Origin: an uncultured Bacteroidales bacterium
GTDB taxonomy: Bacteria > Bacteroidota > Bacteroidia > Bacteroidales > UBA10428
Length of the DNA: 64,000 bases
NCBI GenBank assembly: GCA_964456825.1
Contig: CAYWCR010000005.1
Location: forward strand, 9,305 to 73,304
Direction of reading: 5' to 3'
In this document: piece by piece, positions 1 to 64,000 of the stretch
Position numbering within the stretch: the first letter of the stretch is position 1
Layout: each line of letters opens with the position of its first letter
Program-made: the position numbers and the translations under genes
The notes under the pieces: generated by a model
Database searches by the model: none
What the model was told of the DNA's origin: nothing
The model's input: only the letters and a program-made list of their open reading frames with translations

Positions 1-601
1 TAAGGCACTGATCCCTGGTTGACAACGCATCATTGATGAAACAGTTGCCGACAATCCCTTGCTGGGTAACGATAAAATTAATGACAACGGTACCTCCTCC
101 CTGGCATTTATAAGTGGGGACATAGATATCTCTGACATGCCAGCGGTTGTTGAGATTGTACTGAATTGTTGCATTGGCTTTGTAAATGATATTCTTTATT
201 TCTTTTGGTTTTTCCGGCTTTTTTTCCTCCTGCTGCACAACAGGTTCATTTTCCGGACTTTCAATCTTATTTTCAGGCTTCAGCGATTCAATACCCAGCT
301 CCTCCATTACTTCCTGCTCATATTTTTCCGTACTGATCTCTTCCTGCATCTTTTCAGCCGTGTTTACGGCGATGTTATGGATGGTTTGCATGTCAAGGGA
401 AGGAATTTCTACCGGTTCCGAAACCTGTTTGATGATCTCCTCAACGGTTTGAATTTCATCCATTAATTCAATGAGCATTTGTTCCTCGTGCTTTTCCCTG
501 ACTTCGCCAATTTTCATAAAGAGAAATCCAAGAATCAGCAGCAAATGAACAATGATGGTCCCTAAAATGCCATTTATATTATTAACCAGGAAGGCTTTCA
601 C
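1..601 (-). CDS. TonB C-terminal-like (energy transducer TonB family) membrane protein, 3'-partial
   Basis: Not in the ORF track because it runs off the window edge. Hand translation from GTG at 601 is open to position 2: VKAFLVNNINGILGTIIVHLLLILGFLFMK (one TM), an acidic/Pro-Lys linker (EPVEIP...KKPEKPKE), then IYVPTYKCQGGGTVVINFIVTQQGIV...DQCL, the Bacteroidota TonB_C-like motif. Confidence 0.75.
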   Translation of the reverse strand, partial: MKAFLVNNINGILGTIIVHLLLILGFLFMKIGEVREKHEEQMLIELMDEIQTVEEIIKQVSEPVEIPSLDMQTIHNIAVNTAEKMQEEISTEKYEQEVMEELGIESLKPENKIESPENEPVVQQEEKKPEKPKEIKNIIYKANATIQYNLNNRWHVRDIYVPTYKCQGGGTVVINFIVTQQGIVGNCFINDALSTRDQCL

Positions 602-626
602 AGGGTTAATTAATTTTCATTCTCTG

Positions 627-634
627 CAAAAATA
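627..634 (-). promoter_or_regulatory. Bacteroidota sigma-70 -7 element (TATTTTTG) for the TonB-like gene
   Basis: CAAAAATA on + reads TAnnTTTG on -, 26 nt upstream of the GTG. Confidence 0.5.
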
Positions 635-725
635 ATAATTACTGTCAATTTTAATGGCTTTCAGATGACGAGTATCCACCGAAAAGTGAACAGCCACTTA
701 TCATTTGTAGTCATTCTGCGGTTTT

Positions 726-940
726 TCAGCAGGAAACAGCAATTTTAAAGGCACGCTCAACGGTACCCGATAGCCGGATAATATATATCCCGGGTTTCAT
801 GGCCGGAAGTGCAACCGCATGTGTCTTTACTGCATGGAGGTGTTCAGTGAACATGCACTGGCCCCGGAGATCGACTGTCCCGGTGCCGGCATTCGCATCA
901 GGATAACAGCCATTAAGGAGAGGAAAATTACTCTTTTCAT
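726..940 (-). pseudogene. Relic of a T9SS cargo gene: signal peptide joined out of frame to half of a T9SS C-terminal sorting domain
   Basis: ATG940 gives MKRVIFLSLMAVILMRMPAPGQ... and stops at 827. The overlapping frame gives VDLRGQCMFTEHLHAVKTHAVALPAMKPGIYIIRLSGTVERAFKIAVSC*, resembling the second half of a Por secretion CTD. Confidence 0.45.
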
Positions 941-1001
941 GGAAAAGGACCGTAATCAACAGTAAAATTACATTTTTTGAATTCGTTTTATCAACAATGG
1001 C

Positions 1002-1009
1002 TATTTTTG
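1002..1009 (+). promoter_or_regulatory. Sigma-70 -7 element (TATTTTTG)
   Basis: Exact TAnnTTTG 30 nt before ATG1039; supports 1039 rather than 997 as the start. Confidence 0.55.
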
Positions 1010-1038
1010 TATCGTGGTTTTGTCCTATTCCATTTGCC

Positions 1039-3900
1039 ATGACCTCACATAACCAATTCCTGTTTTTCCTAATTTTACTTACATCTCAGGTGAAAGGGCA
1101 GTTTTTTTCCCAGGGTGAGGATCCTGCATCGGTGAAATGGGAAAAGATCAGGACTGAAAACTTCAGGCTCATCTATCCCAGCGGATTTTATGCCGAGGCC
1201 AACCGTTTTGCCAACCTGCTCGAGTATTACCGGCCTTATACTTCCTATTCGTTGAAAAATATTCCGGGGAAGATCCCCGTGATCATCCATACCCGGTCAG
1301 TGAATTCAAACGCATTTGTTACCTGGGCTCCCCGGCGCATGGAAGTTGTGGCCCTGCCAGGTCAGGACAATTTTGCCCAGGATTGGTTTGAGCATCTTGC
1401 CTTGCATGAATACCGTCATGTTGTTCAGATCGATAAGTTCCATCAGGGAATGACAAAGGGATTATCCTGGATTTTCGGAGAAATGGCAACAGGAGCCGCC
1501 TCTGCCTACATGCCGCAATGGTTTCTGGAGGGAGATGCGGTGGTAAATGAAACGGCTGTTTCTTCAGCCGGAAGAGGCCGTTTGCCTTCTTTTGATATGG
1601 AACTGCGGGCATCCATACTGGATTCGGACAGAAAACTATCCTATGACCAGGCGTTCAATGGATCTTATAAGGTTTTTATACCGGATCATTATCAGTTCGG
1701 TTACCATATGGTCAGCTATGCCCGGATCCGATACGGGTCTGAATTCTGGGAAAAAGCCATCAGTTTTTCAGCGCGGAATCCTTATCTCCTTGCCCCGTTA
1801 AGTTTATACAGCCTCAGGCATACAGGCATGAACCGGGCGCAATTATACAACAAGGCCATGGATTCGGTAAGGATTGTCTGGGACAATAACCTGCGGGATA
1901 TCAGAGAAAGTTATTATTCCAGGGTCATGATAAAGGAAAGCGACGGTTACCGGCAGTACAAATTGCCACAATCCCTGTCGGATAAAAGCTTCATTGCCCT
2001 GAAAACCGGCATTGACCTGCTGGATCAGATAGTCCGTATCGACAGTACCGGAAAAGAAAAGAAATTGATTGAAATAGGATCATCCGATGAACTGAATCTT
2101 TCTGCCGGTGATCACTATATTATCTGGGACGAAATAGTGGGGGATCCACGATGGAGCGGCAGGAGCTATTCGGTTATTAAGTCCTACCATATACCATCAG
2201 CAAGCAAAAAACAGCTGACCCGGAAAACCCGTTATTTTTTACCTGATATTTCAGATGATGAAACTAAAATCGTTGCTGTTGAGACAGATATAGAAAACAA
2301 CAATTTTATAGTCATCCTGCAGAATCCCGGCGGGGAGTTGCTGAAAAGGATTCCTTCACCGGAGAATAAAGTCCTTCAGTTTCCTGCATGGATGAACGGC
2401 GAAGAGGTCGTGCTGGTCACTTTCAACGGAAAAGAGAAATGCATTGAAACGGTAAATATAGAAAACGGTGCATGGAAAATCCTGTTCCATGCAGGCAAAA
2501 TGGATGTGGCAGAGCCAGCGGCATGGCGGCAATATGTTATATTCAGGGCATCCTATAATGGGGTGGAGAACATTTATGCCGTGTACCCGGAAGGCGGCCT
2601 GTACCAGATAACCTCATCAGCCTGGGGGGCATTTCATCCTGCGGTGACCGCTGACAGTGGAAACCTGGTTTATTCCAACTACACTTCCCACGGATTTGAA
2701 CTCGCCATGATACCCCTGGATGCTAAGCGCTGGAAGGCTGTGCAACCCGTTCAGCAATTCGCAAATCCCTGGCCTGAAAAGCTGAAGCAACAGGAAATGA
2801 TGGCTGAAAAACAGTTAAAAAGTGTCTTTCAGCAATATGATGCTGCGCCATACATCAAATCAGCAGGCCTTTTCAAATTTCACAGCTGGCTGCCCTTTTA
2901 TATGGATCTGGATGAGAACAATCTGTCCATTGATTTTCAGACCATCAGACCGGGAGTAATGCTATTTTCACAAAATCTCCTGGGTACGGCATTTTCAACA
3001 CTCAGTTACCGGTACGACAATGGCTACAACATCTTCAGGCCAAGCTTTACATTCAGGGGATGGTATCCGGTATTCAGTTTCACGGCAACATTGGGCGGAC
3101 CGGTAAGCATTTTGCCCTGGCCCGATGATGTTCCATTGCCGGAAATACAGGCATACCAGAAAGTCGTTACCGCAAAAACCTATATTCCGCTGTTCTTTAC
3201 GAATGGAAAGTTCCTGAAAGTTGTTCAACCGCAACTTGAATATGAATGGTCAAATACATTTTATTACAATGGATTATTCAAATCAGGTCTAACCAGGATC
3301 CACGCCAGTTTCTATACCTATCGGTATCTGCGTTCATCACTCAGGGACCTTTACCCGAAGTGGGGCCAATTCCTCTCCCTGACCTACACCGGTACACCTT
3401 CTGATGAAGGTCAGTTCGGAAACCTCTGGACGGCCAGGGCTGATCTCTATTTTCCGGGGATACTGAAGCATCACAGCCTGAGATTCGGTGCAGGGTATCA
3501 GCGGCAACTGCTGCAGCAATTTTACCTGCCGGTCATCCGCATTTCTTTTCCGCGGGGATACAGGAATTATTTCGCCGAAGAATTCATGAAGGTGAGTGCA
3601 AATTACGCTTTCCCCCTGCTGTATCCCGATTTTTCACTGAGCTGGTTACTATACATCAAAAGGATGTCTGCCAATTTGTTTTATGATCTGAGTTACGGGG
3701 TCAATATACAGGAAGTTGAAGAGGACCGGAGAGAATCCTATACCGGAATGTATCATTCAACCGGAGTGGAATTACTGGCCGATATAAACCTGCTCAGGAT
3801 TGTGTTCCCGTTTCGGGCCGGTATACGGTATTCTTATTTACCGATGCTGAATACCCATCATGTTGAAATGCTTTTTACCATCGATACCGACATTTTCTGA
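1039..3900 (+). CDS. Outer-membrane protein: zinc metallopeptidase-like (HExxH) domain + TolB/WD40-like propeller + C-terminal beta-barrel (Omp85-like)
   Basis: Signal peptide MTSHNQFLFFLILLTSQVKG, LHEYRHVVQ and downstream WFLEGDAV, propeller-like repeats (PDIS.DETKIV, HPAVTADSGNLVYSNY), amphipathic strands and a terminal Phe. Confidence 0.7.
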   Translation: MTSHNQFLFFLILLTSQVKGQFFSQGEDPASVKWEKIRTENFRLIYPSGFYAEANRFANLLEYYRPYTSYSLKNIPGKIPVIIHTRSVNSNAFVTWAPRRMEVVALPGQDNFAQDWFEHLALHEYRHVVQIDKFHQGMTKGLSWIFGEMATGAASAYMPQWFLEGDAVVNETAVSSAGRGRLPSFDMELRASILDSDRKLSYDQAFNGSYKVFIPDHYQFGYHMVSYARIRYGSEFWEKAISFSARNPYLLAPLSLYSLRHTGMNRAQLYNKAMDSVRIVWDNNLRDIRESYYSRVMIKESDGYRQYKLPQSLSDKSFIALKTGIDLLDQIVRIDSTGKEKKLIEIGSSDELNLSAGDHYIIWDEIVGDPRWSGRSYSVIKSYHIPSASKKQLTRKTRYFLPDISDDETKIVAVETDIENNNFIVILQNPGGELLKRIPSPENKVLQFPAWMNGEEVVLVTFNGKEKCIETVNIENGAWKILFHAGKMDVAEPAAWRQYVIFRASYNGVENIYAVYPEGGLYQITSSAWGAFHPAVTADSGNLVYSNYTSHGFELAMIPLDAKRWKAVQPVQQFANPWPEKLKQQEMMAEKQLKSVFQQYDAAPYIKSAGLFKFHSWLPFYMDLDENNLSIDFQTIRPGVMLFSQNLLGTAFSTLSYRYDNGYNIFRPSFTFRGWYPVFSFTATLGGPVSILPWPDDVPLPEIQAYQKVVTAKTYIPLFFTNGKFLKVVQPQLEYEWSNTFYYNGLFKSGLTRIHASFYTYRYLRSSLRDLYPKWGQFLSLTYTGTPSDEGQFGNLWTARADLYFPGILKHHSLRFGAGYQRQLLQQFYLPVIRISFPRGYRNYFAEEFMKVSANYAFPLLYPDFSLSWLLYIKRMSANLFYDLSYGVNIQEVEEDRRESYTGMYHSTGVELLADINLLRIVFPFRAGIRYSYLPMLNTHHVEMLFTIDTDIF

Positions 3901-3932
3901 TCCCCGGTAAATTCCCTTTCGGGGGTTGACCC

Positions 3933-6900
3933 TTAATATTCGTCCCAGCTTTTAATGGTTATATCGTCGAGTTTAAGTTTGCAGATGGCCAGCAAAAAAG
4001 CACTGGCCAGTCGCGCATTGGTGATGAGCGGAATGTTATAATCAATGGCACTGCGACGGATCGTATAGTCATTGCTGAGTTCTGATTTGGAAAGATCCTT
4101 GGGTATGTTGATCACAAGATCGATCATCTTGTTTTTGAGATAATCCAGGGTATTGGGCTTTTTATTTTCATCGGGCCAATGTAAAACCGTACAGGAAATG
4201 CCATTCATCTCCAGAAACTGGGCTGTCCCGAGGGTGGCGAAGAGATTGTATCCTTTTTCAGCCAGCGTCCGGCAGCTGTTGACCAGCTCGACTTTTGAGC
4301 GCATTGGTCCGGTAGATAAGAGGATATTTTTTTTCGGATAAGTGTATCCTACCGACAACATGGATTTCAGAATAGCATCGTAAAAAGTTTCACCGATGCA
4401 TCCGACTTCTCCGGTGGACGCCATATCCACACCCAGTACGGGATCAGCTTTTTGCAACCGCGAAAAGGAGAACTGGGGTGCCTTTATTCCGATGCAGTCA
4501 AGATCAAATATTGATTTGTTGGGTTTTTCAACCTGATTCCCCAGCAATATTTGTGTTGCCAGTTCAATGAAATTAACTTTCAATACTTTTGAAACAAAAG
4601 GAAAACTCCGGGAAGCGCGAAGGTTGCATTCAATAACTTTGATGTCATTATCCTTGGCCAGAAACTGGATATTAAAAGGGCCACTGATCTCAAGCGCTTT
4701 GGCTATTTGCCTGGAAATCTTTTTAATCCTCCTCATGGTCTCAAAATAGATCTTTTGCGCCGGAAAAACGATGGTGGCATCTCCGGAATGCACACCGGCA
4801 AATTCGACATGTTCACTGATGGCATAGGCAACCAGTTCGCCTTCCCTGGCAACGGCATCGATCTCAATCTCCTTTGCCTGTTCAATGAATTCGGATACCA
4901 CAACCGGGTATTGCCGCGAGACCCTGGCAGCAATGTTCAGATAGTGTTCCATTTCTTCCTTGTTGGATACCACGTTCATGGCAGCACCGGAAAGCACATA
5001 GGAAGGCCGTATCAATACAGGGAAACCGACCTCATCAACGAAATCATTGATTTCTCTCACGCTGGTAAGCTCTTTCCACCTTGGCTGATCAATTTTTAAA
5101 CGGTCGCACAACAGGGAAAACTTGTGCCGGTCTTCGGCATTGTCAATGGAAACGGGAGAAGTTCCCAGGATATGGACGTTTTGTTTGTGAAGCCTCATGG
5201 CCAGGTTATTGGGTATCTGGCCGCCCATGGAGAGAATAATACCCCTGGGTTGCTCAAGTTCAATTATGTCCATGACCCTTTCAAAAGAAAGCTCGTCAAA
5301 GTACAGCCGGTCGCAAACATCATAGTCGGTGCTCACGGTCTCGGGATTGTAATTGATCATAACCGACTGGTAACCTGCTTTGTTGATAGCATACAAAGCA
5401 TTAACACTGCACCAGTCGAATTCCACACTGCTGCCGATCCGGTAAGCGCCAGATCCTAAAACAATAACAGATTTATTATCAGCAGAATATTCAATGTCAT
5501 TAGAACTTCCGCTGTAAGTCATGTAGAGATAATTGGTTTTGGCCGGGTATTCTGCTGCGAGGGTATCAATTTGCTTGACGCAGGGCAGGAGGTTATGTTT
5601 TTTCCTGTAAGCCCTGACTTCCAACAGTCCGTCCTGCATGGTTTCACTTTCTTGCTTCAACACATACCGGGCAATCTGAAAATCCGAAAAGCCATAAACT
5701 TTTGCTTTTCTCAGCAGCTCCATAGGGGTGTCCTGAAGGGTATTATGCTGTTCGAGCTGATTTTTCAGATTATGGATATTTCTAAGTTTATACAGGAACC
5801 AGGGATCAATTTTTGTCAGTTCATGGATCTTTTCTATGGAATACCCTTTTTCAAAAGCTGCAGCAATCACAAAGATCCGCATATCCGTGGGTTCGGACAA
5901 TTCCTTTTCCAGATCTTCAAACGCAAGATCGCGGTTGCCGACAAAACCATGCATACCCTGGCCGATCATGCGCAATCCTTTTTGTATGGTTTCTTCAAAA
6001 GTACGGCCAATGGCCATTACTTCACCGACACTTTTCATGCTGCTTCCGATCTGTTTTGAAACGCCGATGAATTTATTAAGGTCCCAGCGGGGTATTTTAC
6101 AAACGATATAATCAAGTGCCGGTTCGAAAAATGCCGAGGTAGTTTTGGTAATGGAATTCCTGATTTCATGCAGGCCATAGCCGACTCCTAGTTTAGCCGC
6201 CACAAAGGCCAGCGGATAACCGGTGGCTTTTGATGCCAGGGCACTGGATCTTGAAAGACGTGCATTCACTTCAATAACCCGGTAATCTTCCGAATAAGGA
6301 TCGAGGGCATATTGAATATTGCACTCGCCGACGATGCCGATGTGCCGGATAATTTTAATGGCCAGCTGTCGCAGGTTATGATATTCAGCGTTGGTGAGCG
6401 TCTGCGATGGAGCAACCACAATGCTTTCACCGGTATGAATCCCCAGGGGATCGAAATTCTCCATATTGCATACCGTGATGCAGTTGTCGTAACGGTCGCG
6501 CACCACTTCATATTCAACTTCCTTCCATCCCTTCAGCGATTTTTCAACCAGTATCTGAGGTGCATAAGAGAATGCCTTATCCGCCATACGGCTCAGTTCT
6601 GCTTCATTATTGCAAAAACCGCTGCCCTGGCCGCCCAGTGTATAGGCCGCCCGGATTATTACGGGATATCCCAGTTTTTCTGCTGCCCCGACGGCATCAT
6701 CGCTGCTGGTAACCGCTATGCTTTGTATCGTTTTAACATTTATTTCATTCAGCTTTTTAACGAACAGATCACGGTCTTCCGTATCCATAATGGCCTGAAC
6801 GGGAGTTCCAAGAACCCTTACCTGGTGTTTTGCCAGGATCCCGTTTCGAAACAAATCAATACCGCAGTTTAATGCTGTCTGGCCTCCAAACGATAGCAAT

Positions 6901-7151
6901 ATCCCGTCAGGTTTTTCTTTCTCTATGATTTTTTCAACGAAATAGGGCGTGACCGGGAGGAAATATATCCTGTCTGCAAAGCCTTCAGAGGTTTGAACCG
7001 TTGCAATGTTGGGATTGATAAGGACTGTGTAAATCCCTTCTTCCTTTAACGCCTTTAATGCCTGTGAACCGGAATAGTCAAATTCACCTGCTTCTCCTAT
7101 TTTTAGTGCTCCTGAACCCAGCAGAATTACCTTATGAATTGCATTATCCAT
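3933..7151 (-). CDS. carB: Carbamoyl-phosphate synthase large subunit
   Basis: LGSGALKIGEAGEFDYSG, two ATP-grasp halves (EVNARLSRSSALASKATGYP; ECNLRASRS) and a C-terminal MGS domain; 1072 aa. Confidence 0.98.
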   Translation of the reverse strand: MDNAIHKVILLGSGALKIGEAGEFDYSGSQALKALKEEGIYTVLINPNIATVQTSEGFADRIYFLPVTPYFVEKIIEKEKPDGILLSFGGQTALNCGIDLFRNGILAKHQVRVLGTPVQAIMDTEDRDLFVKKLNEINVKTIQSIAVTSSDDAVGAAEKLGYPVIIRAAYTLGGQGSGFCNNEAELSRMADKAFSYAPQILVEKSLKGWKEVEYEVVRDRYDNCITVCNMENFDPLGIHTGESIVVAPSQTLTNAEYHNLRQLAIKIIRHIGIVGECNIQYALDPYSEDYRVIEVNARLSRSSALASKATGYPLAFVAAKLGVGYGLHEIRNSITKTTSAFFEPALDYIVCKIPRWDLNKFIGVSKQIGSSMKSVGEVMAIGRTFEETIQKGLRMIGQGMHGFVGNRDLAFEDLEKELSEPTDMRIFVIAAAFEKGYSIEKIHELTKIDPWFLYKLRNIHNLKNQLEQHNTLQDTPMELLRKAKVYGFSDFQIARYVLKQESETMQDGLLEVRAYRKKHNLLPCVKQIDTLAAEYPAKTNYLYMTYSGSSNDIEYSADNKSVIVLGSGAYRIGSSVEFDWCSVNALYAINKAGYQSVMINYNPETVSTDYDVCDRLYFDELSFERVMDIIELEQPRGIILSMGGQIPNNLAMRLHKQNVHILGTSPVSIDNAEDRHKFSLLCDRLKIDQPRWKELTSVREINDFVDEVGFPVLIRPSYVLSGAAMNVVSNKEEMEHYLNIAARVSRQYPVVVSEFIEQAKEIEIDAVAREGELVAYAISEHVEFAGVHSGDATIVFPAQKIYFETMRRIKKISRQIAKALEISGPFNIQFLAKDNDIKVIECNLRASRSFPFVSKVLKVNFIELATQILLGNQVEKPNKSIFDLDCIGIKAPQFSFSRLQKADPVLGVDMASTGEVGCIGETFYDAILKSMLSVGYTYPKKNILLSTGPMRSKVELVNSCRTLAEKGYNLFATLGTAQFLEMNGISCTVLHWPDENKKPNTLDYLKNKMIDLVINIPKDLSKSELSNDYTIRRSAIDYNIPLITNARLASAFLLAICKLKLDDITIKSWDEY

Positions 7152-7194
7152 GAATATTTGCTATCCGTGAAAAATTCTGGAAATAAAGTTGGCG

Positions 7195-7202
7195 CAAAAT
7201 TA
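7195..7202 (-). promoter_or_regulatory. Sigma-70 -7 element (TAATTTTG) for carB
   Basis: CAAAATTA on +, 43 nt upstream of the carB ATG. Confidence 0.6.
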
Positions 7203-7239
7203 CAATTATTTTTAAATTGTACTTGTATATTTATAAATT

Positions 7240-7278
7240 TTTGTATACTTTTGCATAATCAATGAATAATTATTCATC
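7240..7278. promoter_or_regulatory. Tandem ARG boxes (ArgR operator) overlapping the argR promoter
   Basis: 18 bp tttGTATACTTTTGCAta + 3 bp atc + 18 bp aaTGAATAATTATTCAtc (perfect TGAAT-N4-ATTCA core). The TACTTTTG -7 element (7246-7253) lies inside box 1. Confidence 0.85.
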
Positions 7279-7281
7279 ATC

Positions 7282-7758
7282 ATGGGAAACAGAACGGAAC
7301 GATTGCTGACCATCCGCAATATCATATCTAGCCGGAAGGTATCAAGCCAGGAAGAATTGCTGAGCCTGTTGGAAGATAAGGGGCTGACCTTTACCCAGGC
7401 AACCCTGTCGAGGGACTTGAAGTTCCTGAAAGTGAATAAAATTTCAGACAGTGAAAAGGGATATATCTATGAATTGCCGGATCAGCATAATGCTCCGGGC
7501 CATGAACTGGCCGAGAGTTATGCCGCAAAGGGTTTTGTTTCCATCAAGTTTGCCAATAAGATGGGTGTGATAAGGACCCTTCCGGGATATGCCCCCAGCA
7601 TAGCCTCGCTTATTGACCAGACCAATCCTTTTGAGATCCTGGGGACCCTGGCCGGAGACGATACCATCTTATTGATCCCCCACGAAAATGTGTCGGAACA
7701 GGATATCATCAATACCCTTGTTCTTATCATACCGGAATTAAAGAATAAATTAAAATAA
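7282..7758 (+). CDS. argR: Arginine repressor
   Basis: SSQEELL, TQATLSRDL winged helix, RTLPGYAPSIA, GTLAGDDTIL. Confidence 0.97.
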   Translation: MGNRTERLLTIRNIISSRKVSSQEELLSLLEDKGLTFTQATLSRDLKFLKVNKISDSEKGYIYELPDQHNAPGHELAESYAAKGFVSIKFANKMGVIRTLPGYAPSIASLIDQTNPFEILGTLAGDDTILLIPHENVSEQDIINTLVLIIPELKNKLK

Positions 7759-7773
7759 CCATACAATCACAGC

Positions 7774-9024
7774 ATGAAGGAAAAGAAGAAAAAGGGGAAA
7801 GTTGTGTTGGCCTACAGCGGAGGCCTTGACACATCCGTAATTCTGAAATGGCTTATTGAAAGAGGATATGAAGTGATAGCCTATGTGGCGGATGTTGGAC
7901 AGGATGATGATTTTGCTGCTGTTGAAAAGAAAGCGCTGAAAGTTGGTGCTGCAAAAGTATACATTAAAAATCTGAGGAAAGAATTTGTTACGGATTATAT
8001 ATTCCCGGCCCTGAAGGCAAATGCCATGTATGAAAACCGGTATTTATTGGGTACTGCCCTGGCCAGGCCATTGATCGCAAAGCATCAGATCAGGATTGCG
8101 GAAATGGAAAGGGCCAATATTGTATCGCATGGTGCCACCGGGAAAGGAAATGATCAGGTTCGTTTTGAACTATCCTATTATGCGCTGAACCCGAAAATTA
8201 AGGTCCTTTCTCCCTGGAAAACCCAGGAGTTTCTGGACCAGTTTAAGGGGAGAACCGATATGCTGAATTATGCAAAGCGTCATAATATTCCTGTTAAAGC
8301 CACGGTCTCCAAACCATACAGCGAAGATGACAACCTTATGCACATCAGTCATGAAGCCGGCATTCTTGAAGACCCAAAATACAAGGCAGAAAAGGAAATG
8401 TTCACCAAGATAGTGGCACCACAGGATGCACCCGACAGGGAAACGCATCTTGAAATCCATTTTAAGGACGGACTGCCCGTTAAGGTAGTAAACCGGAAGG
8501 AAAAAATATCGCAGGACAAGCCACTGCCTTTGTATTTGTACCTGAACAAGGTGGGGGGAGAGAACGGGATCGGATTGCTGGACATGGTAGAAAACAGGTT
8601 TGTCGGCATTAAATCCAGGGGTGTCTATGAAACGCCAGCCGGAACCATTCTGTTAAAGGCCCACATGGATATTGAGGGCATAGCCATGGACCGTGAAGTA
8701 ATGCGGTTAAGGAACATGCTTTCGCCGGTTTTTTCAGAACTGGTTTACAATGGTTTCTGGTTCAGTCCCGAAATGGATTTTCTGCGGGCGGCCATTGACA
8801 AAAGCCAGGAAATTATCGATGGCATTGTATACCTGACCCTGTACAAGGGAAATGTTATCATTGACGGGAGAGAATCTCCGAGTTCGCTTTATGACAAGGA
8901 ATTATCGAGTATGGATATCGAGGGCGGATTTGACCAGAAGGACAGTTCGGGATTCATCAAGATCAATGCCATACGGCTGATGGCGCATAATGCAATACTC
9001 AGAAAAAAGGGTAAATCACGCTAG
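7774..9024 (+). CDS. argG: Argininosuccinate synthase
   Basis: [50 protein letters not shown]. Confidence 0.98.
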
Positions 9025-9095
9025 GTTATTGCCGGAATACTTAATTGGAATAAGGGGATGGAGAATGGCATTCCCCTGAATAATAATGGGCTGTA

Positions 9096-10439
9096 ATGAA
9101 GCTTTGGGAAAAGGGAATAAAAACGGATCAATGGGTGGAAAGGTTCACCGTTGGAAAGGACCGGGACATGGACCGGATCCTGGCCCCATATGATGTGCTG
9201 GGATCGCTGGCGCATGCCGCCATGCTAAAACAAACCGGAATCCTGCCTGAAACTGAGTTTCAGGCAATCCGTATTGCATTGACAGCGCTCTATAAGGACA
9301 TTGGCAGGAAAGGCTTTGAAATCGAGGAAGGCATTGAAGATGTTCATTCCCAGGTTGAACTGCTGTTGACGCGGAAACTGGGTGAAGCCGGCAAGCATAT
9401 TCATACAGCCAGGTCAAGAAATGACCAGGTGCTGCTCGACATTAAACTATACATAAGGGATGAGATTCGCCAGGTATCTGAAATAGCGGGCAAATTTTTT
9501 CACAGCCTGCAGCAGCGAAGTGAGGAAACGAAAGAAATATTGCTGCCGGGGTATACCCATTTGCAGGTGGCCATGCCTTCTTCCTTCGGCCTCTGGTTTG
9601 GCGCTTATGCAGAAAGCCTGGTGGATGATATGCAGCTGCTGCTGGCCGCGTACCGCATTGTTAATCAAAATCCGCTTGGTTCTGCTGCGGGTTACGGATC
9701 TTCCTTCCCGATCAACCGGCAGCTCACAACAGACCTGCTTGGATTTGACGCCATGAATTACAATGCTGTCTATGCACAGATGGGCAGGGGAAAAGTTGAA
9801 AAAATTGTGGCATTTGCATTGGCTTCCTTTGCTTCGACATTGTCCAAACTGGCCAGCGATGTCTGTCTTTATGCCAGTCAGAATTTCGGCTTTTTCAGAT
9901 TACCCGATGCCTACACCACGGGGTCAAGCATCATGCCGCATAAAAAGAATCCGGATGTATTCGAACTGATACGGGCCAGGTGCAATAAAATTCAAAGCCT
10001 GCCGAACGAGATCGGATTCCTTGTTAATAATCTGCCTTCAGGCTATTTCCGGGACCTTCAGGTTATCAAAGAATCCTTCCTTCCGGCATTCGATGAACTA
10101 AAAAGCTGTATTGCCATGGCTGATCTGATCACAGGCAAACTGGAAGTTAACCGGCATAGTACAGAAGGGGAATTGTATCAGTATTTATTCAGCGTTGAAG
10201 AAGTGAACAAATTGGTAGACAGCGGTGTTCCTTTCAGGGATGCATACCGGAAAATTGCCCAGGACATCAAAACCGGAAATTATCATCCGGAAAGGATGGT
10301 AAGGCATTCCCATGAAGGCAGCATCGGGAATCTTTGCAATGATAAAATAGCGTTGCGCATGAAAAGGATCTTACAGGAATTCAACTTCCGGAAAACAGAT
10401 ATAGCCATTAAAGCATTGCTGCAATATGGAAAAAAGTAA
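9096..10439 (+). CDS. argH: Argininosuccinate lyase
   Basis: HTARSRNDQV, LPGYTHLQVAMP, GSSIMPHKKNPD signature. Confidence 0.97.
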   Translation: MKLWEKGIKTDQWVERFTVGKDRDMDRILAPYDVLGSLAHAAMLKQTGILPETEFQAIRIALTALYKDIGRKGFEIEEGIEDVHSQVELLLTRKLGEAGKHIHTARSRNDQVLLDIKLYIRDEIRQVSEIAGKFFHSLQQRSEETKEILLPGYTHLQVAMPSSFGLWFGAYAESLVDDMQLLLAAYRIVNQNPLGSAAGYGSSFPINRQLTTDLLGFDAMNYNAVYAQMGRGKVEKIVAFALASFASTLSKLASDVCLYASQNFGFFRLPDAYTTGSSIMPHKKNPDVFELIRARCNKIQSLPNEIGFLVNNLPSGYFRDLQVIKESFLPAFDELKSCIAMADLITGKLEVNRHSTEGELYQYLFSVEEVNKLVDSGVPFRDAYRKIAQDIKTGNYHPERMVRHSHEGSIGNLCNDKIALRMKRILQEFNFRKTDIAIKALLQYGKK

Positions 10440-11118
10440 ACGTCAGTTCCGTATCGTAGTGCGGATTGAAATGGCCACCCTCATCAACCGGGACGGAAAA
10501 ATAAACCGGAAGAAAATGGACCGGCTCGCCATGGTATTATCGAACCTGAACAATAGCGGAAAACAAATTATGGTGGTTACTTCCGGCGCTATTGTGCTGG
10601 GCTCAGAGAAACTCAATCTTTCATCCATGCCCGGCTCAAAATTGGATATGCAGGCCACGGCAGCCGTTGGCCAGGTTGAACTCATCCGGTCATATCAGCG
10701 ATTTTTTGATGAGTATGGTCAGATAGTAGCCCAGGTGCTGGTTACAAGCGATATTGTTGAATATCCATCCCGCATTGAAAACACCCGCAACACATTTGAT
10801 ATGCTGTTGTCTATGAACATTATACCCATTGTCAATGAAAATGACCCTGTTTCAACTACGGATATTGAGCTGGATGATAATTACCCCCTGGCCCTGAAAG
10901 TTGCCAATATCGCAAGGGCTGATTTCATTGTCATAAAGTCAGCGACCAACGGTTATTATTGTATTGTTCAGGGCAATGGCAAGCCGGCTGTTGAGGTTGA
11001 AAATGAAATAACGCTTCAGGAGAAAATAGAAGAATTATGTAAGGGCATTACCCCGGCCCGGTTGGATTCATCCGGTATCGTATTCCCTGTGTCGATGGAA
11101 GAAATCTGTCCCCGTTAA
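10426..11118 (+). CDS. Degenerate glutamate 5-kinase paralogue (probable pseudokinase, ProB*)
   Basis: Colinear with the adjacent ProB over about 164 aa (VTSGAI, AAVGQ, NEND kept). VVKIGTS is VVRIEMA, GDND is DDNY, and the SDIDG and TGGM.TK motifs are absent. Confidence 0.85.
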   Translation: MEKSKRQFRIVVRIEMATLINRDGKINRKKMDRLAMVLSNLNNSGKQIMVVTSGAIVLGSEKLNLSSMPGSKLDMQATAAVGQVELIRSYQRFFDEYGQIVAQVLVTSDIVEYPSRIENTRNTFDMLLSMNIIPIVNENDPVSTTDIELDDNYPLALKVANIARADFIVIKSATNGYYCIVQGNGKPAVEVENEITLQEKIEELCKGITPARLDSSGIVFPVSMEEICPR

Positions 11119-11129
11119 CGACTGGTGTT

Positions 11130-11948
11130 ATGGAATTCAGAAAAATACTGAGAAATAAAAAAAGGATCGTTGTTAAAATAGGCACATCCACGTTGTCCTT
11201 CGAGAATGGAAGGATAAACTTTCATCGCCTTGAAAAGCTGGCGGATGTATTAAGCACTTTGCGCAAAAAGGGAATTCAGGTTGTGCTGGTCACATCAGGG
11301 GCTATCGGTGTTGGTGCAGCCAGAATCGGAATGACACAGAAGCCCAGGGAACTGAACCTGAAACAGGCATTGGCAGCTATTGGCCAGGCCGAGCTTATGA
11401 AAATGTACCAGAAATTTTTTGAAGAACATAATCAGCTGGTAGCGCAGGTTTTGTTAACCAAGGATGTGGTCACCATTCACCGGCGCAACCAGCATGCCAG
11501 GAGAACCCTTGACCGTTTGCTCGATATGGGGATCATCCCTATCATCAACGAGAATGATACCATTGCCACCTATGAAATTGAATTTGGCGATAATGATTCC
11601 TTGTCGGCCATCGTAGCAACGCTGATTGAAGCTGATTTGCTGGTCATCCTCTCGGATATTGACGGATTGTATTCAGCAGACCCCAGGATGGAAACTTCTG
11701 CCGAGATTATCCATTCGGTATTTGAGATTACACCTGAGCTTGAGCAATTGGCTTCGGGTGCAGGCAGTTCCTTCAGCACGGGCGGGATGGTTACCAAAAT
11801 CGCCGCGGCCAAAATGTGCATGCAGGCAGGACTGGATTGCATTATCACCAATGGATCAGAACCTGCGGTAATTTTTGACATACTGGAAGGCAAAAAGGTC
11901 GGTACCCACTTTGTTGCCGGCCAGCAACATATTATTAACCATGCATGA
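11130..11948 (+). CDS. proB: Glutamate 5-kinase (short form, no PUA domain)
   Basis: IVVKIGTSTL, VTSGAI, INENDT, EFGDNDSL, SDIDGL, TGGMVTK. Confidence 0.97.
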   Translation: MEFRKILRNKKRIVVKIGTSTLSFENGRINFHRLEKLADVLSTLRKKGIQVVLVTSGAIGVGAARIGMTQKPRELNLKQALAAIGQAELMKMYQKFFEEHNQLVAQVLLTKDVVTIHRRNQHARRTLDRLLDMGIIPIINENDTIATYEIEFGDNDSLSAIVATLIEADLLVILSDIDGLYSADPRMETSAEIIHSVFEITPELEQLASGAGSSFSTGGMVTKIAAAKMCMQAGLDCIITNGSEPAVIFDILEGKKVGTHFVAGQQHIINHA

Positions 11949-13206
11949 TCAGTCTATGAAATCAGGGATACTGGAAAAGGGAAAAAATGTTAAGAAGGCT
12001 TCCCGGATACTGGCTGTTGCCAATACGGCCCTTAAGGATAAAGCCCTGCTATTGATCGCGGAAGAAATTGAAAAGAACCGCGAAGCCATCAGGTCAGCCA
12101 ACAGCAAGGACCTCCGGGCCGGTGTGAAAAAAGGCCTTTCGGCTGCCTTTATCGACAGGCTCACCCTGGATGACAAACGCATTGACGGCATGGTTAAAAT
12201 ATTGCATGATGTGGTCAACCTGAAGGACCCTGTTGGTGAGATTTTCAATATGAATACCATGCCTAACGGATTAAAGGTCGGCCAGATGCGGGTTCCCATC
12301 GGTGTGATCGGCATTATCTTTGAATCCCGTCCGAATGTTTGCATAGAAGTGGCCTCACTGACGGTAAAATCAGGTAACGCAGCGCTTTTAAAAGGAGGAT
12401 CAGATGCCATTCATTCCAACATCTGCCTTACCCGCATAATTAAAAAGGGTTTGTTGAATGCAGGTTTGCCGGAAAGTTGTATCGAGATCATTGATAATAC
12501 AAGCCGGGAATCGGTGCTGGAAATGGTTAAAATGAAGGAATATATTGATGTTATCATTCCCAGGGGAGGACTTCAGTTGATACGCTTTGTGGAAGAAAAT
12601 TCGGTAATACCCGTCATCCGGCATGATCAGGGAATATGCCATACCTATGTTGACGAGTTTGCCAGCCTGCAGATGGCCTTGAGTATTTGCCTCAATGCCA
12701 AAGCCCAGCGTCCGGGCGTATGCAATGCCATGGAGACCTTGCTGGTGCATTCGGAAATTGCCCCGGTTTTTTTACCCATGATGGAGAAGGAATATAAAAA
12801 GGCAGGCGTAAAATTAAAGGGATGCAACAAAACAAAAATGATCCTGCCGGATATTCAGGACGCAACGGAAGAGGACTGGAAGACAGAATACCTCGACCTG
12901 ATCCTGGCTGTTAAAATAGTGGACAGCCTTGAGGAGGCCGTTGCCCATATTAATGAATACAGCTCGCATCATTCGGATTCCATTGTAACGGATCATTATG
13001 GCCAGGGCATGCGGTTTATAACCGAAGTCGATTCGGCAGCCTGTTTCATTAATGCTTCCACCCGCTTCAGCGACGGGAATGAATTCGGCCTCGGAGCAGA
13101 AATGGGCATCAGCAATCAAAAACTACATGTTCGGGGGCCTATGGGTCTGAAAGACCTTACGGCTCCGAAATATATTATTTTCGGTAATGGACAGATAAGA
13201 GTTTAG
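11941..13206 (+). CDS. proA: Gamma-glutamyl phosphate reductase
   Basis: VPIGVIGIIFESRPNV, KGGSDA, CNAMETLLVH, NASTRFSDGNEFGLGAEMGIS. Start at 11941 (or 11956) overlaps the proB stop. Confidence 0.97.
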   Translation: MHDQSMKSGILEKGKNVKKASRILAVANTALKDKALLLIAEEIEKNREAIRSANSKDLRAGVKKGLSAAFIDRLTLDDKRIDGMVKILHDVVNLKDPVGEIFNMNTMPNGLKVGQMRVPIGVIGIIFESRPNVCIEVASLTVKSGNAALLKGGSDAIHSNICLTRIIKKGLLNAGLPESCIEIIDNTSRESVLEMVKMKEYIDVIIPRGGLQLIRFVEENSVIPVIRHDQGICHTYVDEFASLQMALSICLNAKAQRPGVCNAMETLLVHSEIAPVFLPMMEKEYKKAGVKLKGCNKTKMILPDIQDATEEDWKTEYLDLILAVKIVDSLEEAVAHINEYSSHHSDSIVTDHYGQGMRFITEVDSAACFINASTRFSDGNEFGLGAEMGISNQKLHVRGPMGLKDLTAPKYIIFGNGQIRV

Positions 13207-13233
13207 GAGTATTTACCTTAAAAACTAAGCATT

Positions 13234-14577
13234 ATGAATGATATCCTGCAAAAACTGGAGACCTTAACCATCAAGGCTTCCGAGATTGACAAGGGACTCT
13301 TTGAAAAATTTAACGTAAAACGCGGACTTCGCAATCCGGACGGAACAGGAGTTCTTGTCGGCCTTACCAACATCGGCGATGTTGTGGGATATGAAAAACA
13401 GGGAGATAAAATAATACCCTGTGACGGCCGCCTTTTTTACCGGGGAATTGAAATTACCGAACTGGTGAATGGTTTTCAGAAAGATCACCGGCATGGATTT
13501 GATGAATCGGTATATTTATTGCTGACCGGAAGTCTGCCAAGCAAAGAAAACCTTGACATGTTTTCATCCTATCTGGTCGGCCATCGTGACCTGCCGAACA
13601 GCTTCGTTAACCTGATCCTTTCCTTCCGGGGGAAGAATATCATGAATATGCTGGCACGGTCTGTCCTGGTTATGTATACCATGGATGACGATGTAGAAAA
13701 TTACTCCCATATCAACCTGCTGAAGCAATCCCTTACCCTGATCGCCAAGTTCCCGATCATTGCCTCTTATATCTTTTTTAGCTTCAGGCATACCTATCAG
13801 CGGAAATCATTAATATTCAGGCATCCGGATCCGGCCCTCAGCACCGCTGAGAACTTCCTGTACATGCTGAAAGGTGAGGGATATTCCAGGCTGGAGGCAG
13901 ATATCCTTGATCTTTCGCTGGTGCTGCACGCTGAGCACGGAGGTGGTAACAATTCAACCTTTGCAACCCGCGTAATCAGTTCAGCCGGCACGGATACCTA
14001 TTCTGCCATTGCAGCCGGCCTCGGATCCCTGAAAGGCTATCTCCATGGCGGTGCGAACCTTCAGGTGGAAGAAATGATGCGGGATATCAAGAAAAATGTA
14101 AAGGACTGGAATAACCAGGAAGAGATCCTTGACTACCTGATAAAAATATTGCAGGGACAAGCCGGAGACGGTTCAGGCAAGATATATGGCATTGGGCATG
14201 CCATCTATACATTGTCTGATCCGCGCGCTATTTTACTAAAGGAAAAGGCAAAGGAACTGGCTGAATCCAAGGGAAAACTGGATGAGTACAATCTTTACGA
14301 AAGTGTTGAAAAACTCGCACCCGAAGCTTTTGCACGGTTCAAGGGTGATAATGCGAAGGTTGTCAGCGCCAATGTTGACTTCTACTCGGGATTTGTATAC
14401 AAATGCATCGATATTCCCAAGGAGTTGTTCACCCCTATTTTTGCCGTGGCCAGAATGGCTGGCTGGTGTGCTCACCGGCTTGAAGAGGTTACCTTTTCTT
14501 CTCGGCGCATCATTCGTCCGGCCTATCGCAATGTTTTTGGCAGGGTGGATTATGAAGATCTGGAAGAAAGAGCATAA
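13234..14577 (+). CDS. gltA: Citrate synthase (citrate/2-methylcitrate synthase family)
   Basis: LHAEHGGGNNST, LHGGAN, YGIGHAIY..SDPRA, ANVDFYSG, ARMAGWCAH. Confidence 0.93.
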   Translation: MNDILQKLETLTIKASEIDKGLFEKFNVKRGLRNPDGTGVLVGLTNIGDVVGYEKQGDKIIPCDGRLFYRGIEITELVNGFQKDHRHGFDESVYLLLTGSLPSKENLDMFSSYLVGHRDLPNSFVNLILSFRGKNIMNMLARSVLVMYTMDDDVENYSHINLLKQSLTLIAKFPIIASYIFFSFRHTYQRKSLIFRHPDPALSTAENFLYMLKGEGYSRLEADILDLSLVLHAEHGGGNNSTFATRVISSAGTDTYSAIAAGLGSLKGYLHGGANLQVEEMMRDIKKNVKDWNNQEEILDYLIKILQGQAGDGSGKIYGIGHAIYTLSDPRAILLKEKAKELAESKGKLDEYNLYESVEKLAPEAFARFKGDNAKVVSANVDFYSGFVYKCIDIPKELFTPIFAVARMAGWCAHRLEEVTFSSRRIIRPAYRNVFGRVDYEDLEERA

Positions 14578-14590
14578 TTTTTATTAGTCA

Positions 14591-14605
14591 CCCTATAAAA
14601 TAGGG
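14591..14605. terminator. Short hairpin after gltA (possible weak terminator)
   Basis: CCCTAT-AAA-ATAGGG in AT-rich flanks; only 6 bp and no contiguous U-tract. Confidence 0.3.
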
Positions 14606-14634
14606 ATATTGTTTTAAAATATACTATTTTTTAT

Positions 14635-14642
14635 TACATTTG
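14635..14642 (+). promoter_or_regulatory. Sigma-70 -7 element (TACATTTG) of the gltBD leader
   Basis: Exact TAnnTTTG, with a TTG at about 14609-14611 as a possible -33 element; 23 nt before the leader ATG. Confidence 0.7.
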
Positions 14643-14665
14643 CCCTATCTGTTTTATAGGTTAAA

Positions 14666-14716
14666 ATGATTTTTAAAGATTTTAATAATAAGGATATTGC
14701 ATTTCAACAGGGTTGA
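14666..14716 (+). CDS. Putative gltBD leader peptide MIFKDFNNKDIAFQQG*
   Basis: ATG in A-rich context (TTAAAATG), tandem Asn and tandem Gln (CAA CAG) codons; the stop TGA is the start of the antiterminator 5' strand. Confidence 0.65.
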   Translation: MIFKDFNNKDIAFQQG

Positions 14717-14776
14717 GAATGGTATCATTATAAATTCAGGCAAAAGCCATTCTCATTACCCGGGAATGGCTTTTTT
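14714..14776 (+). terminator. Attenuator: mutually exclusive antiterminator and intrinsic terminator
   Basis: TGAGAATGG (14714-14722) pairs with CCATTCTCA (14747-14755). Alternatively AAAAGCCATTC (14742-14752) pairs with GAATGGCTTTT (14764-14774), with a U6 tract at 14771-14776. Confidence 0.75.
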
Positions 14777-14803
14777 GATTGGGTTAAGAAAAAATAATGA
14801 TTT

Positions 14804-17800
14804 ATGATAAGCAGGAGATTGCCAAAGGCACAGGGGCTGTATGATCCCTCAGAGGAAAAAGACAGTTGCGGTATCGGCTTCGTTGCGCATATCAAAGGGA
14901 TCAAGTCACATGAAATTATCAGCAGGGGAATAGAAGTCCTGGAGAATATGTCACACCGTGGTGCGGAAAGTGCTGATAATGTGACCGGCGACGGAGCCGG
15001 AATATTAATGCAGATTCCGCATAAATTGATCTTATCCAGGGGCATCAACGTTCCGGATGAGGGCAGTTACGGAACAGGTCTGGTTTTTTTGCCCAGGGGA
15101 CAGGATGAAAGGGAACAATGCGAAAAGATACTGACCGGGATCCTTGTGGCGGAGGGACTTGATGTAATACATTTTCAGGATGTCCAGGTCGATAATTCAG
15201 TGCTCGGGGAAATATCCAGCAGTTCTGAACCCTTCATCCGACAGATATATGTTACCGGAAATCATGAGCAGGATGAAATGGAAAGAAGGCTCTACATCTC
15301 CCGGAAAATGGCTGAAAACACGATCAGAAGTTCGGCCCTGAAAGATAGGGAAGCCTTTTATATTCCCAGCCTGTCAACCAAGGTTCTCATCTACAAGGGA
15401 TTGTTCACATCCCTTCAACTGGCGCAATATTTCACCGATCTGAAAAATCCCGCCATGGAAAGCGCTATTGCCATGATTCATTCGCGGTTCAGTACCAACA
15501 CTTTCCCGACATGGGATCTGGCACAGCCCTTCAGGTTTCTCTCCCACAATGGCGAGATCAATACCATCAGCAGCAACCGCATGTGGATGAATGCCCGCGA
15601 ATCGCTCATGAAAACTGAACTGTTCGGGGAAGACCTGAAGAAATTGTTCCCGGTCATAGAGCCCGGCAAAAGTGATTCGGCCTCGCTGGACAATGCGCTG
15701 GAGTTTCTGGTGCTGACGGGGAAATCATTGCCGCATGCCCTCAGCATGCTGATCCCGGAATCGTGGAATGACAAAAACCCTATTCCTGACAGCCTTAAGG
15801 CGTTTTATGAATACCACTCTACCATCATGGAGCCCTGGGACGGGCCTGCCTCGATAGTGTTCAGCGACGGACGGTATATCGGGGGTACCCTGGACAGGAA
15901 TGGACTGCGTCCCTCACGCTATATCATCACCAAAGACGACATGATCGTTATGGGGTCGGAGGTCGGCGTGCAAATCTTTCCTCCGGAGAAAATCCGTGAG
16001 AAAGGCCGGCTCATGCCGGGAAAGATTCTCCTGGTGGATACAAAATTCGGCATCATTGTGCCTGACGATGAGTTAAAAAGGCAGCTGACGGGACGGAATC
16101 CTTATGGCAACTGGCTGAAGGAAAACCGGATTGATCTGAATGATATTGTGGTAAAAGAAAGGATTCCCACCAGTCTCGGTGACCGGTTTGACCAATACCT
16201 GAGGGTATTCGGATATACAAAGGAAGATATTGATATTGTCATGAAACCCATGGCCAGGGAAGGGCAGGAACCCGTCAATTCCATGGGAAATGATACACCC
16301 CTTGCTGTCATGTCGGATAAGCCGCAACGCCTGTTCAGCTATTTCCGGCAGCATTTTGCCCAGGTTACCAATCCGCCTGTCGATCCCATTCGTGAAGGGC
16401 TGGTCATGTCGCTGACCAATTATATCGGATCGGTTTCCCGAAACTTGCTTATCGAATCCCCTGCCCATTGCAAACTGATTAAGTTCCGAAGTCCCATTGT
16501 CACCAATACGGATCTGGGGAAAATAAAAAACCTCGACCAGGGCCAGTTCTCCCATGAGGTCATTCCTATTCTGTTCCCTGCCACCGGCCATAATCCAGGA
16601 AAAGCCCTTGAAAAAGCCCTGGATGAGATTTGCCGGAAAGCTGAAAAGGCAGTGGACAACGGGCGCAATTTTATTGTCCTCTCCGACAGGGATATGAATG
16701 AAAAAATGGTGCCCATACCCTCCATCCTGGCTGTTTCTGCCGTTCATCACCACCTGATTGCAGTCAAAAAAAGAATGCAGATTGGTTTGATACTGGAATC
16801 TGCTGAACCCAGGGAAGTGAACCACTTTGCTTTGTTGTTCGCTTACGGGGCCAGTATTGTCAATCCATACGGAGCATTTTCCATCCTGGAGAAATATTGC
16901 GAGAGCGGCGATATTCAGCACGATTATGTGAAAGCCCGGGAGAATTATATCAAGGCAATAGACAAGGGATTGCTGAAAGTTATGTCTAAAATGGGCATTT
17001 CCACCCTCAGGAGTTATCTGGGATCACAGATTTTTGAGGCCATCGGAATTTCAACCGGTGTGATCAACCGGTATTTTACCGGGACCGACTCAAGGATTGA
17101 AGGCATCGGCCTGGAAGAAATAGCCAAAGAAGCCATGATGCCGCATCAGCACGCTTTTGAAAAAAATAGTCTGGAAGCAGAGAGTCTGCACAGTGAAGGC
17201 GTATATCATTACCGGACAGGCGGGGAGTATCATGCCTGGAATCCGGATACCATCGGATTGCTGCAGTGGTCAACACATACCAATGACTATGCAAAATACA
17301 GGGAATTCAGCGCTCAGGTCGATGCTGAAAACCGACGTCCTCATTTTATACGGGGCTGTGTGAATATCAAAAAGGGGAAATCAGTTCCCATTGAGGAAGT
17401 TGAACCGGTTGAATCCATCATGAAACGTTTCGTCACCGGCGCCATGTCGTATGGTTCCATCAGCAAGGAAGCCCATGAAGCCATGGCAATTGCCATGAAC
17501 TCCATTGGAGGAAGAAGCAACACCGGTGAAGGAGGGGAGGATTCAGAACGGTTTAAACCAAGAGAGGACGGTACCTTTGCCCGCAGCGCCATCAAACAGG
17601 TGGCTTCCGGGCGTTTTGGTGTCACAGCCCATTATCTTGTCAATGCCGATGAGCTTCAGATCAAGGTTGCCCAGGGGGCCAAGCCGGGAGAAGGGGGTCA
17701 GCTGCCGGGATATAAAATTGACAGGATCATTGCAAAATTAAGGCATTCCACACCCGGAATAACCCTTATCTCACCACCTCCGCATCATGATATCTATTCC

Positions 17801-19348
17801 ATAGAGGACCTGGCACAGCTTATTTTTGATCTTAAATGCACCAATCCGGGCGCCCGCATCAGTGTCAAACTGGTCTCGGAAAAAGGTGTCGGCACCATTG
17901 CGGCCGGAGTTGCCAAGGCGCATGCTGACGGCATTACCATCAGCGGATGCGAGGGAGGAACCGGGGCAAGTCCGCTCAGTTCCATTAAACATGCAGGATT
18001 GCCTATGGAATTGGGCATCTCGGAAGTGCAGCAGACCCTGGTGATGAACAACCTGCGTGACCGGGTCAGGCTGCAAACAGACGGACAGCTGAAAACCGGC
18101 CGGGATGTTATTTATGCCGGATTGCTGGGAGCGGAAGAATTCGGATTCGCTACAGCCGCCCTGATCGTTCTGGGTTGCATCATGATGCGAAAATGCCATC
18201 TCAACACCTGTCCGGTAGGCGTGGCAACGCAGAATCCGGAACTTCGCAAGCGGTTTCTGGGAAAATCAGCCTACCTGGTCAATTATTTCCGGTTTGTTGC
18301 CCAGGAGGTAAGGGAAATGCTCGCGGAAATGGGATTTCGTTCCTTCGATGAAATCGTTGGCCGGACCGACATGCTGGAACAGCGTAAGGATATATCGCAC
18401 TGGAAGGCAAGCAAAATAGACCTGTCCAGGATCCTTTTCCGCCCGAAAGAGGCTGACAACCATGCAACCCGATGCATATGCCTGCAGCAGCACAAAATTG
18501 AGGAGGTCATGGATCATGAACTCATAGCGCTTTCCAACAAGGCCATCAAGAATCAGGAAAAGGTCTGGATTTCCAGGGATATCACCAATACTGACCGCAC
18601 TGTCGGGGCCATGCTGTCCGGTGAAATAACCCGCATATATGGCGAAGCTGCCCTTCCCGACAGCACCATAATATGCAAATTCAAAGGCTCAGCCGGACAA
18701 TCCTTTGGCGCATTTCTGGTAAAAGGTATTCAGTTTGAAATGGAAGGTGATACCAATGATTATCTGGGCAAAGGATTATCCGGAGGCCGGATCATTGTGG
18801 TTCCACCCAAAGGATCCACCTTCAGGCCGGAAGAAAACATAATAGTCGGCAATACCATTCTGTATGGCGCTACAAGTGGTGAAGCTTATATCAGGGGCGT
18901 CGCAGGCGGCCGGTTCTGTGTGAGAAACAGCGGTGCCATTGCGGTTGTTGAAGGGGTCGGCGATCATGGCTGCGAATACATGACCGGCGGCAGGGTTGTG
19001 GTGCTGGGTAAGACCGGCAGGAATTTCGCAGCTGGCATGAGTGGCGGTATTGCATACATACTGGATAAGGAGGGCAATTTTGATTATTTCTGCAATAAAG
19101 GCATGGTTGAGTTATCTCCGGTTGGTGATAAGGATGACCTTATGGAATTGCAGCAGATGATCAGTAACCATTATCTCTATTCACGAAGTGAACTTGCAGA
19201 AAGGATACTGGTGAACTGGAACGAATACCTGCCCAAATTCATCAAAGTGATACCGCTGGAATATAAGAAAGTGCTTGAAGAACAAAAAATATCCCAGCTG
19301 CTTGAAAAAATCAAACAGACGGAAGACGAACCGCATTTTCACTATTAG
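14804..19348 (+). CDS. gltB: Glutamate synthase large subunit
   Basis: DSCGIGF (Ntn Cys), HSRFSTNT, EPWDGPA, KVAQGAKPGEGGQL, CIMMRKCHLNTCPVGVATQ, GXGXG C-terminal repeats. Confidence 0.98.
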   Translation: MISRRLPKAQGLYDPSEEKDSCGIGFVAHIKGIKSHEIISRGIEVLENMSHRGAESADNVTGDGAGILMQIPHKLILSRGINVPDEGSYGTGLVFLPRGQDEREQCEKILTGILVAEGLDVIHFQDVQVDNSVLGEISSSSEPFIRQIYVTGNHEQDEMERRLYISRKMAENTIRSSALKDREAFYIPSLSTKVLIYKGLFTSLQLAQYFTDLKNPAMESAIAMIHSRFSTNTFPTWDLAQPFRFLSHNGEINTISSNRMWMNARESLMKTELFGEDLKKLFPVIEPGKSDSASLDNALEFLVLTGKSLPHALSMLIPESWNDKNPIPDSLKAFYEYHSTIMEPWDGPASIVFSDGRYIGGTLDRNGLRPSRYIITKDDMIVMGSEVGVQIFPPEKIREKGRLMPGKILLVDTKFGIIVPDDELKRQLTGRNPYGNWLKENRIDLNDIVVKERIPTSLGDRFDQYLRVFGYTKEDIDIVMKPMAREGQEPVNSMGNDTPLAVMSDKPQRLFSYFRQHFAQVTNPPVDPIREGLVMSLTNYIGSVSRNLLIESPAHCKLIKFRSPIVTNTDLGKIKNLDQGQFSHEVIPILFPATGHNPGKALEKALDEICRKAEKAVDNGRNFIVLSDRDMNEKMVPIPSILAVSAVHHHLIAVKKRMQIGLILESAEPREVNHFALLFAYGASIVNPYGAFSILEKYCESGDIQHDYVKARENYIKAIDKGLLKVMSKMGISTLRSYLGSQIFEAIGISTGVINRYFTGTDSRIEGIGLEEIAKEAMMPHQHAFEKNSLEAESLHSEGVYHYRTGGEYHAWNPDTIGLLQWSTHTNDYAKYREFSAQVDAENRRPHFIRGCVNIKKGKSVPIEEVEPVESIMKRFVTGAMSYGSISKEAHEAMAIAMNSIGGRSNTGEGGEDSERFKPREDGTFARSAIKQVASGRFGVTAHYLVNADELQIKVAQGAKPGEGGQLPGYKIDRIIAKLRHSTPGITLISPPPHHDIYSIEDLAQLIFDLKCTNPGARISVKLVSEKGVGTIAAGVAKAHADGITISGCEGGTGASPLSSIKHAGLPMELGISEVQQTLVMNNLRDRVRLQTDGQLKTGRDVIYAGLLGAEEFGFATAALIVLGCIMMRKCHLNTCPVGVATQNPELRKRFLGKSAYLVNYFRFVAQEVREMLAEMGFRSFDEIVGRTDMLEQRKDISHWKASKIDLSRILFRPKEADNHATRCICLQQHKIEEVMDHELIALSNKAIKNQEKVWISRDITNTDRTVGAMLSGEITRIYGEAALPDSTIICKFKGSAGQSFGAFLVKGIQFEMEGDTNDYLGKGLSGGRIIVVPPKGSTFRPEENIIVGNTILYGATSGEAYIRGVAGGRFCVRNSGAIAVVEGVGDHGCEYMTGGRVVVLGKTGRNFAAGMSGGIAYILDKEGNFDYFCNKGMVELSPVGDKDDLMELQQMISNHYLYSRSELAERILVNWNEYLPKFIKVIPLEYKKVLEEQKISQLLEKIKQTEDEPHFHY

Positions 19349-19383
19349 GATCAATCCAAGCTAACCATTAACATAACACGGAT

Positions 19384-20805
19384 ATGGGAAACCCAAAAGG
19401 ATTTATGCTGATACCCAGAAAGGCGGCAGGATATCGCCCCCTCAATGAACGCATTGATGACTTTGGTGAAGTTGAGCAAACGCTGAATGAACAGGACAGG
19501 AAAGATCAGGCTTCCCGTTGCATGGACTGCGGAGTACCCTTTTGTCAGTGGGGATGCCCAGTCATGAATAATATGCCGGAATGGCAGGATGCCATTTATC
19601 GCGGTAACTGGAAAGAGGCTGTTGATCTGCTTCATATTACCAATAATTTTCCTGAATTCACCGGACGTATCTGTCCGGCCCCCTGCGAAAACGCCTGCAC
19701 CCTTAATATTCACGAAGAACCGGTTACCATTCGTGAGAATGAAGCCGCAGTAGCCGAAAAAGGATTCGAACTGGGCTATATTGTACCCAGGCCGCCCCTG
19801 GTAAGAACCGGCAAAAAGGTGGCTGTGGTCGGATCGGGTCCTTCGGGACTGGCATGCGCTGATTTGTTAAACCAGTGGGGCCATACGGTTACGGTTTTCG
19901 AGAAAGATGAGGCTCCGGGCGGATTGCTCAGGTTTGGCATTCCCGATTTCAAACTGAACAAGAAAGTAATTGACCGCCGTCTTGAGGTGCTGCAGCAGGA
20001 AGGCCTTCATTTTAAGACCAACACCCTCGTAGGGTATGATGTTAAGGGAACAGACATGCTGAAGGAATTTGATGCCGTATGCCTTACCATTGGAGCCATG
20101 AAGCCGCGGGATCTGCAGGCCGAAGGCAGAGAGCTGACCGGAATTCATTTTGCCATGGATTTTCTGACTCAGCAGAATAAAGTAAACCGGGGCATGCATA
20201 TCGGCGAAGCTGAGCGGATAACAGCAGCCGGCAAAAATGTCGTGGTCATTGGTGGCGGAGATACCGGCTCAGACTGCGTGGGGACATCAATACGCCAGGG
20301 GGCAAAAAGCATCACCCAGATAGAGATACTGCCCAAACCACCGGCACGGCGCAATCCGGATAACCCATGGCCTTTCTGGGCAAATGTTCTGCGGTATTCA
20401 AGCTCGCATGACGAAGGATGCGACCGGAAATGGAGCCTTTCAACCAAAAGATTTACCGGAGAAAATGGCAGGGTAAGAAAAATAGAAATGGCGGAGGTAG
20501 ACTGGGTAAAGTCAGCGGGAAAATTTACCATGATGGAAAAGCCAAACACGGATAAGGTGATGGATGCTGAACTTGTTTTGCTTGCCATGGGTTTTGTTCA
20601 TTGCATGCATGAAGGAATTGTCAGGGAGCTGGAACTGGAACTCGATGTAAGAGGCAACATAAAAATAAATCCGGGCTTTCAAACCAGCCAGCAGAAGGTT
20701 TTTGCCGCAGGTGATTCGGTAACGGGAGCGAGCCTGGTTGTCAGGGCCATTTTCCAGGGCAGAAACCTTGCCAAGGCTGTCAATACTTTCCTGAATGCTC
20801 CGTAG
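19384..20805 (+). CDS. gltD: Glutamate synthase small subunit
   Basis: RCMDCGVPFC, NNFPEFTGRICPAPCE, GSGPSGLA, GGGDTGSDC, VFAAGD. Confidence 0.97.
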   Translation: MGNPKGFMLIPRKAAGYRPLNERIDDFGEVEQTLNEQDRKDQASRCMDCGVPFCQWGCPVMNNMPEWQDAIYRGNWKEAVDLLHITNNFPEFTGRICPAPCENACTLNIHEEPVTIRENEAAVAEKGFELGYIVPRPPLVRTGKKVAVVGSGPSGLACADLLNQWGHTVTVFEKDEAPGGLLRFGIPDFKLNKKVIDRRLEVLQQEGLHFKTNTLVGYDVKGTDMLKEFDAVCLTIGAMKPRDLQAEGRELTGIHFAMDFLTQQNKVNRGMHIGEAERITAAGKNVVVIGGGDTGSDCVGTSIRQGAKSITQIEILPKPPARRNPDNPWPFWANVLRYSSSHDEGCDRKWSLSTKRFTGENGRVRKIEMAEVDWVKSAGKFTMMEKPNTDKVMDAELVLLAMGFVHCMHEGIVRELELELDVRGNIKINPGFQTSQQKVFAAGDSVTGASLVVRAIFQGRNLAKAVNTFLNAP

Positions 20806-20825
20806 CTAATGATTGTTCAACCTGC

Positions 20826-21758
20826 ATGAACCCCGATTTATCGCTTCGGTTAAAAGGCATTGTATTTGCCTGTATAACGGCATTGCTCTGGGGAGTGCTT
20901 GCAGTAGCCCTGAAAGTAAGTTTGCAGGATGTATCTCCGGTGGATATAACCTGGTTCAGGTTCACCCTGGCATTTGCCGGCATGGCCCTGTATTATTACT
21001 TCAAGAAGCCACAATACCTGAGAATATTGCGCCGGCCGCCGTTTATCCTGGTGCTTGCCTCCGTCTGTCTTGGTATTAATTATATCGGCTTCATTAAAGG
21101 GGTCCATCTTACTTCTCCAAGCATAGCGCAGCTGTTTATACAAACAGGCCCCGTATTGCTGGCCATTGCCGGTTTTCTTTTCTTCAGGGAAAAAATGGTT
21201 CTCCGGCAGATCCTTGGATTTTTAATGGTTCTTTCCGGGCTTTTTCTTTTTTACCGGGAACAGGGAAATTTCATGCTCGGCGATCTGAAGATCTATCAGT
21301 CAGGCATACGTTGGATCCTGGTTGGCGCCGTTACCTGGGCCATTTACTCCATTTTGTTAAAAGTACTGGTTCGGCAATATCCTCCTATGCAGTTGAATCT
21401 GGTGATATTTGGAATACCGGCTTTATTATTTCTGCCCTTTGTGAAATTCTCCGGCTTTGTCGGCCTTTCATTTACCGAATGGCTGATCATGATCTTCCTG
21501 GGACTGAATACCCTTGTTGCCTATGGAACCCTGTCACTGGCTATTCAATATATCGAAGCCAGCAAGGTAAGTGTAATATTGATCCTGAATCCACTTTTGA
21601 CTTTTGGCATCATGGGATTGGTAAGCCTGGCAGATGCTTCCTGGATCGCCCATGAGCATTTTTCATGGCTGAGCCTTGCGGGGGCGTTTATTGTGCTTTC
21701 AGGCGCCATGCTAACCATTTTAAAATCCTTCGGTGCTGATTCAAGGTTGAAAACTTAA
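20826..21758 (+). CDS. EamA/DMT family transporter
   Basis: About 10 TM segments in two repeats; ITALLWG, WFRFTLAF. Confidence 0.9.
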   Translation: MNPDLSLRLKGIVFACITALLWGVLAVALKVSLQDVSPVDITWFRFTLAFAGMALYYYFKKPQYLRILRRPPFILVLASVCLGINYIGFIKGVHLTSPSIAQLFIQTGPVLLAIAGFLFFREKMVLRQILGFLMVLSGLFLFYREQGNFMLGDLKIYQSGIRWILVGAVTWAIYSILLKVLVRQYPPMQLNLVIFGIPALLFLPFVKFSGFVGLSFTEWLIMIFLGLNTLVAYGTLSLAIQYIEASKVSVILILNPLLTFGIMGLVSLADASWIAHEHFSWLSLAGAFIVLSGAMLTILKSFGADSRLKT

Positions 21759-21791
21759 GGCGCGTAATACCGGCATTTGAAAGCATTTATT

Positions 21792-21799
21792 TAAATTTG
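21792..21799 (+). promoter_or_regulatory. Sigma-70 -7 element (TAAATTTG) just before the ECF sigma start
   Basis: Exact TAnnTTTG ending 5 nt before ATG21805; would imply a near-leaderless mRNA. Confidence 0.35.
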
Positions 21800-21804
21800 T
21801 TTTC

Positions 21805-22398
21805 ATGCCTGCGGATGATAACCTATTATTCTCACTGGTAAAACAGGACAATAAATCTGCCTTTGATACCCTGTTCCGGAAATACTATGTGAGATTATGC
21901 CGGTATACCTGTCATTTTATCGCTTCAACACCGGAAGCCGAAGAAATCGTGCAGCAGGTATTTATACGCTTGTGGGAGCAGCGACAACAAATCAGCATTA
22001 ACACCTCCCTGCTTGCCTATTTGTATACGTCGGTAAGAAATCAATCCATGAATGAACTTAAAAAGGAAAAGATCCGGCGGCATTATGAAGAGGAGTTCGT
22101 GATTCAGAAATCCTTAACGGAAGAAACAACAACCGGTAACCCGGGAGAAGAAAAGCTCAAAAGGGCTATCGAAAAAGCATGCCTGCAATTGCCTCCGAAA
22201 TGCCGTGAGATATTTGAACTTAGCCGGAATGACGGCCTTACCTATGAAGAAATAGCCGAATATCTCTCCTTGTCCAAAAAAACAGTTGAGAATCAAATGG
22301 CCATTGCTTTTCAGAAATTGCGTCAGCAATTACAGCCTTATCTGCATATGCTTTGGATAATTTTTGTTGCTTGTTTTTTAGGGGATGGTATTTTATAA
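21805..22398 (+). CDS. ECF RNA polymerase sigma-70 factor (Bacteroides expansion family)
   Basis: AFDTLFRKYY, AEEIVQQVFIRLWE, YLYTSVRN, LPPKCREIFELSR.DGLTYEEIA..L.LSKKTVENQM. Confidence 0.95.
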   Translation: MPADDNLLFSLVKQDNKSAFDTLFRKYYVRLCRYTCHFIASTPEAEEIVQQVFIRLWEQRQQISINTSLLAYLYTSVRNQSMNELKKEKIRRHYEEEFVIQKSLTEETTTGNPGEEKLKRAIEKACLQLPPKCREIFELSRNDGLTYEEIAEYLSLSKKTVENQMAIAFQKLRQQLQPYLHMLWIIFVACFLGDGIL

Positions 22399-22416
22399 GA
22401 TGTCAACAATGAAAAC

Positions 22417-23424
22417 ATGGTAATGGAAGAAAAAGTACCTTTCGGCCTGCTGGCGAAATTTATAACGGGACAGGGCACACCTGAAGAAAACAAGTGGGCG
22501 GCGGAATGGATTGAGCTGAGCAGTCAAAACCGGGAGATTTATGACCAGCTGGTTAAGATCTGGGAGAGGTCACGGAAAACACAAACGGAGTTTACCCCTG
22601 ACACAGAGAAAGCCCTGGAAGCAGTAAATGCAGAACTCAGCCGGGAAAGTAAGCAGGATTTCTCAAACACTGCCAAAAACAGCAAGCTCCCCCGCTTTTT
22701 ACTGAGGATTGCTGCGGTTCTCATGTTGATGGCCGGAAGCTGGCTTATTTTCAATCAAATACAGCACAGGGAAGAGATCATAATGACAGACAACACCGGC
22801 AAACCCATGGATGTCAGATTGCCCGACGGCAGCCTTGTTACCCTCAATACGGGGGCGACATTGCGCTATCCGCATGCGTTTCGGAGGCAAAAAAGAGAAG
22901 TTAATCTCTCGGGGGAAGCCTTTTTTGATGTAAGCAGCCATCCGGAAAAGCCATTCATTATTAAAACGGAAAATACGTTTGTACGGGTGCTGGGAACGTC
23001 ATTTAACGTACGTGCCTTGAAAAACGAAGCCTCGGTTGTTGTGACCGTTGAGGAGGGCAGAGTTGAATTTGGTTCTGTGCTGGAGATGGAAAAGTCCGGG
23101 ATTGAAATTGCAGCTGGCGAAACGGGGATCCTGGAAAAAGGAAAAAGCCCATCTATTGCCAGTACCCGGGATGACAATTACCTTGCCTGGAAAACCGGTA
23201 TATTGACCTTTCATAAGGCTCCTGTAACGGAGGTTATCCATGCGGTTGAGAAATACTTCTTTGTCCGTATTCAATCTGAGAACAGTTTTCTTGATTCGGT
23301 TTCTGTTGACGTCACACTTTACCGGGAAAATGAAGCCGAAATGATAAAAACCATTGAAATGCTGATTGGCTTTAGCATAATTCCGAAGGACAGTCTGTAT
23401 ATTATAACCGCTGAGTCCATTTGA
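22417..23424 (+). CDS. FecR-family anti-sigma factor
   Basis: N-terminal anti-sigma helices, one TM (LRIAAVLMLMAG), LPDGSLVTLN, REVNLSGEAFFDV, VRVLGTSFNV, AWKTGILTF. Confidence 0.95.
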   Translation: MVMEEKVPFGLLAKFITGQGTPEENKWAAEWIELSSQNREIYDQLVKIWERSRKTQTEFTPDTEKALEAVNAELSRESKQDFSNTAKNSKLPRFLLRIAAVLMLMAGSWLIFNQIQHREEIIMTDNTGKPMDVRLPDGSLVTLNTGATLRYPHAFRRQKREVNLSGEAFFDVSSHPEKPFIIKTENTFVRVLGTSFNVRALKNEASVVVTVEEGRVEFGSVLEMEKSGIEIAAGETGILEKGKSPSIASTRDDNYLAWKTGILTFHKAPVTEVIHAVEKYFFVRIQSENSFLDSVSVDVTLYRENEAEMIKTIEMLIGFSIIPKDSLYIITAESI

Positions 23425-23439
23425 TACTAATTTTTGCCG

Positions 23440-24657
23440 ATGATTTTCATCCGGAGAATCCTGATATTGCTGTTTATGATCCTGATGATGAAGGCTGCGT
23501 GCCATTCTCAGTCCGTCCTTCTGGATATGCATGTAACCCTCAACATGAACCATAAGCCGCTATGGCAGGTAATGGACAGTCTCAGGAAGACTGCGCACAT
23601 ATTCATTGCCTATTCCAACGCCCTGTTCGCGGTGGATAAACCTGTTACCATTGCTGCATCAGACAGGCCGCTTCGGAATGTGCTGGAGGATATATTGGAA
23701 GGGACAGGTTACACGTACAGGATTTTTCATAATCAGATTGTTTTGCAACCATTGCCGAAAAGGCCTGCCCTGTATTACATAAAAGGTTTTGTCAGGGTAA
23801 AGGACAGCCTTAACCCGATTCCTTATGCCACGATTTCCATCGTTAGCAGGCAAACAGGCGTTATAGCCGATATCAACGGTGCCTTTGTGTTCCCGGCCAG
23901 TGAAGAATGGCTGCAGGATACCCTGTTTATCTCCTCCATCGGATATGAACCGGTGAGCATATCCCTAAGGGAAATGCGGAATGAAAGCCCTCAGCCGGTT
24001 TATCTGAAAAGGATCATGTATGAGATTGAGCCTGTCATTATTGAACCTGAAAATACCCAAAAGGTCAGGCTGGGCAACCGCAAAAACCGAGCTGCCGGAT
24101 CACTTTACATGGATACTCACGGACAGCAGGTTGCCTCTTTCATTGAAATGGAAGACGGCCGGAAAGGTACCCTGAAAACACTTTGGTATTATCTGTCAGA
24201 AGACGGAAATGCCGATGCACCGTTCCGCATCAGGCTGTATGCGTATGACACTGCTTCAGGAAAACCCGGGAATGATCTTTTGCAGGAAATGGTGGTCGTA
24301 AAGCCTTACGGGAAAGCCGGATGGTATGCTGTGGATCTGCATCACCACTACATTCCTGTTTCTTCGCCCGGCTTTTTTATTGCCATGGAAGGAGTGTTCC
24401 CTAATGATTATGATTTTTATGCCCAGGGAGATGATTTTACGGATATCGCCAAAACCTCCCCGGAAACGGAAATAGAAGATTCTCCGACGATGATCAGCTA
24501 TGGACAGCGGCTGGGATATACCAAAAGCCGGCGCAATGAAAACAACACCTGGCATTATTCGTTAGACCATACCTGGTTTCAGTTAAAAAAGCAACTTTTT
24601 TCGGTTATGGTTGCTGCGGATATTATAATGCTTGAAAAGCCACATAAAGAAGAATGA
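23440..24657 (+). CDS. STN + carboxypeptidase-like regulatory (CarbopepD_reg_2) domain protein without TonB-dependent barrel
   Basis: Signal peptide, STN (LDMHVTLNM..KPL..V...; PLRNVLEDILEGTGYTY...NQIVL), IKGFV...PIPYATI...GVIADINGAF...SSIGYE, then a C-terminal domain of about 200 aa; only about 405 aa in total. Confidence 0.8.
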   Translation: MIFIRRILILLFMILMMKAACHSQSVLLDMHVTLNMNHKPLWQVMDSLRKTAHIFIAYSNALFAVDKPVTIAASDRPLRNVLEDILEGTGYTYRIFHNQIVLQPLPKRPALYYIKGFVRVKDSLNPIPYATISIVSRQTGVIADINGAFVFPASEEWLQDTLFISSIGYEPVSISLREMRNESPQPVYLKRIMYEIEPVIIEPENTQKVRLGNRKNRAAGSLYMDTHGQQVASFIEMEDGRKGTLKTLWYYLSEDGNADAPFRIRLYAYDTASGKPGNDLLQEMVVVKPYGKAGWYAVDLHHHYIPVSSPGFFIAMEGVFPNDYDFYAQGDDFTDIAKTSPETEIEDSPTMISYGQRLGYTKSRRNENNTWHYSLDHTWFQLKKQLFSVMVAADIIMLEKPHKEE

Positions 24658-24658
24658 C

Positions 24659-25684
24659 ATGAAAACGCTCTTAATCATAGTAAGCCTGTTAACCGGAGCT
24701 GCCGTAGCTGAAACAGCTGCACAGTGCAACAGCAAGCTGGCCGAACAGGCTGCCTCCATGAGTGGCAAGGAAACTATTGTCATCCGTGAGTTTAAGATAA
24801 AACTGGAAGAAGGCAACATGGACAAGCCGATGCCTGTCGGCCGGTATGCCGTGATGCTGAATGAGGGAATGCATTACCGGATTACCCTGGTTAATTCGGC
24901 ACTCAGCGAAGGCAGGGGAGTTGTGCAATTGTATGATAGAACCCTGTTGCTGGGAAGTACATACAATGCGGAGTCCGGTAAAGATTACGAAACCTTCGAT
25001 TTCATTTGCAGTAAGACAAAAACATATCAGGTACTGGCCTTTTTCAGGGAAGGAAAGCCAGGTTGCATGGCAGCAGTGCTTTCCATGATCCTCCCTGATT
25101 CGGCAACCGTATCCGGCATAACAGACGAAGCGGAAAGGGAAATACTGTATATCGGCATCGATAATCCTTTGTTGATCAGCTCTTCGGATACAGAACAACA
25201 AGCTGTCAACCTGAATATCGACCAGGGGAGCATTGAAGAAACAGGTGGCGAATACAGGGCCAGGGTCATTAAGGAAGGGCTGGCCATGGTTCATGTTGAG
25301 GTATTGGATTCCATGGGCAATATAACCGCGACCGACTCTGTGGCTTTTGATGTACGTCCCATGCCCTTGCCGGTAATGATGATTGCAGGCAGGCAAAGCG
25401 GTACCCTGAGCCGTCAGGAAATACAGAATGCCAGAACCGTTGATTTATGGGTACCGGTTGCAGGGGCGGAAAATTACTTCTCCCTCCTTGAGTATTCGCT
25501 GATAACTGATTTATCCGTGAATAGCGGAATGACGGTTGCCGGGAATCAGTTACCGCTGCGTCAGAAAGAAGCTATCCTCAGCCTGACGGAGGGCTCGTCA
25601 TTCTTATTAACGAATGCGGTTGTCAGCACCCCGGACGGATCCACCCATAAGCTGCCGGCACAGACCTACTGGCTGGGTTGGTAA
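24659..25684 (+). CDS. Secreted protein: unknown N-terminal domain + PorM/GldM-like C-terminal (D3-D4) domains
   Basis: Signal peptide MKTLLIIVSLLTGAAVAETAA; EILYIGIDNPLLIS, FDVRPMPLP...AG..SG.LS, GNQL...TPDG...KL match the GldM/PorM C-terminus as I recall it. Confidence 0.7.
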   Translation: MKTLLIIVSLLTGAAVAETAAQCNSKLAEQAASMSGKETIVIREFKIKLEEGNMDKPMPVGRYAVMLNEGMHYRITLVNSALSEGRGVVQLYDRTLLLGSTYNAESGKDYETFDFICSKTKTYQVLAFFREGKPGCMAAVLSMILPDSATVSGITDEAEREILYIGIDNPLLISSSDTEQQAVNLNIDQGSIEETGGEYRARVIKEGLAMVHVEVLDSMGNITATDSVAFDVRPMPLPVMMIAGRQSGTLSRQEIQNARTVDLWVPVAGAENYFSLLEYSLITDLSVNSGMTVAGNQLPLRQKEAILSLTEGSSFLLTNAVVSTPDGSTHKLPAQTYWLGW

Positions 25685-25747
25685 TAACTTGTTTTCCATT
25701 CCGGCTTTGCATATTTTTACCCTGCAATTAAAACAACAGGTCATTTC

Positions 25748-27286
25748 ATGCCTTTACTAACGTCTATTATCAATTGGTTTAGTGTAAAGAGAGGATATCA
25801 GATCGATTTATTTAAAAAATATCCCGGGGAAGTACAGCAGGATATTTTCGCGAAGTTGCTGTCAAAAGGGGCTGCTACTGAATGGGGGAAAAAATATGGC
25901 TATGCGTCCCTGTCATCCATTGAAGATTTTCAGGAGAAGGTACCCCTTCAGACTTACGAGGATGTCAAGCCCTATGTCGACCGGGTGCGCAGGGGGGAGA
26001 ACGATCTGCTCTGGCCGGGAGAGACAAAATGGTTTGCAAAATCATCCGGGACCACCTGTGATAAAAGCAAATTTCTGCCGGTCAGCAAAGAAAGCCTTGA
26101 GGAATGCCATTTCCGGGGAGGAAGGGATGTGCTTGCCCTGTACCTGAAAAACAATCCTGATTCAAAGATTTTTCAGGGCAAGGGATTGACACTGGGAGGA
26201 AGCCATAAGATAGACAATTACAATAATCAGTCTTACTATGGCGACCTGAGCGCTATTCTTATAGAAAATCTGCCATTCTGGACTGAATTTATCCGCACGC
26301 CGAGTCATGATGTTGCCTTGATGGAAAAATGGGAAGAGAAACTTGATAAGATTGCCCGTGAGACCATTCATGAAAATGTCACCAGCATTGCAGGTGTCCC
26401 GTCCTGGAACCTGGTTATGTTGAAATATATGCTGGAATTTACCGGCAAAAGAGATCTCCTGGAAATATGGCCTAACCTGGAATTATTCATGCATGGCGGA
26501 GTCAGCTTCATTCCTTACCGTGAACAGTTCAAAAAGCTCATTCCTTCGGAAAACATGCACTATATGGAAAGCTATAATGCTTCCGAAGGCTTTTTTGCTA
26601 TTCAGGATGATCCGGCTGATGATGGCATGCTGCTCATGCTTGATTACGGGATTTTTTATGAGTTCATACCCATGGATGAATTCGGGAAAGAACATCCCGC
26701 TGCCGTAACCATAGACAAAGTCGAAAAAGATACCAATTATGCACTGGTAATATCGACCAATTCGGGACTTTGGCGGTATATTATCGGCGATACCATACGA
26801 TTTACCTCAACTTTTCCGCATAAAATAGTCATCTCAGGCAGGACCCGGCATTTTATCAATGTTTTTGGAGAAGAGGTCATTGTGGATAATGCCGAAAGGG
26901 CTTTGGGAATTGCCTGTGAAAAATCAGGTGCCAGGATCACGGATTATACGGCAGGCCCGATTTTTATGAGCGACAATAAGAAGGGTGCTCATGAATGGGT
27001 CATTGAATTTTCTGTACCCCCTGATGATATTGATTATTTTACCACCCTGATGGATCATGCATTAATGTCATTGAATTCAGACTATGAAGCCAAAAGATAC
27101 CGGAACATAACCCTGGATAAACCCGTGGTCCATCGCGTGGAAAAGGGTACTTTTTATCAGTGGTTGCAGGAAAAAGACAAGCTGGGGGGACAAAACAAAG
27201 TTCCCCGGTTATTCAATGAAAGAAAATATCTGGAAGAACTGCTTCAGATTGATAAAAAATTGAAAAACAATCAGAAAATGCATTAA
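25748..27286 (+). CDS. GH3 auxin-responsive family acyl-adenylate ligase-like protein
   Basis: FAKSSGTT..KSKFLP, ESYNASEGFF, GLWRYIIGDT, GGQNKVPRL. Confidence 0.92.
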   Translation: MPLLTSIINWFSVKRGYQIDLFKKYPGEVQQDIFAKLLSKGAATEWGKKYGYASLSSIEDFQEKVPLQTYEDVKPYVDRVRRGENDLLWPGETKWFAKSSGTTCDKSKFLPVSKESLEECHFRGGRDVLALYLKNNPDSKIFQGKGLTLGGSHKIDNYNNQSYYGDLSAILIENLPFWTEFIRTPSHDVALMEKWEEKLDKIARETIHENVTSIAGVPSWNLVMLKYMLEFTGKRDLLEIWPNLELFMHGGVSFIPYREQFKKLIPSENMHYMESYNASEGFFAIQDDPADDGMLLMLDYGIFYEFIPMDEFGKEHPAAVTIDKVEKDTNYALVISTNSGLWRYIIGDTIRFTSTFPHKIVISGRTRHFINVFGEEVIVDNAERALGIACEKSGARITDYTAGPIFMSDNKKGAHEWVIEFSVPPDDIDYFTTLMDHALMSLNSDYEAKRYRNITLDKPVVHRVEKGTFYQWLQEKDKLGGQNKVPRLFNERKYLEELLQIDKKLKNNQKMH

Positions 27287-27350
27287 ATTTATCACCCGTT
27301 ATTATTCTCAATCTGAACAGTACCAACTGGACAATACCTAAGAATTCACC

Positions 27351-27971
27351 ATGAGCATGCACATCGCTGTAGCCGGGAATATCGGCTCCGGGAAAACTAC
27401 ATTGACCAATCTTTTGTCAAAACACTTTAGCTGGGATGCACATTATGAAGATGTGGAAGATAATCCTTACATTACTGATTTTTATAACGATATGCAGCGC
27501 TGGTCGTTTAACCTTCAGATTTATTTTCTCAACACCCGGTTCAATCAGATACTTACTTTCCGACGGTCGGGCAAAACGCTCATACAGGACAGGACCATTT
27601 ATGAGGATGCTTATATTTTTGCCCCCAACCTCCATGCCATGGGATTGATGTCAACCCGTGATTTTGAAAATTACTTTACCCTTTTTAACATGCTGGGTTC
27701 GTTAATTCAGCCACCCGATCTGGTGATCTATCTGAGGGCTTCCGTTCCTACCCTGGTAAAACAAATTCAGAAAAGGGGAAGGAAATATGAGGACAATATT
27801 CGCCTGGATTATCTTAAGCGCCTGAACGAAAGATACGAAGCATGGATTGATTCCTATAACATGGGCAAACTGCTGATTGTAGATGTTGACACAGTTAATT
27901 TCATCGATAAGCAGGAGGATTTAAGCATAGTTATTGATAAGGTCAACGCAGAGATCCACGGATTGTTCTAA
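27351..27971 (+). CDS. Deoxynucleoside kinase
   Basis: IAVAGNIGSGKTT P-loop, RWSFNLQIYFL, QDRTIYED, PDLVIYL. Confidence 0.93.
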   Translation: MSMHIAVAGNIGSGKTTLTNLLSKHFSWDAHYEDVEDNPYITDFYNDMQRWSFNLQIYFLNTRFNQILTFRRSGKTLIQDRTIYEDAYIFAPNLHAMGLMSTRDFENYFTLFNMLGSLIQPPDLVIYLRASVPTLVKQIQKRGRKYEDNIRLDYLKRLNERYEAWIDSYNMGKLLIVDVDTVNFIDKQEDLSIVIDKVNAEIHGLF

Positions 27972-27977
27972 CGGTTT

Positions 27978-28967
27978 TTACAGTGCTTTGAGGCGCTGGT
28001 GAATGGTTTCCCATCGTGTTTCATTGATCTTTGCCCCGGGCTCTTCAATAACATTGGCCGCTAAAAGAGCACCGATATTACCACATTTTTCAAGCGAATA
28101 TCCTTTTATCAGTCCAAAAAGAAATCCCGCCGCATACAAATCACCGGCTCCCGTTGTATCAACTGATTTAGCCGGCGTTATTCCAATGGGATAAACGTTA
28201 TTCCCCTGCTGAATCAGGGACCCTTTCCTGCCGGTCTTGACTACAGCAATGTCGGCAAACCGGGCCAGCTCATGCAATGCATCGAGGGGATCTGCACTGC
28301 CGGTATAGGCTTTAGCTTCTTCTTCATTGGCAAAAACAATATCAACATAAGCTGCCATTATCTTTTGCAGGAAACCAAGATTTGACTCCACGACATTATA
28401 ACTCGCCAGGTCAAGCGAAACCTTCATGTGCATTTGTTTTGCCTTGATCATGGCCGTTTCAAACAAAAGCTGAAGCGGAGCCAGATAACCTTCCACATGC
28501 AGAATATCATAGTCATTAAAGGAAATATTTTGAAGGTCCTTTTCCGAGATTTCGACAGCTGCTCCCAGGAATGTGGCAAAAGTCCTTTCACTGTCCATAC
28601 TCACCAGTGAGATAGCCCTGCCGGTTTCGGTATGGCTGAGTGACAGGACAGGGTTAATGCCCGCCCTGAACATATCGTTATAGAAAAATTTCCCGAACTC
28701 ATCCCGTCCGACTGTACCGATAAAGCCTGTATTAACACCCAGCCTGGCAAGGCCATGGATGGCATTGGCGGCGGATCCGCCTGAAGCCATGCTTCGGTTT
28801 AAATCAGCGCATGCTTTTTCGATATTGGTCGCAGTGGCAGCATCCACCAGCTGCATACTGCCCTTGGGCAGGTAAAAATCCCTGAGCAGGTTGTCATTAT
28901 TCAGTTTAATGATAATATCTACCAATGCATTTCCAATCCCAAGCACCTGTTCCATATCTGATCTCAT
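27978..28967 (-). CDS. PfkB-family carbohydrate kinase (adenosine/inosine kinase-like)
   Basis: GNALVD, GGSAAN, ERTFATFLGAA, FANEEEA, VDTTGAGDLYAAGF. Confidence 0.92.
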   Translation of the reverse strand: MRSDMEQVLGIGNALVDIIIKLNNDNLLRDFYLPKGSMQLVDAATATNIEKACADLNRSMASGGSAANAIHGLARLGVNTGFIGTVGRDEFGKFFYNDMFRAGINPVLSLSHTETGRAISLVSMDSERTFATFLGAAVEISEKDLQNISFNDYDILHVEGYLAPLQLLFETAMIKAKQMHMKVSLDLASYNVVESNLGFLQKIMAAYVDIVFANEEEAKAYTGSADPLDALHELARFADIAVVKTGRKGSLIQQGNNVYPIGITPAKSVDTTGAGDLYAAGFLFGLIKGYSLEKCGNIGALLAANVIEEPGAKINETRWETIHQRLKAL

Positions 28968-29010
28968 TAAATTTTAAAACAAATATATTGTTTAATTCAT
29001 GTTTTCCTAT

Positions 29011-29018
29011 TACTTTTG
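29011..29018 (+). promoter_or_regulatory. Sigma-70 -7 element (TACTTTTG) for tRNA-Asn
   Basis: Exact TAnnTTTG 54 nt upstream of the tRNA. Confidence 0.55.
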
Positions 29019-29072
29019 CTCGCCCTAAAAAAATTGTACGGCAGTTAATGTACATTTTTTTTCGGCAGATAT

Positions 29073-29146
29073 TCCTCAGTAGCTCAGTTGGTTAGAGCAC
29101 CTGGCTGTTAACCAGGGGGTCCTAAGTTCGAGTCTTAGCTGAGGAG
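29073..29146 (+). tRNA. tRNA-Asn (GTT)
   Basis: Acceptor TCCTCAG/CTGAGGA + G73, D-arm GCTC-AGTTGGTTA-GAGC, anticodon stem CCTGG-CT GTT AA-CCAGG, T-arm CTAAG-TTCGAGT-CTTAG; CCA not encoded. Confidence 0.97.
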
Positions 29147-29149
29147 CAG

Positions 29150-29178
29150 AAAGCGGGATGATTTTCATCCCGTTTTTT
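29150..29178 (+). terminator. Intrinsic terminator after tRNA-Asn
   Basis: GCGGGATGA-TTT-TCATCCCGT stem followed by a T tract. Confidence 0.8.
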
Positions 29179-29196
29179 GTTATCTATATATTCAAC

Positions 29197-29217
29197 CCTG
29201 CCTTGCCGGCAGGAAGG
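29197..29217. repeat. Degenerate REP-like palindrome
   Basis: CCTGCCTTGCCGGCAGGAAGG differs by one insertion and one substitution from the perfect palindrome CCTGCCTGCCGGCAGGCAGG; only one copy seen. Confidence 0.35.
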
Positions 29218-29435
29218 CGCTCTGCGGTTAAATACTAATCCATCCTGATCTTACCTGAGAAAGCATGCTTATACGCCATTCATCAATGCTTTTTATCCGT
29301 TGGCTAAGGGGACAAATTGCTTTATTTCATACCGCCGGATGCAGGTCAACTATTTATTGACATTCGTCATAAGAATCAATCTTATTTTAAAACCCTGCGT
29401 AAACTTGTATAAAAGCTACTAAGAAAAAAGTGAGT

Positions 29436-29810
29436 ATGAAAGCAATTATGATTGAAGCATCACATTCGACCCCTGCCATAAATTTTTGCGAGGACGGGAG
29501 ATTGTTGATCGAAGGCCGTTCCTTACCCGAGGATGTGAATAAGTTCTACAAGCCTCTTATTGAATGGATCATTAACCTGAGCACGGAATCAGTAAGGCTG
29601 GATATTAATCTGGAATATTTCAACAGTGCCTCTGCCAAGAAGTTGCTTGAATTGCTGAAGATGCTGGATGCCAACAGCAAAATAAAAAGCCTGATTATCA
29701 ACTGGCACTATGAAGAGGGTGATGATGATGCACTAGAAACGGGTCAGATTTTTGAAGACTTATTGGGAAGGGCTCAGTTCCGTTATCATGAATACACTGA
29801 GGCAGCCTGA
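29436..29810 (+). CDS. SiaC / DUF1987 family regulatory protein
   Basis: STPAINF, IEGRSLPED...FY.PLIEW, LEYFNSASAK, INWHYEEGDDD.LE.G. Confidence 0.88.
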   Translation: MKAIMIEASHSTPAINFCEDGRLLIEGRSLPEDVNKFYKPLIEWIINLSTESVRLDINLEYFNSASAKKLLELLKMLDANSKIKSLIINWHYEEGDDDALETGQIFEDLLGRAQFRYHEYTEAA

Positions 29811-29828
29811 TCCCTGATAAATAAAAGA

Positions 29829-30491
29829 CTATTTGCAGACAACTTCTGAAAAATCTTTCCCCCGGGCATATTGAACCAGGAGGTTTTTAGATTCCAACAG
29901 CCATTCTTCCACAGTTTCAGTTCCTTCAAAATTAAAGAATACCATTAAAAAATTCCGGGTATTATCGGTTACACAAGTTCTTTCTGAATCACTGGTTGGA
30001 TTTCCAAAAGGACCAACAGCATCTTTCAACACCGGTAAACCGCCGATATTCAATTGACCCCTTCCGATAGCATAATACAGATCGCTTTCTTTTCCCACCG
30101 TCAGCCAGATACCATCCTGTATTTTTTCCACATCATATCCCCCGATAGAAATTCCTGACCTGACGGAGACCAGATTCAGCATATCAATAATGTTATTCAC
30201 CTTATAAAGACTTTTGCCCTGCAATGTCCTTCGCAGCAAAGCTTCAGCCGATAACCTGTAACGGGATGGATCTTTTCCCAGGGCCTTATAGGCTTCCCTT
30301 GCCATATGGATGGGGGGTATTTTACTGATATCCTCAAGGGTAAGTGCAGCGCGTATCTCATCGAGCGTTTTTTCAATAAGCAGCCATAAAAGTTCATTTT
30401 CGGCGGCAAAAGACACCTCACATTGCAGTACGTTAAGCGTTAGCTGCGGACATTTCACCCGGATACCGGGATCGATGGTAATGGAGTTCAT
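29829..30491 (-). CDS. Stand-alone B3/B4 (PheRS-beta editing-like) domain protein
   Basis: REAYKALGKDPSRYRLSAEALLRR, NNIID..NLVS, SIGGYD, D..GPFGNPTSDSERT. Confidence 0.88.
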   Translation of the reverse strand: MNSITIDPGIRVKCPQLTLNVLQCEVSFAAENELLWLLIEKTLDEIRAALTLEDISKIPPIHMAREAYKALGKDPSRYRLSAEALLRRTLQGKSLYKVNNIIDMLNLVSVRSGISIGGYDVEKIQDGIWLTVGKESDLYYAIGRGQLNIGGLPVLKDAVGPFGNPTSDSERTCVTDNTRNFLMVFFNFEGTETVEEWLLESKNLLVQYARGKDFSEVVCK

Positions 30492-30513
30492 CGGCTGCCT
30501 TGAAAAAAATGAA

Positions 30514-31590
30514 TTATTCTTTCTTTTGCCTGGAGATCATTTCAATAAACTGATCGAATAAATATTCAGTATCGGTGGGTCCGCTTGAGGCTTCCGGATG
30601 AAACTGGGTGGAGAAAAATGGTTTTGACCTGTGGCGCATGCCTTCGTTGGTATTATCATTAAGATTAATGAATGAGGGTTCCCAATCCGGGGGAAGGGTA
30701 TCATTGTTGATGGCAAAACCATGATTCTGCGAGGTAATGTAGGCTTTATGGGTATCTTTAAGTATGACAGGTTGATTATGACTGCGGTGTCCGTATTTCA
30801 ACTTATAGGTATCGGCGCCTGCTGCAAGGGCAAGCAATTGATTGCCAAGGCAGATTCCATATATAGGGGTATCACCGGACAGTACCTTCTGAAGATTCCG
30901 TATGGTGGCCTTGCATTCCTTTGGATCTCCCGGTCCGTTGGAAATAAACAAACCGTCATAGGCTTCTGTGGTAAAATCATAGTCCCAGGGCACAACCACT
31001 ACGGTAGTATCCCGTTTCAGGAGGTTCCGGATAATATTGTATTTGACACCGCAATCCACCAGCAAAATCCGGTATTTTCCATTCCCATATACCTTTTTCT
31101 CCTGAATGCTGACCTGCTGAACCAGGTTATCCTTATTGGGGTCGTAGAACTCGATATTTTCTTCGTTATAAACAATCTTACCCAGCATGGTCCCCTGTTC
31201 CCTCAGGATTTTTGTTATGGCTCGTGTGTCAACGCCGAATAGTCCCGGAATTTTATATTCTTTTAGCCATTCTCCGAGGCTTTTATTCGAATTCCAGTGG
31301 CTGTAATCATCGGTATAATCGGAAATAACAAGTCCGGTTATATGAAGTGCATAGGATTCAAAAAACTTAAGCATATCATCTTCGCGCACATTGTCGGGGA
31401 CGCCGTAATTCCCGATTATCGGATAGGTCAGCGTCAATATCTGCCCTTTATAGGAAGGATCGGTAAGGCTTTCAGGGTAACCCGTCATGGCCGTGTTAAA
31501 GACAACCTCACCGGAAACCGAACGCCCGTAGCCGAATGAACTGCCTTCAAATACTTTTCCATCTTCGAGTACAAGCTTAATAGCATTCAT
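30514..31590 (-). CDS. carA: Carbamoyl-phosphate synthase small subunit
   Basis: GEVVFNTAMTGY.ESLTDPSY, SNGPGDP, GICLGNQ, QNHGFA, QFHPEA. Confidence 0.97.
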   Translation of the reverse strand: MNAIKLVLEDGKVFEGSSFGYGRSVSGEVVFNTAMTGYPESLTDPSYKGQILTLTYPIIGNYGVPDNVREDDMLKFFESYALHITGLVISDYTDDYSHWNSNKSLGEWLKEYKIPGLFGVDTRAITKILREQGTMLGKIVYNEENIEFYDPNKDNLVQQVSIQEKKVYGNGKYRILLVDCGVKYNIIRNLLKRDTTVVVVPWDYDFTTEAYDGLFISNGPGDPKECKATIRNLQKVLSGDTPIYGICLGNQLLALAAGADTYKLKYGHRSHNQPVILKDTHKAYITSQNHGFAINNDTLPPDWEPSFINLNDNTNEGMRHRSKPFFSTQFHPEASSGPTDTEYLFDQFIEMISRQKKE

Positions 31591-31605
31591 TTTCCTGATC
31601 CTTGC

Positions 31606-33093
31606 TTAAAGTGTTATTTTGTTGGAACGGAAGGCATTGATGATATCTTCAACCTGTTCGGCTGCAATTTTCTTGGCTATGATCTTCTTATTCTTATCCA
31701 GGATAAAGATCTGGGGCGTTGTAAGGATATCATAGGTTATTTTGTAATCGTAGGAATATGGATTCCAGGCATTCATCCAGTTATACAGCTTATGGGTATT
31801 AACAAAATCCACCCATTTGACCTTCCCTTCTTCGCCAAAAAGTGTGCTGACAGCCAGCACCGTGATACCCTTTTCCTTCAGGCTATTCTCATATATTTCA
31901 TATAGCTTCGGTATGGCCGTTTTGCAGTGACCGCAATCGGATTCCCAGAAAACCAGTACAATATAATCAGCTTCTACCTCGTGCAGGTTGAATTGTGCAC
32001 CCACATGCGGGAATTTTTTCATCACGGAATCATGTTCAGCCTTTATAAAATGTTCGGCCGGTACGTTCACCAGTTCTATATCCGGGGCAATCTTGCCGAT
32101 AAGCAAAGGCTTGGTCTTTTCAATCCTTTCTTTCAGGTCGGCTATGAATTTTGGTTCGCTCCACCACGATTCGGTGATGTAATATTGTTCAGCAATATGG
32201 ATCTGAACAGCGTCCATTCCCATGTAATTGCTTTTGCCAAAATAGTTGAACAAGGTTATCAGCATATAGCGGAACAGGGTTGAATCTGACCTTGTCTTTT
32301 CAATCAGCTTGTCAACTTCCGCATTCAGTGAATCAGGTATCTGGGGGACCACCTTGGTGATATAATTCATCACTTTCTCTTCGTACAGGGGGGTGCGAAG
32401 CAATCTTGCGTCCGCAATGTCAAAATTATCGAAATAATGATTCCGGTAATAGTAGTACTGCCAGGTCGAATCTATGATATTGCCGTTGGCATCCCGGGGT
32501 GGATCAGGAACATTAATATCCAGGGTTGCTTTAAGGAATTTGGCAACAAAAAGACCGGGATGATCCGAGGCAATCTTTTCAATGTAGGATATGCGGGTTT
32601 CATTGACCTTTTTTGATTGTGCCAGAAGATTTTCTTTTTCCTCCTTATTCTCCGTCTTTTTCAACAAGGCCTGCAGGCTGTCAGCCTCATTTCTGAGCCC
32701 GACCATAAATTGCTGGAACTCCATGAATATCTGGTTTTCATCAGATCCCTTAAAGGATAAGGTGCGGATAAAATCAGCGGTATCCGTTTCAAGGAAAAAC
32801 TGCTGATCCCTGCCCATGATCATTTCAAAATACCGGGTGCTGGGCAGGTATATAAGATACATTCCTTCCGGCAGCGGTTGACTTCCTTTAAAAACGCCAT
32901 ATCCCTTTTTATCAATTACCGCCGTATCATCGGGGTACATTGATTTATTGAGATAATGACCCAGGATAACCGAAGTATCCTGTATGCCGTTTATTTTTAT
33001 TTTTATTTCATAACCCTGGGAAAAAGCTGCCGGCAGAAAGCCGAAAAACACCAGGAGTAAGGTAATAATGCCGGATCTTTTCATGTATTTCAT
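31606..33093 (-). CDS. Periplasmic thioredoxin-like (TlpA/redoxin) protein with N-terminal DUF4369/DUF5106-like domains
   Basis: Signal peptide, WESDCGHCK CxxC, GKIAPDI, TTPQIFILDKNKKIIAK. Confidence 0.85.
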   Translation of the reverse strand: MKYMKRSGIITLLLVFFGFLPAAFSQGYEIKIKINGIQDTSVILGHYLNKSMYPDDTAVIDKKGYGVFKGSQPLPEGMYLIYLPSTRYFEMIMGRDQQFFLETDTADFIRTLSFKGSDENQIFMEFQQFMVGLRNEADSLQALLKKTENKEEKENLLAQSKKVNETRISYIEKIASDHPGLFVAKFLKATLDINVPDPPRDANGNIIDSTWQYYYYRNHYFDNFDIADARLLRTPLYEEKVMNYITKVVPQIPDSLNAEVDKLIEKTRSDSTLFRYMLITLFNYFGKSNYMGMDAVQIHIAEQYYITESWWSEPKFIADLKERIEKTKPLLIGKIAPDIELVNVPAEHFIKAEHDSVMKKFPHVGAQFNLHEVEADYIVLVFWESDCGHCKTAIPKLYEIYENSLKEKGITVLAVSTLFGEEGKVKWVDFVNTHKLYNWMNAWNPYSYDYKITYDILTTPQIFILDKNKKIIAKKIAAEQVEDIINAFRSNKITL

Positions 33094-33268
33094 TTGACAT
33101 TCCCGACTTTTTTCGGGTGGCTAAAATTATATATAAAAATTAAATTAGAAAAAGTATGCAATTATTAAATTGCCGGGAGCAATAACCGTTAATAATCAAC
33201 GCTATTTTTTGTACCTTGCCTGGAACTATTAATTCCACGAAATATAGAACCATTCACTCGATTGAATT

Positions 33269-34243
33269 ATGGTTACGATAAAAGACTGTCAGGAAATCAT
33301 CAACAAAAAGCTTGCCGGACTTTCCCTCCCTGAACAACCTGTAAATCTCTATGATCCGATACGTTATGTTGTTGAACTGGAGGGCAAAAGGATCAGGCCG
33401 ACCCTGGTTTTGATGGGGTGCAATCTTTTTTCCGATTCCATTGAAAAGGCTGTTAATCCCGCTATTGCGATAGAGTTGTTTCATAATTTTACCCTGATGC
33501 ACGATGATATCATGGATCAATCTGATCTGCGCAGAAACAAGCCTACAATCCATAAAAAATGGAATGTGAACATTGGCATTTTATCAGGAGATGCCATGCT
33601 GATCAAAGCATACGAGTTTTTAGCCCACAGTCCTTTAGCCGGATTGCCTCAGATACTGGAGGTTTTTAACAAAACAGCACTGGAGGTATGTGAAGGACAG
33701 CAGTTCGATATGGATTACGAATCGACCGCTTCGGTTACCCTGCAGGATTATCTTCACATGATTGAATTGAAAACGGCGATCCTGCTGGCCTCTTCATTAA
33801 AAATCGGAGCCATCAGTGCCGGGTCATCAGAGAAAAATGCCGCATACCTGGCTGATTTTGGCAGGAATATCGGCATTGCATTTCAGTTGCAGGATGACCT
33901 GCTTGATGTCTATGGAATCCTTGAACAGTTTGGCAAGCAGCCGGGGAATGATATTGCATCAAACAAGAAGACCTTTTTACTGTTGACGGCACTGGAAATG
34001 GCCCGGGGAGAAATGCTCAATACGTTGAAATACTGGATCGGACAAAAAAACTTCAACCGGGATGAGAAGGTCAGAAAGGTAATATCCGTCTTTGATGGTT
34101 TGGGGATAAAGGAGATCACCGAAAACAAGATAAATTCGTTTTATGACCTGGCCATAAAATCGCTGGAAATGGTCAGTGTCAGCAAATCAAGGAAACAACC
34201 CTTGCTTCAGTTCGCCGAAATGATGATGAACCGCCGGAAATAA
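33269..34243 (+). CDS. Polyprenyl diphosphate synthase
   Basis: GKRIRP, HNFTLMHDDIMDQSDLRR (FARM), CEGQQFD, FQLQDDLLD (SARM). Confidence 0.95.
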   Translation: MVTIKDCQEIINKKLAGLSLPEQPVNLYDPIRYVVELEGKRIRPTLVLMGCNLFSDSIEKAVNPAIAIELFHNFTLMHDDIMDQSDLRRNKPTIHKKWNVNIGILSGDAMLIKAYEFLAHSPLAGLPQILEVFNKTALEVCEGQQFDMDYESTASVTLQDYLHMIELKTAILLASSLKIGAISAGSSEKNAAYLADFGRNIGIAFQLQDDLLDVYGILEQFGKQPGNDIASNKKTFLLLTALEMARGEMLNTLKYWIGQKNFNRDEKVRKVISVFDGLGIKEITENKINSFYDLAIKSLEMVSVSKSRKQPLLQFAEMMMNRRK

Positions 34244-34256
34244 AAGGAATCCATCC

Positions 34257-37200
34257 TTACTTTGTTACGGATGCTTTTTCCATATACACCTTATAGTGAA
34301 CATTGAGCACTGAGTCAAGTTTAAGGTTCAGCTGCTGCTGGTTGTATACCCGGCTGATTTCAGTCATACGGTTAACCATGGAAAGGGAGTATTGAATATC
34401 ATTCTGTATGTTTTGAATGAACTCCGGTTTCTGATCAAGATAAAAGGTCAGATAGGCATCGCAGATATCGCCGTACTGGTTCATAATGGCATTGGCTTTG
34501 TCAGCGGCATTAAGCTGGTAATAAGAACTTGCCATGGCAAGGCTGAAATAATCATAGGGTATTTTCTCATGGGGGGTAAGTTCATGGCACTTATCCAGGA
34601 CCAGGATGGCCCGGCTGTTATCCCCTTCCTGTATCAATGCATCAGCAAGCCGCACAAACCGGTTGCGCAACCTGACAACCGACATGGTTCGTACATTAAA
34701 GTCATCCAGGTATACATCCGGATCATTCATATTGCCCCACTTGTATGTGTTCATTAACCGGTCAAACAGGATCTCGGTGTTGATTCTTCCGACATCCAGC
34801 TGGCTGGTGATGGGGGATCTTACCGGTATCAAACGATAGGCAAATCCTTCAAGCTGAAAATACTCATCCAGCCCAAGGGTTCCGTCATGGCCGCTGGAAA
34901 CATAATATACAGGCCTTTCCCAGTTATTGTTTGCCAGGATATCCAAAACAATGAAATCACTTTTGATTAAATGGTTTTTTCTGAAATTCCACTCAATGGC
35001 AGGTACTATTAATCCTGCATCCCTGGCTTTTACCGTTCCGTTTATAATAACGAGTGCCGTATCAACAGGCAGTCTGAATTTGCGGGTGGGGATAAAACTG
35101 TAAACTTCACCGTTCTGGCTTTCCACTTTTGTCTGTGGTTTATCACTCAAAATAAATGCCATAATATCCTTTAAATCAGCTGATTGATTGGTTCTTTCCT
35201 GAATATAAACCACATCATTGGTTCCCATACGGAATTTTTCAGGCGGAACCGAAATTGGCAATATATCTGATTCATAGGCTTTGCGCAGCATCTGATCAAT
35301 ATACCAATCCATATTCAGCAGCATCAGGTTAACGACCCGCACATCCGTGCGGATTCCTTCCACTTCCTGGGCATACCAGAGAGGGAATGTATCATTATCG
35401 CCATTGGTAAATAAGATGGCATTTTTTTCACATGAATTGAGATAATTATAGGCTATGTCTCTCGCTGTATAACGTCCGGAACGGTTATGATCATCCCAGT
35501 TTTCCGCGGCCAGGATACCGGGAACAAGGATCAGGCAAAGGGCAGTGAGCAGCCCCGCGGAAACCGGTTTTTGAAAACGCCTGCTGAGGCTTTCAAACAG
35601 GCCGAGCATACCCAGTCCGATCCATATGGAAAATGCATAAAACGAACCGGCATAGGAATAATCCCTTTCCCTGGGTTCAAAAGGTTTCTGATTGAGGTAA
35701 ACAACAATGGCTATACCCGTTAATATAAACAACAGCATGACCACCCAGAAATTCTTATTGTCGTGCTGCAAGTGGTAGAATAAGCCAATAAGTCCCAGTA
35801 TCAGGGGTAAAAAGAAATACGTATTTCTTGACGGAGCATTTTTCATGTCATCCGGAATCTTATCCTGGGAGCCTATCAGTATATTATCCACCGGCTTGAT
35901 ACCGCTTATCCAATTGCCATGCAGGGGTCCGCCCTCCCCCTGAATATCATTCTGCCGGCCGGCAAAATTCCACATAAAATACCGGAAATACATATGGCCG
36001 AGCTGGTAGGCAAAGAAAAATCTGAGGTTATTCCCGAAACCGGGGGGATTTTTTGGCGCACCGCGGTTAAACAAGGTCTGGCCTTCACTGCTGCGGCGAA
36101 TATTGCCCTGGGCATCACGCAAAGGCTCATACAGTTTTGATTCATTCAGTCCGGCCCATTCAATATACCCGTTGATATGATCATTATCTGAACTCCACAT
36201 ACGGGGAAATATCGTGGTATATTTTTCATCGAACTGATACTTTGCCTTGCGGTTGGTTATCTCATATTTTCCATCGGTTTTTGTATAGGTGGCTTTCCCT
36301 TCTTTAATGCTAACGGGTCGCGCATTGAAATACTGTCCTTTTATCAGCGGTCTGTCGCCATATTGTTCACGGTTGATATAATACAGCAGGGAAAAAACAG
36401 TTTCAGGGTCATTTTCATCCATGGGAGGATCAGCAATGGACCTGATCACCATCATGGTAAAGGATGAATAACCCAGCAGAATAACCGCTATGCAGGTAAA
36501 AATGGTGTTCAGCAGGTATTTTTTTCGTTTCACGGTAATCCAGATGCCATATACCAATGCCCCTATCAGCAGAACGATATAGAATAAAACCCCTGTATTA
36601 TAAGGAAGGCCGAATCCGTTCACAAAAACAAGCTCAAATCTTGTTGCCAGCCATACAACGCCGGGGATGATCATGTACATGATGGAACCCAGCATAATGG
36701 CAGAGACGATCAGGGCATACACAATACCTTTTGCCGTGATCTCATATTTTCTGAAATAATATACCATCACAATGGCCGGTATGGCCAGCAGATTCAATAA
36801 ATGCACTCCGATGGATAATCCCATTAAATAGGCAATGAGGACCAGCCAGCGGTTTGCGTGCTTATCGTCCGCTTCGTTTTCCCATTTTAAGATGGCCCAG
36901 AAAACAATAGCCGTAAAAAATGAGGAACTTGCATAAACTTCACCTTCCACGGCAGAAAACCAGAAAGTATCCGTAAATGTATAGGCCAGAGCCCCTACCA
37001 GGCCGCTTCCCAGTATCGCTATGAGGGTGGCAGGTGAAAGGGTTTTGGCTATTTCATCCGTATTGGCATGGGCATGACCGGATGAGGCGGAATTTTTCAC
37101 ATGAACCAGTTTTAATCCAAGATGCGTTATGGTCCAGAAAAGGAACATAATGGTTAAAGCACTGGCAATACCTGAAAATCCATTGACCATCATGGCAACC

Positions 37201-37421
37201 TTTTCCGGATTATTGCCGGCAAACAGGGAAGCCAGGCGGGCCGTGAGCATGAAAAACGGTGCTCCGGGAGGATGTCCGACCTGAAACTTGTAGGAACTGG
37301 CAATGAATTCTCCGCAATCCCATAAACTGACAGTAGGCTCAAGGGTAAGAAAATAAGTAACGGCAGCGATTAAAAACGTTGTCCAGCCAAGGATGTTATT
37401 GTAAAGCTTAAAATTTTTCAT
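34257..37421 (-). CDS. DUF2723 / TMEM260-like membrane glycosyltransferase (GT-C)
   Basis: EPTVSLWDCGEFI, VGHPPGAPFF, FWFSAVEGEVYA, ERDYSY.GSF, FTNGDNDTFPLWY.QEVEG. Confidence 0.9.
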   Translation of the reverse strand: MKNFKLYNNILGWTTFLIAAVTYFLTLEPTVSLWDCGEFIASSYKFQVGHPPGAPFFMLTARLASLFAGNNPEKVAMMVNGFSGIASALTIMFLFWTITHLGLKLVHVKNSASSGHAHANTDEIAKTLSPATLIAILGSGLVGALAYTFTDTFWFSAVEGEVYASSSFFTAIVFWAILKWENEADDKHANRWLVLIAYLMGLSIGVHLLNLLAIPAIVMVYYFRKYEITAKGIVYALIVSAIMLGSIMYMIIPGVVWLATRFELVFVNGFGLPYNTGVLFYIVLLIGALVYGIWITVKRKKYLLNTIFTCIAVILLGYSSFTMMVIRSIADPPMDENDPETVFSLLYYINREQYGDRPLIKGQYFNARPVSIKEGKATYTKTDGKYEITNRKAKYQFDEKYTTIFPRMWSSDNDHINGYIEWAGLNESKLYEPLRDAQGNIRRSSEGQTLFNRGAPKNPPGFGNNLRFFFAYQLGHMYFRYFMWNFAGRQNDIQGEGGPLHGNWISGIKPVDNILIGSQDKIPDDMKNAPSRNTYFFLPLILGLIGLFYHLQHDNKNFWVVMLLFILTGIAIVVYLNQKPFEPRERDYSYAGSFYAFSIWIGLGMLGLFESLSRRFQKPVSAGLLTALCLILVPGILAAENWDDHNRSGRYTARDIAYNYLNSCEKNAILFTNGDNDTFPLWYAQEVEGIRTDVRVVNLMLLNMDWYIDQMLRKAYESDILPISVPPEKFRMGTNDVVYIQERTNQSADLKDIMAFILSDKPQTKVESQNGEVYSFIPTRKFRLPVDTALVIINGTVKARDAGLIVPAIEWNFRKNHLIKSDFIVLDILANNNWERPVYYVSSGHDGTLGLDEYFQLEGFAYRLIPVRSPITSQLDVGRINTEILFDRLMNTYKWGNMNDPDVYLDDFNVRTMSVVRLRNRFVRLADALIQEGDNSRAILVLDKCHELTPHEKIPYDYFSLAMASSYYQLNAADKANAIMNQYGDICDAYLTFYLDQKPEFIQNIQNDIQYSLSMVNRMTEISRVYNQQQLNLKLDSVLNVHYKVYMEKASVTK

Positions 37422-37561
37422 GCTTTTTTGGGCTTTCCATTATTCAAATTGAAATAGTTCCTGCAAATGTTAAAAAAATTCTTGTCTAATTTTAATTTGT
37501 TTTTGGTTTAATCATTCAATTCGTATTAAATAAAATTAAAAATTGTTAATATTTGCCGATC

Positions 37562-37900
37562 ATGAAACGAAAAAACAGAACTGGTATCGTCTATTCAACA
37601 GATCCGGGATTCCGTTATACCTTTGACGCCGCTAAAGAAAAGGATACGTTGCCTCCGAATCAGCAGGACCTGAGGGTTATGCTTGACTCCAGAAACCGCA
37701 AAGGCAAACAGGTTACCCTTGTTACAGGCTTCATAGGGGTGGACAGCGACCTTCAAACACTTGCCAGGGATATAAAGATGCTTTGCGGATCGGGAGGTTC
37801 CGCCAAAGACGGTGAAATAATAATACAGGGGGATTTTCGTGATAAAATATTAAAATACCTTACGGATAAGCGCTTTAAAGTTAAAAAAGCAGGTGGATAA
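37562..37900 (+). CDS. SUI1-family translation initiation factor
   Basis: IVYSTDP, RKGKQVTLVTGF, LCGSGGSAKDGEIIIQGD. Confidence 0.93.
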   Translation: MKRKNRTGIVYSTDPGFRYTFDAAKEKDTLPPNQQDLRVMLDSRNRKGKQVTLVTGFIGVDSDLQTLARDIKMLCGSGGSAKDGEIIIQGDFRDKILKYLTDKRFKVKKAGG

Positions 37901-40298
37901 TACCGGGTTATTGAAACGGATAGGAAAATTCCTGTCCTGGTTGCAGCAGTTAAGCACAGGCCGCAAGTTAATGCTCGGTACGGTCATGGCGTTGCTGATC
38001 ATATATGGCGTCTGCCTGCCTGAAGAACTGTTTCATGATCCCACATCGACCGTGTTGTTTGATCGCGAGGGTATCCTGCTGGGGGCCAAAATTGCGGACG
38101 ATGGTCAATGGCGGTTCCCGGAAACAGATTCGGTCCCCTACAAACTGGAAACCTCCATCATCGCATTTGAGGACCGGTACTTTAAACTGCATCCCGGATT
38201 CAATCCTGTTTCCATGGCCAGGGCATTGCTTCAGAATATTAAGGCCCGCCGGATTGTCAGGGGCGGAAGTACACTTACCATGCAGGTTATAAGGCTTTCA
38301 AGAAAAGGAAAACCGAGAACGGTACCTGAAAAACTGATCGAAATTATCCTGGCCACGAGGCTCGAATTATCCGCCAGCAAGGCGGAAATCCTGCAGCTGT
38401 ATTGTTCCCATGCGCCTTACGGGGGCAATGTAATTGGATTGGAAGCTGCATCCTGGCGCTATTTCGGATTCAGCAGCCCGGAGTTATCCTGGGCCGAAGC
38501 CGCACTGCTGGCTGTGCTTCCCAATTCCCCATCCCTGATCCACCCCGGCAGGAACAGATCAGGATTGATGGAGAAACGAAACCGTTTGCTTGACAAGCTT
38601 CATCAGCAGGGGAAAATGGATTCATTGACCTGCCGTATTTCGAAACTCGAACCGATACCTGAAAATCCCCTCCCATTGCCTCAGCTGGCTCCGCATTTGC
38701 TGGCGAGGGTGGTCAGGGAACAACCTGGCACCATGGTCAGGTCTTCCCTGGATGCGTCCCTTCAGGTCAAAACATATGATGTAGTGAAAAAATATAATGA
38801 GATCTTTTGTCATAATCAGATCCATAATCTGGCAGCGCTGATCGTCGAAGTGGAATCGGGTAATGTAATGGCTTATGTCGGCAATATTGCCGGCATGCCG
38901 GATGCCGGTAACGGCAACGATGTGGATATTATTACCTCACCGCGCAGCACCGGAAGTTTGCTGAAGCCTGTTTTGTTCGGAGCCATGCTGGAAGACGGCA
39001 AAATTTTGCCTGGCAGTCTTATCCCGGATATTCCGACTACCTTCAAGGGCTTTTCTCCCCAGAACTTCAATCAGCAATATGATGGAGCCGTTCCGGCCAG
39101 AAATGCCCTGTCGCGTTCGCTCAATGTACCTGCCGTGCTAATGTTGCAGGAATATGGGGTAGAACGGTTTCATCACCTGCTGAAGCAACTGGGAATGACG
39201 ACGGTCAACCGGCCTTCGGATCATTACGGGCTGACGCTTATCCTGGGCGGGGCTGAAGGCAATTTGTGGGAGATGTTGGCTGTTTATGTTTTCTTTTCGC
39301 GCACGCTAGATCATTATAATCGTTTCAATCAATATTATAAATCTGATTTCCGCAACATGAATATTCATGCCAGCGGAGCAGGGGAAGCACCATCATCAGG
39401 CGCTTCCGATCAGCCCTATTTGTTCAGTGCCTCCACCATATGGTCGGTGTACAATGCCATGCATGAGGTCAATCGTCCTGATGAGGAAACCGGATGGAAG
39501 CAATACACATCCCAGCGAAGGGTCGCCTGGAAGACAGGGACAAGTTTCGGATACCGGGATGGCTGGGCCATGGGTACAACACCGGAATATGCCGTCGGGG
39601 TATGGGTGGGAAATGCCGATGGAGAGGGACGGCCTGGCCTGACAGGAATTGCAACGGCTGCGCCCGTAATGTTCGAACTTTTTAATTTATTACCCGGCAA
39701 AAGCTGGTTCGGGGAACCTGTTGATGAACTTGTTGAAGCCTCGGTTTGCAGGCGGAGCGGATACCTTGCCGGGGTCTATTGTGACGAAGTGGATACCCTG
39801 AAGATACCTTACACCTGCGAGGTAGCGCCTGCCTGTCCTTTTCACCGCCTGGTACATCTTACTCCTGACGGGCGTTACAGGGTTAACAGCAATTGCGAAG
39901 ATGTATCGGATATGCAACATAAGGCATGGTTCGTATTGCCACCTGTCCAGGAGTGGTATTACAAAAACAGACACCATGATTATACTGTACTGCCTTCGCT
40001 TAAGCCGGACTGCGAGCAGGAAGAAATCCGTTCCATGGAAATGATATATCCCCGGGAGGACATACGGATCTATATACCGGTGCAACTGGATGGCACCCGG
40101 GGACGTGTTGTTTTTGAAGTGGCACACAGGAGACCTGAAACTGCCATATACTGGCATCTTGATGATCATTTCATTACGGCGACCCGGACCATTCACCAGG
40201 TTGAATTGCTGCCTTCCAACGGCTGGCATACACTGACACTGGTGGATGAAAACGGTGAAACGATCCGTAAGAAATTCCTGGTGATCGATGAGGAATAG
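37893..40298 (+). CDS. pbpC: Penicillin-binding protein 1C
   Basis: EDRYF..HPG, RGGSTLTMQ, KAEILQLY transglycosylase motifs; RSTGSLLKP, SRSLN, WKTGTS; C-terminal BiPBP_C-like domain. Confidence 0.95.
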   Translation: MDNTGLLKRIGKFLSWLQQLSTGRKLMLGTVMALLIIYGVCLPEELFHDPTSTVLFDREGILLGAKIADDGQWRFPETDSVPYKLETSIIAFEDRYFKLHPGFNPVSMARALLQNIKARRIVRGGSTLTMQVIRLSRKGKPRTVPEKLIEIILATRLELSASKAEILQLYCSHAPYGGNVIGLEAASWRYFGFSSPELSWAEAALLAVLPNSPSLIHPGRNRSGLMEKRNRLLDKLHQQGKMDSLTCRISKLEPIPENPLPLPQLAPHLLARVVREQPGTMVRSSLDASLQVKTYDVVKKYNEIFCHNQIHNLAALIVEVESGNVMAYVGNIAGMPDAGNGNDVDIITSPRSTGSLLKPVLFGAMLEDGKILPGSLIPDIPTTFKGFSPQNFNQQYDGAVPARNALSRSLNVPAVLMLQEYGVERFHHLLKQLGMTTVNRPSDHYGLTLILGGAEGNLWEMLAVYVFFSRTLDHYNRFNQYYKSDFRNMNIHASGAGEAPSSGASDQPYLFSASTIWSVYNAMHEVNRPDEETGWKQYTSQRRVAWKTGTSFGYRDGWAMGTTPEYAVGVWVGNADGEGRPGLTGIATAAPVMFELFNLLPGKSWFGEPVDELVEASVCRRSGYLAGVYCDEVDTLKIPYTCEVAPACPFHRLVHLTPDGRYRVNSNCEDVSDMQHKAWFVLPPVQEWYYKNRHHDYTVLPSLKPDCEQEEIRSMEMIYPREDIRIYIPVQLDGTRGRVVFEVAHRRPETAIYWHLDDHFITATRTIHQVELLPSNGWHTLTLVDENGETIRKKFLVIDEE

Positions 40299-40432
40299 CG
40301 ATGCACGGCCGGTCCCGCATGGAAGCTGTGCATAATTGAACCATGATCCTGGATTAACGATTTTTAACGAATCAAAGCCTGACTGAATCGGCATTTTATT
40401 TATATATTTACCGACCAAATCAGACTTCTTTG

Positions 40433-41308
40433 ATGCAAAAAAAGGACAATGTCATACGCCGGCGCCTTAGGGCCTCCTATGTCACATCCGTTATCAGTAT
40501 CTCACTGGTCCTTTATATGCTGGGATTAATCGGATTGCTCCTGCTCAATACCAAAAAGCTGTCAGATTATGTAAAAGAGAACATCGGATTTAGTATTTTC
40601 CTGAATGATGACATAAAGGAAGTCGAGATCTTTGGGCTGCAGAAGATACTGGATTCCAAGCATTATGTGAAGGAAACGCAGTACATTACAAAAGAACAGG
40701 CCATAAAAGACTTTCAACAGGAATGGGGGGAGGACTTTGAAGATTTTCTCGGATTCAATCCGCTGCCGGCATCGGTTGACGTTAAATTATATGCTCCGTA
40801 TGCCAATGCTGACAGCATTGCGATCATTGAAAAGGACATACTTACTTACAGTGGAGTGCGGGATGTGGTTTATCAGAAAGACCTGATTTACAAGGTTAAT
40901 AACAATGTCCGAAAAATCAGCATCACCATTCTGGCTTTCAGCTTTCTGTTGTTTCTGATTGCCCTGACCCTGATCAATAATACGATCCGCTTATCCGTAT
41001 ATGCCAAACGTTTTATTATCCGTACCATGCAACTGGTGGGTGCACAACATACGCTGATCCGCAGGCCTTTTCTTTACAGAAGCCTGTATCAGGGCTCATT
41101 ATCAGCACTCATTGCCATCGGATTGCTGATTGGCACGATGATAATCGCTGAACGGCAGCTGAATGGCCTCTTCAGCCTCAAAGATTACAAAATTTCCGCC
41201 ATTCTTTTTTCCATGGTGATCGTCATTGGCATTTTGCTGGCCCTGATATCGACCAGTTTTTCCGTTAACCGCTATCTTTCCATGACAACCGATGAATTAT
41301 ATTCATAA
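40433..41308 (+). CDS. ftsX: Cell division permease FtsX
   Basis: TSVISISLVL, NPLPAS, LINNTIRLSVYAKRF.I.TMQLVGA...IRRPF. Confidence 0.93.
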   Translation: MQKKDNVIRRRLRASYVTSVISISLVLYMLGLIGLLLLNTKKLSDYVKENIGFSIFLNDDIKEVEIFGLQKILDSKHYVKETQYITKEQAIKDFQQEWGEDFEDFLGFNPLPASVDVKLYAPYANADSIAIIEKDILTYSGVRDVVYQKDLIYKVNNNVRKISITILAFSFLLFLIALTLINNTIRLSVYAKRFIIRTMQLVGAQHTLIRRPFLYRSLYQGSLSALIAIGLLIGTMIIAERQLNGLFSLKDYKISAILFSMVIVIGILLALISTSFSVNRYLSMTTDELYS

Positions 41309-41318
41309 TTTTAATGAT

Positions 41319-41576
41319 ATGGCAAACAAAAAAGAAGAATTAGTCAGTAAAACCGGATTTGCTCTCGGGAAAGAAAATTATAAACTGCTGATTATTGGTT
41401 TTATCATCATCATCATCGGATTTTTATTGATGATCGGAGGCAAATCGGATGATCCTGCCGTTTTCAATAAAGATGAGATTTTCAGTTTCCGCAGGATTAC
41501 ACTGGCCCCGCTGGTAGTTCTTGCAGGTTTTATTTTCGAGATATGGGCAATCCTTAAAAAACCCGTGGAAAATTAA
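41319..41576 (+). CDS. DUF3098 membrane protein
   Basis: GKENYKLL.IG, GG.SDDP..FN..IFSFRRITLAP. Confidence 0.9.
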   Translation: MANKKEELVSKTGFALGKENYKLLIIGFIIIIIGFLLMIGGKSDDPAVFNKDEIFSFRRITLAPLVVLAGFIFEIWAILKKPVEN

Positions 41577-41587
41577 TCTTCCGGTCA

Positions 41588-42361
41588 ATGAGTTGGATTC
41601 AAGCGCTCATCATCGCCATAGTAGAGGGCATCACGGAATTCCTGCCCATATCGTCAACCGGGCATATGATCATTACCAAGGAGATACTGCAGATGCCCGA
41701 CAGTGAATATATCAATCTGTTTATTGTCAATATTCAGTTCGGTGCTATCCTTTCGGTTGTGGTGCTTTACTGGAAAAGATTCATAAAATCACTCGACTTT
41801 TACTATAAACTCCTGGTTGCCTTTTTACCTGCTGCTGTTTTTGGTGTTCTCATCGGGGATACCATAGACAAGTTGCTGGATAACGCTTTGGTAGTGGCCT
41901 GTGCCTTGATTCTGGGCGGAATCATCCTGTTGTTTGTGGATAGATGGTTTGACGATGCGGATGAAAATCAGGAGATCACTTATCCCAGGGCATTGAAGAT
42001 CGGACTTTTTCAGGTCATTGCCATGATTCCCGGAGTATCACGCTCAGCTGCAACGATTATAGGCGGAATGGCGGGAAAACTGAACCGGAAAAATGCTGCT
42101 GAATTTTCCTTCTTTCTGGCTGTCCCCACCATGTTGGCAGCGTCGGCCTATAAGCTAATCAAAGGATATAGCTCACTCACGCCTGGCAACACGGGAATCT
42201 TATTGTTCGGGAATATCGTTGCTTTTATTGTTGCCATCATTGCCATCAGAGGCTTTATCTATTTTCTCACAAAAAACGGATTTAAGATTTTTGGCTGGTA
42301 CAGAATATTTGCCGGAATGGTGATTATCATATTGATAATGGCAGGCAAAATTGTTTTGTAG
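41588..42361 (+). CDS. uppP: Undecaprenyl-diphosphatase
   Basis: EGITEFLPISSTGH, IQFGAIL, PGVSRSAATI, EFSFFLAVP. Confidence 0.96.
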   Translation: MSWIQALIIAIVEGITEFLPISSTGHMIITKEILQMPDSEYINLFIVNIQFGAILSVVVLYWKRFIKSLDFYYKLLVAFLPAAVFGVLIGDTIDKLLDNALVVACALILGGIILLFVDRWFDDADENQEITYPRALKIGLFQVIAMIPGVSRSAATIIGGMAGKLNRKNAAEFSFFLAVPTMLAASAYKLIKGYSSLTPGNTGILLFGNIVAFIVAIIAIRGFIYFLTKNGFKIFGWYRIFAGMVIIILIMAGKIVL

Positions 42362-42363
42362 CG

Positions 42364-43047
42364 ATGGATTTTATCAAAGGAGAGATGCTGTTATTCAACA
42401 AGCCTTATGGCTGGACTTCTTTTCAATTGGTTAACAAGGTGAGGTTTACCCTGAAGCATGAGCTGAAAGTAAAAAAAATCAAGGTTGGGCATGCCGGAAC
42501 ACTTGACCCGCTGGCAACGGGACTGATGATCATCTGCACCGGCAGGGAAACGAAGAATATTGCACGCTACCAGGATCTGTTTAAAGAATATGTTGCTACC
42601 CTGAAACTGGGCTCCACAACCCCTTCGTTCGACCTTGAAACAGAGGTCAATGAAAATTTTCCCTATGAACATATTACGGAAACAATGGTTAATGGAGTAT
42701 TACAGCAATTCATCGGGGAGTCGATGCAGGAGCCACCTGCTTTCTCTGCCAAATTTGTTGACGGGGTGAGGGCTTACCAATATGCAAGGAAAGGGAAAAG
42801 TATTACACTTTCGGGTAATAAAGTAGTCATCAGTGCCATAGAATTATTAAAGTTTGACCTTCCTTATATCAGCATCCGGATTGAATGCAGTAAGGGCACT
42901 TATATAAGAGCGCTGGCAAGAGACATTGGGAAGGCATTGCATTCAGGAGCTCATCTTGTCAGCCTTGTGCGAAGGAAAATTGGTGAATATCATGTGGATA
43001 AATCATTGAGTATTGAAGAATTTGAAAGAAATATGATTTTTTTGTAA
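42364..43047 (+). CDS. truB: tRNA pseudouridine(55) synthase
   Basis: KVGHAGTLDPLATG, KEY.ATL.LG, CSKGTYIRALARD. Confidence 0.96.
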   Translation: MDFIKGEMLLFNKPYGWTSFQLVNKVRFTLKHELKVKKIKVGHAGTLDPLATGLMIICTGRETKNIARYQDLFKEYVATLKLGSTTPSFDLETEVNENFPYEHITETMVNGVLQQFIGESMQEPPAFSAKFVDGVRAYQYARKGKSITLSGNKVVISAIELLKFDLPYISIRIECSKGTYIRALARDIGKALHSGAHLVSLVRRKIGEYHVDKSLSIEEFERNMIFL

Positions 43048-43111
43048 CTTTTTTTTCACTTTTACGTAAAAGCCTCGAATATAAAATTTTGAAGTTTCAT
43101 ACCCTCATTCC

Positions 43112-44164
43112 ATGAAATTATCACAGTATAAATACAACTTGCCGGATGAACTTATTGCCAAGTATCCGGCAGAAAAGAGAGATGAGTCGCGGTTAATGGT
43201 GTTAAACAGGCAGACCCGGAAAATAGGGCATTGTATGTTTAAAGACATCCTGGATTACTTTGCTGAAGAAGATGTAATGGTGGTAAATAATACAAAGGTT
43301 TTCCCGGCACGGTTATATGGCAATAAGGAAAAAACGGGGGCTGAGATCGAAGTCTTTTTGCTACGGGAACTCAACCGGGAACAACGGCTATGGGATGTTC
43401 TTGTTGATCCGGCGAGAAAGATCAGGATCGGTAATAAACTGTATTTTGGGGACAATGACGATTCACTGGTTGCGGAAGTGATTGATAACACCACCTCCCG
43501 TGGTCGTACCTTAAGGTTTTTATTTGACGGTGATTATGAGGAATTCAAAAAGACCTTATACAGGCTGGGTGAAACACCGCTTCCGAAATTCATCAAAAGG
43601 GCGGTCCAGTCAGAGGACCGGGAACGGTATCAGACGATTTTTGCCAAGCACGAGGGTGCGGTAGCGGCTCCTACCGCTGGTCTTCACTTCAGCCGGGAAC
43701 TCATTAAAAGGCTTGAAATTAAAGGGATAAAATTTGCTGAGATCACACTGCATGTGGGATTAGGTAACTTTCGGACCGTTGATGTTGAGGATCTCACTAA
43801 ACATAAAATGGACTCTGAGCGGATTATCATTTCGGATGAAGCCTCAAAAATCGTTAATGCGGCAAAGGACAATCATAAACAGGTGTGTGCTATCGGTACT
43901 ACGGTCCTTAGAACACTGGAAAGCTCAGTTTCCACGATGGGGCATTTGAAACCTTACGACGGATGGACCAATAAATTCATATTCCCTCCTTACGAGTTTA
44001 GCGTGCCAACACGCATGGTTTCCAATTTTCACCTGCCCTTGTCAACACTTTTGATGATGGTATCTGCCTTTGCCGGTTTTGAATTTTTATTCGAGTCGTA
44101 TAAAATTGCCATTAAGGAAAAATACCGGTTTGGCACTTATGGGGATGCCATGTTAATTTTATAA
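43112..44164 (+). CDS. queA: S-adenosylmethionine:tRNA ribosyltransferase-isomerase
   Basis: [26 protein letters not shown]...[29 protein letters not shown]. Confidence 0.97.
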
Positions 44165-44220
44165 GCCATGTCTTGCCTCCTGTCTGACAAGCTTAAGGAA
44201 ACACTGAGCACAGGACCCGT

Positions 44221-45240
44221 TTAGTCCATTATATCAACCCACCCGAAAGGATCTTCGGCATCGCCATTCTGTATAGCCACAATGCTGTTGTATAATTGAG
44301 TTGAAAGGGGGCCCGGATTGCCATCCCTGCAATATTCGTAAATCACATTAAGATCAGGATCGATAATTTTCTTTATTGGCGTTATTACGGCTGCTGTACC
44401 GCAAGCTCCCACCTCATCGAATGATTTAAGCTCTTCAACAGACACCGGCCTTCTTTCCACTTTCAATCCTATTCTTTTTGCCAGATCTATGACACTCTTA
44501 TTGGTTATGGAAGGAAGTATTGATTTTGAATCCGGTGTTATGTAAGTATTGTTTTTTATGCCAAAAAAGTTTGCCGGACCTGCCTCATCAATATATTTTT
44601 TTTCCTTTGCATCCAGGTACAGGGTAGTGGAGAATCCCAGCTGATGGGCCATTTCGAGGGAAGTGAGGCTGGCAGCATAATTACCCCCAACCTTAAAGGC
44701 ACCGGTTCCCAAAGGGGCAGCCCTGTCATGGGTACGGCAGATCATGACATCCACCGGTTTATATCCATCCTTAAAATAGGGGCCCACAGGTGTTACAAAT
44801 ACCATAAATAAATATTCTTTGGCGGGCTTAACGCCAACTTCAGCACCGGTTCCGATAAGCAGCGGGCGAATATACAGGGAGGCACCTAACCCATACGGGG
44901 GAACAAATCGCTCGTTCAGCCGGATTGCCGAAAAGACAGCCTGTTGAAACAGTTCCTCGGGCACCGGTGTCATTTTAATGCCAATGGCCGTCTCCTTCAT
45001 TCTTTTGACATTTTCGCGCCACCGGAAGACCCTGATTTTACCGTCCCGGCCACGGAAAGCCTTTAAACCCTCAAAAGCTTCCTGACCATAGTGCAGACAG
45101 GTGGCTGCCATATGCATAGGTATGAATTCTGAAGAAGTTGTTTCCAACTCCCCCCATTTGCCTTCACGGTAATAACAACGGACGTTATAGTCAGTTTTCA
45201 TATAGGCGAAGGGAAGATGTTTCCAGTCTATGTTTTCCAT
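44221..45240 (-). CDS. ilvE: Branched-chain amino acid aminotransferase
   Basis: LHYGQEAFEGLKA, YIRP, KVGGNYAAS, ILPSIT, CGTAAVITP. Confidence 0.95.
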   Translation of the reverse strand: MENIDWKHLPFAYMKTDYNVRCYYREGKWGELETTSSEFIPMHMAATCLHYGQEAFEGLKAFRGRDGKIRVFRWRENVKRMKETAIGIKMTPVPEELFQQAVFSAIRLNERFVPPYGLGASLYIRPLLIGTGAEVGVKPAKEYLFMVFVTPVGPYFKDGYKPVDVMICRTHDRAAPLGTGAFKVGGNYAASLTSLEMAHQLGFSTTLYLDAKEKKYIDEAGPANFFGIKNNTYITPDSKSILPSITNKSVIDLAKRIGLKVERRPVSVEELKSFDEVGACGTAAVITPIKKIIDPDLNVIYEYCRDGNPGPLSTQLYNSIVAIQNGDAEDPFGWVDIMD

Positions 45241-45267
45241 GGCAATGCCTTATTTTACTTTAGGTTT

Positions 45268-45275
45268 CAAAATTA
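45268..45275 (-). promoter_or_regulatory. Sigma-70 -7 element (TAATTTTG) for ilvE
   Basis: CAAAATTA on +, 27 nt before the ATG. Confidence 0.55.
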
Positions 45276-45480
45276 ATCATTTACCTAAATGCTGCAACCA
45301 GGTAACTTCATTATTTTTTTTTCGTACAAGAACAAAATATCATAAACCAAGCCAATATATGAAATGAACATGGTGTTATTATCAATATTTTTTATTGACG
45401 TAATTTTTAATTACTTTTAATAACTCCAATTTGAAATAAAAAAATTAATTCATAGTTTTATAATTAAATAAACCCTAACC

Positions 45481-46317
45481 ATGGAACAAGAAAAGAACCT
45501 GATTATGGTTACATGGGATTTTACCGAAAAAAATCTCTATGCCCTAAAACACGCCGTTAATATATCCCATATCCTCAAAAGTGAAGTCGTCCTTCTTCAT
45601 GTTGTTAAAAAAGATAGTGAAATTGAGGAGGCTCAAAAAAGAATGGAAGAAGATGTCCGGAAAGCAATTCCGGAAACAACCGTTCGGTTCAGGTTCCTGG
45701 CCCGTGAAGGTTCGATCTTTCATACCATCGGAGAAACGGCAGCCGAGATAAATGCCGTGATGGTAATTATGGGAACCCATGGAATCAAGGGCATGCAAAA
45801 GCTGATGGGAAGCTGGGCCTTAAAGGTAATTGCTAGTTCAAAAGCCCCGTTTATTGTTGTACAGGATGCTCCAAGGGCAGAAGTGTTTAAGAATATCGTC
45901 ATCCCGATCTCTTACCGGCGGGAAATAAAGGAATGCATTTCCTGGACACATTTCTTTTCAAGGACTTTCAATACCAAGTTTATCCTGATCCGGGCCAAAT
46001 ATTCAGATTCAAATTTCAAAAGAGGGGTGGAATCAAATACCTACTTCCTGTCGAAATACTTTACCACAAAGAATATTCGGTTTGAAATAAAAATTGCGGA
46101 TGGAGAAACCGACTTTGGCAACGAGATTGTTAATTACGCCAAACAGGTCCAAACCGATGCCATTATGGTGATGACCACCAGGGACATAGGTTTTACCGAT
46201 TATGTGCTGGGTCCGCAGGAACAATATATAATCGCCAACAGTGAGAAAATCCCCGTAATATGCATTAATCCCCGGCCCGTCAAAATCGGAGGTGGTTTCA
46301 GTGCGAGCGGAGGATAA
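45481..46317 (+). CDS. Universal stress protein (two USP domains)
   Basis: IMVTWDFTE, VVLLHV, VIMGTHG..G, GSWALKVI..SKAP.IVV. Confidence 0.9.
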   Translation: MEQEKNLIMVTWDFTEKNLYALKHAVNISHILKSEVVLLHVVKKDSEIEEAQKRMEEDVRKAIPETTVRFRFLAREGSIFHTIGETAAEINAVMVIMGTHGIKGMQKLMGSWALKVIASSKAPFIVVQDAPRAEVFKNIVIPISYRREIKECISWTHFFSRTFNTKFILIRAKYSDSNFKRGVESNTYFLSKYFTTKNIRFEIKIADGETDFGNEIVNYAKQVQTDAIMVMTTRDIGFTDYVLGPQEQYIIANSEKIPVICINPRPVKIGGGFSASGG

Positions 46318-46349
46318 CCATTACCACATTTTCAGATTGTTCAGCCATA

Positions 46350-46379
46350 ATAAAAACAAGGAATTTTCCTTGTTTTTAT
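46350..46379. terminator. Intrinsic terminator-like inverted repeat after usp
   Basis: ATAAAAACAAGGA-ATTT-TCCTTGTTTTTAT, a perfect 13-bp inverted repeat with A/T tracts. Confidence 0.7.
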
Positions 46380-46394
46380 TTTTAATTCCGGTTT

Positions 46395-46973
46395 ATGAAG
46401 CTCTTAATCGCCACCAACAACCTCCATAAAGTTCAGGAGATCCGGCATGCCCTTGATCAGCGTATCGAATTGCTGACCCTTAATGATATCGGTTTCAGCG
46501 GTGACATTCCTGAGACCGAAAAGACGGTTGAGGGCAATGCAATCCAAAAAGCTTTCTTTATCTATGAACGATACAGGATTAATTGCTTTGCTGATGATAC
46601 GGGGCTTGAAATTGAAGCCCTGAATGGAGAGCCTGGTGTTTATTCAGCACGCTATGCGGGTGAGGATTGTTGTTTTGAGAACAATATCAATAAAGTACTG
46701 GCGGCAATGCAGTCGGTCAAAAACAGGTCTGCACTTTTTCGCACGGTCATTGCCCTGATCATGGATGGAAAACTGATCACCTTTGAAGGTATTGTAAAGG
46801 GGATGATTTGCGATAAAAGAAGGGGCGAAAATGGATTTGGCTACGATCCTATATTTCAGCCCGAAGGATTGGATAAGACCTTTGCTGAAATCTCACTGGA
46901 AGAAAAAAATAGGTTATCCCACCGGGCCATAGCCATAAGGAAACTTGTTCATTATCTGGGCACTGTTTGCTGA
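46395..46973 (+). CDS. rdgB: Non-canonical purine NTP pyrophosphatase (RdgB/HAM1)
   Basis: ATNN.HK..E, ADDTGL, GEPGVYSARY, GFGYDPIF, SHR. Confidence 0.95.
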   Translation: MKLLIATNNLHKVQEIRHALDQRIELLTLNDIGFSGDIPETEKTVEGNAIQKAFFIYERYRINCFADDTGLEIEALNGEPGVYSARYAGEDCCFENNINKVLAAMQSVKNRSALFRTVIALIMDGKLITFEGIVKGMICDKRRGENGFGYDPIFQPEGLDKTFAEISLEEKNRLSHRAIAIRKLVHYLGTVC

Positions 46974-47052
46974 ACGACTCCCCTTTATCCTGTTTCTGCC
47001 AAATAATCCGCAACCTTTTTGGGTAGTTGAAATGAAATTATTATAATAGCAA

Positions 47053-47060
47053 TAACTTTG
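47053..47060 (+). promoter_or_regulatory. Sigma-70 -7 element (TAACTTTG) for porZ-recO
   Basis: Exact TAnnTTTG; the TTG start used in the ORF track lies inside it. Confidence 0.55.
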
Positions 47061-47096
47061 GCAAAGTTCCGTATTATTTCAGGTAATATTAACACC

Positions 47097-49379
47097 ATGA
47101 ACCGACTCTTAACAACCCTGACATTCATTTTGCTGAATGCTTATTGGCTGGCGGCTCAAATTCCCAACGGATCCTGGCGGGACCACCTGCCCTATACCGG
47201 TGCAAAAAAAATTGCTGAAATTGATGGAAAGATATTCTGCGCCACCACCGGGGGATTGTTCTCCTACAATACATCCGACAACAGCATTCAGCGATATTCA
47301 AAAGTGAATGGTTTATCGGATATTGACATCAGCACCATCGGTTACTCCGAAGAAACCAAAACGCTCGTGATTGCTTATCAGAATGGGAATCTTGACCTAA
47401 TACGGAATGATACTATCCATAATCTGCCCGATATCAAAAGAAAAACCATTATCGGCGATAAATCGGTCAGCAACATTCTTTTTGATAATACGGAAGCTTA
47501 TTTGGCCTGTGGTTTTGGTGTGGTTTTGGTGGATATGAACAAAATGGTTGTCAAAGACAGCTATTTTTTCGGACCCGGGGGATCTCAGATTAAGGTCAAC
47601 GATATAGCATTTGACGGGACGTACCTGTATGCAGCCACCACCGAGGGTATTTACCTAGCGGATCATCGTGACCCTAACCTGGTAGATTATAATGCATGGA
47701 CCCGGCTTACTACCTTGCCTGATAACACTATACCGTATCGCCATCTGGTCTATATGAATGGGAAACTGTTCACTTATTACCGGAACCCGGCAACCAATAT
47801 GGACGATATTATCACCATTGACGGATCGGGTTGGAAAAAATGGGAAAAAGGCTATAGTGAATACTTCACTTATTTTTCAAAGCAAAAGAACTATCTTGTT
47901 TTTTCATCCAATTACCGGACGGATGTCTATGATGAAAATGAAACACATATCGCAGCAGTTGCTTCTCTTTATGCCCAGCATGCTATTTTTGACAAGAACG
48001 GACAGATATGGATTGCTGATCCTGAAAAGGGATTGGGGAAAGCCGAACCTTCCGGATACAGTTTTATAGCCCCCAACGGACCTGCTTACCGGGATGTCGG
48101 GGATATCGTATGTCAATCGGGAATTATCTGGGCAGGCGGAGGTAATCTTTCATCACGCTATAAAAGCAGGGGGGCCTATCACTTTACGGATGAAAAATGG
48201 ACCAGTTATAACCGGATCACCCTGCCGGAACTCGATAGTTTTTACAACATTTCACAGGTCGCTATAGATCCCTTTGACCCGGGGCACGTTTATGGCGGTT
48301 CATTGGGATATGGAATCGTTGAATTTCAGGATGGGAATCTGATCAACATATTTGATGAAACGGATGGCGTCCTTGAACCCGTTCCCGGTTATGGACATGG
48401 ATTTGTAAATGTTACCGGCATTAATTTCGATCCGGCGGGTAATCTTTGGATCTCGACCAGCTTAAGTGATCAACCTGTTTATGTGATTAATAAGGACAAA
48501 ACATGGCAAAAGCCGGAATTTGAATTTTCCGGATTTGGTGTTGGCACACGTGTCGGTGATATTCTGGCAACCTCCTTATTTCAGCAGTGGCTTATCATTG
48601 ATAAATACGGGGTTCTGGTCTTTTCCATGGACGGCGCTTCTATAACGGAGCGTGCTATAAAGGTAACGAATCAGGAAGGGGAATCGTATGACGGTATTTA
48701 TTCCATTGCGGAAGACCGGGAAGGGAATATCTGGGTAGGGACCAACAAGGGTCCTGTTATTTATTATAATCCTGTTGATATTTTTGAAGAAGAAGCAGTC
48801 AGCGGCTATCAGCCGGCAATCCCCCGCAATGATAACACCGATAATGCTGATTATTTGCTTGGGACAGAGAAAATCAATGCTATAGCCGTTGATGGAGGAA
48901 ACAGAAAATGGCTGGGGACAGAGAATTCCGGGGTTTTCCTGGTTTCCGAAGACGGCAAGGAGGAACTGCTTCATTTCAATACCGACAATAGCCCCATACC
49001 CTCCAATACCATTAGCAGCATTGCCATTAATCATACCAATGGCGAAGTTTTCTTCGGTACCGATAAAGGCATATTTTCATACAAAGGCCAATCTACCGAA
49101 GGCAGCGATGACTTTTCCCATGCCTATGTCTTTCCCAATCCGGTAAGGGAGAATTATGAGGGCGATATTACCATTACCGGCCTGGTTACGGATGTCAATG
49201 TTAAAATTACCGATGTTAGCGGAAATCTGGTTTTTGAGACAAAAGCCTTAGGAGGCCAGGCGATCTGGGACGGCAGGAACTTTTCAGGGAAAAAGGTGAA
49301 TACCGGTGTATATCTTGTCTTTTGTTCCAATGATGATGGCAGCAAGACTTTTGTTACAAAGCTTTTGTTCATTCACTAA
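47097..49379 (+). CDS. porZ: T9SS anionic LPS delivery protein PorZ-like (propellers + CTD)
   Basis: GSWRDHLPY N-terminus, repeated D..GN.W.GT propeller blades, HAYVFPNPVRENY...ITD.SGNLVF...WDGRNFSGKKV.TGVY C-terminus; adjacent to recO. Confidence 0.85.
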   Translation: MNRLLTTLTFILLNAYWLAAQIPNGSWRDHLPYTGAKKIAEIDGKIFCATTGGLFSYNTSDNSIQRYSKVNGLSDIDISTIGYSEETKTLVIAYQNGNLDLIRNDTIHNLPDIKRKTIIGDKSVSNILFDNTEAYLACGFGVVLVDMNKMVVKDSYFFGPGGSQIKVNDIAFDGTYLYAATTEGIYLADHRDPNLVDYNAWTRLTTLPDNTIPYRHLVYMNGKLFTYYRNPATNMDDIITIDGSGWKKWEKGYSEYFTYFSKQKNYLVFSSNYRTDVYDENETHIAAVASLYAQHAIFDKNGQIWIADPEKGLGKAEPSGYSFIAPNGPAYRDVGDIVCQSGIIWAGGGNLSSRYKSRGAYHFTDEKWTSYNRITLPELDSFYNISQVAIDPFDPGHVYGGSLGYGIVEFQDGNLINIFDETDGVLEPVPGYGHGFVNVTGINFDPAGNLWISTSLSDQPVYVINKDKTWQKPEFEFSGFGVGTRVGDILATSLFQQWLIIDKYGVLVFSMDGASITERAIKVTNQEGESYDGIYSIAEDREGNIWVGTNKGPVIYYNPVDIFEEEAVSGYQPAIPRNDNTDNADYLLGTEKINAIAVDGGNRKWLGTENSGVFLVSEDGKEELLHFNTDNSPIPSNTISSIAINHTNGEVFFGTDKGIFSYKGQSTEGSDDFSHAYVFPNPVRENYEGDITITGLVTDVNVKITDVSGNLVFETKALGGQAIWDGRNFSGKKVNTGVYLVFCSNDDGSKTFVTKLLFIH

Positions 49380-49396
49380 TCCATTATATCCCGGCA

Positions 49397-50098
49397 ATGC
49401 TTGTTAAAACACGTGCCATCGCGTTACATTATGTAAAATACTCAGAATCAAGCATTATTGCCTGTTTATATACAGAAAAATTCGGAAGGCAGTCCTACAT
49501 CATTAATGCCGTACGCACAAAAAGACCTGCCATCCCGTCCTCTTTCTTTCTTCCGCTGACCCTGCTGGACACCGACGTATACTATAAATCCGGCAGGGAT
49601 ATCCAGCGAATAAAAGAAATGACATGCCTGCTGCATTTTCATTCCATCCCTTTCCAGGTTGTCAAAAGCACAATTGCTTTGTTCATTGCGGAATTGCTGT
49701 ATAAAACCCTGAAGGAAGAAGAAACAAATCCGGCGCTTTTTGATTTTTTAATCCATGCGATCCAGTTGCTGGATATCAAAGATGAAGGAATTCAGAATTT
49801 TCATCTCGTTTTTCTGCTGCATTATATGAAATTTCTGGGCATATATCCCTTTCATCCCGAAACCGAAGGGATGCAGAACTATCTGCCGGTTTTTAACCTG
49901 CCTCCGGATGCAGGAGCCGGGGAGAAAAAAGGACTTGAACAACTGATCCACAGTTCACTGTCTCAATTGGGAGAAATCAGGCTGACCCATAAAACACGCA
50001 GCTTTTTACTGGAAAGGATTATGGAGTTTTACAGGATCCACCTCGATCAGGTTACCGGGATCCGGTCATTGCAGGTTCTTAAGGAAGTATTTCAATGA
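49397..50098 (+). CDS. recO: DNA repair protein RecO
   Basis: KTRAIAL..VKYSESSII..LYTE.FGRQSY, LLDIDVY-like OB fold, KSTIALFIAE. Confidence 0.93.
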   Translation: MLVKTRAIALHYVKYSESSIIACLYTEKFGRQSYIINAVRTKRPAIPSSFFLPLTLLDTDVYYKSGRDIQRIKEMTCLLHFHSIPFQVVKSTIALFIAELLYKTLKEEETNPALFDFLIHAIQLLDIKDEGIQNFHLVFLLHYMKFLGIYPFHPETEGMQNYLPVFNLPPDAGAGEKKGLEQLIHSSLSQLGEIRLTHKTRSFLLERIMEFYRIHLDQVTGIRSLQVLKEVFQ

Positions 50099-50177
50099 CG
50101 GTCCCTGAATGCCGGAAAACAACACGGACAACTTAAATTTTAAAATGCGGATTGTATTGGTTAATTTCGTTGCATAA

Positions 50178-50816
50178 GTGCAACCGATGCAAGACAACAT
50201 GAACTATGATTGGTTAACCCTGGCCCGGAAAATTCAGTCCATTGCACAGGCAGGCCTGACCTATTCCGAAAATCCTTATGATATCAGCCGGTATGAACAA
50301 TTGCTGCAGCTGGCAGCCGAAATACTGCATCATTATACCGGGGTGGAAATGGATAAGATCGCCAATCTGATTAAATCCGAAAAAGGATATCTTACGCCCA
50401 AAGTGGACGTCAGGGGTGTGGTTTTCAGGGAGGACAAAATACTCATGGTCAGGGAAAGAATAGACGGCCACTGGTCTGTACCCGGAGGATGGGCCGATGT
50501 AGGATTGACACCTTTTGAGGTAGCTGAAAAAGAGGTTTGGGAAGAATCAGGTCTCAGGGTAAAAGCAAACCGTTTGCTGGCAGTGCTGGATAAAAAATGC
50601 CATCATCATCCGCCTGACCTATTCCATGTATATAAATTGTTCATCCTGTGCGATGAAACAGGGGGTGCAATGACCAGCGGACTTGAAACCAGTGAGATAG
50701 GTTTTTTTCCGCAACATAACCTTCCCCCCTTGTCACAAAACCGTATTACCCGGGAACAGATAAACCTGCTCTATGAGTACAGGGAAAATCCTGACAAGGA
50801 AGCCCTATGTGATTAA
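50178..50816 (+). CDS. NUDIX hydrolase with Nudix_N domain (ADP-ribose pyrophosphatase-like)
   Basis: IQSIAQAGLTY..NPYD..RY, GYLTPKVDVRG, PGGWADVG...EVAEKEVWEESG Nudix box. The exact start is uncertain (GTG or a downstream ATG). Confidence 0.92.
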   Translation: MQPMQDNMNYDWLTLARKIQSIAQAGLTYSENPYDISRYEQLLQLAAEILHHYTGVEMDKIANLIKSEKGYLTPKVDVRGVVFREDKILMVRERIDGHWSVPGGWADVGLTPFEVAEKEVWEESGLRVKANRLLAVLDKKCHHHPPDLFHVYKLFILCDETGGAMTSGLETSEIGFFPQHNLPPLSQNRITREQINLLYEYRENPDKEALCD

Positions 50817-50865
50817 AGTATTTGTATAATTGAAATAATTTAAGTATTTTCTGGTCAATTAACTG

Positions 50866-53800
50866 TTAAGGATTGATAACCTCAATCCAATAACCTTCCA
50901 GAACGGCATTGACGCTGTTATCATACATGGCTTCGCAATGGATCCCGGGCAGATAAAACCTGCCTACATAGGAAGCGTTCAGGGGGATGACAAAGGTTTT
51001 GCTTTGCCCCCGGGCAAGGTCAAAATAAGTTAAGACACGATCATCTCTGAAATCCTGATAATTAGGTACGCTTACTTCCTGTGAAGATTTAAAATCAAAC
51101 AAGCGGTTATTACGGATTTCCCACCCCGATGGGAATATCTGGGTAAGGGCCATATCCTTATAGCGGAGCAGGGATGGATTCGTTACCGTTACCACGGCCA
51201 TAAAATCGCTTCCCTGGGTTAAACGCGAAACATCCACCGCAGACCCGTTAATATCCTTGAATTCCAGTTTCATGGATAGATTGTTCGCCACCGCTCTTTC
51301 ACCTCCGGTCTGTGGTATTCCCGACAAGACGACTCTGGCATACAGCATTCCCTGGCCTTTGTTTTCAAGCTGGATTTTTCCATTTGTAGCTGATCTGGTA
51401 AAATTCAGGGTAACTTTAGAAAAGGGTTTTTCGGTATTGGCGGTGATGATTTTGCCGTCATTGATCCTGTAAGTAAACTGGAGTTTTTTCGATGTGCCTG
51501 AAGTCCCTGCAAATTTAACCATTGATAATAGGCAATAAGCCGTTGTCTGGGTACTCATCCAGTATTCCCGGGTCAGGCTTTCCGATATTTTCAGGGCTAA
51601 TGGAGCTGCTTTGGCCCTGTCATTCATCAGGACCAGGGTTTCCAGGATCATGGCCCAGTCGCGTTCCATGGAACCATAGGAAGAAGTGAATCCGCTGTAC
51701 GGTTTAATGTCGGCGATGGACCCTGCGGTTAATTGCCTGGCTATTTCTGCCTGTCCGGCCAAGGCATAAGCAGCTGCAAGCCTCCATTTTGCCTGAATGC
51801 TCAATTCCTTATTTTCCCTGAGCCTGTTCATGGCTCCCATTTCAGGTTCGCCGGCGAGCGCCAGGGTATACAAACGATACGCCTGCTCAAGGTCATATTG
51901 ATAATATGGATCTCTTGCGCCCTCGTTTCTCCATTGCCGTGCGGTTTTTTTCTGGTGTTTGAGCCAGCCCGGTTTCAGTCCCGGTGGCAGGGCATAGCCT
52001 TTCTTTTCAGCTTCCAACATGAAATGTCCTGCATAGGAACTGCTCCAGTCATTCACATCATTTCCTCCCGGCCAGTAACTGAATCCACCACCGGAAGTTA
52101 GAAAGGATTTCAACCGGTCAAGACCTGCTTTAATATTTCCGGATATCCTGGATTTGTAGTTTTCATCGAGGTCCATTACATCGGATAAATATAGCTGGGG
52201 GAAGACAGATGAAGTTGTCTGTTCAATGCATCCGTGCGGATACTGGATAAGATAATGCAGGCGCCTTTCAATGTCAACAGGAGGAATGGAGGATACCTCA
52301 AGATTACCGGTATTGGTACCCGCCATGCCCGGCATGGTAAATTCGGATATCCAGGTCTTGCCAGGATCCACTAACCCGGCATACAAGGTTGTAATCTCCG
52401 GATTCGAGGGCCTTACATCCAGTTCAATATCATAGGTGGCAGATAAATTGCCGCTTGTGGCAACCACGGTTACTTTGCCCAATCCAATCCTCAAGGCGGT
52501 CTTCAGTGAGAACACCACCACTTTGTCTCCGGTCTGTTCGAAGGAAACCGGTTTTGATCTTTCATCCTGAGGAATAAGCAATTCATTGGATTTTATCTGA
52601 ACGGATACATTTTTTATGGTTGGCTCCATGGCAAAAACAGTAACCGGAAGCTTCACCTCCTCACCCGGGCCGAGAACCCGGGGTAATGTGGCCAGCACCA
52701 TTAAAGGACTTCTTACCGGAGCGGTTTTTTCCTGAAATCCATAGGCTCCATCAGCTCCTGCAATGACCATGGTTCTGACAGACCCGACATAACGCGGCAT
52801 CTGAATGACATGGGAATTTGAACGTCCCTGCTGAAGCGTGAACGGACCCTTGAAGATGACGACAGGTTTGAAGCGGTTTGCCTTTTCAGCGTCAGGTTTC
52901 CCTTCTTCTTCAGCATCTCCTCCGATACTCAGAATGCTTTCAAGTTTACCGCCATAGGCTCCGATTACCTGGTCATACAAGTCCCATGTTCTTACCCCCA
53001 GCGCCTCCCGGGAATAAAATGTGCTCCACGGATCGGGGGTTTTAAACCGGGTAAGATCAAGCAAACCATCGTCCACAATCGCCAGGGTATAAGTCATGCT
53101 CCTTTTATTGGCCTCGCTTATCTTCACCGTGAATTCTTTCTCGGGTTCAAGGACATCGGACATGGTGATCTGCGGCTGAAGTTTTGTCTCAGGATTCTCC
53201 ACCAGCAAAGGTATTACACCGTAAAGCCTGATGGGCATGTCATTGGCTGTGTTGCTGTGAGGCTGAATGAGGGTGACATGAACATAAATGTTCGGCGCCA
53301 TTTCGGGTGTTACATCAAAAACATAGCGCGTTTCTTTTTCTGTTGCGGGTATCCATTCAGCCTTGATAACGGAAGATCCTGATTCCAGGCTCACCAGGGC
53401 ACGTCCTTGTCCGCTGGTGGGAATGATGATCTCGGCTTTTTCACCTACATTGTAAGTCGTTTTATCCGCATTAAAGGATAGCATGGATGCTGCCTGAGGA
53501 TCATCCCGTAAGGGTCTGCCGGCCCATCCGGGCCAGTCAATATATACAATCTTGCCAGCTGCATGACCGCTTACCGGATCCATCACCCGGATCAAAAACC
53601 GTCCCCATTCAGGCCGGTTGATACGGAAATTAAACCTTCCTTTGCCGTTTGTTGTGTTCACCTTTTTGGTAACAACAGGCTGGTTATAATTATTTCCGAT
53701 ATAACTGGCCAGGTCATCAGCAGAACTTTCCCACCAATACCTCCAATTGATTTTGTATATATTGACCTCGAGATTGGCCCTGCTTACAGGATTACCGTTA

Positions 53801-56451
53801 TTATCCAGCGTCACCACATCGACCCATTGTGCCGTATCGGTAAGCAACATACTGCGTTTGTCACCTGCTGGAGGTCTGATACCGACATAGGAGCTGTAAG
53901 GTGAATAGGGAATTGAAAAGAAATCAGTGCTGAAATCTCCGCTTTCTTCAAAAACCCTGGTTATCAGATTGGCTTTCAGCATTCCGGGTGATCTTTGCTC
54001 AACCGATAGTGCAGCTGAAATTCTTGCTTTGCCTTCCTCATCAATCCTTCCATCAAATATAGTCTGCTCTTCAGGGGTAAAAGTGCGGGAGGGATCCGTA
54101 AATTTATAATCGGGATATTTACTGAAAGCCGTCTCGGCATGGGTCAGAGTAACATCAACCTTGGCCTTAAGGTTTCTGGCCGGAGCGCCATGAAGCCAGG
54201 TCACCTTAAGATCACCAAAAAGTGACCGGTCACTGACGGTGAGCTTATCAACATTAAAACCGAAATTAATCTTCAGCCGGTTGGGTTTTACAGTCTCTAT
54301 TTTCAGGGTTTTGGCAAACTCGGTTCCCCCGACTTTTATCTTTGCATTCCAGTAACCTGTGGGCGCTTCGGGACGCGTTGGGGTATTGAAGGTGTAAAAC
54401 CCATTTGAACCTGTTCTTCGCGTAGAACGATTATATAATTGTCCCTGTGGATTATATAATTCAAAAACAACCGGATGGTTTACGGGCAGCTGCTTTTGCT
54501 TGTCTTCCAGTATAAACGTCAGAAATAACGTATCGCCTGGCCTCCAAACACCTCGCTCACCATATATAAAGCCTTTAAGCCCCTTCTGTATGACACTTCC
54601 GGAGACATCGAACTGGCTCAGGGATAAGGATGAACCATCATCCAGTCTGAGATAACCCCGCTGATCGTCTTTTTTAGCGATGAGCAGAAATGGTTTTTCG
54701 CTGCATTTCAGCGATGCCATGCCGTTGTTGTCTGTAACCGCAGTGGCAACAGTCTGTTGCTGATAGTTCAGTGCAGTAATTTCCGTGCCGGGCATGGACT
54801 GTGCCGAAACAAGATGGGTGACGGAAACCAGCAGTGCATTATTATTGCTGCCCTTGGCAATAATGCCCAGGTCAGATGCAAGAATATTGCGCGCTACATA
54901 GCGATTTTGGGTATAATAAGAGGGTGAGCAGGGATTATCCCGTTGCTCCCAGTCATAATCATAATACTCCCCTTCGTAATAGTATTCTTCATAATAGTCC
55001 TCATAGGAGTCCCAATAACTTAATGCTGTATTATCGGGTTCATCATAATTGTCATCCTGGTCATCTGCCTCTTCCTCTGTTTCGCCTTCACACGGGTAAA
55101 GAGAATAGCTTTTCCTGAATTGTATTTCTAGCCTGTAAATCGAACCAGGATCAGGCTGGATAAAGGATGCAAGATCCAGGTAAAAAATATTCCATGTGGT
55201 TAAGTCCACCGGTTTACTGGTAAGCAAAACCTTTTGCTTGTGCACAAGGCGTCCGGCTCTTTTTAACTGGTTGCTGCCGTCCAGGCGATTTACCTGTAAA
55301 AAATGACCGATGTTGTTTTCGAATATCTTAATGATCCTCACATCAACAGCACTGAGGTTGACCGCTTCAAAAGGAAATATTAGCCCTTTTGAATTGGGCA
55401 GAATAACACCTTTGCCTGCAAGCCTTACAGCAGGTTTAGGTATTTCAAAGGCAATTTCCTTTATATATTCTTCTTTCATTTCATACCCCTGAACATTCAA
55501 TACACCTCTTTTGACGAATAATTTGATATTGCCTCCCTGTCTTACCGATGGATATGCCTTAATGGTATTGCCATCAACCTGGTAGGAAAGTGTGGTATAA
55601 TTCTCAAGGTATATGAGCCCTTCAAGATTCTGGCCTTTTTTTATCGGATCTGAAAATTGTATCAACAGATATTGTTCGGGCTGCTGGGTCACTTTCACAT
55701 GCATGACCCTGAAATCTCCCAGGGCGGGAATCTCCAATTCCTGTTTTCCATTGCAATCAATTCCAATCGGGCTGCCATCCCAGATGATTTCCACTTTTTC
55801 CGTTTTTTCAGTACGTTTAACACTGTCAATAACAAAAGTGAAAGTCCGGCTGTCTACCGGTGGATCCCATTTTATCTTAAAAGGCCGGCCGGTCTGGCTC
55901 GCAGTAATGATCTTCATAAGCTGTTCATCATGGATGGCATCAGCGGCAATCAATGATCCCTTTATTTTATTCCATTGAAGATCGGTATTGCTGTAAGATT
56001 GCAATACGTCCACCGTTACCGTAAAGGACTGGGGAATTACCGAAAATTGAAATTCAAAGGTTTTAAGGTCAGCGGGGACCTCCATTAATTTGGAAAGATA
56101 AAACCTGGCGGTGTAGGTTTCCCCTGATTTCAGGTTTTCATCAGGCCTGAATTCCAGTGTCCTTTTATCGATCCACAGGGCATGGCCTTTAATGGCGGGC
56201 TTGAAATTAAACAATTCGGCCTCAATGGCAGTATTCGATTCGCCGGCGCCGGGACAATCCTCGGCAAGGATTATCTGAATGGATGATTCGGATGAAATCA
56301 CACCGGAAGTAAAGGCTGCAATTTTTTCCGTGAAAGCAGGATTGACCTCAAAGGTTTTTTCACTTTTCTTTTTGCACTGAACGAGAGTAAGCGATAGTAA
56401 CAAAATGATAATCCCTTTGTTAAGGATACCTGGGTATGAATAGTTTCTCAT
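50866..56451 (-). CDS. Bacterial alpha-2-macroglobulin lipoprotein
   Basis: Lipobox LVQC, GERGVWRPGDTL, LAIVDDGLLDLTRF, YPHGCIEQTTS (intact CxEQ thioester motif); 1861 aa. Confidence 0.95.
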   Translation of the reverse strand: MRNYSYPGILNKGIIILLLSLTLVQCKKKSEKTFEVNPAFTEKIAAFTSGVISSESSIQIILAEDCPGAGESNTAIEAELFNFKPAIKGHALWIDKRTLEFRPDENLKSGETYTARFYLSKLMEVPADLKTFEFQFSVIPQSFTVTVDVLQSYSNTDLQWNKIKGSLIAADAIHDEQLMKIITASQTGRPFKIKWDPPVDSRTFTFVIDSVKRTEKTEKVEIIWDGSPIGIDCNGKQELEIPALGDFRVMHVKVTQQPEQYLLIQFSDPIKKGQNLEGLIYLENYTTLSYQVDGNTIKAYPSVRQGGNIKLFVKRGVLNVQGYEMKEEYIKEIAFEIPKPAVRLAGKGVILPNSKGLIFPFEAVNLSAVDVRIIKIFENNIGHFLQVNRLDGSNQLKRAGRLVHKQKVLLTSKPVDLTTWNIFYLDLASFIQPDPGSIYRLEIQFRKSYSLYPCEGETEEEADDQDDNYDEPDNTALSYWDSYEDYYEEYYYEGEYYDYDWEQRDNPCSPSYYTQNRYVARNILASDLGIIAKGSNNNALLVSVTHLVSAQSMPGTEITALNYQQQTVATAVTDNNGMASLKCSEKPFLLIAKKDDQRGYLRLDDGSSLSLSQFDVSGSVIQKGLKGFIYGERGVWRPGDTLFLTFILEDKQKQLPVNHPVVFELYNPQGQLYNRSTRRTGSNGFYTFNTPTRPEAPTGYWNAKIKVGGTEFAKTLKIETVKPNRLKINFGFNVDKLTVSDRSLFGDLKVTWLHGAPARNLKAKVDVTLTHAETAFSKYPDYKFTDPSRTFTPEEQTIFDGRIDEEGKARISAALSVEQRSPGMLKANLITRVFEESGDFSTDFFSIPYSPYSSYVGIRPPAGDKRSMLLTDTAQWVDVVTLDNNGNPVSRANLEVNIYKINWRYWWESSADDLASYIGNNYNQPVVTKKVNTTNGKGRFNFRINRPEWGRFLIRVMDPVSGHAAGKIVYIDWPGWAGRPLRDDPQAASMLSFNADKTTYNVGEKAEIIIPTSGQGRALVSLESGSSVIKAEWIPATEKETRYVFDVTPEMAPNIYVHVTLIQPHSNTANDMPIRLYGVIPLLVENPETKLQPQITMSDVLEPEKEFTVKISEANKRSMTYTLAIVDDGLLDLTRFKTPDPWSTFYSREALGVRTWDLYDQVIGAYGGKLESILSIGGDAEEEGKPDAEKANRFKPVVIFKGPFTLQQGRSNSHVIQMPRYVGSVRTMVIAGADGAYGFQEKTAPVRSPLMVLATLPRVLGPGEEVKLPVTVFAMEPTIKNVSVQIKSNELLIPQDERSKPVSFEQTGDKVVVFSLKTALRIGLGKVTVVATSGNLSATYDIELDVRPSNPEITTLYAGLVDPGKTWISEFTMPGMAGTNTGNLEVSSIPPVDIERRLHYLIQYPHGCIEQTTSSVFPQLYLSDVMDLDENYKSRISGNIKAGLDRLKSFLTSGGGFSYWPGGNDVNDWSSSYAGHFMLEAEKKGYALPPGLKPGWLKHQKKTARQWRNEGARDPYYQYDLEQAYRLYTLALAGEPEMGAMNRLRENKELSIQAKWRLAAAYALAGQAEIARQLTAGSIADIKPYSGFTSSYGSMERDWAMILETLVLMNDRAKAAPLALKISESLTREYWMSTQTTAYCLLSMVKFAGTSGTSKKLQFTYRINDGKIITANTEKPFSKVTLNFTRSATNGKIQLENKGQGMLYARVVLSGIPQTGGERAVANNLSMKLEFKDINGSAVDVSRLTQGSDFMAVVTVTNPSLLRYKDMALTQIFPSGWEIRNNRLFDFKSSQEVSVPNYQDFRDDRVLTYFDLARGQSKTFVIPLNASYVGRFYLPGIHCEAMYDNSVNAVLEGYWIEVINP

Positions 56452-56561
56452 GGTTATTGGATTTTAATGGGAAATACAGGACGGCTTTAAAATACGAAAT
56501 TTCAATGAACTGGCAATGCCTATACCCAAATAATGAAATCGCTTTTAAAGGAGGGTGCAGA

Positions 56562-56945
56562 TCAGGACCGGATAATCGTTTCAATGGCCTGTGCAAGTTT
56601 GCCAGCTACCAAACCTTCAAGGGGATCCGGATCACTTCCTGTATACATGATACAGATAAGAAGCTGTTTCTGCTGCTTTTCCAGTTCCGCATAGAGCAAT
56701 TGCTTTTGAAGGCGATAGGCTTCCTTAAGTTTTCGTTTGATTTGATTGCGGTCAACAGCCCGTTTGAAACGCCGTGTACTAACGGTGAATAATACCTGTG
56801 CCGGATATTTAAGTGGTTCAGCGGCAGGTCGCCATAAAACTTTAAGCGGATAAAACCGGATGGATGTACCCGAATCAAACAGCATGCTGATCCGATGATT
56901 CAGGCTGAGACGTTCGTCTTTCTTAAAAGTATTTCCGGGGGCCAT
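56562..56945 (-). CDS. rnpA: Ribonuclease P protein component
   Basis: FKKDERL, FTVSTRRFKRAVDRNQIKRKLKEAYR (RNR motif). Confidence 0.93.
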   Translation of the reverse strand: MAPGNTFKKDERLSLNHRISMLFDSGTSIRFYPLKVLWRPAAEPLKYPAQVLFTVSTRRFKRAVDRNQIKRKLKEAYRLQKQLLYAELEKQQKQLLICIMYTGSDPDPLEGLVAGKLAQAIETIIRS

Positions 56946-56996
56946 CGTTCATTGCACATTACAGCTGATGATAAAACGGATATCATCCGCTACGGA

Positions 56997-58148
56997 TCAT
57001 TGCTTTTTCAGTACAATTCTTATTACAGTGCCTTTCCCTAATTCAGACTGGTGCACGAATATTTTTCCGTCGTGATATTCCTCAACAATTCTTTTAGCCA
57101 GTGAAAGCCCCAAACCCCAGCCCCTTTCCTTGGTGGTGTATCCGGGTTTAAAAATGGTTTTGAATTTGCTCTTGGAAATGCCTTTTCCGGTGTCAGAAAC
57201 ATCAACATACACTACCTGATTATGATCGGTAATGAATATATCAACTTCTCCCTTGCCATTAGTAGCATCAATAGCGTTTTTACAGATATTTTCCACCACC
57301 CATTCAAACAGGGATGCATTAAGGGGAACAAGAAGCTCTTCTGCAGTTAAATGAACATTAAACTTAATAGAACCTGAAGATCTGGTTTTCAGATAATTAA
57401 CTGCGGTGGATATAACGGAAATCAGGTTTTCCTTTTTCAATACAGGTTTTGACCCGATTTTTGAGAAGCGCTCGGTTATTTTTTCGAGTCTTTTAATATC
57501 CTTTTCCAGTTCGGTTAAAAGATCAGCTTCCCTGGTTCTGAGTTTCATCATTTCAAGCCAGGCCAGCAAGGAGGAAATAGGAGTGCCCAATTGATGTGCC
57601 GTTTCTTTGGAGAGGCCGACCCACACCTGATTTTGTTCGGCGTTGCGGGATGAACTGAATGCAAAATAGGCTATCAGAATGAAAAGCAGAATAATGCCCA
57701 ACTGCACAAATGGATAAAAAGTAAGTTTGGTCAGAATGGTTGATTTGCTGTAATACAGAAACTGTCTTTCGGTAGGAGTAAGATTTATGATAACAGGATC
57801 TCCTCCTTCTTTCATTTGTTTGAGCTTTTTCTCAACATAACGGGGATTATCCATTTTCGAAGAATCGAGATTGCGCATAAAGAGAATATTATCCAAACTA
57901 TCTACAACGATAACCGGAACTGTTTCGTTGTTCTGCATCACTTTGCCATAAAAGTCAAGATTTTTGTCGGTCAGTTCAGCATTGACAAATTTTTGCTGCG
58001 CTTCAGCCAGCAGTTCGGCCCGCTTCCGTTCTTCCACGGCAAGTTTCCTTACCAGTATGTTGGTATACCAAAGAGAACTGACCCCAATGGAAACAGCAGC
58101 AATAAAAAGCAGGAATTTCCAGCGCAATTTTCGGGTATAGATATTCAA
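56997..58148 (-). CDS. Membrane sensor histidine kinase
   Basis: Two TM segments, KETAHQLGTPISSL H-box, WVVENICKNAIDA, D.GKG, FKPGYTTK.RGWGLGL. Confidence 0.93.
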   Translation of the reverse strand: MNIYTRKLRWKFLLFIAAVSIGVSSLWYTNILVRKLAVEERKRAELLAEAQQKFVNAELTDKNLDFYGKVMQNNETVPVIVVDSLDNILFMRNLDSSKMDNPRYVEKKLKQMKEGGDPVIINLTPTERQFLYYSKSTILTKLTFYPFVQLGIILLFILIAYFAFSSSRNAEQNQVWVGLSKETAHQLGTPISSLLAWLEMMKLRTREADLLTELEKDIKRLEKITERFSKIGSKPVLKKENLISVISTAVNYLKTRSSGSIKFNVHLTAEELLVPLNASLFEWVVENICKNAIDATNGKGEVDIFITDHNQVVYVDVSDTGKGISKSKFKTIFKPGYTTKERGWGLGLSLAKRIVEEYHDGKIFVHQSELGKGTVIRIVLKKQ

Positions 58149-58174
58149 TGCTGACTAAGTTTAAGGGTGTTAAA

Positions 58175-60817
58175 TTAATGGAAAAATTCGAAATCAGAAC
58201 TATCTTCTTCTTCCCATTTTATTTGTATCTCATCGCCGGAATGATTGCTTTTTGTCTCTTTTGGAGGGGGTATCGTGGTTGGATCATCTTCCCATTCGAT
58301 GACAGGATGATTGTTTTTCTCTCCGGAGTTTTCCCGATAAGGCAAACTGCCCTTGCCAAAAATATTCTTCATATCTGTTCCCTGCTGCTGAAGATTTTCT
58401 TTAATCAGATCAAAGGCTTTCTTGCTGTCAAATTCGACCTGGAAATCATCCGGATTTCCAATGATGGAAATAGGGATTACCGTTTTATCAACCTCGTTTT
58501 CCATTACCATATATTCCTCTATTTCCTTTTTCTTCCGTTTTGCTTTTTTAAATAAAACATCCGAAAGAGCAACCCTGAGCCTGTAATCAAAATCATTGTC
58601 AAAGGAATGCGTGCCCGACAATGCAATCATGAAAGCAGATGAATTGATCAACATTTCCGGGATACGGATCTTTTGATCATAAATGTATATGGTATTTTTA
58701 AGGGTTCTGAAATGAATATGCTTAAGTTCTTCCACGCTGATATATTTTGAAAGGCTCAACATGGGTTCAAATTTAAGCAGCTCACCATTGATTATTTCAA
58801 CTTCAGCCTGAGCTGTGAGGCTGGATGGCATAAAATTAAGGCGATTATCCCAGCAGGCAGCAAAATTTACTTTTCCCCCAAGCTTCCCACTCAGGTTCTC
58901 ATCCAAAATAAAACGCTGGCTGAAATTATTGCAGGCGGTAAAAAACTGCTGAATATCAATACGGGTAAGGTCAGTAGTACAGTTGATAAGCATGCAGGAA
59001 TCCCCGGCCTGAGTAATTAAAGAATTACCTGAAATAATGCCATCTATAAATTTAAAATTGAAATTATTAATACTCATAAGCTTATGGGTATAGACCAGAT
59101 CACATTTCAGTTCCGTTGCATTGAACTTTCCGATCTGAAACTCATCAGCATTTATTTTTGCTTTGATGTCAAGATAATCCGGAAAAACGAAGCCTGATGC
59201 TTCCTGGGAAGAGCCTTGCGATTCCCGTATAAAGCTTTTGCCATCCAGAAACTTGGAGTAAATATATAAGTTAGAGCTTATAATGGTTTTTTTATCAATT
59301 AAATAATTAAAAATATTTTCAACGGACCCGGTAACGAGAAAACTGGTCTGGTTAAGGTTCAATGCTAAATCCTGGAAAGTAACATTACGGTCAATCAAAA
59401 TCTTACCATTTATGTCCTGCATCGCATAATCCAATCCCTTGATCTTGCCAGCGCAATCATCAAAATCAAAATATCCTGATTGTACCGTGGAGAGCAAACC
59501 TGAAACCGTGAGCTTTTCACTTTTTGACAGGTTTCCGGCTGCTTTAAGATGGGCCTCCACCATACCACTAAGATATTCAACAGTATCAAATTCAATAAGA
59601 TTATAAAGATTATTTAAATTAATAGTAGAATTAAGTTCTGCTGAAAAAGCAGGATGTTGAAGGTTCGTAATATAGGCCTTGCCATGAATTTTGCCAGTAC
59701 TTAAACGGGCATCCAGGTCGCTGATCTCAAACCTGAAATTGGAAGGCTTGTCTCCCGAAAATTTTCCGGTTATTCCGATGCCCGATAGTTTACTCCGCGT
59801 GTGTTTGTTGGCTATTGAGCCGTTCAACAGCATAAAATCAGCCTGGATCATGGGAAAGCCTTCAGCAAACAGGGAGCCTTTAATGCGGGAATTGATTTTA
59901 CCTTTTCCTTCCACCACGAAATCACTCAACCGGCCATTCTCATAGCTTGAAAGAATGGAAAATATTTCATCCAGGCCGAAATTGGGGGATGCCAATATCA
60001 GGTCAGCTTTCAGGGAAGAGTCCAGCAGCATATGTCCCCTGAGTTGAATAAGAAGTTTATTAAGCATTATTTCACCCTGCTGGACCGTGAGGTCATTATG
60101 CTGTGAGGATGCTTTAAAATCAAAAGAAAAGGGCAGATTTTTAACCCATACTTTACCATCCTTGCCGGCTTCCCGGAGGTACAAATCGGATTTTAACGCA
60201 TACGAACCTGCATCTTCTGAAAAAGATCCGTTAAAAGTTAACTTCCTGATGAAGGATTTTACGGCAAAAGGCTTTTTCTGATTGATATAACAAAAATCGA
60301 AGGATGAAATAATGACATTATTGAATTCAATATGATAATGGCTGTCACTTTCAGATTTTTCTTTCTCCAGGGATTTCCATATGGAATAATTATCCCTGCC
60401 GGTTTTGTCCGTGAGCAAATTTATTTTCCCGTCAACCAGATGAACCCGTTTTAACTTGTATTCATTTTTCATCAGTCCCGACAAACCGAACTGGAAATAA
60501 ATTCTGGACGCGCTCAACAAGGTATCCTTGTCCCCGATGTTGAAGTCAGCATAATCCGGACCCGCTTTAGACCTGATAACAACATGGGTAAACTCAACCG
60601 TAGCATAGGGGAATCTCCTGATCATGCTGAAGTCAATGTCTTCTACTATTATTTCTGTCAGCAGATGATCATTAAGGTTCTTTTTAAGATATTTGATAAT
60701 GGCCTTATCGTAGGAAAAGGACAAAACAATCAGCAGGGTCAGTAATAACAGCAAAATGCCTGCTATCGGGTAACCCAGCCATTTTAGCATCCTCCTTGTT
60801 TGTATGTTGATCACCAT
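58175..60817 (-). CDS. AsmA-family protein
   Basis: N-terminal TM anchor, GKINLLTDKTGRDNYSIW, C-terminal AsmA_2-like region (LSGTHSFDNDFDYRL). Confidence 0.85.
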   Translation of the reverse strand: MVINIQTRRMLKWLGYPIAGILLLLLTLLIVLSFSYDKAIIKYLKKNLNDHLLTEIIVEDIDFSMIRRFPYATVEFTHVVIRSKAGPDYADFNIGDKDTLLSASRIYFQFGLSGLMKNEYKLKRVHLVDGKINLLTDKTGRDNYSIWKSLEKEKSESDSHYHIEFNNVIISSFDFCYINQKKPFAVKSFIRKLTFNGSFSEDAGSYALKSDLYLREAGKDGKVWVKNLPFSFDFKASSQHNDLTVQQGEIMLNKLLIQLRGHMLLDSSLKADLILASPNFGLDEIFSILSSYENGRLSDFVVEGKGKINSRIKGSLFAEGFPMIQADFMLLNGSIANKHTRSKLSGIGITGKFSGDKPSNFRFEISDLDARLSTGKIHGKAYITNLQHPAFSAELNSTINLNNLYNLIEFDTVEYLSGMVEAHLKAAGNLSKSEKLTVSGLLSTVQSGYFDFDDCAGKIKGLDYAMQDINGKILIDRNVTFQDLALNLNQTSFLVTGSVENIFNYLIDKKTIISSNLYIYSKFLDGKSFIRESQGSSQEASGFVFPDYLDIKAKINADEFQIGKFNATELKCDLVYTHKLMSINNFNFKFIDGIISGNSLITQAGDSCMLINCTTDLTRIDIQQFFTACNNFSQRFILDENLSGKLGGKVNFAACWDNRLNFMPSSLTAQAEVEIINGELLKFEPMLSLSKYISVEELKHIHFRTLKNTIYIYDQKIRIPEMLINSSAFMIALSGTHSFDNDFDYRLRVALSDVLFKKAKRKKKEIEEYMVMENEVDKTVIPISIIGNPDDFQVEFDSKKAFDLIKENLQQQGTDMKNIFGKGSLPYRENSGEKNNHPVIEWEDDPTTIPPPKETKSNHSGDEIQIKWEEEDSSDFEFFH

Positions 60818-60912
60818 AACAGCATTAACATTTTTTTACGGTTCAGGCTTGTACTAAAAACTGAAAATTGCCATCGGAAATTGTCAATTTATGATTAATC
60901 AGGCCCGTGTTT

Positions 60913-63564
60913 TTAATTCAGGCTTGGTTTTGCATCAGATAAGGAGGCAGCGGAGATCTTATTTTCTTTGTTTTTCAACTGATCGTTGATTTTTGGAAGG
61001 AGTTGCTTGCTGTCAAAGGGTTTTGCCAGATAATCATCACACCCTGCCTGGGTAATACGCTCCCGGTCTCCGGCCATGGCAAATGCCGTCTGGGCGATCA
61101 CCGGCAACCGGGGATTCATTTTCTTTATAAGGCGGGTAGCCTCAAGCCCGTCCATACCCGGCATCTGAATATCCATAATTACCAGGTCCAGTTTACGGGT
61201 CTGAAGGCATATCTCAACTGCTTTTTCACCTGATTCAGCCTGGAGAACAGATACATTTGTCTTTTTCAGCACTTCGGTAAGAAAACTCATGCTGTTGATA
61301 TCATCTTCAACAATAAGGAAAGTTTTTCCTTTCCAGTTGTAATTATATTCAGAGGTTTCACCAGCATAACCAGGCAATGCATGGGAAACCTTTAGATATG
61401 GAAGCGCAAAAAAGAATGTTGTCCCGCTGCCCGGGCTGGAATTGACCCACATTTCACCCCCCAGCAATTCAACCAGGTTCTTTGAGATGGTCAGCCCCAG
61501 CCCTGTTCCGAGTATGTTCTTTTCCTCGGAATGAGGGGAGCGTTTAAACCGGTCAAAGATAATGTCCAGTTCCTCACGGGTCAGGCCAACGCCTGTATCT
61601 TTTACAAAAAACTCAAGCTTTTCCTGTGAAATAACTTTATATCCGAATTCAATGGTCCCTTTTTCGGTAAATTTGATGGCATTGCCAATAAGATTACTGA
61701 GGACCTGGCGCAATCTGAACGGATCAGTTTTTAACGTCAGGTTTTGATTTTCAGCATCCAGGTTAAGGACTATCTCCAACCGTTGTTTGCTGATCCTGTT
61801 CTTTACCTCATTGAAAGTATGGTGCAATTCATATAAAAGCCCGGTTAAATTGCATTCCTTTTTAACGATCTTCAATTCGCCGGCTTCAATTTTTGCAATA
61901 TCAATAATATCATCCACCAGATTGAGCAGTATTTCTCCACTGGACTGTATATAATGGACGAATTCCTTTTTCTGATCCTCGGGAACCTCTTCCGAAGCCA
62001 GTAGATTGGAAAATCCAATAATGGAATTCATGGGTGTTCTGATCTCATGTGACATGTTGGCCAGAAAAGAAGATTTAAGCTGGTCTGATGTCTGGGCTTT
62101 GCTGGTTTCATCTTTGAGGGCATTGATGTACCGCATCTTATCGGATATGTCGATGATAATGCCCCTTTTACCAGCGATTCTGCCCTCCTTAACAATATTA
62201 TCTGAGTACACGGAAGCTTCAAATTGCGAGTTATCTTTTCTTACTGCAATAAATGTCGCCTCTTCGAGCTTTTCATTGCCCAGGATATCATTTTTGTTTC
62301 CGGAAATCAGGGTTTCCACCAGATTGATTCCTCTTTTCAAATCAGCAACTGAATATTTGAAGGTTTTAAACCAGGCTTTATTGGCATAGGTGTAATTGCC
62401 CGCTATGTCGGTTTCAAAAATGCTCTGGGGAAGCATATCGGCCAGCTCCTGATAACGCTTTTTGCTGTCTTCCGCGTTTTTCAATACGACATCGTGCTGC
62501 TTTTCCCAGGAGCGAATCTGTGCCAGCAACTGTTGAAACTCCCTGTAAATTTCGGTTATTTCACTGGCTGAATTCTTCAGGTCGATGGCTTCATGCTGCT
62601 GCCTGAATTTATTTTTTGTCAGGGAAGAAATATAGGTTGTAAGTCGTTCAAGATCGGAAACAATATGCTTTGAGATGATAAAGCCGGCAAGAATGGAAAG
62701 AGCGATGACAACAAATAGATACGCAAAATAAACCATATTAAGCCTTTTTATCAGCGACTGCTGGATAAGGGAGGCTTTTAAAGTTAAGGTAACAAACAGG
62801 CTTTCAATTTCTTCACTTTTATCATTTAACGAAGCACTCAGGTTTGAATGGCTGGTCAGTCCTATTTTTTCATCCAGGGCAACCAGCCGTTCAAATGCAT
62901 TGCGGTAATTATCAAGCATGCCCATTAGTGTGTTTTGTTCATCAGCTGCCATCGAACCGCTGTTTTTTATGACGGCAGTAAGATCAGCAGCCATTTTTCT
63001 GAAATTTGAAAGGAACTCATTATGGTGCCAATGAAAATAATTCTTTTCGTTTTTCCGCAATTGAAAAACATAGGTCTGATAAATACCGGCAGCTTTTTCA
63101 AGCCGGTTTCCATAATCATTCATTTCGCCTTCCAATCCAAAAATATTGTACCCGCGCTTGTAGGTCAGATAAACAAGGCTGTCAAACAATACATTATAGT
63201 CATTCAATTTCAGGGTCAGCTGGTTTAAATCGGAGGTCAGGCGAAAAATCCCGCTTTTCTCACCGGTAGTTATATTTTTAAGGGTGGCCGACAGGGTTTC
63301 ATTGATTTTATAATGCTCCATTAACTGCCGGCTTTGACCGGTCATATAAAAATCAGGATTAATGGACTCAATCAGAAGGAAATCACTGATCGCCTTTGAA
63401 TCCTTCATGAAGCTGATATTCAGGCCATTGATTTGTTGAACCACAGAAGTGATTTTCCTGGTTTTGCGCTGATAGATAAAATTGGAAGGAATAACAAAAA
63501 CAAATGTCAATAAAACAAACGATAGCAGCCAAGCCAGTAACCTGTATCTTAATGATTTAATCAT
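60913..63564 (-). CDS. Hybrid sensor kinase (periplasmic helical sensor, PAS, HisKA, HATPase, REC)
   Basis: ELADMLPQSIFE (PAS), FLANMSHEIRTPMN, NLIGNAIKFT, GTGLGL, LIVEDD...MDIQMPGMDG...KP. Confidence 0.95.
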   Translation of the reverse strand: MIKSLRYRLLAWLLSFVLLTFVFVIPSNFIYQRKTRKITSVVQQINGLNISFMKDSKAISDFLLIESINPDFYMTGQSRQLMEHYKINETLSATLKNITTGEKSGIFRLTSDLNQLTLKLNDYNVLFDSLVYLTYKRGYNIFGLEGEMNDYGNRLEKAAGIYQTYVFQLRKNEKNYFHWHHNEFLSNFRKMAADLTAVIKNSGSMAADEQNTLMGMLDNYRNAFERLVALDEKIGLTSHSNLSASLNDKSEEIESLFVTLTLKASLIQQSLIKRLNMVYFAYLFVVIALSILAGFIISKHIVSDLERLTTYISSLTKNKFRQQHEAIDLKNSASEITEIYREFQQLLAQIRSWEKQHDVVLKNAEDSKKRYQELADMLPQSIFETDIAGNYTYANKAWFKTFKYSVADLKRGINLVETLISGNKNDILGNEKLEEATFIAVRKDNSQFEASVYSDNIVKEGRIAGKRGIIIDISDKMRYINALKDETSKAQTSDQLKSSFLANMSHEIRTPMNSIIGFSNLLASEEVPEDQKKEFVHYIQSSGEILLNLVDDIIDIAKIEAGELKIVKKECNLTGLLYELHHTFNEVKNRISKQRLEIVLNLDAENQNLTLKTDPFRLRQVLSNLIGNAIKFTEKGTIEFGYKVISQEKLEFFVKDTGVGLTREELDIIFDRFKRSPHSEEKNILGTGLGLTISKNLVELLGGEMWVNSSPGSGTTFFFALPYLKVSHALPGYAGETSEYNYNWKGKTFLIVEDDINSMSFLTEVLKKTNVSVLQAESGEKAVEICLQTRKLDLVIMDIQMPGMDGLEATRLIKKMNPRLPVIAQTAFAMAGDRERITQAGCDDYLAKPFDSKQLLPKINDQLKNKENKISAASLSDAKPSLN

Positions 63565-63716
63565 TATCCATTAATCTGTAACATAACCTGTCAAAATAGC
63601 TATAATTATTGAAAGAGTTTTCCGGAAGGCTAAAAAGTTATTGACATTTTTAAAATAGCAGAAAGATAATTAATATCATGTATGTTGCTCTGAAAGAATC
63701 AATTATGTAATCAGGC

Positions 63717-64000
63717 CTACAGGGTCTCTATGCTTGACTGATAAGCGGCAATATCAAATTTAAGCACTTTGCCATCCAGGATACCGGGGAGGTCCAGCAT
63801 TATTTTCAGTACTTCGTTAGCCAGCATGTTGCCGGCAAGGCTATAAAGGATCACCTCGCCGGGCAGGAAGGCAGGAAGGATGGTATCTCCCTGATTATGA
63901 GGAAAGGAAGGGAACATCTGCTGCAAAGAATGACCATCCCTGAAATGGAACACGGAAACCATGATGAATCCATCGTGCAACGTACCGAAAACAACAGGTA
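63717..64000 (-). CDS. ThiF/MoeB-family protein, C-terminal part (5'-partial)
   Basis: The frame is open to the window edge: PVVFGTLHDGFIMVSVFHF.DG...MFP...GNMLANEVLKIML...LDGKVLKFD resembles the MoeB C-terminus (P.V.G......VSVF ... G..QA.E..K.....L.G.LL.FD). Confidence 0.55.
   Translation of the reverse strand, partial: PVVFGTLHDGFIMVSVFHFRDGHSLQQMFPSFPHNQGDTILPAFLPGEVILYSLAGNMLANEVLKIMLDLPGILDGKVLKFDIAAYQSSIETL

Follow-up and report, generated by a model that had tools for sequence, protein, structure and literature searches.

Gene content and promoter of the argR-gltA operon

The window, i.e., the whole 64-kb stretch of DNA that was analyzed, carries seven genes on the plus strand in the order argR-argG-argH-proB*-proB-proA-gltA. 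According to profile searches, all of them are real ORFs of the families named, separated by gaps of 15, 71, -14, 11, -8, and 27 nt; in gene order, families, and spacing, the original prediction agrees with the profile matches and the sequence. The first gene, argR (7282..7758), encodes an arginine repressor with both Arg_repressor domains, PF01316 and PF02863 (TIGR01529, 124 bits). It is followed by argG (7774..9024), encoding an argininosuccinate synthase of the canonical type (PRK00509, 543 bits), and argH (9096..10439), encoding argininosuccinate lyase (TIGR00838, 328 bits). The stop codon region of argH and the start of proB* (10426..11118) overlap by 14 nt. Next are proB (11130..11948), encoding a glutamate 5-kinase of 272 aa without the PUA domain (TIGR01027, 313 bits), and proA (11941..13206), encoding glutamate-5-semialdehyde dehydrogenase (PRK00197, 592 bits), whose real ATG at 11941 overlaps the proB stop by 8 nt. 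The final gene of the unit is gltA (13234..14577), encoding citrate synthase (PRK14032, 628 bits).

The gene encoding the large subunit of carbamoyl-phosphate synthase, carB (3933..7151, minus strand; TIGR01369, 1546 bits), is divergent from argR, as had been described. The small-subunit gene carA (30532..31578, minus strand; G000:C5:39836-40882; TIGR01368, 463 bits) is also located within the window, 23 kb from carB. The scores of ProB and ProA exceed the curated cut-offs, and the catalytic K, G, and D-N-D residues of ProB as well as the K of its C-lobe are invariant across 12 orthologues. All genes of the operon are under strong purifying selection, with a dN/dS of ~0.04 for argR.

As for proB*, it encodes a degenerate glutamate 5-kinase paralogue of 230 aa that consists of the N-lobe only. 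Its match to the proB profile covers only positions 2-172 of 363 and scores 159.5 bits, below the cut-off of 186; identity with ProB is 39% across ~225 aa. In all nine orthologues compared, G12 is replaced with E and D150 with Y (E. coli numbering), and the nucleotide-binding C-lobe is missing, a tail of ~50 aa being found in its place; position K10 is R or K, with R in most of the nine. The features used to recognize glutamate 5-kinases (the Lys10/Gly12 loop, Asp150, and the C-lobe) are consequently not preserved in proB*. The dN/dS value of the gene is 0.075-0.088. To judge from these substitutions, proB* is a conserved dead kinase. In structure modeling, the ProB*-ProB heterodimer obtained an ipSAE of 0.80 versus 0.13 for the best control, and ProB* is probably a non-catalytic partner of ProB.

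A tandem ARG operator (7242..7276, plus strand) ends 5 nt before the argR ATG. It consists of box A (7242-7255) and box B (7263-7276), which are 21 nt apart from start to start; box B is a perfect palindrome, and its consensus has only two perfect matches genome-wide. The boxes are of the TGAAT-(A/T)4-ATTCA kind known from ArgR/AhrC operators of Enterobacteria and Bacillus. The two-box pair with identical 21-nt spacing is kept in nine of ten orthologous promoters, and no other tandem ARG pair anywhere in the 4.4-Mb genome reaches a PWM score of 8 or higher. As in Enterobacterial and Bacillus ArgR/AhrC operators, two imperfect palindromes 21 nt apart lie directly 5' of the first gene; unlike those regulons, this genome has a single tandem site, predicted from sequence. 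Thus, a repressor with DNA-binding and arginine-binding domains and tandem ARG boxes at the promoter are both present, and the operon is predicted to be repressed by ArgR, presumably in response to arginine. The conserved operator supports the ArgR control that had been proposed for this locus.

No convincing terminator was found on the plus strand in the interval from argR to proA, in line with the earlier reading that the operon lacks a U-tailed terminator. The unit likely ends at a small T-rich-tailed hairpin that immediately follows gltA (14591..14605, plus strand). The genes gltB and gltD, encoding GOGAT (14804..20805, plus strand; PRK11750, 1770 bits, and TIGR01317, 609 bits), do lie directly downstream, as noted originally, but a strong U-tailed hairpin just before gltB (~14743-14781) intervenes between gltA and gltBD. 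Because of this hairpin, gltBD are probably not simply co-transcribed with gltA, and GOGAT is probably a neighbour outside the unit rather than its member.

Arginine and proline genes in the rest of the genome

The absence of argB, argC, argE, argJ, argF, and proC from the window was confirmed; an ornithine carbamoyltransferase (OTC) gene is on contig C3 and proC on C7. Profile searches of the full genome (97.3% complete, 207 contigs) detected no argB, argC, argJ, argE, or acyl-ornithine carbamoyltransferase anywhere, so that a complete acetylated pathway, which would have spoken against the original prediction, was not found. The best genome matches to the ArgB/LysZ model TIGR00761, with 34.5 and 33 bits, are carbamate kinase and ProB; the best match to ArgC/LysY (36 bits) is probably asd, and the top match to ArgE, at 75 bits, falls short of the cut-off of 298. 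A LysW-type pathway was rejected, since its kinase and reductase would match the ArgB and ArgC models and no homologue of either was detected. The second carbamoyltransferase, on C27, was considered as ArgF' and rejected, being pyrB accompanied by pyrI. Carbamate kinase is encoded in the genome; neither arginase nor arginine deiminase is. The searches revealed no alternative origin for ornithine or citrulline.

With 207 contigs and 97.3% completeness, the acyl genes could in principle be located in the unassembled 3%, but such an assembly artefact is extremely improbable. Of 24 congeneric genomes, none has an argC above the cut-off. Searches likewise detected neither argC nor argB in G169, a single-contig genome of the same family, or in four other carriers of the operon from four families (G012, G033, G117, and G119). 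Moreover, relatives hold their acyl genes in an operon whose counterpart here is assembled in full.

The genome contains only one proBA, comprising the sole intact proB and the sole proA; a search for a second copy was negative, and proC lies apart from it on C7. The search for downstream enzymes was positive, with a canonical ornithine aminotransferase (OAT) on C14 and a canonical OTC on C3 (PRK04284, 557 bits; TIGR00658, 433 bits). The C14 enzyme scores 688 bits on TIGR01885 (cut-off 378) and 376 bits on the argD model, below its cut-off of 410; by these scores, it is a true ornithine delta-aminotransferase rather than ArgD. All enzymes of a route through ProBA, OAT, OTC, and ArgGH are therefore encoded, namely, ProB, ProA, OAT, OTC, CarA/CarB, ArgG, and ArgH.

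The upstream regions of OAT, OTC, proC, and arcC in this genome show no tandem ARG pair; the boxes there are single and weak (9.6-14.5 bits). In G033, strong ARG boxes precede both OAT and OTC; this is the sole such genome among nine relatives, and OAT and OTC were for this reason rejected as general members of the ArgR regulon.

Relatives of the operon in the Bacteroidales

As the suggested gene-neighbourhood survey revealed, no fewer than five GTDB families of the Bacteroidales share the arrangement carB<>argR-argG-argH-proB*-proB-proA-gltA-gltB, down to 45-58% protein identity. The argH-proB-proA adjacency is found in eight GTDB families, and the divergent carB<>argR arrangement in all related loci. 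Nine related type I loci continue beyond proA, and in eight of them gltA comes next; gltB then follows in related loci.

The genomes G053 and G118, which have the full acyl pathway, possess an N-succinyl-glutamate arg-pro super-operon of the Bacteroidota in which proC-proB-proA and gltA are combined with argB, argC, argD, argE, and argF'. According to GapMind, the succinylated arginine pathway occurs in 69 of 106 Bacteroidetes genomes (PMC7311316). The super-operon and the operon studied share the frame carB<>argR ... argG ... proB-proA ... argH-gltA, and gltA ends the super-operon in G053. The operon differs in lacking GNAT, argC, argD, argF', argB, argE, and proC, and those acyl genes that were searched for are also gone genome-wide. 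In addition, its ArgG shares only 24% identity with those of G053 and G118, and its ProA 39% with the super-operon proteins; its ProB has no PUA domain, and a canonical OTC stands in place of ArgF'. The operon thus appears to be the arg-pro super-operon of the order, remodelled with loss of every acyl-branch gene and with argG and proBA of another sequence type.

This comparison contradicts the idea that proBA joined the operon as substitutes for the acetyl genes, as proBA were already in the arg super-operon of relatives with the acyl pathway. The linkage of proBA to arg genes and their ArgR control is, as this gene order indicates, ancestral and is explicable without ProBA feeding arginine synthesis. 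Because the relatives with the full acyl pathway have proC-proB-proA in their arg super-operon, membership of the operon alone is no proof of such feeding.

Gene content was further surveyed in 151 genomes of the order. Since these genomes are kin, so that the counts overstate independence, the following figures should be read accordingly: genomes with proA and without argC carry OAT in 16 of 16 cases and both OAT and OTC in 15 of 16, whereas among genomes with both proA and argC the figures are 10 of 36 and 4 of 36. When argC is lacking, proA occurs only alongside argH (16 of 22 genomes with argH versus 0 of 83 without it). Genomes with argH but no argC thus number 22 of 151 (~15%), 16 of them having proA; physical linkage of OAT to the operon was found in none of the argH-containing genomes without argC. 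Raw OAT presence was rejected as a marker of the route, since 76 of the 83 genomes without argC and argH carry this gene, and the proA-containing subsets were used instead. Among these 83 genomes, which lack proA too, OAT is present in 76 and OTC in 77 (~92%); hence, what OAT and OTC most commonly do in this order must be different, for example, converting ornithine to proline or, in the case of OTC, acting in catabolism. A carbamate-kinase gene adjoins OTC in G033, G117, and G119.

These data bear on the reading that de novo ornithine synthesis was lost and that ornithine or citrulline from the community is salvaged to arginine via OTC, ArgG, and ArgH. ProBA would then serve proline alone, being ArgR-controlled by ancestry, and OAT would degrade surplus ornithine or top up proline. 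The ancestral super-operon with its proC-proB-proA, the near-universal OAT and OTC of relatives resembling arginine auxotrophs, and the six of 22 argC-lacking, argH-containing genomes without proA are all consistent with salvage, as are the carbamate kinase and the lack of a convincing ARG operator at OAT or OTC in the genome studied. However, if ProBA covered proline, OAT would be equally dispensable with or without the acyl route, and its retention in all 16 genomes with proBA and no acyl genes, versus 10 of 36 with both, therefore counts against salvage. The divergent sequence type of argG and proBA and the duplication of proB have the look of remodelling rather than of simple decay, and the purifying selection on all operon genes is strong. 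Moreover, a cell equipped with ProBA, OAT, and OTC could hardly keep some flux from reaching ornithine. Salvage alone, the chief alternative to the ProBA-OAT route, is considered unlikely.

A second operon type in relatives lacking argC contains GNAT-like and M20 ArgE-like genes beside argG, proC, argH, proB, and proA. The retention of these genes would suit a cryptic acylated path, in which the PUA-less ProB and ProA have shifted to N-acyl-glutamate and replaced ArgB and ArgC, an unrecognized acyltransferase and deacylase completing the path. Such a shift is highly improbable for the genome studied, given that no ArgE above the cut-off and no acyl-ornithine carbamoyltransferase occurs in its operon or elsewhere, that OTC is of the canonical ornithine type, and that ProB (313 bits) and ProA (592 bits) score as they do on the equivalog models. 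ProB also retains D-N-D, a motif that is invariant among glutamate 5-kinases and in the E. coli enzyme presumably binds the free amino group.

A possible non-acylated route to arginine

In textbook accounts of prokaryotic arginine synthesis, an acetyl, succinyl, or LysW group on the amino group of glutamate blocks cyclization of the semialdehyde. Without protection, the semialdehyde cyclizes to P5C, and the OAT step toward ornithine is thereby disfavoured. Despite this chemistry, the gene content described above makes it reasonably probable that the lineage produces arginine from glutamate through ProBA and OAT with no N-protection. In the proposed scheme, the ArgR-repressed operon would supply both ends of the pathway. 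ProB and ProA would convert glutamate to glutamate-5-semialdehyde, and the unlinked OAT would transaminate the open-chain aldehyde to ornithine, which the unlinked canonical OTC, using carbamoyl phosphate from CarAB, would draw to citrulline; the directions of the OAT and OTC reactions are assumed here from the genes present. ArgG and ArgH would complete the synthesis. The common semialdehyde/P5C pool would also yield proline via ProC, citrate synthase encoded by gltA would provide carbon toward 2-oxoglutarate and glutamate, and ProB* would probably pair with ProB. The ProBA route to ornithine was the core of the original prediction, and it draws support from the gene content, the presence of OAT and OTC, and the operator; less strong than originally assumed are the argument from linkage, the weight of OAT and OTC, which are common in the order and show no convincing ARG operator here, and the tie to GOGAT as a neighbour.

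Previously, de novo arginine synthesis via P5CS, OAT, and OTC has been described in mammalian mitochondria (PMC11876448). The mammalian route (P5CS, OAT, OTC, ASS1, and ASL) comprises the same five chemical steps carried out by homologous enzymes, with glutamate reduced unprotected and OTC pulling the OAT product (PMC11876448). Unlike the fused mammalian P5CS, the ProB and ProA of the proposed route are separate proteins, encoded in one operon with argG and argH under an ArgR operator and accompanied by the dead kinase as an additional subunit. In Staphylococcus aureus, mutants and 13C NMR demonstrated the conversion of proline to arginine via PutA, RocD, ArcB1 (the OTC of the arc operon), ArgG, and ArgH (PMC3510247). 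There, a bacterial RocD-type OAT and an arc-operon OTC run biosynthetically into ArgGH, and RocD, OTC, and ArgGH are encoded in the genome studied too. The S. aureus route differs in starting from proline via PutA, in retaining a silent argJBCDF, and in being controlled by CcpA (PMC3510247), whereas here P5C/GSA would come from glutamate via ProBA and ArgR would exert the control, with no acyl pathway in the genome.

A broader proposal would be that a sizeable set of free-living Bacteroidales uses solely the unprotected glutamate-ProBA-OAT-OTC-ArgGH route and that, in addition, ProB*-ProB heteromers retune the feedback on the first step, with one pool serving proline and arginine. This combined proposal is tentative and, taken as a whole, somewhat unlikely. 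If true, bacteria would have their own equivalent of the P5CS isoform that is sensitive to ornithine in the mammalian gut; the conserved pseudokinase gains a testable role.

Acylated arginine routes are the only ones described in the GapMind papers (including PMC7311316). A full-text literature search did not find ProBA-OAT as the sole arginine pathway of a bacterium, though an earlier mention may exist. The operon illustrates how the arg-pro super-operon can be remodelled. If the proposed route is real, N-protection would not be obligatory in bacteria, as shown by a free-living lineage without any, and the only route of this lineage would be that of mammalian enterocytes and of a derepressed S. 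aureus mutant. Auxotrophy predictors built on the acylated pathways would then wrongly score such genomes as arginine-dependent.

Operon structure and arginine gene content of the genome

Seven open reading frames occupy positions 7282–14577 of the window on the forward strand. According to NCBIfam and Pfam profile scores, they are argR, argG, argH, a truncated proB paralogue (proB*), proB, proA, and the citrate synthase gene gltA, each at its predicted position. Re-reading of the sequence gave the same junctions as before (15, 71, −14, 11, −8, and 27 nt), and a profile match confirmed that carB is divergent from argR. Translation of proA begins with the ATG at 11941, within ATGCATGA, which overlaps the proB stop. 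The predicted lack of a U-tailed terminator holds for argR to proA, where no convincing forward-strand terminator was detected; a small hairpin is present after gltA. The genes gltB and gltD do follow downstream, but a strong U-tailed hairpin (14743–14781) lies just upstream of gltB and separates gltBD from the arg-pro unit. In view of the two hairpins, glutamate synthase (GOGAT, gltB + gltD) is a conserved neighbour that is not evidently on the operon transcript. In addition, the window contains carA (30532–31578, reverse strand), which had been missed.

The whole genome (97.3% complete, 207 contigs) was searched with curated models. It was found to contain no argB, argC, or argJ, nor an ArgE above the cut-off, an arginase, or an arginine deiminase; thus, the complete acetylated pathway that would have contradicted the original prediction was sought and not found. 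The genome encodes both carA and carB, a canonical ornithine carbamoyltransferase (OTC), and a canonical ornithine aminotransferase (OAT; 688 bits, cut-off 378), which falls under the cut-off of the argD model. The intact proB and proA genes are single-copy, both being those of the operon, and proC adjoins cysE and cysK.

The loss of acyl-pathway genes through gaps in the assembly is scarcely credible: none of the 24 genomes of the genus contains argC above the cut-off, and both argC and argB are absent from G169, a same-family genome assembled into one contig, and from four other operon carriers.

Several further matches were noted. The second carbamoyltransferase of the genome was considered as an acyl-ornithine carbamoyltransferase (ArgF') and rejected, as it is pyrB with pyrI and the sole carbamoyltransferase besides OTC. 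Several genomes of the genus, other than the one studied, contain weak full-length matches to the ArgC model (55–67 bits, model positions 1–325, ~320–370 aa), for example G012:C18:29955-30911 and G003:C8:32617-33573, which are semialdehyde-dehydrogenase-like. A stand-alone carbamate kinase gene (343 bits, just below the equivalog cut-off) is located at G000:C69:12076-12978 of the studied genome (L012:6999-8072, reverse strand), where, in a genome with no arginine deiminase, it adjoins a PorZ-like T9SS gene.

Conservation and ancestry of the locus

Five related loci (L013 to L017) share the block carB<>argR-argG-argH-proB*-proB-proA-gltA-gltB (type I), as do genomes G012, G169, G033, G069, G117 (without gltA), and G119. 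The type I genomes are spread over five GTDB families, among which the identity of ArgH and ProB* drops as low as 45–58%, and the related loci derive from metagenome-assembled genomes (MAGs) of uncultured Bacteroidales or Bacteroidota. In a second type (L018:547-6553 and L056:941-7491, the latter in G145), found in argC-lacking Bacteroidales, an argG of another sequence type, that of the acyl-pathway relatives, occurs with proC, an M20 ArgE-like gene, argH, proB, and proA; the M20 ArgE-like deacylase gene is kept despite the lack of argB and argC. Two genomes (G063 and G098) contain argH-proB-proA without proB*, and the argH-proA distance is 1.0–1.9 kb in ten argC-lacking genomes of eight families. 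A horse-faeces Bacteroidales MAG encodes a 513-aa fusion (L019:4485-6026) with ProC (P5C reductase) in its N-terminal half and ProB in its C-terminal half, followed by proA.

Two relatives with the acyl pathway, G053 and G118, have proline genes inside an arginine super-operon. The gene order in G053 is carB<>argR-(229 aa)-argG-argC-argD-(198 aa)-proC-proB-proA-acyl-ornithine carbamoyltransferase-argB-ArgE-like-argH-gltA; G118 shares this order up to argH, with one extra ORF and without gltA. These arrangements indicate that proline genes within the arginine operon are ancestral in the order. The original prediction that ProBA stands in place of the acetyl genes is therefore right as to their absence and wrong if taken as fresh recruitment, and the window operon is most readily understood as a remodelled form of the super-operon frame.

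This ancestry favours the main alternative explanation, namely, that external ornithine or citrulline is salvaged while ProBA serves proline only and stays under ArgR for historical reasons, since linkage and ArgR control alone do not show that ProBA feeds arginine. Against it, the changes in the operon exceed deletion: identity to the super-operon versions is 24% for ArgG and 39% for ProA (60% for ArgH, 74% for CarB), ProB has no PUA domain (272 aa vs. 360 aa), and the proB duplicate was added.

The putative ARG operator and the degenerate kinase ProB*

At the argR end of the carB-argR spacer (130 nt) lie two 14-nt palindromic boxes, 7242–7255 (box A) and 7263–7276 (box B), which form a putative operator. 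Box B is a perfect palindrome ending 5 nt ahead of the argR ATG. The boxes are 21 nt apart, and the pair and its spacing are kept in 9 of 10 orthologous promoters. A scan with a matrix built from the orthologous boxes found no second tandem pair in the 4.4-Mb genome at a score of 8 or more. These sequence features support a predicted autoregulated control of the argR–gltA unit by ArgR, which probably extends to carB and would presumably depend on arginine. In the studied genome, no tandem operator was found upstream of OAT, OTC, proC, or arcC, only weak single boxes. Of the nine relatives examined, G033 alone has strong boxes at both genes, with boxes of 18.7 and 19.3 bits ahead of OAT and a 21-nt-spaced pair ahead of OTC, so the evidence for OAT and OTC in the ArgR regulon is partial. 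The 340-nt region upstream of OTC in the studied genome contains a long perfect GC-rich inverted repeat (G000:C3, about 57440–57480; L010).

As for proB*, its N-lobe shows 39% identity to ProB. With E. coli residue numbering mapped via a PDB alignment, all nine orthologues have Glu at Gly12 and Tyr at Asp150, and most have Arg at Lys10; ProB retains all of these residues. The nucleotide-binding C-lobe is missing in all nine and is replaced by a tail of ~50 residues with an invariant Phe-Pro. The dN/dS of proB* (0.075–0.088) is similar to that of argH and proA, which indicates a maintained pseudoenzyme and not a relic.

Co-folding of ProB with ProB* scored 0.80 (best of three controls, 0.13), a mark that 58 of 80 solved complexes attained, as did 2 of 110 mismatched pairs; these counts are only a rough guide because alignments made for the present analysis were used. 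At least 96% of contacts agreed between runs, with a partner pLDDT of at least 83. The predicted interface (ProB residues 65–147, ProB* residues 62–144) presumably corresponds to the surface through which the N-lobes of amino-acid kinases dimerise. Glutamate 5-kinase homodimer structures have been solved, so the score may only mirror that likeness. The model supports a putative binding of ProB to ProB*, which may be regulatory at the shared first step.

Co-occurrence across the order and the proposed route

The genes argC, OAT, argH, proA, OTC, and that of an arginine-deiminase-like protein were searched for in 151 genomes of the order, each at least 90% complete. Genomes with argC and argH (n = 41) contained OAT in 14 cases, OTC in 11, and proA in 35; those with argH only (n = 22) contained them in 22, 21, and 16 cases, and those with neither (n = 83) in 76, 77, and 0. 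Among argC-lacking genomes, proA is thus confined to those with argH (16/22 vs. 0/83). The 83 genomes are presumably arginine auxotrophs making proline from ornithine, and their OAT and OTC most likely serve this purpose and/or citrulline breakdown. In G033, G117, and G119, OTC directly follows a carbamate kinase gene.

Since OAT and OTC are common whatever the argGH state, their presence in the studied genome is weak evidence by itself, which again favours salvage. When proBA is present, however, OAT is not needed for proline, and the contrast among proA-containing genomes is informative. OAT was found in 10 of 36 such genomes with the acyl pathway (with OTC in 4) and in 16 of 16 without it (with OTC in 15); the Fisher p value of about 1e-8 makes the contrast look stronger than it is, as the genomes are related to one another (the 16 span 13 families). 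This retention of OAT argues against salvage, which is judged possible and rather unlikely.

The most economical reading, held to be fairly probable, is a non-acylated arginine pathway. ProB and ProA would supply the substrate of OAT, which would form ornithine; OTC with CarAB would act next, ArgG and ArgH would complete arginine synthesis, and gltA would feed the glutamate supply. ArgG and ArgH are of no use unless citrulline is available. The genome has no deiminase that could form citrulline and neither an acyl route nor an arginase that could form ornithine, so OAT is the only encoded source. That ProB and ProA have changed their substrate to acyl-glutamate, a minor alternative, is very improbable.

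Both reverse-direction steps of the non-acylated pathway have precedents: RocD and the arc-operon OTC were demonstrated in the reverse direction in S. aureus (PMC3510247), and the P5CS-OAT-OTC route in mammalian mitochondria (PMC11876448). In 2020, GapMind assigned the succinylated pathway to 69 of 106 Bacteroidetes genomes and reported gaps in the others (PMC7311316), and its 2026 update added no OAT route. The literature searched contained no description of ProBA-OAT as the only way in which a bacterium makes arginine. The chemistry is already known from mammals and S. aureus.

Follow-up and report, generated by a model that had tools for sequence, protein, structure and literature searches.

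A catalytically degenerate glutamate 5-kinase paralogue encoded beside proB in Bacteroidota: a candidate ligand-sensing subunit

Gene arrangement at the locus

The window analysed in this work is a stretch of 64,000 nucleotides from contig CAYWCR010000005.1 of an uncultured sediment Bacteroidales bacterium (assembly GCA_964456825.1). On its forward strand, a gene that we call proB* ("star" in the gene orders below) lies between argH and the glutamate 5-kinase (G5K) gene proB. The genes of the cluster and the parts of ProB* considered here are listed by their positions in the window:

7282..9024, + strand: argR and argG, with which the same-strand cluster begins
9096..10439, + strand: argH (argininosuccinate lyase), with a Lyase_1 match; its last 14 nt overlap the start of proB*
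10426..11118, + strand: proB*, 230 aa with an ATG start, a catalytically degenerate glutamate 5-kinase paralogue
10426..10953, + strand: N-lobe of ProB* (residues 1-176), which in the G5K fold binds the amino acid
10462..10476, + strand: R13-I-E15-M-A17 of ProB*, in place of the K-x-G-T-S phosphate-binding loop
10582..10593, + strand: S53-G54-A55-I56 of ProB*, equivalent to E. coli (Ec) S50-G51-A52-I53, the backbone binding the ligand alpha-carboxylate
10834..10884, + strand: N137-E-N-D140 to D150-D-N-Y153 of ProB*, amino-group binders and lid/regulatory loop (Ec E135-N149)
10954..11115, + strand: C-terminal stub of ProB* (residues 177-230), a remnant of the ATP-binding lobe
11119..11129, + strand: 11-nt gap from the proB* stop to the proB start
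11130..11948, + strand: proB (glutamate 5-kinase), 272 aa, intact and PUA-less, the presumed partner of proB*
11956..13206, + strand: proA (glutamate-5-semialdehyde dehydrogenase), 416 aa from the ATG at 11956, 592 bits with NF001221

The original prediction, made on the window sequence, described proB* as an uninterrupted 230-aa reading frame that overlaps the argH stop and ends 11 nt before proB, and the frame at 10426..11118 bears this out. Its codon composition is like that of the neighbouring genes. A scan within the window found no terminator between argH, proB* and proB, although promoter and terminator scans are uninformative for Bacteroidota. The evidence for proB* transcription is weak, as it consists of two short metatranscriptome contigs, one of which spans 10982-11129 with 0 mismatches.

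Catalytic and amino-acid-binding elements of ProB*

The best sequence match of ProB* is G5K (E about 1e-36), and the alignment to the adjacent ProB has 39% identity over 225 aa (BLASTP, E=1e-52). A gapless stretch of about 164 aa had been estimated by hand at roughly 45% identity to ProB; our recount over ProB* residues 9-172 gave 76 identical positions out of 164 (46.3%). The score against the Pfam AA_kinase profile (PF00696) was 43.2 bits, above the cut-off of 24.9, which places ProB* in the amino acid kinase (AAK) superfamily; the match covers only residues 26-176, corresponding to profile positions 17-177 of 234. Against TIGR01027, the proB equivalog model, ProB* scored 159.5 bits, below the 186-bit cut-off, with a match spanning only model positions 2-172 of 363; the neighbouring ProB scored 313 bits. 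No further Pfam domain scored above cut-off in the 230 aa of ProB*, and no fusion to a GNAT acetyltransferase was found. The part following residue 176 is 54 aa long in ProB*, against 93 aa in ProB.

The best fold match of ProB* is also G5K. The AF2 model had a pLDDT of 84 and a pTM of 0.85 (two of the five models were confident), with pLDDT values of 55-68 at the C-terminal end. The N-lobe superposed on the E. coli, Burkholderia and Campylobacter G5Ks over ~166 residues at 2.8-3.5 Å (TMq 0.64), and the C-lobe, a shortened stub, gave no superposition on G5K structures. Structures of G5K (ProB, EC 2.7.2.11) include 2J5T and 8ZPJ for E. coli and 2AKO for C. jejuni.

All the replacements originally reported for the phosphotransfer and nucleotide elements were found again: KIGTS has become RIEMA, GDND has become DDNY, SDIDG has become SATNG, and GGMVTK is absent. 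ProB* accordingly matches none of the G5K motifs K-x-G-[TS]-[ST], [ST]-D-x-x-G and G-G-M-x-T-K (RIEMA, SATNG and no counterpart, respectively). Among the catalytic residues of E. coli G5K, K10 and D150 correspond to R13 and Y153 in the window protein, K217 has no equivalent, and the catalytic set is thus missing. The same is seen across the ProB* family. The K10 position is occupied by R, K, S, M, N, G, Q, E or V, the G147 position by Asp, Glu or Asn, and the D170 position is variable. At D150, Tyr is present in 16/16 deep ProB* representatives and in 115 of the 117 members of the shallow family, the other two having Phe. The GGM.TK/K217 element is deleted family-wide, and the C-lobe, without this element and the D170 one, is ~40 residues shorter than in ProB; F220-P221 are the only conserved residues of the C-terminal stub. 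An acidic residue occurs at Ec 12/13, in the old phosphate loop, in 16/16 ProB* and in 0/54 ProBs.

The amino-acid pocket is retained. The motifs VTSGAI, AAVGQ, AQVL, IIPIVNEND and DN, listed as kept in the original prediction, are all present in ProB*. In Ec numbering, G51, A52, N134, E135, N136, D137 and N149 are invariant across the ProB* family, G51 and A52 being invariant in ProB as well. In the E. coli enzyme, G51, A52, N134 and D137 bind the alpha-groups of proline and glutamate (bioRxiv 10.1101/2024.09.19.614007). The window ProB* has G54, A55, I56, N137 and D140, and hence the alpha-group-binding residues of G5K. Its lid loop is as long as that of ProB, is highly conserved and ends in the family-specific Tyr; E143 (Ec) is replaced by D in 16/16 deep representatives. 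The family also has invariant residues of its own, namely Y153 (in the 16 deep representatives), D146, Q91, N43 and P221. The idea of a selective loss, proposed for a single protein, therefore extends to the family, where sequence comparison finds the catalytic and ATP elements gone and the amino-acid-site residues invariant. In part, the conservation of NEND and SGA could reflect a structural rather than a ligand-binding constraint.

Orthologues, descent and partner ProBs

The ProB* family comprises more than 120 orthologue clusters, with hundreds of intact orthologues, from Bacteroidota metagenome assemblies, and its named carriers are Bacteroidales or Bacteroidota only. Metagenome searches with the pattern IPI[IV]NEND retrieved true ProBs for the most part, and added just four proB* loci. 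The ProB* clade has a single origin: it is monophyletic in 200/200 bootstraps and nests beside its partner ProBs. The gene is under purifying selection, with an overall dN/dS (omega) of 0.075-0.088, similar to that of argH and proA of the same loci. Divided by lobe, omega is 0.04-0.06 in the N-lobe and 0.25-0.33 in the C-terminal stub. Coherently with the view that proB* is maintained and not decaying, the checks that the original prediction had set beforehand, on orthologues and on dN/dS, gave orthologues that are present and intact and a ratio of ~0.08, not near 1.

Across lineages, the coupling to an intact proB, first noted in the window, is repeated. In 15 of the 19 resolved lineages proB lies immediately downstream of proB*, at a spacing of -4 to +34 nt, and this downstream proB is intact and PUA-less. 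At least four wider contexts were seen: argH-star-proB-proA, argH-star-proB-PRTase, star-proB-proA and ValRS-star-proB-proA. The overlap between argH and proB* is kept in lineages L001-L003 and L106, synteny of argR/argG with the proB* locus extends to L001-L005, L105 and L106, and the proA orthologues of L105 and L106 have 416 aa. The deep members of the family occur in the star-proB-proA or ValRS-star-proB-proA contexts, without argH, and the argH adjacency is lineage-specific. In the remaining four of the 19 lineages no proB was found within several kb of proB*. Three of these stand-alone lineages (L008, L017 and L104) share a conserved neighbourhood, in which proB* is divergent from genes for a 7TMR-HDED/HD protein, Lactamase_B and GAF-hemerythrin. 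ProB* thus combines two features of dead-paralogue subunits: its catalytic residues are lost under purifying selection, and it consistently co-occurs with the active enzyme (in those 15 lineages).

The window ProB keeps the full KGTS, GDND, SD and GGM.TK set, and the ProBs next to proB* showed no partner-specific degeneration or obvious compensatory change. Six ProB positions are mildly biased in proB* partners (R59, I78, L121, I139, F209 and C224), all of them outside the catalytic and lid motifs; the bias is probably phylogenetic signal. All ProB partners of ProB* lack the PUA domain. Many PUA-less Bacteroidota ProBs work without proB*, including all 11 human-gut loci fetched, and ProB* is thus accessory, not required. 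For the same reason, the minor sub-hypothesis that ProB* substitutes for PUA would not hold in general, as most PUA-less Bacteroidota ProBs lack proB*. Among 469 AAK proteins and ORFs there was no natural star-ProB tandem fusion. Some long ProB "fusions" turned out to combine ProB with domains that have nothing to do with it (YbeY, DnaN, AlaRS, ABC); errors of gene calling or assembly are their probable origin.

Proposed role of ProB* and known systems

As the catalytic parts are lost and the amino-acid pocket is kept, ProB* is probably a non-catalytic partner or sensor of ProB. More specifically, we propose, with a probability of roughly one half, that ProB* is a non-catalytic, ligand-sensing subunit which co-assembles with ProB and tunes G5K activity or its feedback inhibition. 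It derives from a single old duplication of a PUA-less Bacteroidota proB, after which ATP binding and phosphoryl transfer were lost, with the amino-acid pocket of the N-lobe and the lid loop maintained. The two proteins would be made together from a translationally coupled gene pair, and ProB* would then join the ProB oligomer and act at the first committed step of the proline pathway. We infer that ProB* binds an amino acid, for which proline is the simplest candidate, with a basic amino acid also possible in view of the acidified pocket; its binding to ProB, and the direction of its effect, are likewise predictions.

A different possibility is that ProB* is a free-standing amino-acid-binding protein acting away from ProB, with ProA, a transporter or a signalling protein as conceivable targets, and that its linkage to proB reflects shared regulation only. 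The four stand-alone lineages, with the other neighbourhood common to three of them, are coherent with this, as are the unchanged partner ProBs and the absence of fusions. Still, we consider it rather unlikely, because the order upstream of proB is fixed across very divergent lineages whose outer neighbours change, and such a tight, conserved arrangement is seen more typically with subunits than with loosely co-regulated genes. Moreover, oligomerisation is obligate among G5K-fold proteins, and no part of ProB* is more conserved than the N-lobe.

ProB* could also be a ligand-independent, structural "prozyme" that stabilises or activates ProB, caps the oligomer or mimics a fixed allosteric state. 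The pocket could be filled, and a single conformation locked in, by the acidic phosphate-loop residue (Glu or Asp) together with the Tyr at D150, and dead-paralogue activators are known elsewhere, such as the trypanosomatid AdoMetDC prozyme. We find this account clearly unlikely, since without a ligand one would hardly expect the lid loop and the residues that hold the alpha-amino and alpha-carboxylate groups to be kept so strictly.

Equally tentative would be a variant of the subunit model in which ProB* belongs to an obligate ProB/ProB* hetero-oligomer and its remodelled, acidic pocket binds ornithine or arginine and no longer glutamate or proline. The acidification of the former phosphate site makes a basic amino acid a possible ligand. 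The support for a rewiring of feedback to arginine or ornithine is indirect, given that the adjacency to argH is lineage-specific. If this variant were true, sediment Bacteroidota would have a cross-pathway control at the branch point between the glutamate-to-proline and glutamate-to-arginine routes, and ProB* would be the first regulator of the "prozyme" type for both the amino-acid-kinase family and proline biosynthesis.

It is improbable, in our opinion, that ProB* is a neo-functionalised enzyme, with an ATP-independent chemistry or handling glutamyl-5-phosphate, 5-oxoproline or an ornithine-related compound. The very strong constraint on the N-lobe and the family-specific invariants (Y153, D146, Q91, N43, P221) would fit such a change, but a new catalytic constellation is not obvious, and an acyl-phosphate would be poorly accommodated by an acidified pocket that has lost both lysines as well as the Gly-rich loop. 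We know of no precedent for such an enzyme in the AAK family.

Much less probable still is an active kinase with unconventional catalytic residues, that is, a second G5K isozyme like Bacillus ProJ. Some databases do name members "glutamate 5-kinase", and R13 is a conservative replacement of K10 in the clade of the window; against this stand the variability of the K10 position, the absence of D150, D170 and GGM.TK/K217, the ~40 residues missing from the ATP lobe and the TIGR01027 score under the equivalog cut-off. Finally, a decaying duplicate or a spurious ORF, to which the shorter length and the relaxed C-terminal stub might point, is refuted by the hundreds of intact orthologues, the purifying selection (strongest in the N-lobe), the codon composition like that of the neighbours, and the old monophyletic clade with its own invariant residues.

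Proline synthesis is entered through G5K, a feedback-controlled enzyme that metabolic engineers target to overproduce proline; the G5K homologue P5CS is a disease gene in humans. To our knowledge, all known G5K regulation lies within the catalytic polypeptide (the substrate/proline pocket, the lid loop and the PUA domain). If the proposal of a ligand-sensing subunit is true, a dead G5K twin with a gene of its own, strongly selected and translationally coupled to proB, would add a new layer of regulation to this step, and a new bacterial case of a pseudoenzyme paralogue that controls its active sibling. In agreement with the expectation that such a subunit is undescribed, no account of the family was found in the literature searched outside subscription journals. 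In the source databases, members are named "glutamate 5-kinase" in some cases, which is wrong by sequence, and otherwise "hypothetical protein"; recognising the family therefore corrects pathway reconstructions for many Bacteroidota assemblies.

ProB* shares with G5K the fold and a clear ancestry, and keeps its N-lobe, alpha-group binders and lid loop; what sets it apart is the loss of the two catalytic lysines, the organising Asp, the Gly-rich loop and the motifs of the ATP lobe, and its place in a separate monophyletic clade. The PUA domain of long-form G5K is another accessory non-catalytic module, which reinforces the feedback by proline in that it stabilises the E135-N149 loop of the adjacent subunit (in the Y352A/Y354A mutant, I50 goes up about 15-fold). 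The partners of ProB* all lack this domain, but its fold is unrelated to that of ProB*, and many PUA-less ProBs have no ProB*. Two G5K paralogues per genome for proline synthesis are also found in Bacillus subtilis, where ProB and ProJ are reportedly both catalytic isozymes, serving anabolic and osmoadaptive routes; judging from its residues, ProB* cannot be a kinase.

Dead-paralogue regulatory subunits include the trypanosomatid AdoMetDC prozyme, HisZ with short-form HisG, and pseudo-dihydroorotase with ATCase. Like ProB*, they are dead paralogues under selection, co-encoded or co-occurring with a minimal active enzyme, which these subunits regulate or complete; they belong to other folds and pathways, and for ProB* the heteromer and its regulation are proposals. 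Within the AAK family, the AAK domain of NAGS does not phosphorylate and carries an allosteric arginine site, and in the yeast NAGS-NAGK metabolon it operates in a complex with the active kinase (PMC5146650). This domain is a precedent for a non-catalytic AAK module serving as an allosteric amino-acid site, although it is fused to a GNAT domain, unlike ProB*, which is a separate polypeptide. Moreover, arginine in NAGS binds away from the substrate pocket, whereas ProB* preserves the substrate/inhibitor pocket itself.

The ProB* reading frame and its lost catalytic elements

The gene studied here, proB* (the star gene), encodes a degenerate paralogue of the glutamate 5-kinase (G5K) ProB:

10426-11118, plus strand: proB*, uninterrupted ORF of 230 aa

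The original prediction had described an overlap with the argH stop and an 11-nt gap to proB, an ungapped identity to ProB of about 45% over some 164 aa, and a series of motifs kept or lost. The arrangement was confirmed, with the proB* ATG overlapping the end of argH by 14 nt and its stop lying 11 nt upstream of the proB ATG at 11130. Residues 9-172 matched ProB without gaps at 76/164 positions (46.3%), and BLASTP against the downstream ProB (272 aa) gave 39% identity over 225 aa (E=1e-52). Every motif had been read correctly: VTSGAI, AAVGQ, AQVL, IIPIVNEND, and DN are retained, KIGTS is replaced by RIEMA, GDND by DDNY, and SDIDG by SATNG, and GGMVTK is absent. The tail past the last aligned strand counts 54 residues versus 93 in ProB. 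The Pfam AA_kinase match was confined to residues 26-176, and the NCBIfam proB equivalog gave 159.5 bits, under its 186-bit cut-off and over model positions 2-172 only, with the adjacent ProB at 313 bits.

We then compared residues (E. coli G5K numbering) between 16 deep star proteins and 54 ProBs. Among the star proteins, no one residue is fixed at the catalytic K10 position (R/K/S/M/N/G/Q/E/V), at S14, or at D170; G12 in the phosphate loop gives way to other residues, mostly Glu, G147 is E/D/N in 13/16, and the GGM.TK/K217 element is deleted. D150 is Tyr in all 16 and in 115 of 117 closer star proteins, the other two having Phe. An acidic residue occupies the G12 or T13 position in 16/16 star proteins versus 0/54 ProBs, E143 is Asp in 16/16, and Q91, N43, and P221 (star numbering) are star-specific invariants. 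Mean local charge at the former phosphate site is -2.0 versus -0.9 in ProB, which also has K217. Judged by these residues, the ATP/phosphoryl-transfer half of ProB* is abolished and its remnant is more acidic.

Conservation, origin, and gene neighbourhoods

More than 120 clusters of star-like proteins (224-231 aa, 60-100% identity) came out of a search of 5.8 billion proteins; their source was in every case a Bacteroidales or Bacteroidota metagenome assembly, and their names were 'glutamate 5-kinase' or 'hypothetical protein'. When 1.84 billion representatives were searched exhaustively with a profile, about 24 degenerate representatives (16 full length) took the top ranks, and true ProBs started at ~198 bits. 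In a neighbor-joining tree of the 16 star, 54 ProB, and E. coli sequences, the star clade was monophyletic in 200/200 bootstraps and lay nested next to its genomic partners, the PUA-less ProBs of Bacteroidota, a result that indicates that the local proB was duplicated once, long ago.

For proB*, comparison with the two closest loci gave dN/dS values of 0.075 and 0.088, next to 0.08 for argH, 0.074 for proA, and 0.049 for proB in those loci, all approximate ratios given a dS of 1.2-1.8. Its N-lobe (residues 1-176) had omega values of 0.04-0.06 and the C-terminal stub 0.25-0.33, and its GC and GC3 are like those of neighbouring genes. Absent or frameshifted orthologues with a dN/dS near 1, named beforehand as a refuting outcome, were not seen: proB* belongs to a family that is conserved rather than in decay. 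Two metatranscriptome contigs mapped to proB*, one spanning 10982-11129 with no mismatch, and give weak evidence of its transcription.

Among the relatives' loci fetched for comparison (L handles), the order carB(-) / argR argG argH proB* proB proA citrate-synthase gltB recurs in the window clade (L001-L005, L105, L106). In deep members, proB* followed by proB is kept while all other neighbours differ; the spacing from star stop to proB ATG runs from -4 to +34 nt across loci.

Gene order around proB* in other loci
L014-16: argH-proB*-proB-phosphoribosyltransferase
L018-20: proB*-proB-proA
L021-23 (3.7-Mb genomes): ValRS-proB*-proB-proA
L013, L009, L024, L025: proB*-proB
L008:4900-5592, L017:6001-6690, L104:5001-5696: stand-alone proB*, not adjoining proB, in a common neighbourhood
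L010: stand-alone proB*, separate

In L008, L017, and L104 (3/3), the star gene and a gene for a 7TMR-HDED/7TM-HD protein (PgpH-like HD phosphohydrolase) are divergently transcribed, the latter with a Lactamase_B and then a GAF-hemerythrin protein after it; this subclade has E-E-E / Q-E-E-K at the former phosphate loop and E-N-N-Y at GDND. At L010:1400-3415 (also L011 and L012), the stand-alone star P0132 has a 412-aa AAA_21 ATPase 67 nt downstream instead of proB.

The ProBs paired with a star are complete enzymes of the PUA-less type, without any trace of degeneration. Many PUA-less Bacteroidota ProBs have no star, including 11/11 human-gut loci fetched (L045, L049, L054, L066, L068, L073, L075, L079, L082, L090, L099). 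The assemblies in which the star was found were all environmental (sediment, soil, wetland, bioreactor, or other), a distribution that may be ecological. In a horse-faeces Bacteroidales MAG, an uninterrupted 520-aa ORF (L007:4464-6023) joins a pyrroline-5-carboxylate reductase (F420_oxidored + P5CR_dimer) to a complete ProB, an apparent ProC-ProB fusion with proA next.

Other features were observed in the window:

997-3900, plus strand: 967-aa ORF downstream of the minus-strand carB end, no Pfam match at E<=1e-5
11875-13206: mechanical proA ORF from TTG, 74-nt overlap with proB
13234-20805: citrate synthase, then glutamate synthase large and small subunits (gltB, gltD), past proA on the same strand
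25748-27286: 512-aa protein matching all three domains of GH3 (acyl-acid amido synthetase), a family best known from plants

Since the proA profile match starts at residue 28 of the mechanical ORF and orthologues have 416 aa, translation most likely begins from the ATG at 11956, 7 nt past the proB stop. The arg-pro-citrate synthase-GOGAT order, kept in L001, L004, L005, L105, and L106, forms a supercluster for glutamate supply and use with argR at its head.

Predicted pocket and proposed function

In the E. coli GK cryo-EM structure, D137 pairs with the proline imino group, the proline carboxylate is hydrogen-bonded by G51, A52, I53, and N134, the glutamate alpha-groups are bound as those of proline, and the E135-N149 loop shuts over the ligand (bioRxiv 10.1101/2024.09.19.614007). 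Star and ProB share V48, G51, A52, G56, P66, Q100, L102, N116, T120, P131, N134, E135, N136, D137, N149, and L152, as well as the long-helix face (Q73, A76, A77, G79, Q80, L83, W/Y87, F91). Because residues placed by that structure are retained, the predicted amino-acid pocket and lid are preserved in ProB*. An AF2 model from a 41-sequence family alignment reached pLDDT 84 and pTM 0.85, with only 2/5 models confident. Foldseek against the PDB ranked G5K structures first (8zpj, 2j5t, 4q1t, 2w21, 2ako), with superposition over only ~166 N-lobe columns at 2.8-3.5 A and a C-lobe reduced to a short stub.

These comparisons establish, at the sequence level, ProB* as a selectively maintained, non-catalytic G5K paralogue with a predicted ligand pocket, co-encoded with ProB. 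G5K enzymes act as dimers and tetramers, and when a ligand shifts the lid loop and the long helix, the movement passes between subunits (bioRxiv 10.1101/2024.09.19.614007). On this basis, the most economical mechanism, to which we give a probability of roughly 0.5, is that ProB* would stand in for a ProB protomer, or dock on ProB, and so supply a regulatory amino-acid site to the assembly. Proline is the default candidate ligand, as the pocket narrowed by Tyr153 (star numbering) suits a compact one; the acidified former phosphate site would also suit a basic amino acid. That site is the sole support for the feedback by arginine or ornithine originally proposed. The adjacency to argH, from which that proposal arose, is confined to one clade.

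Unlikely, though the first of the alternatives, is a stand-alone sensor acting elsewhere than on ProB; by lineage we counted 15 paired and 4 stand-alone cases, L029 being placed in neither class. A 'prozyme' independent of ligand is a weaker proposal, the predicted pocket being kept, and a neo-enzyme weaker still. That ProB* is still an active kinase is very improbable: it is an AAK superfamily member lacking every catalytic hallmark of glutamate 5-kinase. A pseudogene, with the dN/dS values found, is the least credible of all.

In the literature searched, which covered few subscription journals, no earlier description of the ProB* family was found, and there may be an earlier mention. The AdoMetDC prozyme and HisZ are regulators that are dead paralogues, and ProB* most resembles such regulators in its proposed function. 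The other close parallel to this proposed function is the AAK domain of NAGS, which is non-catalytic and binds arginine (PMC5146650).

Follow-up and report, generated by a model that had tools for sequence, protein, structure and literature searches.

We argue that the glutamate synthase genes gltB and gltD of this uncultured Bacteroidales bacterium are probably controlled by a ribosome-mediated (leader-peptide) transcription attenuator. The leader lies within the window, which is the whole 64,000-nucleotide stretch of DNA that was analysed. Leader-peptide attenuation is a classical mechanism. To our knowledge, glutamate synthase is under the control of DNA-binding regulators in the organisms studied, and little is understood of how most Bacteroidota sense nitrogen. 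Attenuation of gltBD would connect aminoacyl-tRNA supply directly to ammonium assimilation, and if this is true there would be a nitrogen input based on tRNA charging that needs no protein regulator. We also put forward a wider proposal, more tentatively and with somewhat less than even confidence. Some Bacteroidota may gauge nitrogen sufficiency by translation, with an Asn/Lys leader setting the transcription of glutamate synthase, and this leader may be a branched-chain attenuator that was re-coded while its antiterminator/terminator cassette was kept.

Anatomy of the gltB leader

The gene order around the leader is carB, argR, argG, argH, an amino-acid kinase fragment, proB, proA, citrate synthase, the leader, gltB, gltD, an EamA transporter, and a pair made of an ECF sigma factor and FecR. 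Everything from argR through the FecR gene is on the + strand and carB is on the opposite strand. The genes from argR to FecR mostly belong to glutamate-family metabolism. An ARG-box-like palindrome precedes argR. The features of the leader and of the genes it would regulate are as follows.

14591-14615 (hairpin 14591-14605), + strand: small hairpin CCCTATAAAATAGGG with a T-rich tail; a terminator-like site, given as context and outside the switch
14636-14643, + strand: -7 promoter box TACATTTG, matching the Bacteroidota consensus TAnnTTTG
14666-14716, + strand: uORF of 16 codons plus TGA, product MIFKDFNNKDIAFQQG; the ORF property is conserved and the peptide is not
14684-14689, + strand: tandem Asn codons AAT AAT at positions -10/-9 from the stop; candidate regulatory codons
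14688-14731, + strand: local hairpin of regions 1:2, -8.4 kcal/mol by folding
14714-14723, + strand: region 2, 5' arm of the antiterminator, UGAGAAUGGU; begins with the three bases of the uORF stop codon
14742-14776, + strand: intrinsic terminator with a 13-pair stem (14742-14754 with 14762-14774), loop AUUACCC and U6 at 14771-14776; -16.7 kcal/mol
14746-14755, + strand: region 3, shared arm GCCAUUCUCA; pairs with region 2 (antiterminator) or region 4 (terminator)
14804-19348, + strand: gltB, glutamate synthase large subunit, 1514 aa; N-terminus with a CGIGF motif, and the GATase_2 domain of its homologues
19384-20805, + strand: gltD, glutamate synthase small subunit; Fer4_20 and Pyr_redox_2 domains

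The citrate synthase gene has its own terminator-like hairpin, and therefore the leader appears to be a separate transcription unit. The hairpin at 14591-14615 is probably the terminator of that gene, and equivalent hairpins follow the upstream gene in four other loci (L001, L004, L082 and L105).

The initial annotation of this region described a promoter element, a 16-codon uORF, a 9-bp antiterminator that starts at the uORF stop, a terminator with U6, and a gap of 27 nt before gltB. All of these are present at the coordinates listed above. The promoter box fits TAnnTTTG, which we take to be the Bacteroides promoter -7 consensus, and transcription would start a few nt 3' of TACATTTG. We infer the start codons of the uORFs, and the translation of the uORFs, from the sequence. 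The Lys9 codon (14690-14692) is directly 3' of the tandem Asn codons. TGAGAATGG (14714-14722) is perfectly complementary to CCATTCTCA (14747-14755), and a wobble between T14723 and G14746 extends the antiterminator from 9 to 10 pairs. The energy of this 2:3 helix is -12.4 kcal/mol. The T-run is 27 nt from the gltB ATG at 14804.

This arrangement stands out from its background. The pattern GAGAATGG-N10-40-CCATTCTC occurs once in the window versus 0.00 occurrences expected from 100 shuffles, and the leader fold has z = -2.67 relative to shuffles. Covariance model R1 gives the window element 65 bits (E = 1.5e-10), and with the same model no second family member was found in the 64-kb window.

The local hairpin needs some comment. 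In the predicted fold UUUCAAC pairs with GUUGAGA, which makes the Gln codons part of the upper 5' arm of the 1:2 hairpin, with CAA paired to the UUG just before the uORF stop. In our model the 1:2 hairpin would sequester the 5' arm of the antiterminator and so act as an anti-antiterminator. It is possible that it is also a pause hairpin.

Conservation at gltB loci found through the protein

Scanning genomes with the N-terminus of GltB turned up four close relatives with 75-85% identity, all of them uncultured Bacteroidales MAGs. Exact-protein look-ups gave nine further loci with 61-74% identity. This set of 13 loci is anchored on the protein, which makes it unbiased with respect to the leader. 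The blocks GAGAATGG...GCCATTCTC...ATGGC and a T-rich tract are kept in 6/6 loci with at least 70% N-terminal identity, and the platform they form is kept regardless of whether the gene upstream is citrate synthase, proA or another. The uORF ends on the region-2 TGA in five of these six loci. In L003, CGA replaces UGA and the same frame continues through the terminator. The initial annotation had proposed looking among relatives for conservation of the uORF and the helices, and both are conserved by these counts and by the compensatory terminator changes described below.

It is the reading frame that is kept and not the peptide, since the gltB leader peptides cannot be aligned with each other. 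An ATG ORF of 10-25 codons that ends exactly on the region-2 TGA is found in 13 of 14 gltB leaders versus about 6% for each in composition-matched shuffles (P ~4e-15 if they are independent; the leaders are phylogenetically related to each other, so this and the other P values given for them are optimistic). In-frame stops number 0 in 225 codons, compared to 27 and 30 when the two alternative frames are read, a contrast that follows in part from delimiting the ORFs by ATG and stop. No conservation was found among the gltB relatives in the nucleotides from the promoter to region 2 or in the loop between regions 2 and 3.

At the loci with 61-66% GltB identity the element is missing or there are unclear variants. 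L206 has a variant set of hairpins, and no clear uORF goes with them. L207 combines a leader ORF (MGKIKYHNKNHMLRIVVTIRQSG) with a different terminator, and no convincing antiterminator was found there. The attenuator is absent from the distant Bacteroidota gltB relatives L083, L084, L205, L208 and L209. The protein scan also reached other gltB lineages. Of these only L024, L063 and L064 have terminator-like hairpins upstream of gltB, and the uORF arrangement is not evident in L024 or L064, both of which were inspected.

A platform found upstream of leuA, ilvD and gltB

The platform UGAGAAUGG / GCCAUUCUC / GAAUGGC-U6 recurs in metagenomes. A metagenome scan with the exact platform returned at least 120 loci. 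The search pattern demanded exact GAGAATGG, GCCATTCTC and ATGGC blocks, so the conservation of the platform within this set is circular. Adding the window and the loci already collected brings the total to at least 128 matches. Of these, at least 82 end in a T-run within an AT-rich context. The matches without a T-run are GC-rich and were judged to be chance. The viral contigs have eight matches, all within coding sequence and without a T-run, and these serve as chance controls. L069, from a cyanobacterium, matched the two-arm pattern and is actually an unrelated long palindromic repeat. For most contigs, taxonomy was assigned solely by the type of promoter, by MAG labels and by one Bacteroidales SRP RNA.

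Among the T-run instances listed (at least 82), the downstream gene is leuA in 44, ilvD in 15 and gltB in 14. A perfect TAnnTTTG box was found by script in about half of the 82 listed. In the instances that have both, about 40 of the 82, the distance from the end of the box to the uORF ATG is about 18-21 nt, with a full spread of 14-23 nt and two script-chosen outliers at 10 and 51 nt. The uORF stop is the UGA of TGAGAATGG in 67 of the 80 evaluable instances listed, and it is 2-5 nt upstream in 8 more. The initial annotation saw the logic of a trp/his-type attenuator in the window. The comparative evidence for this logic is strong, and in those 67 members, as in the window, the arm opens with the stop codon.

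We argue that the gltB element is homologous to the Bacteroidota leuA and ilvD attenuators with the same platform. The window element would then belong to a larger Bacteroidota attenuator family that appears to be absent from Rfam. An Rfam check was also suggested by the initial annotation, and it gave no relevant family. Rfam covariance models matched neither the window region, at E up to 10, nor the sibling loci of the leuA, ilvD and gltB classes, at E up to 1. The whole-window scan at the Rfam gathering threshold returned one tRNA only. A weak resemblance to GibS, at the level of the terminator, was seen in the Rfam scans.

The helices can be followed in members that differ from the window. 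The base of the terminator stem has AU-to-GC compensatory changes among 56 family members. Variant members change arms 2, 3 and 4 coherently, from GAGAAUGG/CCAUUCUC to GAGGAAGG/CCUUUCUC. The covariance model found variants with GAGGAAGG / CCUUUCUC / GGAAGGC in the second, tandem attenuator of L088 and in one attenuator of L145.

The leuA and ilvD leaders have the full 1:2, 2:3, 3:4 architecture. Their region 2 pairs with uORF codons -16 to -11 and the folds are about -20 kcal/mol. Region 1 of leuA is UCAUUCUC or UUAUUCUU, which is read as Ile-Ile-Leu. The 1:2 hairpin is strong in these siblings and weak and variable in the window clade. Two gltB leaders (L140 and L156) retain a region 1 of the Ile-Ile-Leu type, and the 1:2 hairpin is strong there. 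We argue that the platform sequence is so constant because region 2 must complement the Ile-Leu codons, while regions 3 and 4 imitate regions 1 and 2, respectively. This would tie the platform sequence to Ile-Leu codons (AUU CUC) in an ancestral region 1.

This bears on another line of reasoning, in which the uORF is incidental and a ligand or an RNA-binding protein picks the hairpin, as in a riboswitch or a protein-dependent antiterminator. GAGAAUGG(U)RUR is highly conserved and could in principle be a binding site. We consider such a factor highly improbable, since pairing with the Ile-Leu codons of region 1 explains that conservation. The sequence 5' of region 2 and the loop between regions 2 and 3 vary. 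No aptamer-like element is conserved 5' of region 2, where the promoter is the only conserved sequence, and all that the 5' part of the leader itself keeps is an ORF that ends on UGA. One sequence serves three regulons, which a regulon-specific factor does not explain. The lack of an Rfam match also includes the glutamine riboswitch families.

With a leader-peptide attenuator as the preferred reading, the family context suggests that one hairpin cassette can serve different regulons through re-coding of the short leader ORF alone. If true, this would be a clear case of the reuse of an attenuator cassette with a new specificity. It bears on attenuator evolution and on the annotation of Bacteroidota leaders that have no Rfam model.

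The proposed switch

The minimum-energy fold before region 4 exists already includes the 2:3 antiterminator. When the sequence up to about 14719 is taken as occluded and folding starts at 14720, the terminator is the one helix left. Since the antiterminator is already in the earlier fold, the terminator should prevail only when something occupies region 2. By established toeprint geometry, a ribosome covers roughly 12-15 nt past its P site.

We propose the following sequence of events. Transcription would begin just 3' of the TACATTTG box and the 16-codon uORF would be translated. An unhindered ribosome that reaches the UGA at 14714 would cover UGAGAAUGG, the 5' arm of the antiterminator. With UGAGAAUGG covered, GCCAUUCUC would pair with GGGAAUGGC, and the 13-pair terminator with its U6 would halt RNA polymerase 27 nt before gltB. 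A ribosome delayed about 4-12 codons before the stop would leave the arm free to pair with 14746-14755, so that no terminator forms and gltBD is transcribed. The Asn codons (at about -12 to -8) and the Lys codons (at about -7 to -4) would read amide and amino nitrogen status through the speed of translation. Termination and read-through at the gltB leader are thus steps that we predict from the alternative helices.

A ribosome whose A site is held at least four codons short of the stop would leave region 2 free. This stall geometry agrees with the siblings, in which the last cognate codons are at -4 or -5. A ribosome at Asn7 or Asn8 has a front edge that reaches only about 14696-14701. The benefit of stalling exactly at Asn7 or Asn8 with a weak 1:2 hairpin would rest on a kinetic argument.

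Leader codons and the candidate sensed amino acids

The residues that dominate two stretches of the leader, counted back from the stop, differ by regulated gene.

leuA leaders: -12 to -8, Ile 42%, Leu 34%; -7 to -4, Leu 47%, Ile 27%
ilvD leaders: -12 to -8, Val 48%, Leu 27%, Ile 15%; -7 to -4, Val 42%, Ile 21%
gltB leaders: -12 to -8, Asn 34%, Lys 14%; -7 to -4, Lys 31%

The leuA and ilvD siblings have cognate Ile, Leu and Val codons, as a ribosome-mediated attenuator predicts. This makes the same reading compelling for the gltB class by homology. Of the 14 gltB leaders, 13 have an Asn at -12 to -8 (P = 0.0004, within-peptide shuffles), compared to 0 of 30 leuA leaders and 1 of 12 ilvD leaders. 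Asn is at -10 in 8 of 14 gltB leaders, and P = 0.007 for such a count of any residue at any position. The gltB leader of L105 has no Asn. The codons for the pathway product and substrate, Glu and Gln, are not enriched in gltB leaders, and Glu is rare (5 of 225 codons). Judging by these codons, the signal is most likely the supply of charged tRNA-Asn, perhaps with tRNA-Lys. Whether the Asn or Lys codons are specific sensors we regard as close to an even call. The initial annotation mentioned neither the Lys codons at -7 to -4 nor the platform common to leuA and ilvD leaders.

It must be noted that the gltB uORFs are 44% A, and that the in-frame frequency of Asn and Lys exceeds that of the two alternative frames only 1.5-1.7-fold. 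Part of the Asn/Lys enrichment could come from the mRNA being A-rich and unstructured. This opens the way to a scenario in which the same attenuator is a non-specific sensor of translation capacity and the A-rich Asn and Lys codons only keep the mRNA unstructured. Slowed initiation or elongation on the uORF, for example in general amino-acid or nitrogen starvation, would then free the antiterminator. The base composition and the modest in-frame excess fit this scenario, as does the missing strong region 1 in the window clade. The ribosome-free fold before region 4 is the antiterminator, which would make read-through the default unless a ribosome is on the stop. Glutamate synthase supplies nitrogen to all amino acids, and a general signal would suit so broad a role. 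We think a purely general sensor is unlikely, though far from negligible. Asn is concentrated at -12 to -8 and is not spread over the peptide, which is what the P value of 0.0004 measures, and siblings with the same platform have clearly cognate codons at these very positions.

The initial annotation proposed that the leader senses Asn and Gln. The Asn half of this claim is supported by the position of the codons in 13 of 14 leaders and by the cognate codons of the siblings at the same place. The Gln half does not fare as well. In that scheme the codons CAA-CAG at -3/-2 are the sensor, and stalling under glutamine scarcity induces gltBD. Three leaders, those of the window, L002 and L105, have tandem Gln, and four others have one Gln each. 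In E. coli, slowing at Gln codons under nitrogen starvation has been reported, which would favor such a sensor. However, Gln makes up 5% of codons and is confined to -3/-2 in the 7 of 15 gltB leaders that have it, never upstream of -3, and the other 8 leaders have no Gln at all. Gln is not the part of these leaders that is conserved. The CAA codon is also tied up in the local hairpin, and with Q14 in the A site the ribosome already covers the start of UGAGAAUGG. A stall at Gln14 or Gln15 would occlude region 2, and folding from 14720 gives the terminator only. Therefore a Gln stall should give termination, which is the opposite of what had been inferred earlier. We find the Gln sensor quite improbable. 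The initial annotation also offered a ligand-induced arrest at the stop codon, but a TnaC-type arrest peptide is unlikely since the C-terminal residues are not conserved among the 15 gltB leaders. Position -1 is T, G, H, Y, S or others, and positions -2 to -4 vary too.

Finally, the gltB leader could sense branched-chain amino acids by reading Ile, Leu and Val codons inherited from an ancestor of the leu/ilv type. The platform is common to leuA and ilvD leaders, and the gltB leaders of L140 and L156 keep a His-Ile-Ile(-Leu) region 1. Ile makes up 13% of gltB leader residues, and L001 has IIVI at -7 to -4. The leucine-responsive regulator Lrp controls gltBDF in E. coli (PMC1784095). Yet Ile is not commoner in frame, with 28 codons versus 38 and 14 in the other frames. 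At -12 to -4 it makes up only 9-12% of gltB leader residues and Leu 5-8%. Taken together, Ile, Leu and Val dominate the siblings there but form only a small minority of the gltB leader residues. We judge branched-chain sensing by the gltB leader improbable, and the Asn and Lys codons remain our preferred candidates.

Relation to known systems

The gltB leader resembles the enterobacterial trp, his, leu, thr, ilvGMEDA and pheA attenuators in several ways. All have a short uORF near the promoter and an intrinsic terminator with a U-tract, and their 1:2, 2:3 and 3:4 hairpins exclude one another. In all of them the uORF stop is sited so that a terminating ribosome masks an arm of the antiterminator. 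There are four differences. The gltB leader would control an enzyme of ammonium assimilation rather than the pathway of the amino acid over-represented in its peptide. It has no run of Glu codons and is enriched in Asn and Lys instead. Region 1 of the window clade is weak and directly adjoins region 2. The stop codon itself is inside the gltB antiterminator helix.

The gltB leader also resembles the sibling leuA and ilvD leaders, which share the platform UGAGAAUGG(U)...GCCAUUCUC...GAAUGGC-U-run, the promoter type and spacing, and the placement of the stop. Those leaders are hydrophobic (Ile/Leu or Val/Ile/Leu) and have a strong region 1, whereas the window leader is hydrophilic and Asn/Lys-rich with a weak local hairpin. 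The glutamine riboswitches (glnA RNA and Downstream-peptide) are likewise cis-acting RNAs of nitrogen status upstream of nitrogen-assimilation genes. They bind glutamine through a conserved aptamer, while the gltB leader has no aptamer or Rfam match and does have a conserved uORF.

In E. coli, gltBD is under transcription-factor control by Lrp, IHF, Crp and ArgR (PMC1784095). The operon is the same and there is a link to amino-acid status in both cases, but there the control is by proteins that bind promoter DNA and here it would be by attenuation through RNA and the ribosome. The initial annotation was not aware of a described gltBD attenuator, and our literature search found none published either; Lopatovskaya et al. 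2010 may list Bacteroidetes attenuators. Three things appear new: the central ammonium assimilation target, a leader enriched in Asn/Lys instead of the pathway product, and the reuse of a branched-chain attenuator cassette.

Attenuators on amino-acid operons are already known from Bacteroidota. In Flavobacterium psychrophilum, leader-peptide attenuators have been noted on ilvE, hisG and trp (PMC9723704 and its supplement). Rfam RF01692, the Bacteroid-trp motif, is a Bacteroidota trp leader (PMC2864571). These leaders are similar in kind to the one described here, and none of them is on gltBD. RF01692 has no match to the window at E up to 10 or to the sibling loci at E up to 1. The hisG leader of F. 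psychrophilum carries UAAUGGUAUG, which resembles the region 2 flank of the gltB element.

Cassette loci upstream of leuA and ilvD

The attenuator is not confined to gltB. The same cassette of antiterminator and terminator is found upstream of leuA and ilvD in many metagenome contigs (L086-L204, from the exact-platform scan). Three examples are:

L109, 542-613, minus strand: cassette locus
L088, 4036-4109: cassette locus, the first of two in this contig
L095, 275-346, minus strand: cassette locus

The leaders differ by class. Those of the leuA class are rich in Ile and Leu (e.g. MKNQIIILGIILLGLLQTPA) and those of the ilvD class are rich in Val (e.g. MKNISIISLVINSVVVVLRAE). No Rfam family covers these leuA and ilvD loci.

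L088 has two attenuators in tandem upstream of ilvD, at 4042-4100 and 4181-4258. The second has a separate uORF, rich in Val, Ile and Leu (MKSAYYLLVLVIIVVILIV), and its cassette is a variant one, GAGGAAGG / CCTTTCTC / GGAAGGC. Two other metagenome contigs, L107 (5516-5597) and L153 (1884-1965), have a second, weaker match placed similarly to the one in L088, seen as a covariance model match alone.

The hisG leader of F. psychrophilum is His-rich and ends in ...TGTTAATGGTATG, which resembles the GAATGGTATG flank of the antiterminator 5' arm in the window (PMC9723704 supplement). Based on this likeness in sequence, the cassette family may reach the his operons.

Variation among gltB relatives

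In the gltB relative L003 (1207-1325) the uORF stop TGA of the other relatives is replaced by CGA, so the ORF reads on in frame through the antiterminator and the terminator. Its stop is a TAG 3' of the T-run. Either a natural variant with a different logic or an assembly error could account for this.

Three relatives lack the attenuator and have gltB 3' of argH. Each has a conserved promoter-proximal block, TTTGCTTTCA...TTTCTGCTTACA, at about 1370-1420 in L083 and at equivalent positions upstream of gltB in L208 and L084 (labelled Prolixibacteraceae). The match is close between L083 and L208 and loose in L084. The block may be a different gltB regulatory site in this lineage.

The gltB of L207 is 3' of amtB. 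Its leader (432-620) has an ORF of 23 codons, MGKIKYHNKNHMLRIVVTIRQSG, followed by an unrelated, strong terminator, GACCGTTCC / GGAACGGTC. No convincing antiterminator was found in this leader.

Upstream of gltB in the Phormidium genome L069, a long and perfect palindromic repeat, GGACATAAAACCCAAA...TTTGGGTTTT, occurs twice (2040-2110 and 2265-2330). It has no relation to the attenuator and looks like a dispersed hairpin repeat.

Arginine and proline genes in the window

Window, 7255-7757: argR (MGNRTERLLTIRNIIS...), preceded by a palindrome

This palindrome, TGAATAATTATTCA, is ARG-box-like and stands in front of argR. Immediately 3' of the gene come argG and argH, and carB is divergent from it. 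An ORF of 230 aa (10426-11118) directly 5' of proB belongs to the amino-acid-kinase family, though its Pfam match is only partial. For proA (11875-13206), the longest ORF begins at a TTG and shares about 70 nt with proB, so translation probably starts at a codon 3' of this TTG.

Follow-up and report, generated by a model that had tools for sequence, protein, structure and literature searches.

The window analysed here comprises 64,000 nt of DNA from an uncultured freshwater-sediment Bacteroidales bacterium. It carries four consecutive genes, coding for an ECF sigma factor, a FecR-type anti-sigma factor, an exported STN protein and a small protein that is termed here the tip protein, because its C-terminal part resembles the distal domains D3 and D4 of the type IX secretion (T9SS) protein PorM/GldM. 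The coordinates of the genes and of their parts are listed in Table 1. The anti-sigma factor has a cytoplasmic N-terminus, one transmembrane helix and periplasmic FecR and FecR_C domains, and its position in the cluster is conserved. The STN gene ends with GAA GAA TGA at 24655-24657, a single C follows at 24658, and the ATG of the tip gene stands at 24659. This agrees with an earlier sequence-only reading of the locus, which had let the tip gene begin 1 nt past the STN-gene stop. A TTG at 24632 provides an alternative start, giving a longer tip ORF that overlaps the STN gene. The MK start at 24659 was preferred because all homologues align from MK.

Table 1. Genes of the cassette and parts of their products, in window coordinates
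Feature	Coordinates	Strand	Description
ECF sigma factor, Bacteroidetes type, first cassette gene	21805..22398	+	TIGR02985 163.8 bits (cut-off 126.4); Sigma70_r2, Sigma70_r4_2, Sigma70_ECF
FecR-type anti-sigma factor	22417..23424	+	PF04773 8.4e-19; PF16344 5e-4
STN + CarbopepD_reg_2 protein, exported, 407 aa	23434..24657	+	PF13715 1.7e-8; STN 1e-5
Domain X of STN protein, residues ~195-407	24016-24654	+	best-conserved part of the STN protein
Tip protein ORF	24659..25684	+	341 aa
Predicted signal peptide, residues 1-21	24659..24721	+	hydrophobic core, AETAA/QC; cleavage before Gln22
N-domain, residues 22-146	24722..25096	+	one helix and eight-strand beta sandwich in the model; pLDDT mostly 85-95
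Flexible linker, residues 147-158	25097..25132	+	pLDDT <50 at 149-157; length varies in the alignment
D3-like Ig domain, residues 159-234, LYxGxDNP motif	25133..25360	+	PF21602 29.9 bits; profile and fold matches
D4-like domain, residues 235-341, and stop codon	25361..25684	+	PF12080, family profile, hhalign

Gene spacing suggests that the four genes are co-transcribed. No RNA run contained the tip gene, and the DNA runs in which it was found were all freshwater sediment, soil or wetland metagenomes. A scan for sigma-70 promoters and terminators gave counts at the level of shuffled sequence and nothing above chance. Alignment of the regions upstream of the sigma gene revealed no clear ECF promoter, only housekeeping-type motifs similar to TAnnTTTG. 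The upstream sequences suggest a separate promoter for the cassette, followed by a leader of very few nucleotides. In the window, TTTAAATTTG is located at ~21786-21800, 5 nt before the sigma ATG, and it is found likewise in loci L001-L003; it resembles the TAnnTTTG housekeeping promoter element of the Bacteroidetes. In other clades, TTAGGGGG...TTGTC was observed upstream of the sigma gene.

The tip protein had been proposed to carry a cleavable-type signal peptide. This was corroborated by the AETAA/QC cleavage region and by the conservation of the Gln, found directly before the first Cys in 205 of the 230 family sequences. Such a Gln fits the Q-rule of the Bacteroidetes for signal peptidase I substrates, and hence cleavage by this enzyme (PMC5837995). 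A lipoprotein was considered and rejected, since there is no lipobox, the conserved Gln precedes Cys23, and Cys23 covaries with Cys136. The protein was likewise rejected as T9SS cargo: neither TIGR04183 nor TIGR04131 (NCBIfam) matched at E values up to 1, and the C-terminal domain is a GldM D4. No membrane anchor was found, and the AF2 model contains no second hydrophobic helix. Pfam and NCBIfam searches detected no enzymatic or protective domain.

The relationship to PorM/GldM was examined with profiles and structural models. Pfam GldM_3rd (PF21602) matched residues 162-233, with a score above its cut-off of 25.2 bits. GldM_4th (PF12080) reached 18.6 bits at residues 236-333, under its cut-off of 24.6, and is recorded in other members of the tip family. 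A family profile built from 35 members matched three P. gingivalis PorM crystal chains (6ey5, 6ey6 and 7cmg) with an E value of ~5e-23; the match covered query 151-342 and reached the last PorM residue. F. johnsoniae GldM was matched with E 0.003. Comparison with an alignment of GldM-type D3-D4 segments by hhalign resulted in 99.95% probability (E 1.2e-37, 190 columns), with no match outside D3-D4. The AF2 model of the tip protein (pLDDT 87.4) was compared with the PDB by Foldseek, and the best seven matches were all PorM/GldM; the alignment to PorM 315-516 had TM 0.57-0.63, rmsd ~5 Å and 24-25% identity. Pfam searches at E up to 1 gave no match to GldM_1st (PF12081) or GldM_2nd (PF21601), and NCBIfam TIGR03517 aligned at profile positions 330-518 of 524 only, scoring 46.4 bits against a cut-off of 180. 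Because the anchor, D1 and D2 are absent and TIGR03517 stays far below its cut-off, the tip protein is not a PorM/GldM orthologue.

What the sequence-only reading had observed in the protein is thus fully confirmed. Its D3-D4 motifs are borne out by Pfam, the family profile, hhalign and Foldseek, and the absence of an inner-membrane helix and of D1-D2 by Pfam, hhalign and the AF2 model. The similarity to PorM structures that it expected from Foldseek was found, for D3-D4, in the seven best matches. For PF12080, which it had named as a check, the window sequence itself lies below the cut-off, and D4 is supported by the profile, by hhalign and by the other members. Four independent lines of evidence, namely the family profile, hhalign, the model with its Foldseek matches and the partial TIGR03517 alignment, lead us to conclude that residues 159-341, up to the C-terminus, are homologous to PorM/GldM D3-D4. 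Judged by its sequence, the tip protein is exported and soluble, being homologous to PorM/GldM in D3-D4 and lacking the anchor, D1 and D2.

PorM/GldM (6ey4, 6ey5, 6ey6, 7cmg; TIGR03517) and the tip protein have D3-D4 in common, including the LYxGxDNP start of D3. Ahead of these domains, PorM/GldM has an N-terminal membrane helix, a helical D1 and an Ig-like D2, whereas the tip protein has an apparently unrelated N-domain bracketed by cysteines. The N-terminal transmembrane anchor of PorM/GldM pairs with PorL/GldL, and D2 contributes a large share of the strand swap by which the protein dimerises. The genetic setting differs as well, PorM/GldM genes lying in porKLMN and the tip gene in an ECF/FecR operon. 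A maximum-likelihood tree built from D3-D4 segments places the tip family in one clade and separates it, with 99/99 support, from a second group, where GldM sequences are interspersed with M56-fused and stand-alone modules.

The cysteine-bracketed domain of about 125 aa that had been noticed earlier was recovered as residues 22-146, with C23, C117 and C136. Pfam and PDB sequence searches with this N-domain gave zero matches, and it belongs to no ligand-binding family recognisable in them. We do not claim it as a diverged GldM D1 or D2, since the hhalign match is confined to D3-D4 and the Foldseek alignment to D2 is loose, with a generic sandwich likeness. C23 and C136 occur together in 190 sequences, are both absent in 15 and single in 1, and this covariation makes a C23-C136 disulfide probable. 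Proteins consisting of the N-domain alone mostly have four cysteines, compared with three in the window protein. As 12 of these stand-alone sequences keep only the inner pair (pattern xCCx), the inner cysteines are taken to form a second disulfide. In the full-length family, the second cysteine is never present (Ala31 is invariant), and the third, C117, is kept in 73 of 90 members. Cys117, encoded at window 25007-25009, thus appears to be unpaired; it gives this exported protein a conserved free thiol, which could form an intermolecular disulfide. No cysteine partner for it was found in the FecR protein or the mature STN protein of the window.

The N-domain alone makes up more than 100 clusters of ~145-aa proteins. 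These are homologous to the N-domain of the tip protein (30-44% identity, common AQC...GC frame), but lack D3-D4. In all ten loci examined (L021-L025, L030-L033, L035), the gene directly follows one for an unannotated lipoprotein of ~300 aa; a fused ABC transporter (~1,040 aa) and SiaC are encoded upstream in nine of nine sufficiently long loci, and DUF6272 or SpoIIE is often present too. The ~300-aa lipoprotein was compared with the STN protein by BLASTP (E >0.1) and phmmer and is unrelated to it. A SiaC-family gene is also found in the window at 29430-29810, 3.7 kb downstream of the tip gene, and likewise in L001. The SiaC genes of the stand-alone clusters show 30-33% identity, and their link to the window gene may be coincidence.

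Conservation of the cassette was followed in relatives of the tip protein. Word-indexed searches yielded ~37 full-length relatives of 326-383 aa, and an exhaustive HMMER search 61 clusters at E ≤ 1e-30. All sources are Bacteroidales/Bacteroidota, including the cultured Dysgonomonas sp. PF1-14 and BGC7 and Bacteroides sp. 51 and 519; RefSeq names the proteins just 'GldM family protein'. In the genome loci, an orthologue of the STN protein is encoded directly 5' of the tip gene every time (17 of 17), and the informative metagenome loci show the same arrangement. Sigma factor and FecR genes lie upstream in every locus of sufficient length, at tip-protein identities of 28-55%. In many lineages the STN stop and the tip start are separated by 1 nt or overlap. 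The assignment of the tip gene to an ECF operon is thus upheld by the recurrent linkage of sigma, FecR, STN and tip genes. Since this linkage recurs in all informative loci, down to 28% tip identity, the four-gene cassette is not peculiar to the source genome. In Bacteroides sp. 519 (L007, 2795-5287), three genes are located between the FecR and STN genes, among them one for an AbiEii toxin-type nucleotidyltransferase. A complete Bacteroidales-type cassette was also found on a contig (L010) filed under an uncultured Candidatus Gracilibacteria MAG, an assignment that is probably a binning error. Our literature search found no paper on GldM-tip proteins, M56-GldM fusions or a sigma/FecR/STN-X/tip cassette.

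The STN protein has neither plug nor barrel and ends in a domain of ~200 aa that we call X; the protein is referred to as STN-X below. Its STN domain scores 25.6 bits in the window protein, below the Pfam cut-off of 28.4; among 18 orthologues, 15 gave an STN match, the best at E 1e-6. Among 19 sequences, X has 31 invariant residues, with Asp, Gln, Arg, Tyr, Trp and His frequent among them, and this set of polar and aromatic residues looks like that of a binding site. Pfam and PDB sequence searches with X gave zero matches. AF2 modelled X as a jelly roll made of beta strands only (pLDDT 76.4). We considered X as a mimic of PorN or PorK and rejected this, as Foldseek returned generic jelly rolls only (viral capsid, MAM, DOC, PHR, CBM) with TMq <0.5. 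The idea that the STN-X/tip pair copies the PorM-D4/PorN contact is therefore unsupported.

Downstream of the tip gene, the operon occurs in two versions. In the window and in loci L001, L004, L006, L014/15 and L026, a gene for a GH3-family enzyme follows. In a Dysgonomonas-like clade (L007, L013, L016-L020, L029/L036), the gene of a 1,456-1,653-aa receptor begins 20-190 nt after the tip gene. This receptor contains CarbopepD_reg, VIT and VWA domains in a pre-plug extension, followed by the TonB-receptor Plug, and has no STN domain. One example of ~1,630 aa is encoded at L016 8023-12960; no homologue of the VIT-VWA receptor was found in the 64-kb window. The STN-X protein and the STN-less receptor together look like a split TonB-dependent transducer. 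In one lineage, the tip protein ends after D3 (FAVLMLP-stop) and has no D4, and the operon is kept. There, the receptor gene begins 41 nt on, and the sequence is identical in three assemblies.

D3-D4 segments were also found outside the cassette. Proteins of ~220 aa consist of D3-D4 alone behind a signal peptide, and 8 of the 12 top-scoring proteins of ~500 aa are Peptidase_M56 (BlaR1-like) membrane proteins with D3-D4 at the C-terminus. From this range of architectures we conclude that PorM/GldM D3-D4 is a mobile module that occurs in several other settings. In L037 (596-2674), a BlaI-type repressor gene is followed after 4 nt by a Peptidase_M56 gene ending in an extracytoplasmic GldM D3-D4. 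As proposed for the cassette, D3-D4 is here the extracytoplasmic part of a transmembrane signalling system of Bacteroidota. In the BlaR1-like proteins it is fused to a membrane protease and falls into the GldM-like clade, whereas the tip protein is encoded separately, is soluble, has an N-domain of its own and belongs to a sigma/anti-sigma pathway. In L041 (199-2333), a 223-aa D3-D4 protein adjoins a 434-aa protein of Ricin-B-lectin, D3 and D4, with GH116 and GH9 genes beside them. In L043 (1-6944) and L044, the gene of a 218-aa D3-D4 protein follows that of a polytopic membrane protein (342 aa), and both lie between genes for an nSTAND NTPase (1,355 aa) and a SpoIIE phosphatase. The polytopic protein has a weak GldL_N match (E 9e-4), and the cluster could be a reduced GldL/GldM-like signalling unit. 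In L039 (4908-6654) and L040 (117-1863), a gene for a 341-aa GldN-family paralogue precedes that of a 217-aa lipoprotein-like protein consisting of D3-D4 only. This pair lies away from any gldKLM genes, and the same D3-D4-only protein occurs on 16 contigs.

Based on these observations, the tip protein probably belongs, as a new component, to a pathway of envelope signalling. As the best explanation we propose, tentatively and at a little less than an even chance, that it serves a split cell-surface-signalling system as periplasmic adaptor or sensor subunit, acting there with the STN-X protein. It would be exported by the Sec route, cleaved before Gln22 and then paired with the co-translated STN-CarbopepD_reg-X protein. 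The rigid PorM-like D3(-D4) stalk and the disulfide-stabilised beta sandwich would join the tip/STN-X complex to a partner or ligand on the outer-membrane side. In the Dysgonomonas clade, this outer partner would be the neighbouring VIT-VWA TonB-dependent receptor. Binding or release would alter the contact of STN with the periplasmic FecR domain, so that the sigma factor is freed or held. In this scheme we infer the physical contacts, which way the signal flows and what the signal is. It is favoured by the 1-nt gap, the invariable linkage to STN-X, the adjacent STN-less receptor and the invariant X residues, and further by the use of D3-D4 as an extracytoplasmic module in the BlaI/M56 and nSTAND/SpoIIE clusters. 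Against it stands the window clade, which has no receptor nearby and a GH3-family gene next in line.

The proposed arrangement was compared with known systems. In FecA-FecR-FecI and in the SusC-like transducer/anti-sigma/ECF-sigma systems of Bacteroides (PMC2709373), ECF sigma factor and FecR are likewise encoded together, with an STN domain whose counterpart in the window protein is a match below the cut-off. In those systems, the STN domain sits on a TonB-dependent plug-and-barrel receptor, whereas in the cassette it is part of a soluble protein ending in a novel jelly-roll domain. The cassette differs further in its extra PorM-tip protein, an obligatory neighbour, and its receptor, where present, has VIT-VWA and no STN, unlike FecA-type transducers.

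A further objection to a split signalling system is that the tip protein could lie on the output side of the sigma factor and not on the input side. It would then have a structural, protective or binding role in the periplasm, increase in amount when the pathway fires and share the operon only through ECF autoregulation. The tip gene is indeed the last of the core operon, a frequent place for effector genes in ECF systems, and both modules of the protein occur in many non-ECF contexts; for the N-domain these include the secreted proteins made of it alone, whose genes accompany those of a lipoprotein and an ABC transporter. However, the linkage is specific to the STN-X gene, with start-stop coupling, and persists down to ~28% identity, which is more typical of subunits of one complex; the enzymatic or protective domain that an effector might carry was not detected. 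We consider an output role rather unlikely.

The sequence-only reading had suggested that the tip protein docks on, modulates or reports on the T9SS. In such a scheme it would be a free copy of the PorM tip, and the STN protein and FecR would report T9SS status to the sigma factor. Its D3-D4 domains are true PorM homologues, and PorM D4 alone suffices for binding to PorN, a contact confirmed by Cys cross-linking (PMC5790014, PMC12421860). In addition, the stand-alone D3-D4 gene directly after the gldN paralogue in L039/L040 indicates that detached tips can pair with ring-type partners. On the other hand, no T9SS gene is linked in any of ~30 family loci, and no other GldM-like or GldN-like ORF is present within the 64-kb window. 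Binding of PorK needs PorM dimers mediated by D2-D3 (PMC5790014), and D2 is absent from the tip protein. The D3-D4 clade of the tip family is separate from the group with bona fide GldM, and the X domain of the partner has no likeness to PorN or PorK. The constant partner is the STN protein, and in one clade the VIT-VWA receptor follows. D4, the PorN-binding domain, was lost with the operon kept, which is weak evidence against docking because it concerns one lineage only (three assemblies). Literature naming both Dysgonomonas and the T9SS contained no usable statement. With an STN-X partner, no linkage to T9SS genes, a D4-less lineage and a separate clade, the suggested docking found no support, and we regard it as unlikely.

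A broader version of this idea takes D3-D4 as a mobile docking probe that has been wired into ECF/FecR/STN, BlaI/BlaR1-type and STAND-NTPase/SpoIIE pathways and reads the PorK/N (GldK/N) ring or a related outer-membrane assembly. Ring-attached proteins are known to bind the T9SS ring covalently. In the present cassette, the free tip would bind the ring, maybe covalently via Cys117, and relay the status of the secretion machine to transcription. We judge this to be distinctly improbable. Very doubtful, finally, is a periplasmic accessory of TonB-dependent uptake that takes substrate from the VIT-VWA receptor or gates it, with signalling secondary and the window clade keeping what remained once the receptor gene had disappeared or been relocated: the receptor gene lies immediately downstream in the Dysgonomonas clade and other D3-D4 proteins have lectin heads (the Ricin-B-D3-D4 protein beside GH116 and GH9), but the four-gene core is kept without the receptor in the window clade and several others, and the N-domain matches no recognisable ligand-binding family.

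The split cell-surface-signalling system that we favour would bear on more than this locus. In textbook cell-surface signalling, the STN domain is carried on an outer-membrane barrel; in this cassette, conserved in dozens of Bacteroidales, it is found on a soluble protein with an obligatory partner derived from the T9SS motor-arm tip. If the proposal is true, it would add a new route by which a periplasmic or outer-membrane signal enters an ECF sigma factor. PorM/GldM D3-D4 is moreover a reusable module and not private to the motor, which has a bearing on the way PorM itself contacts its partners. The full five-gene version is present in cultured Dysgonomonas strains, which opens the system to bench tests.
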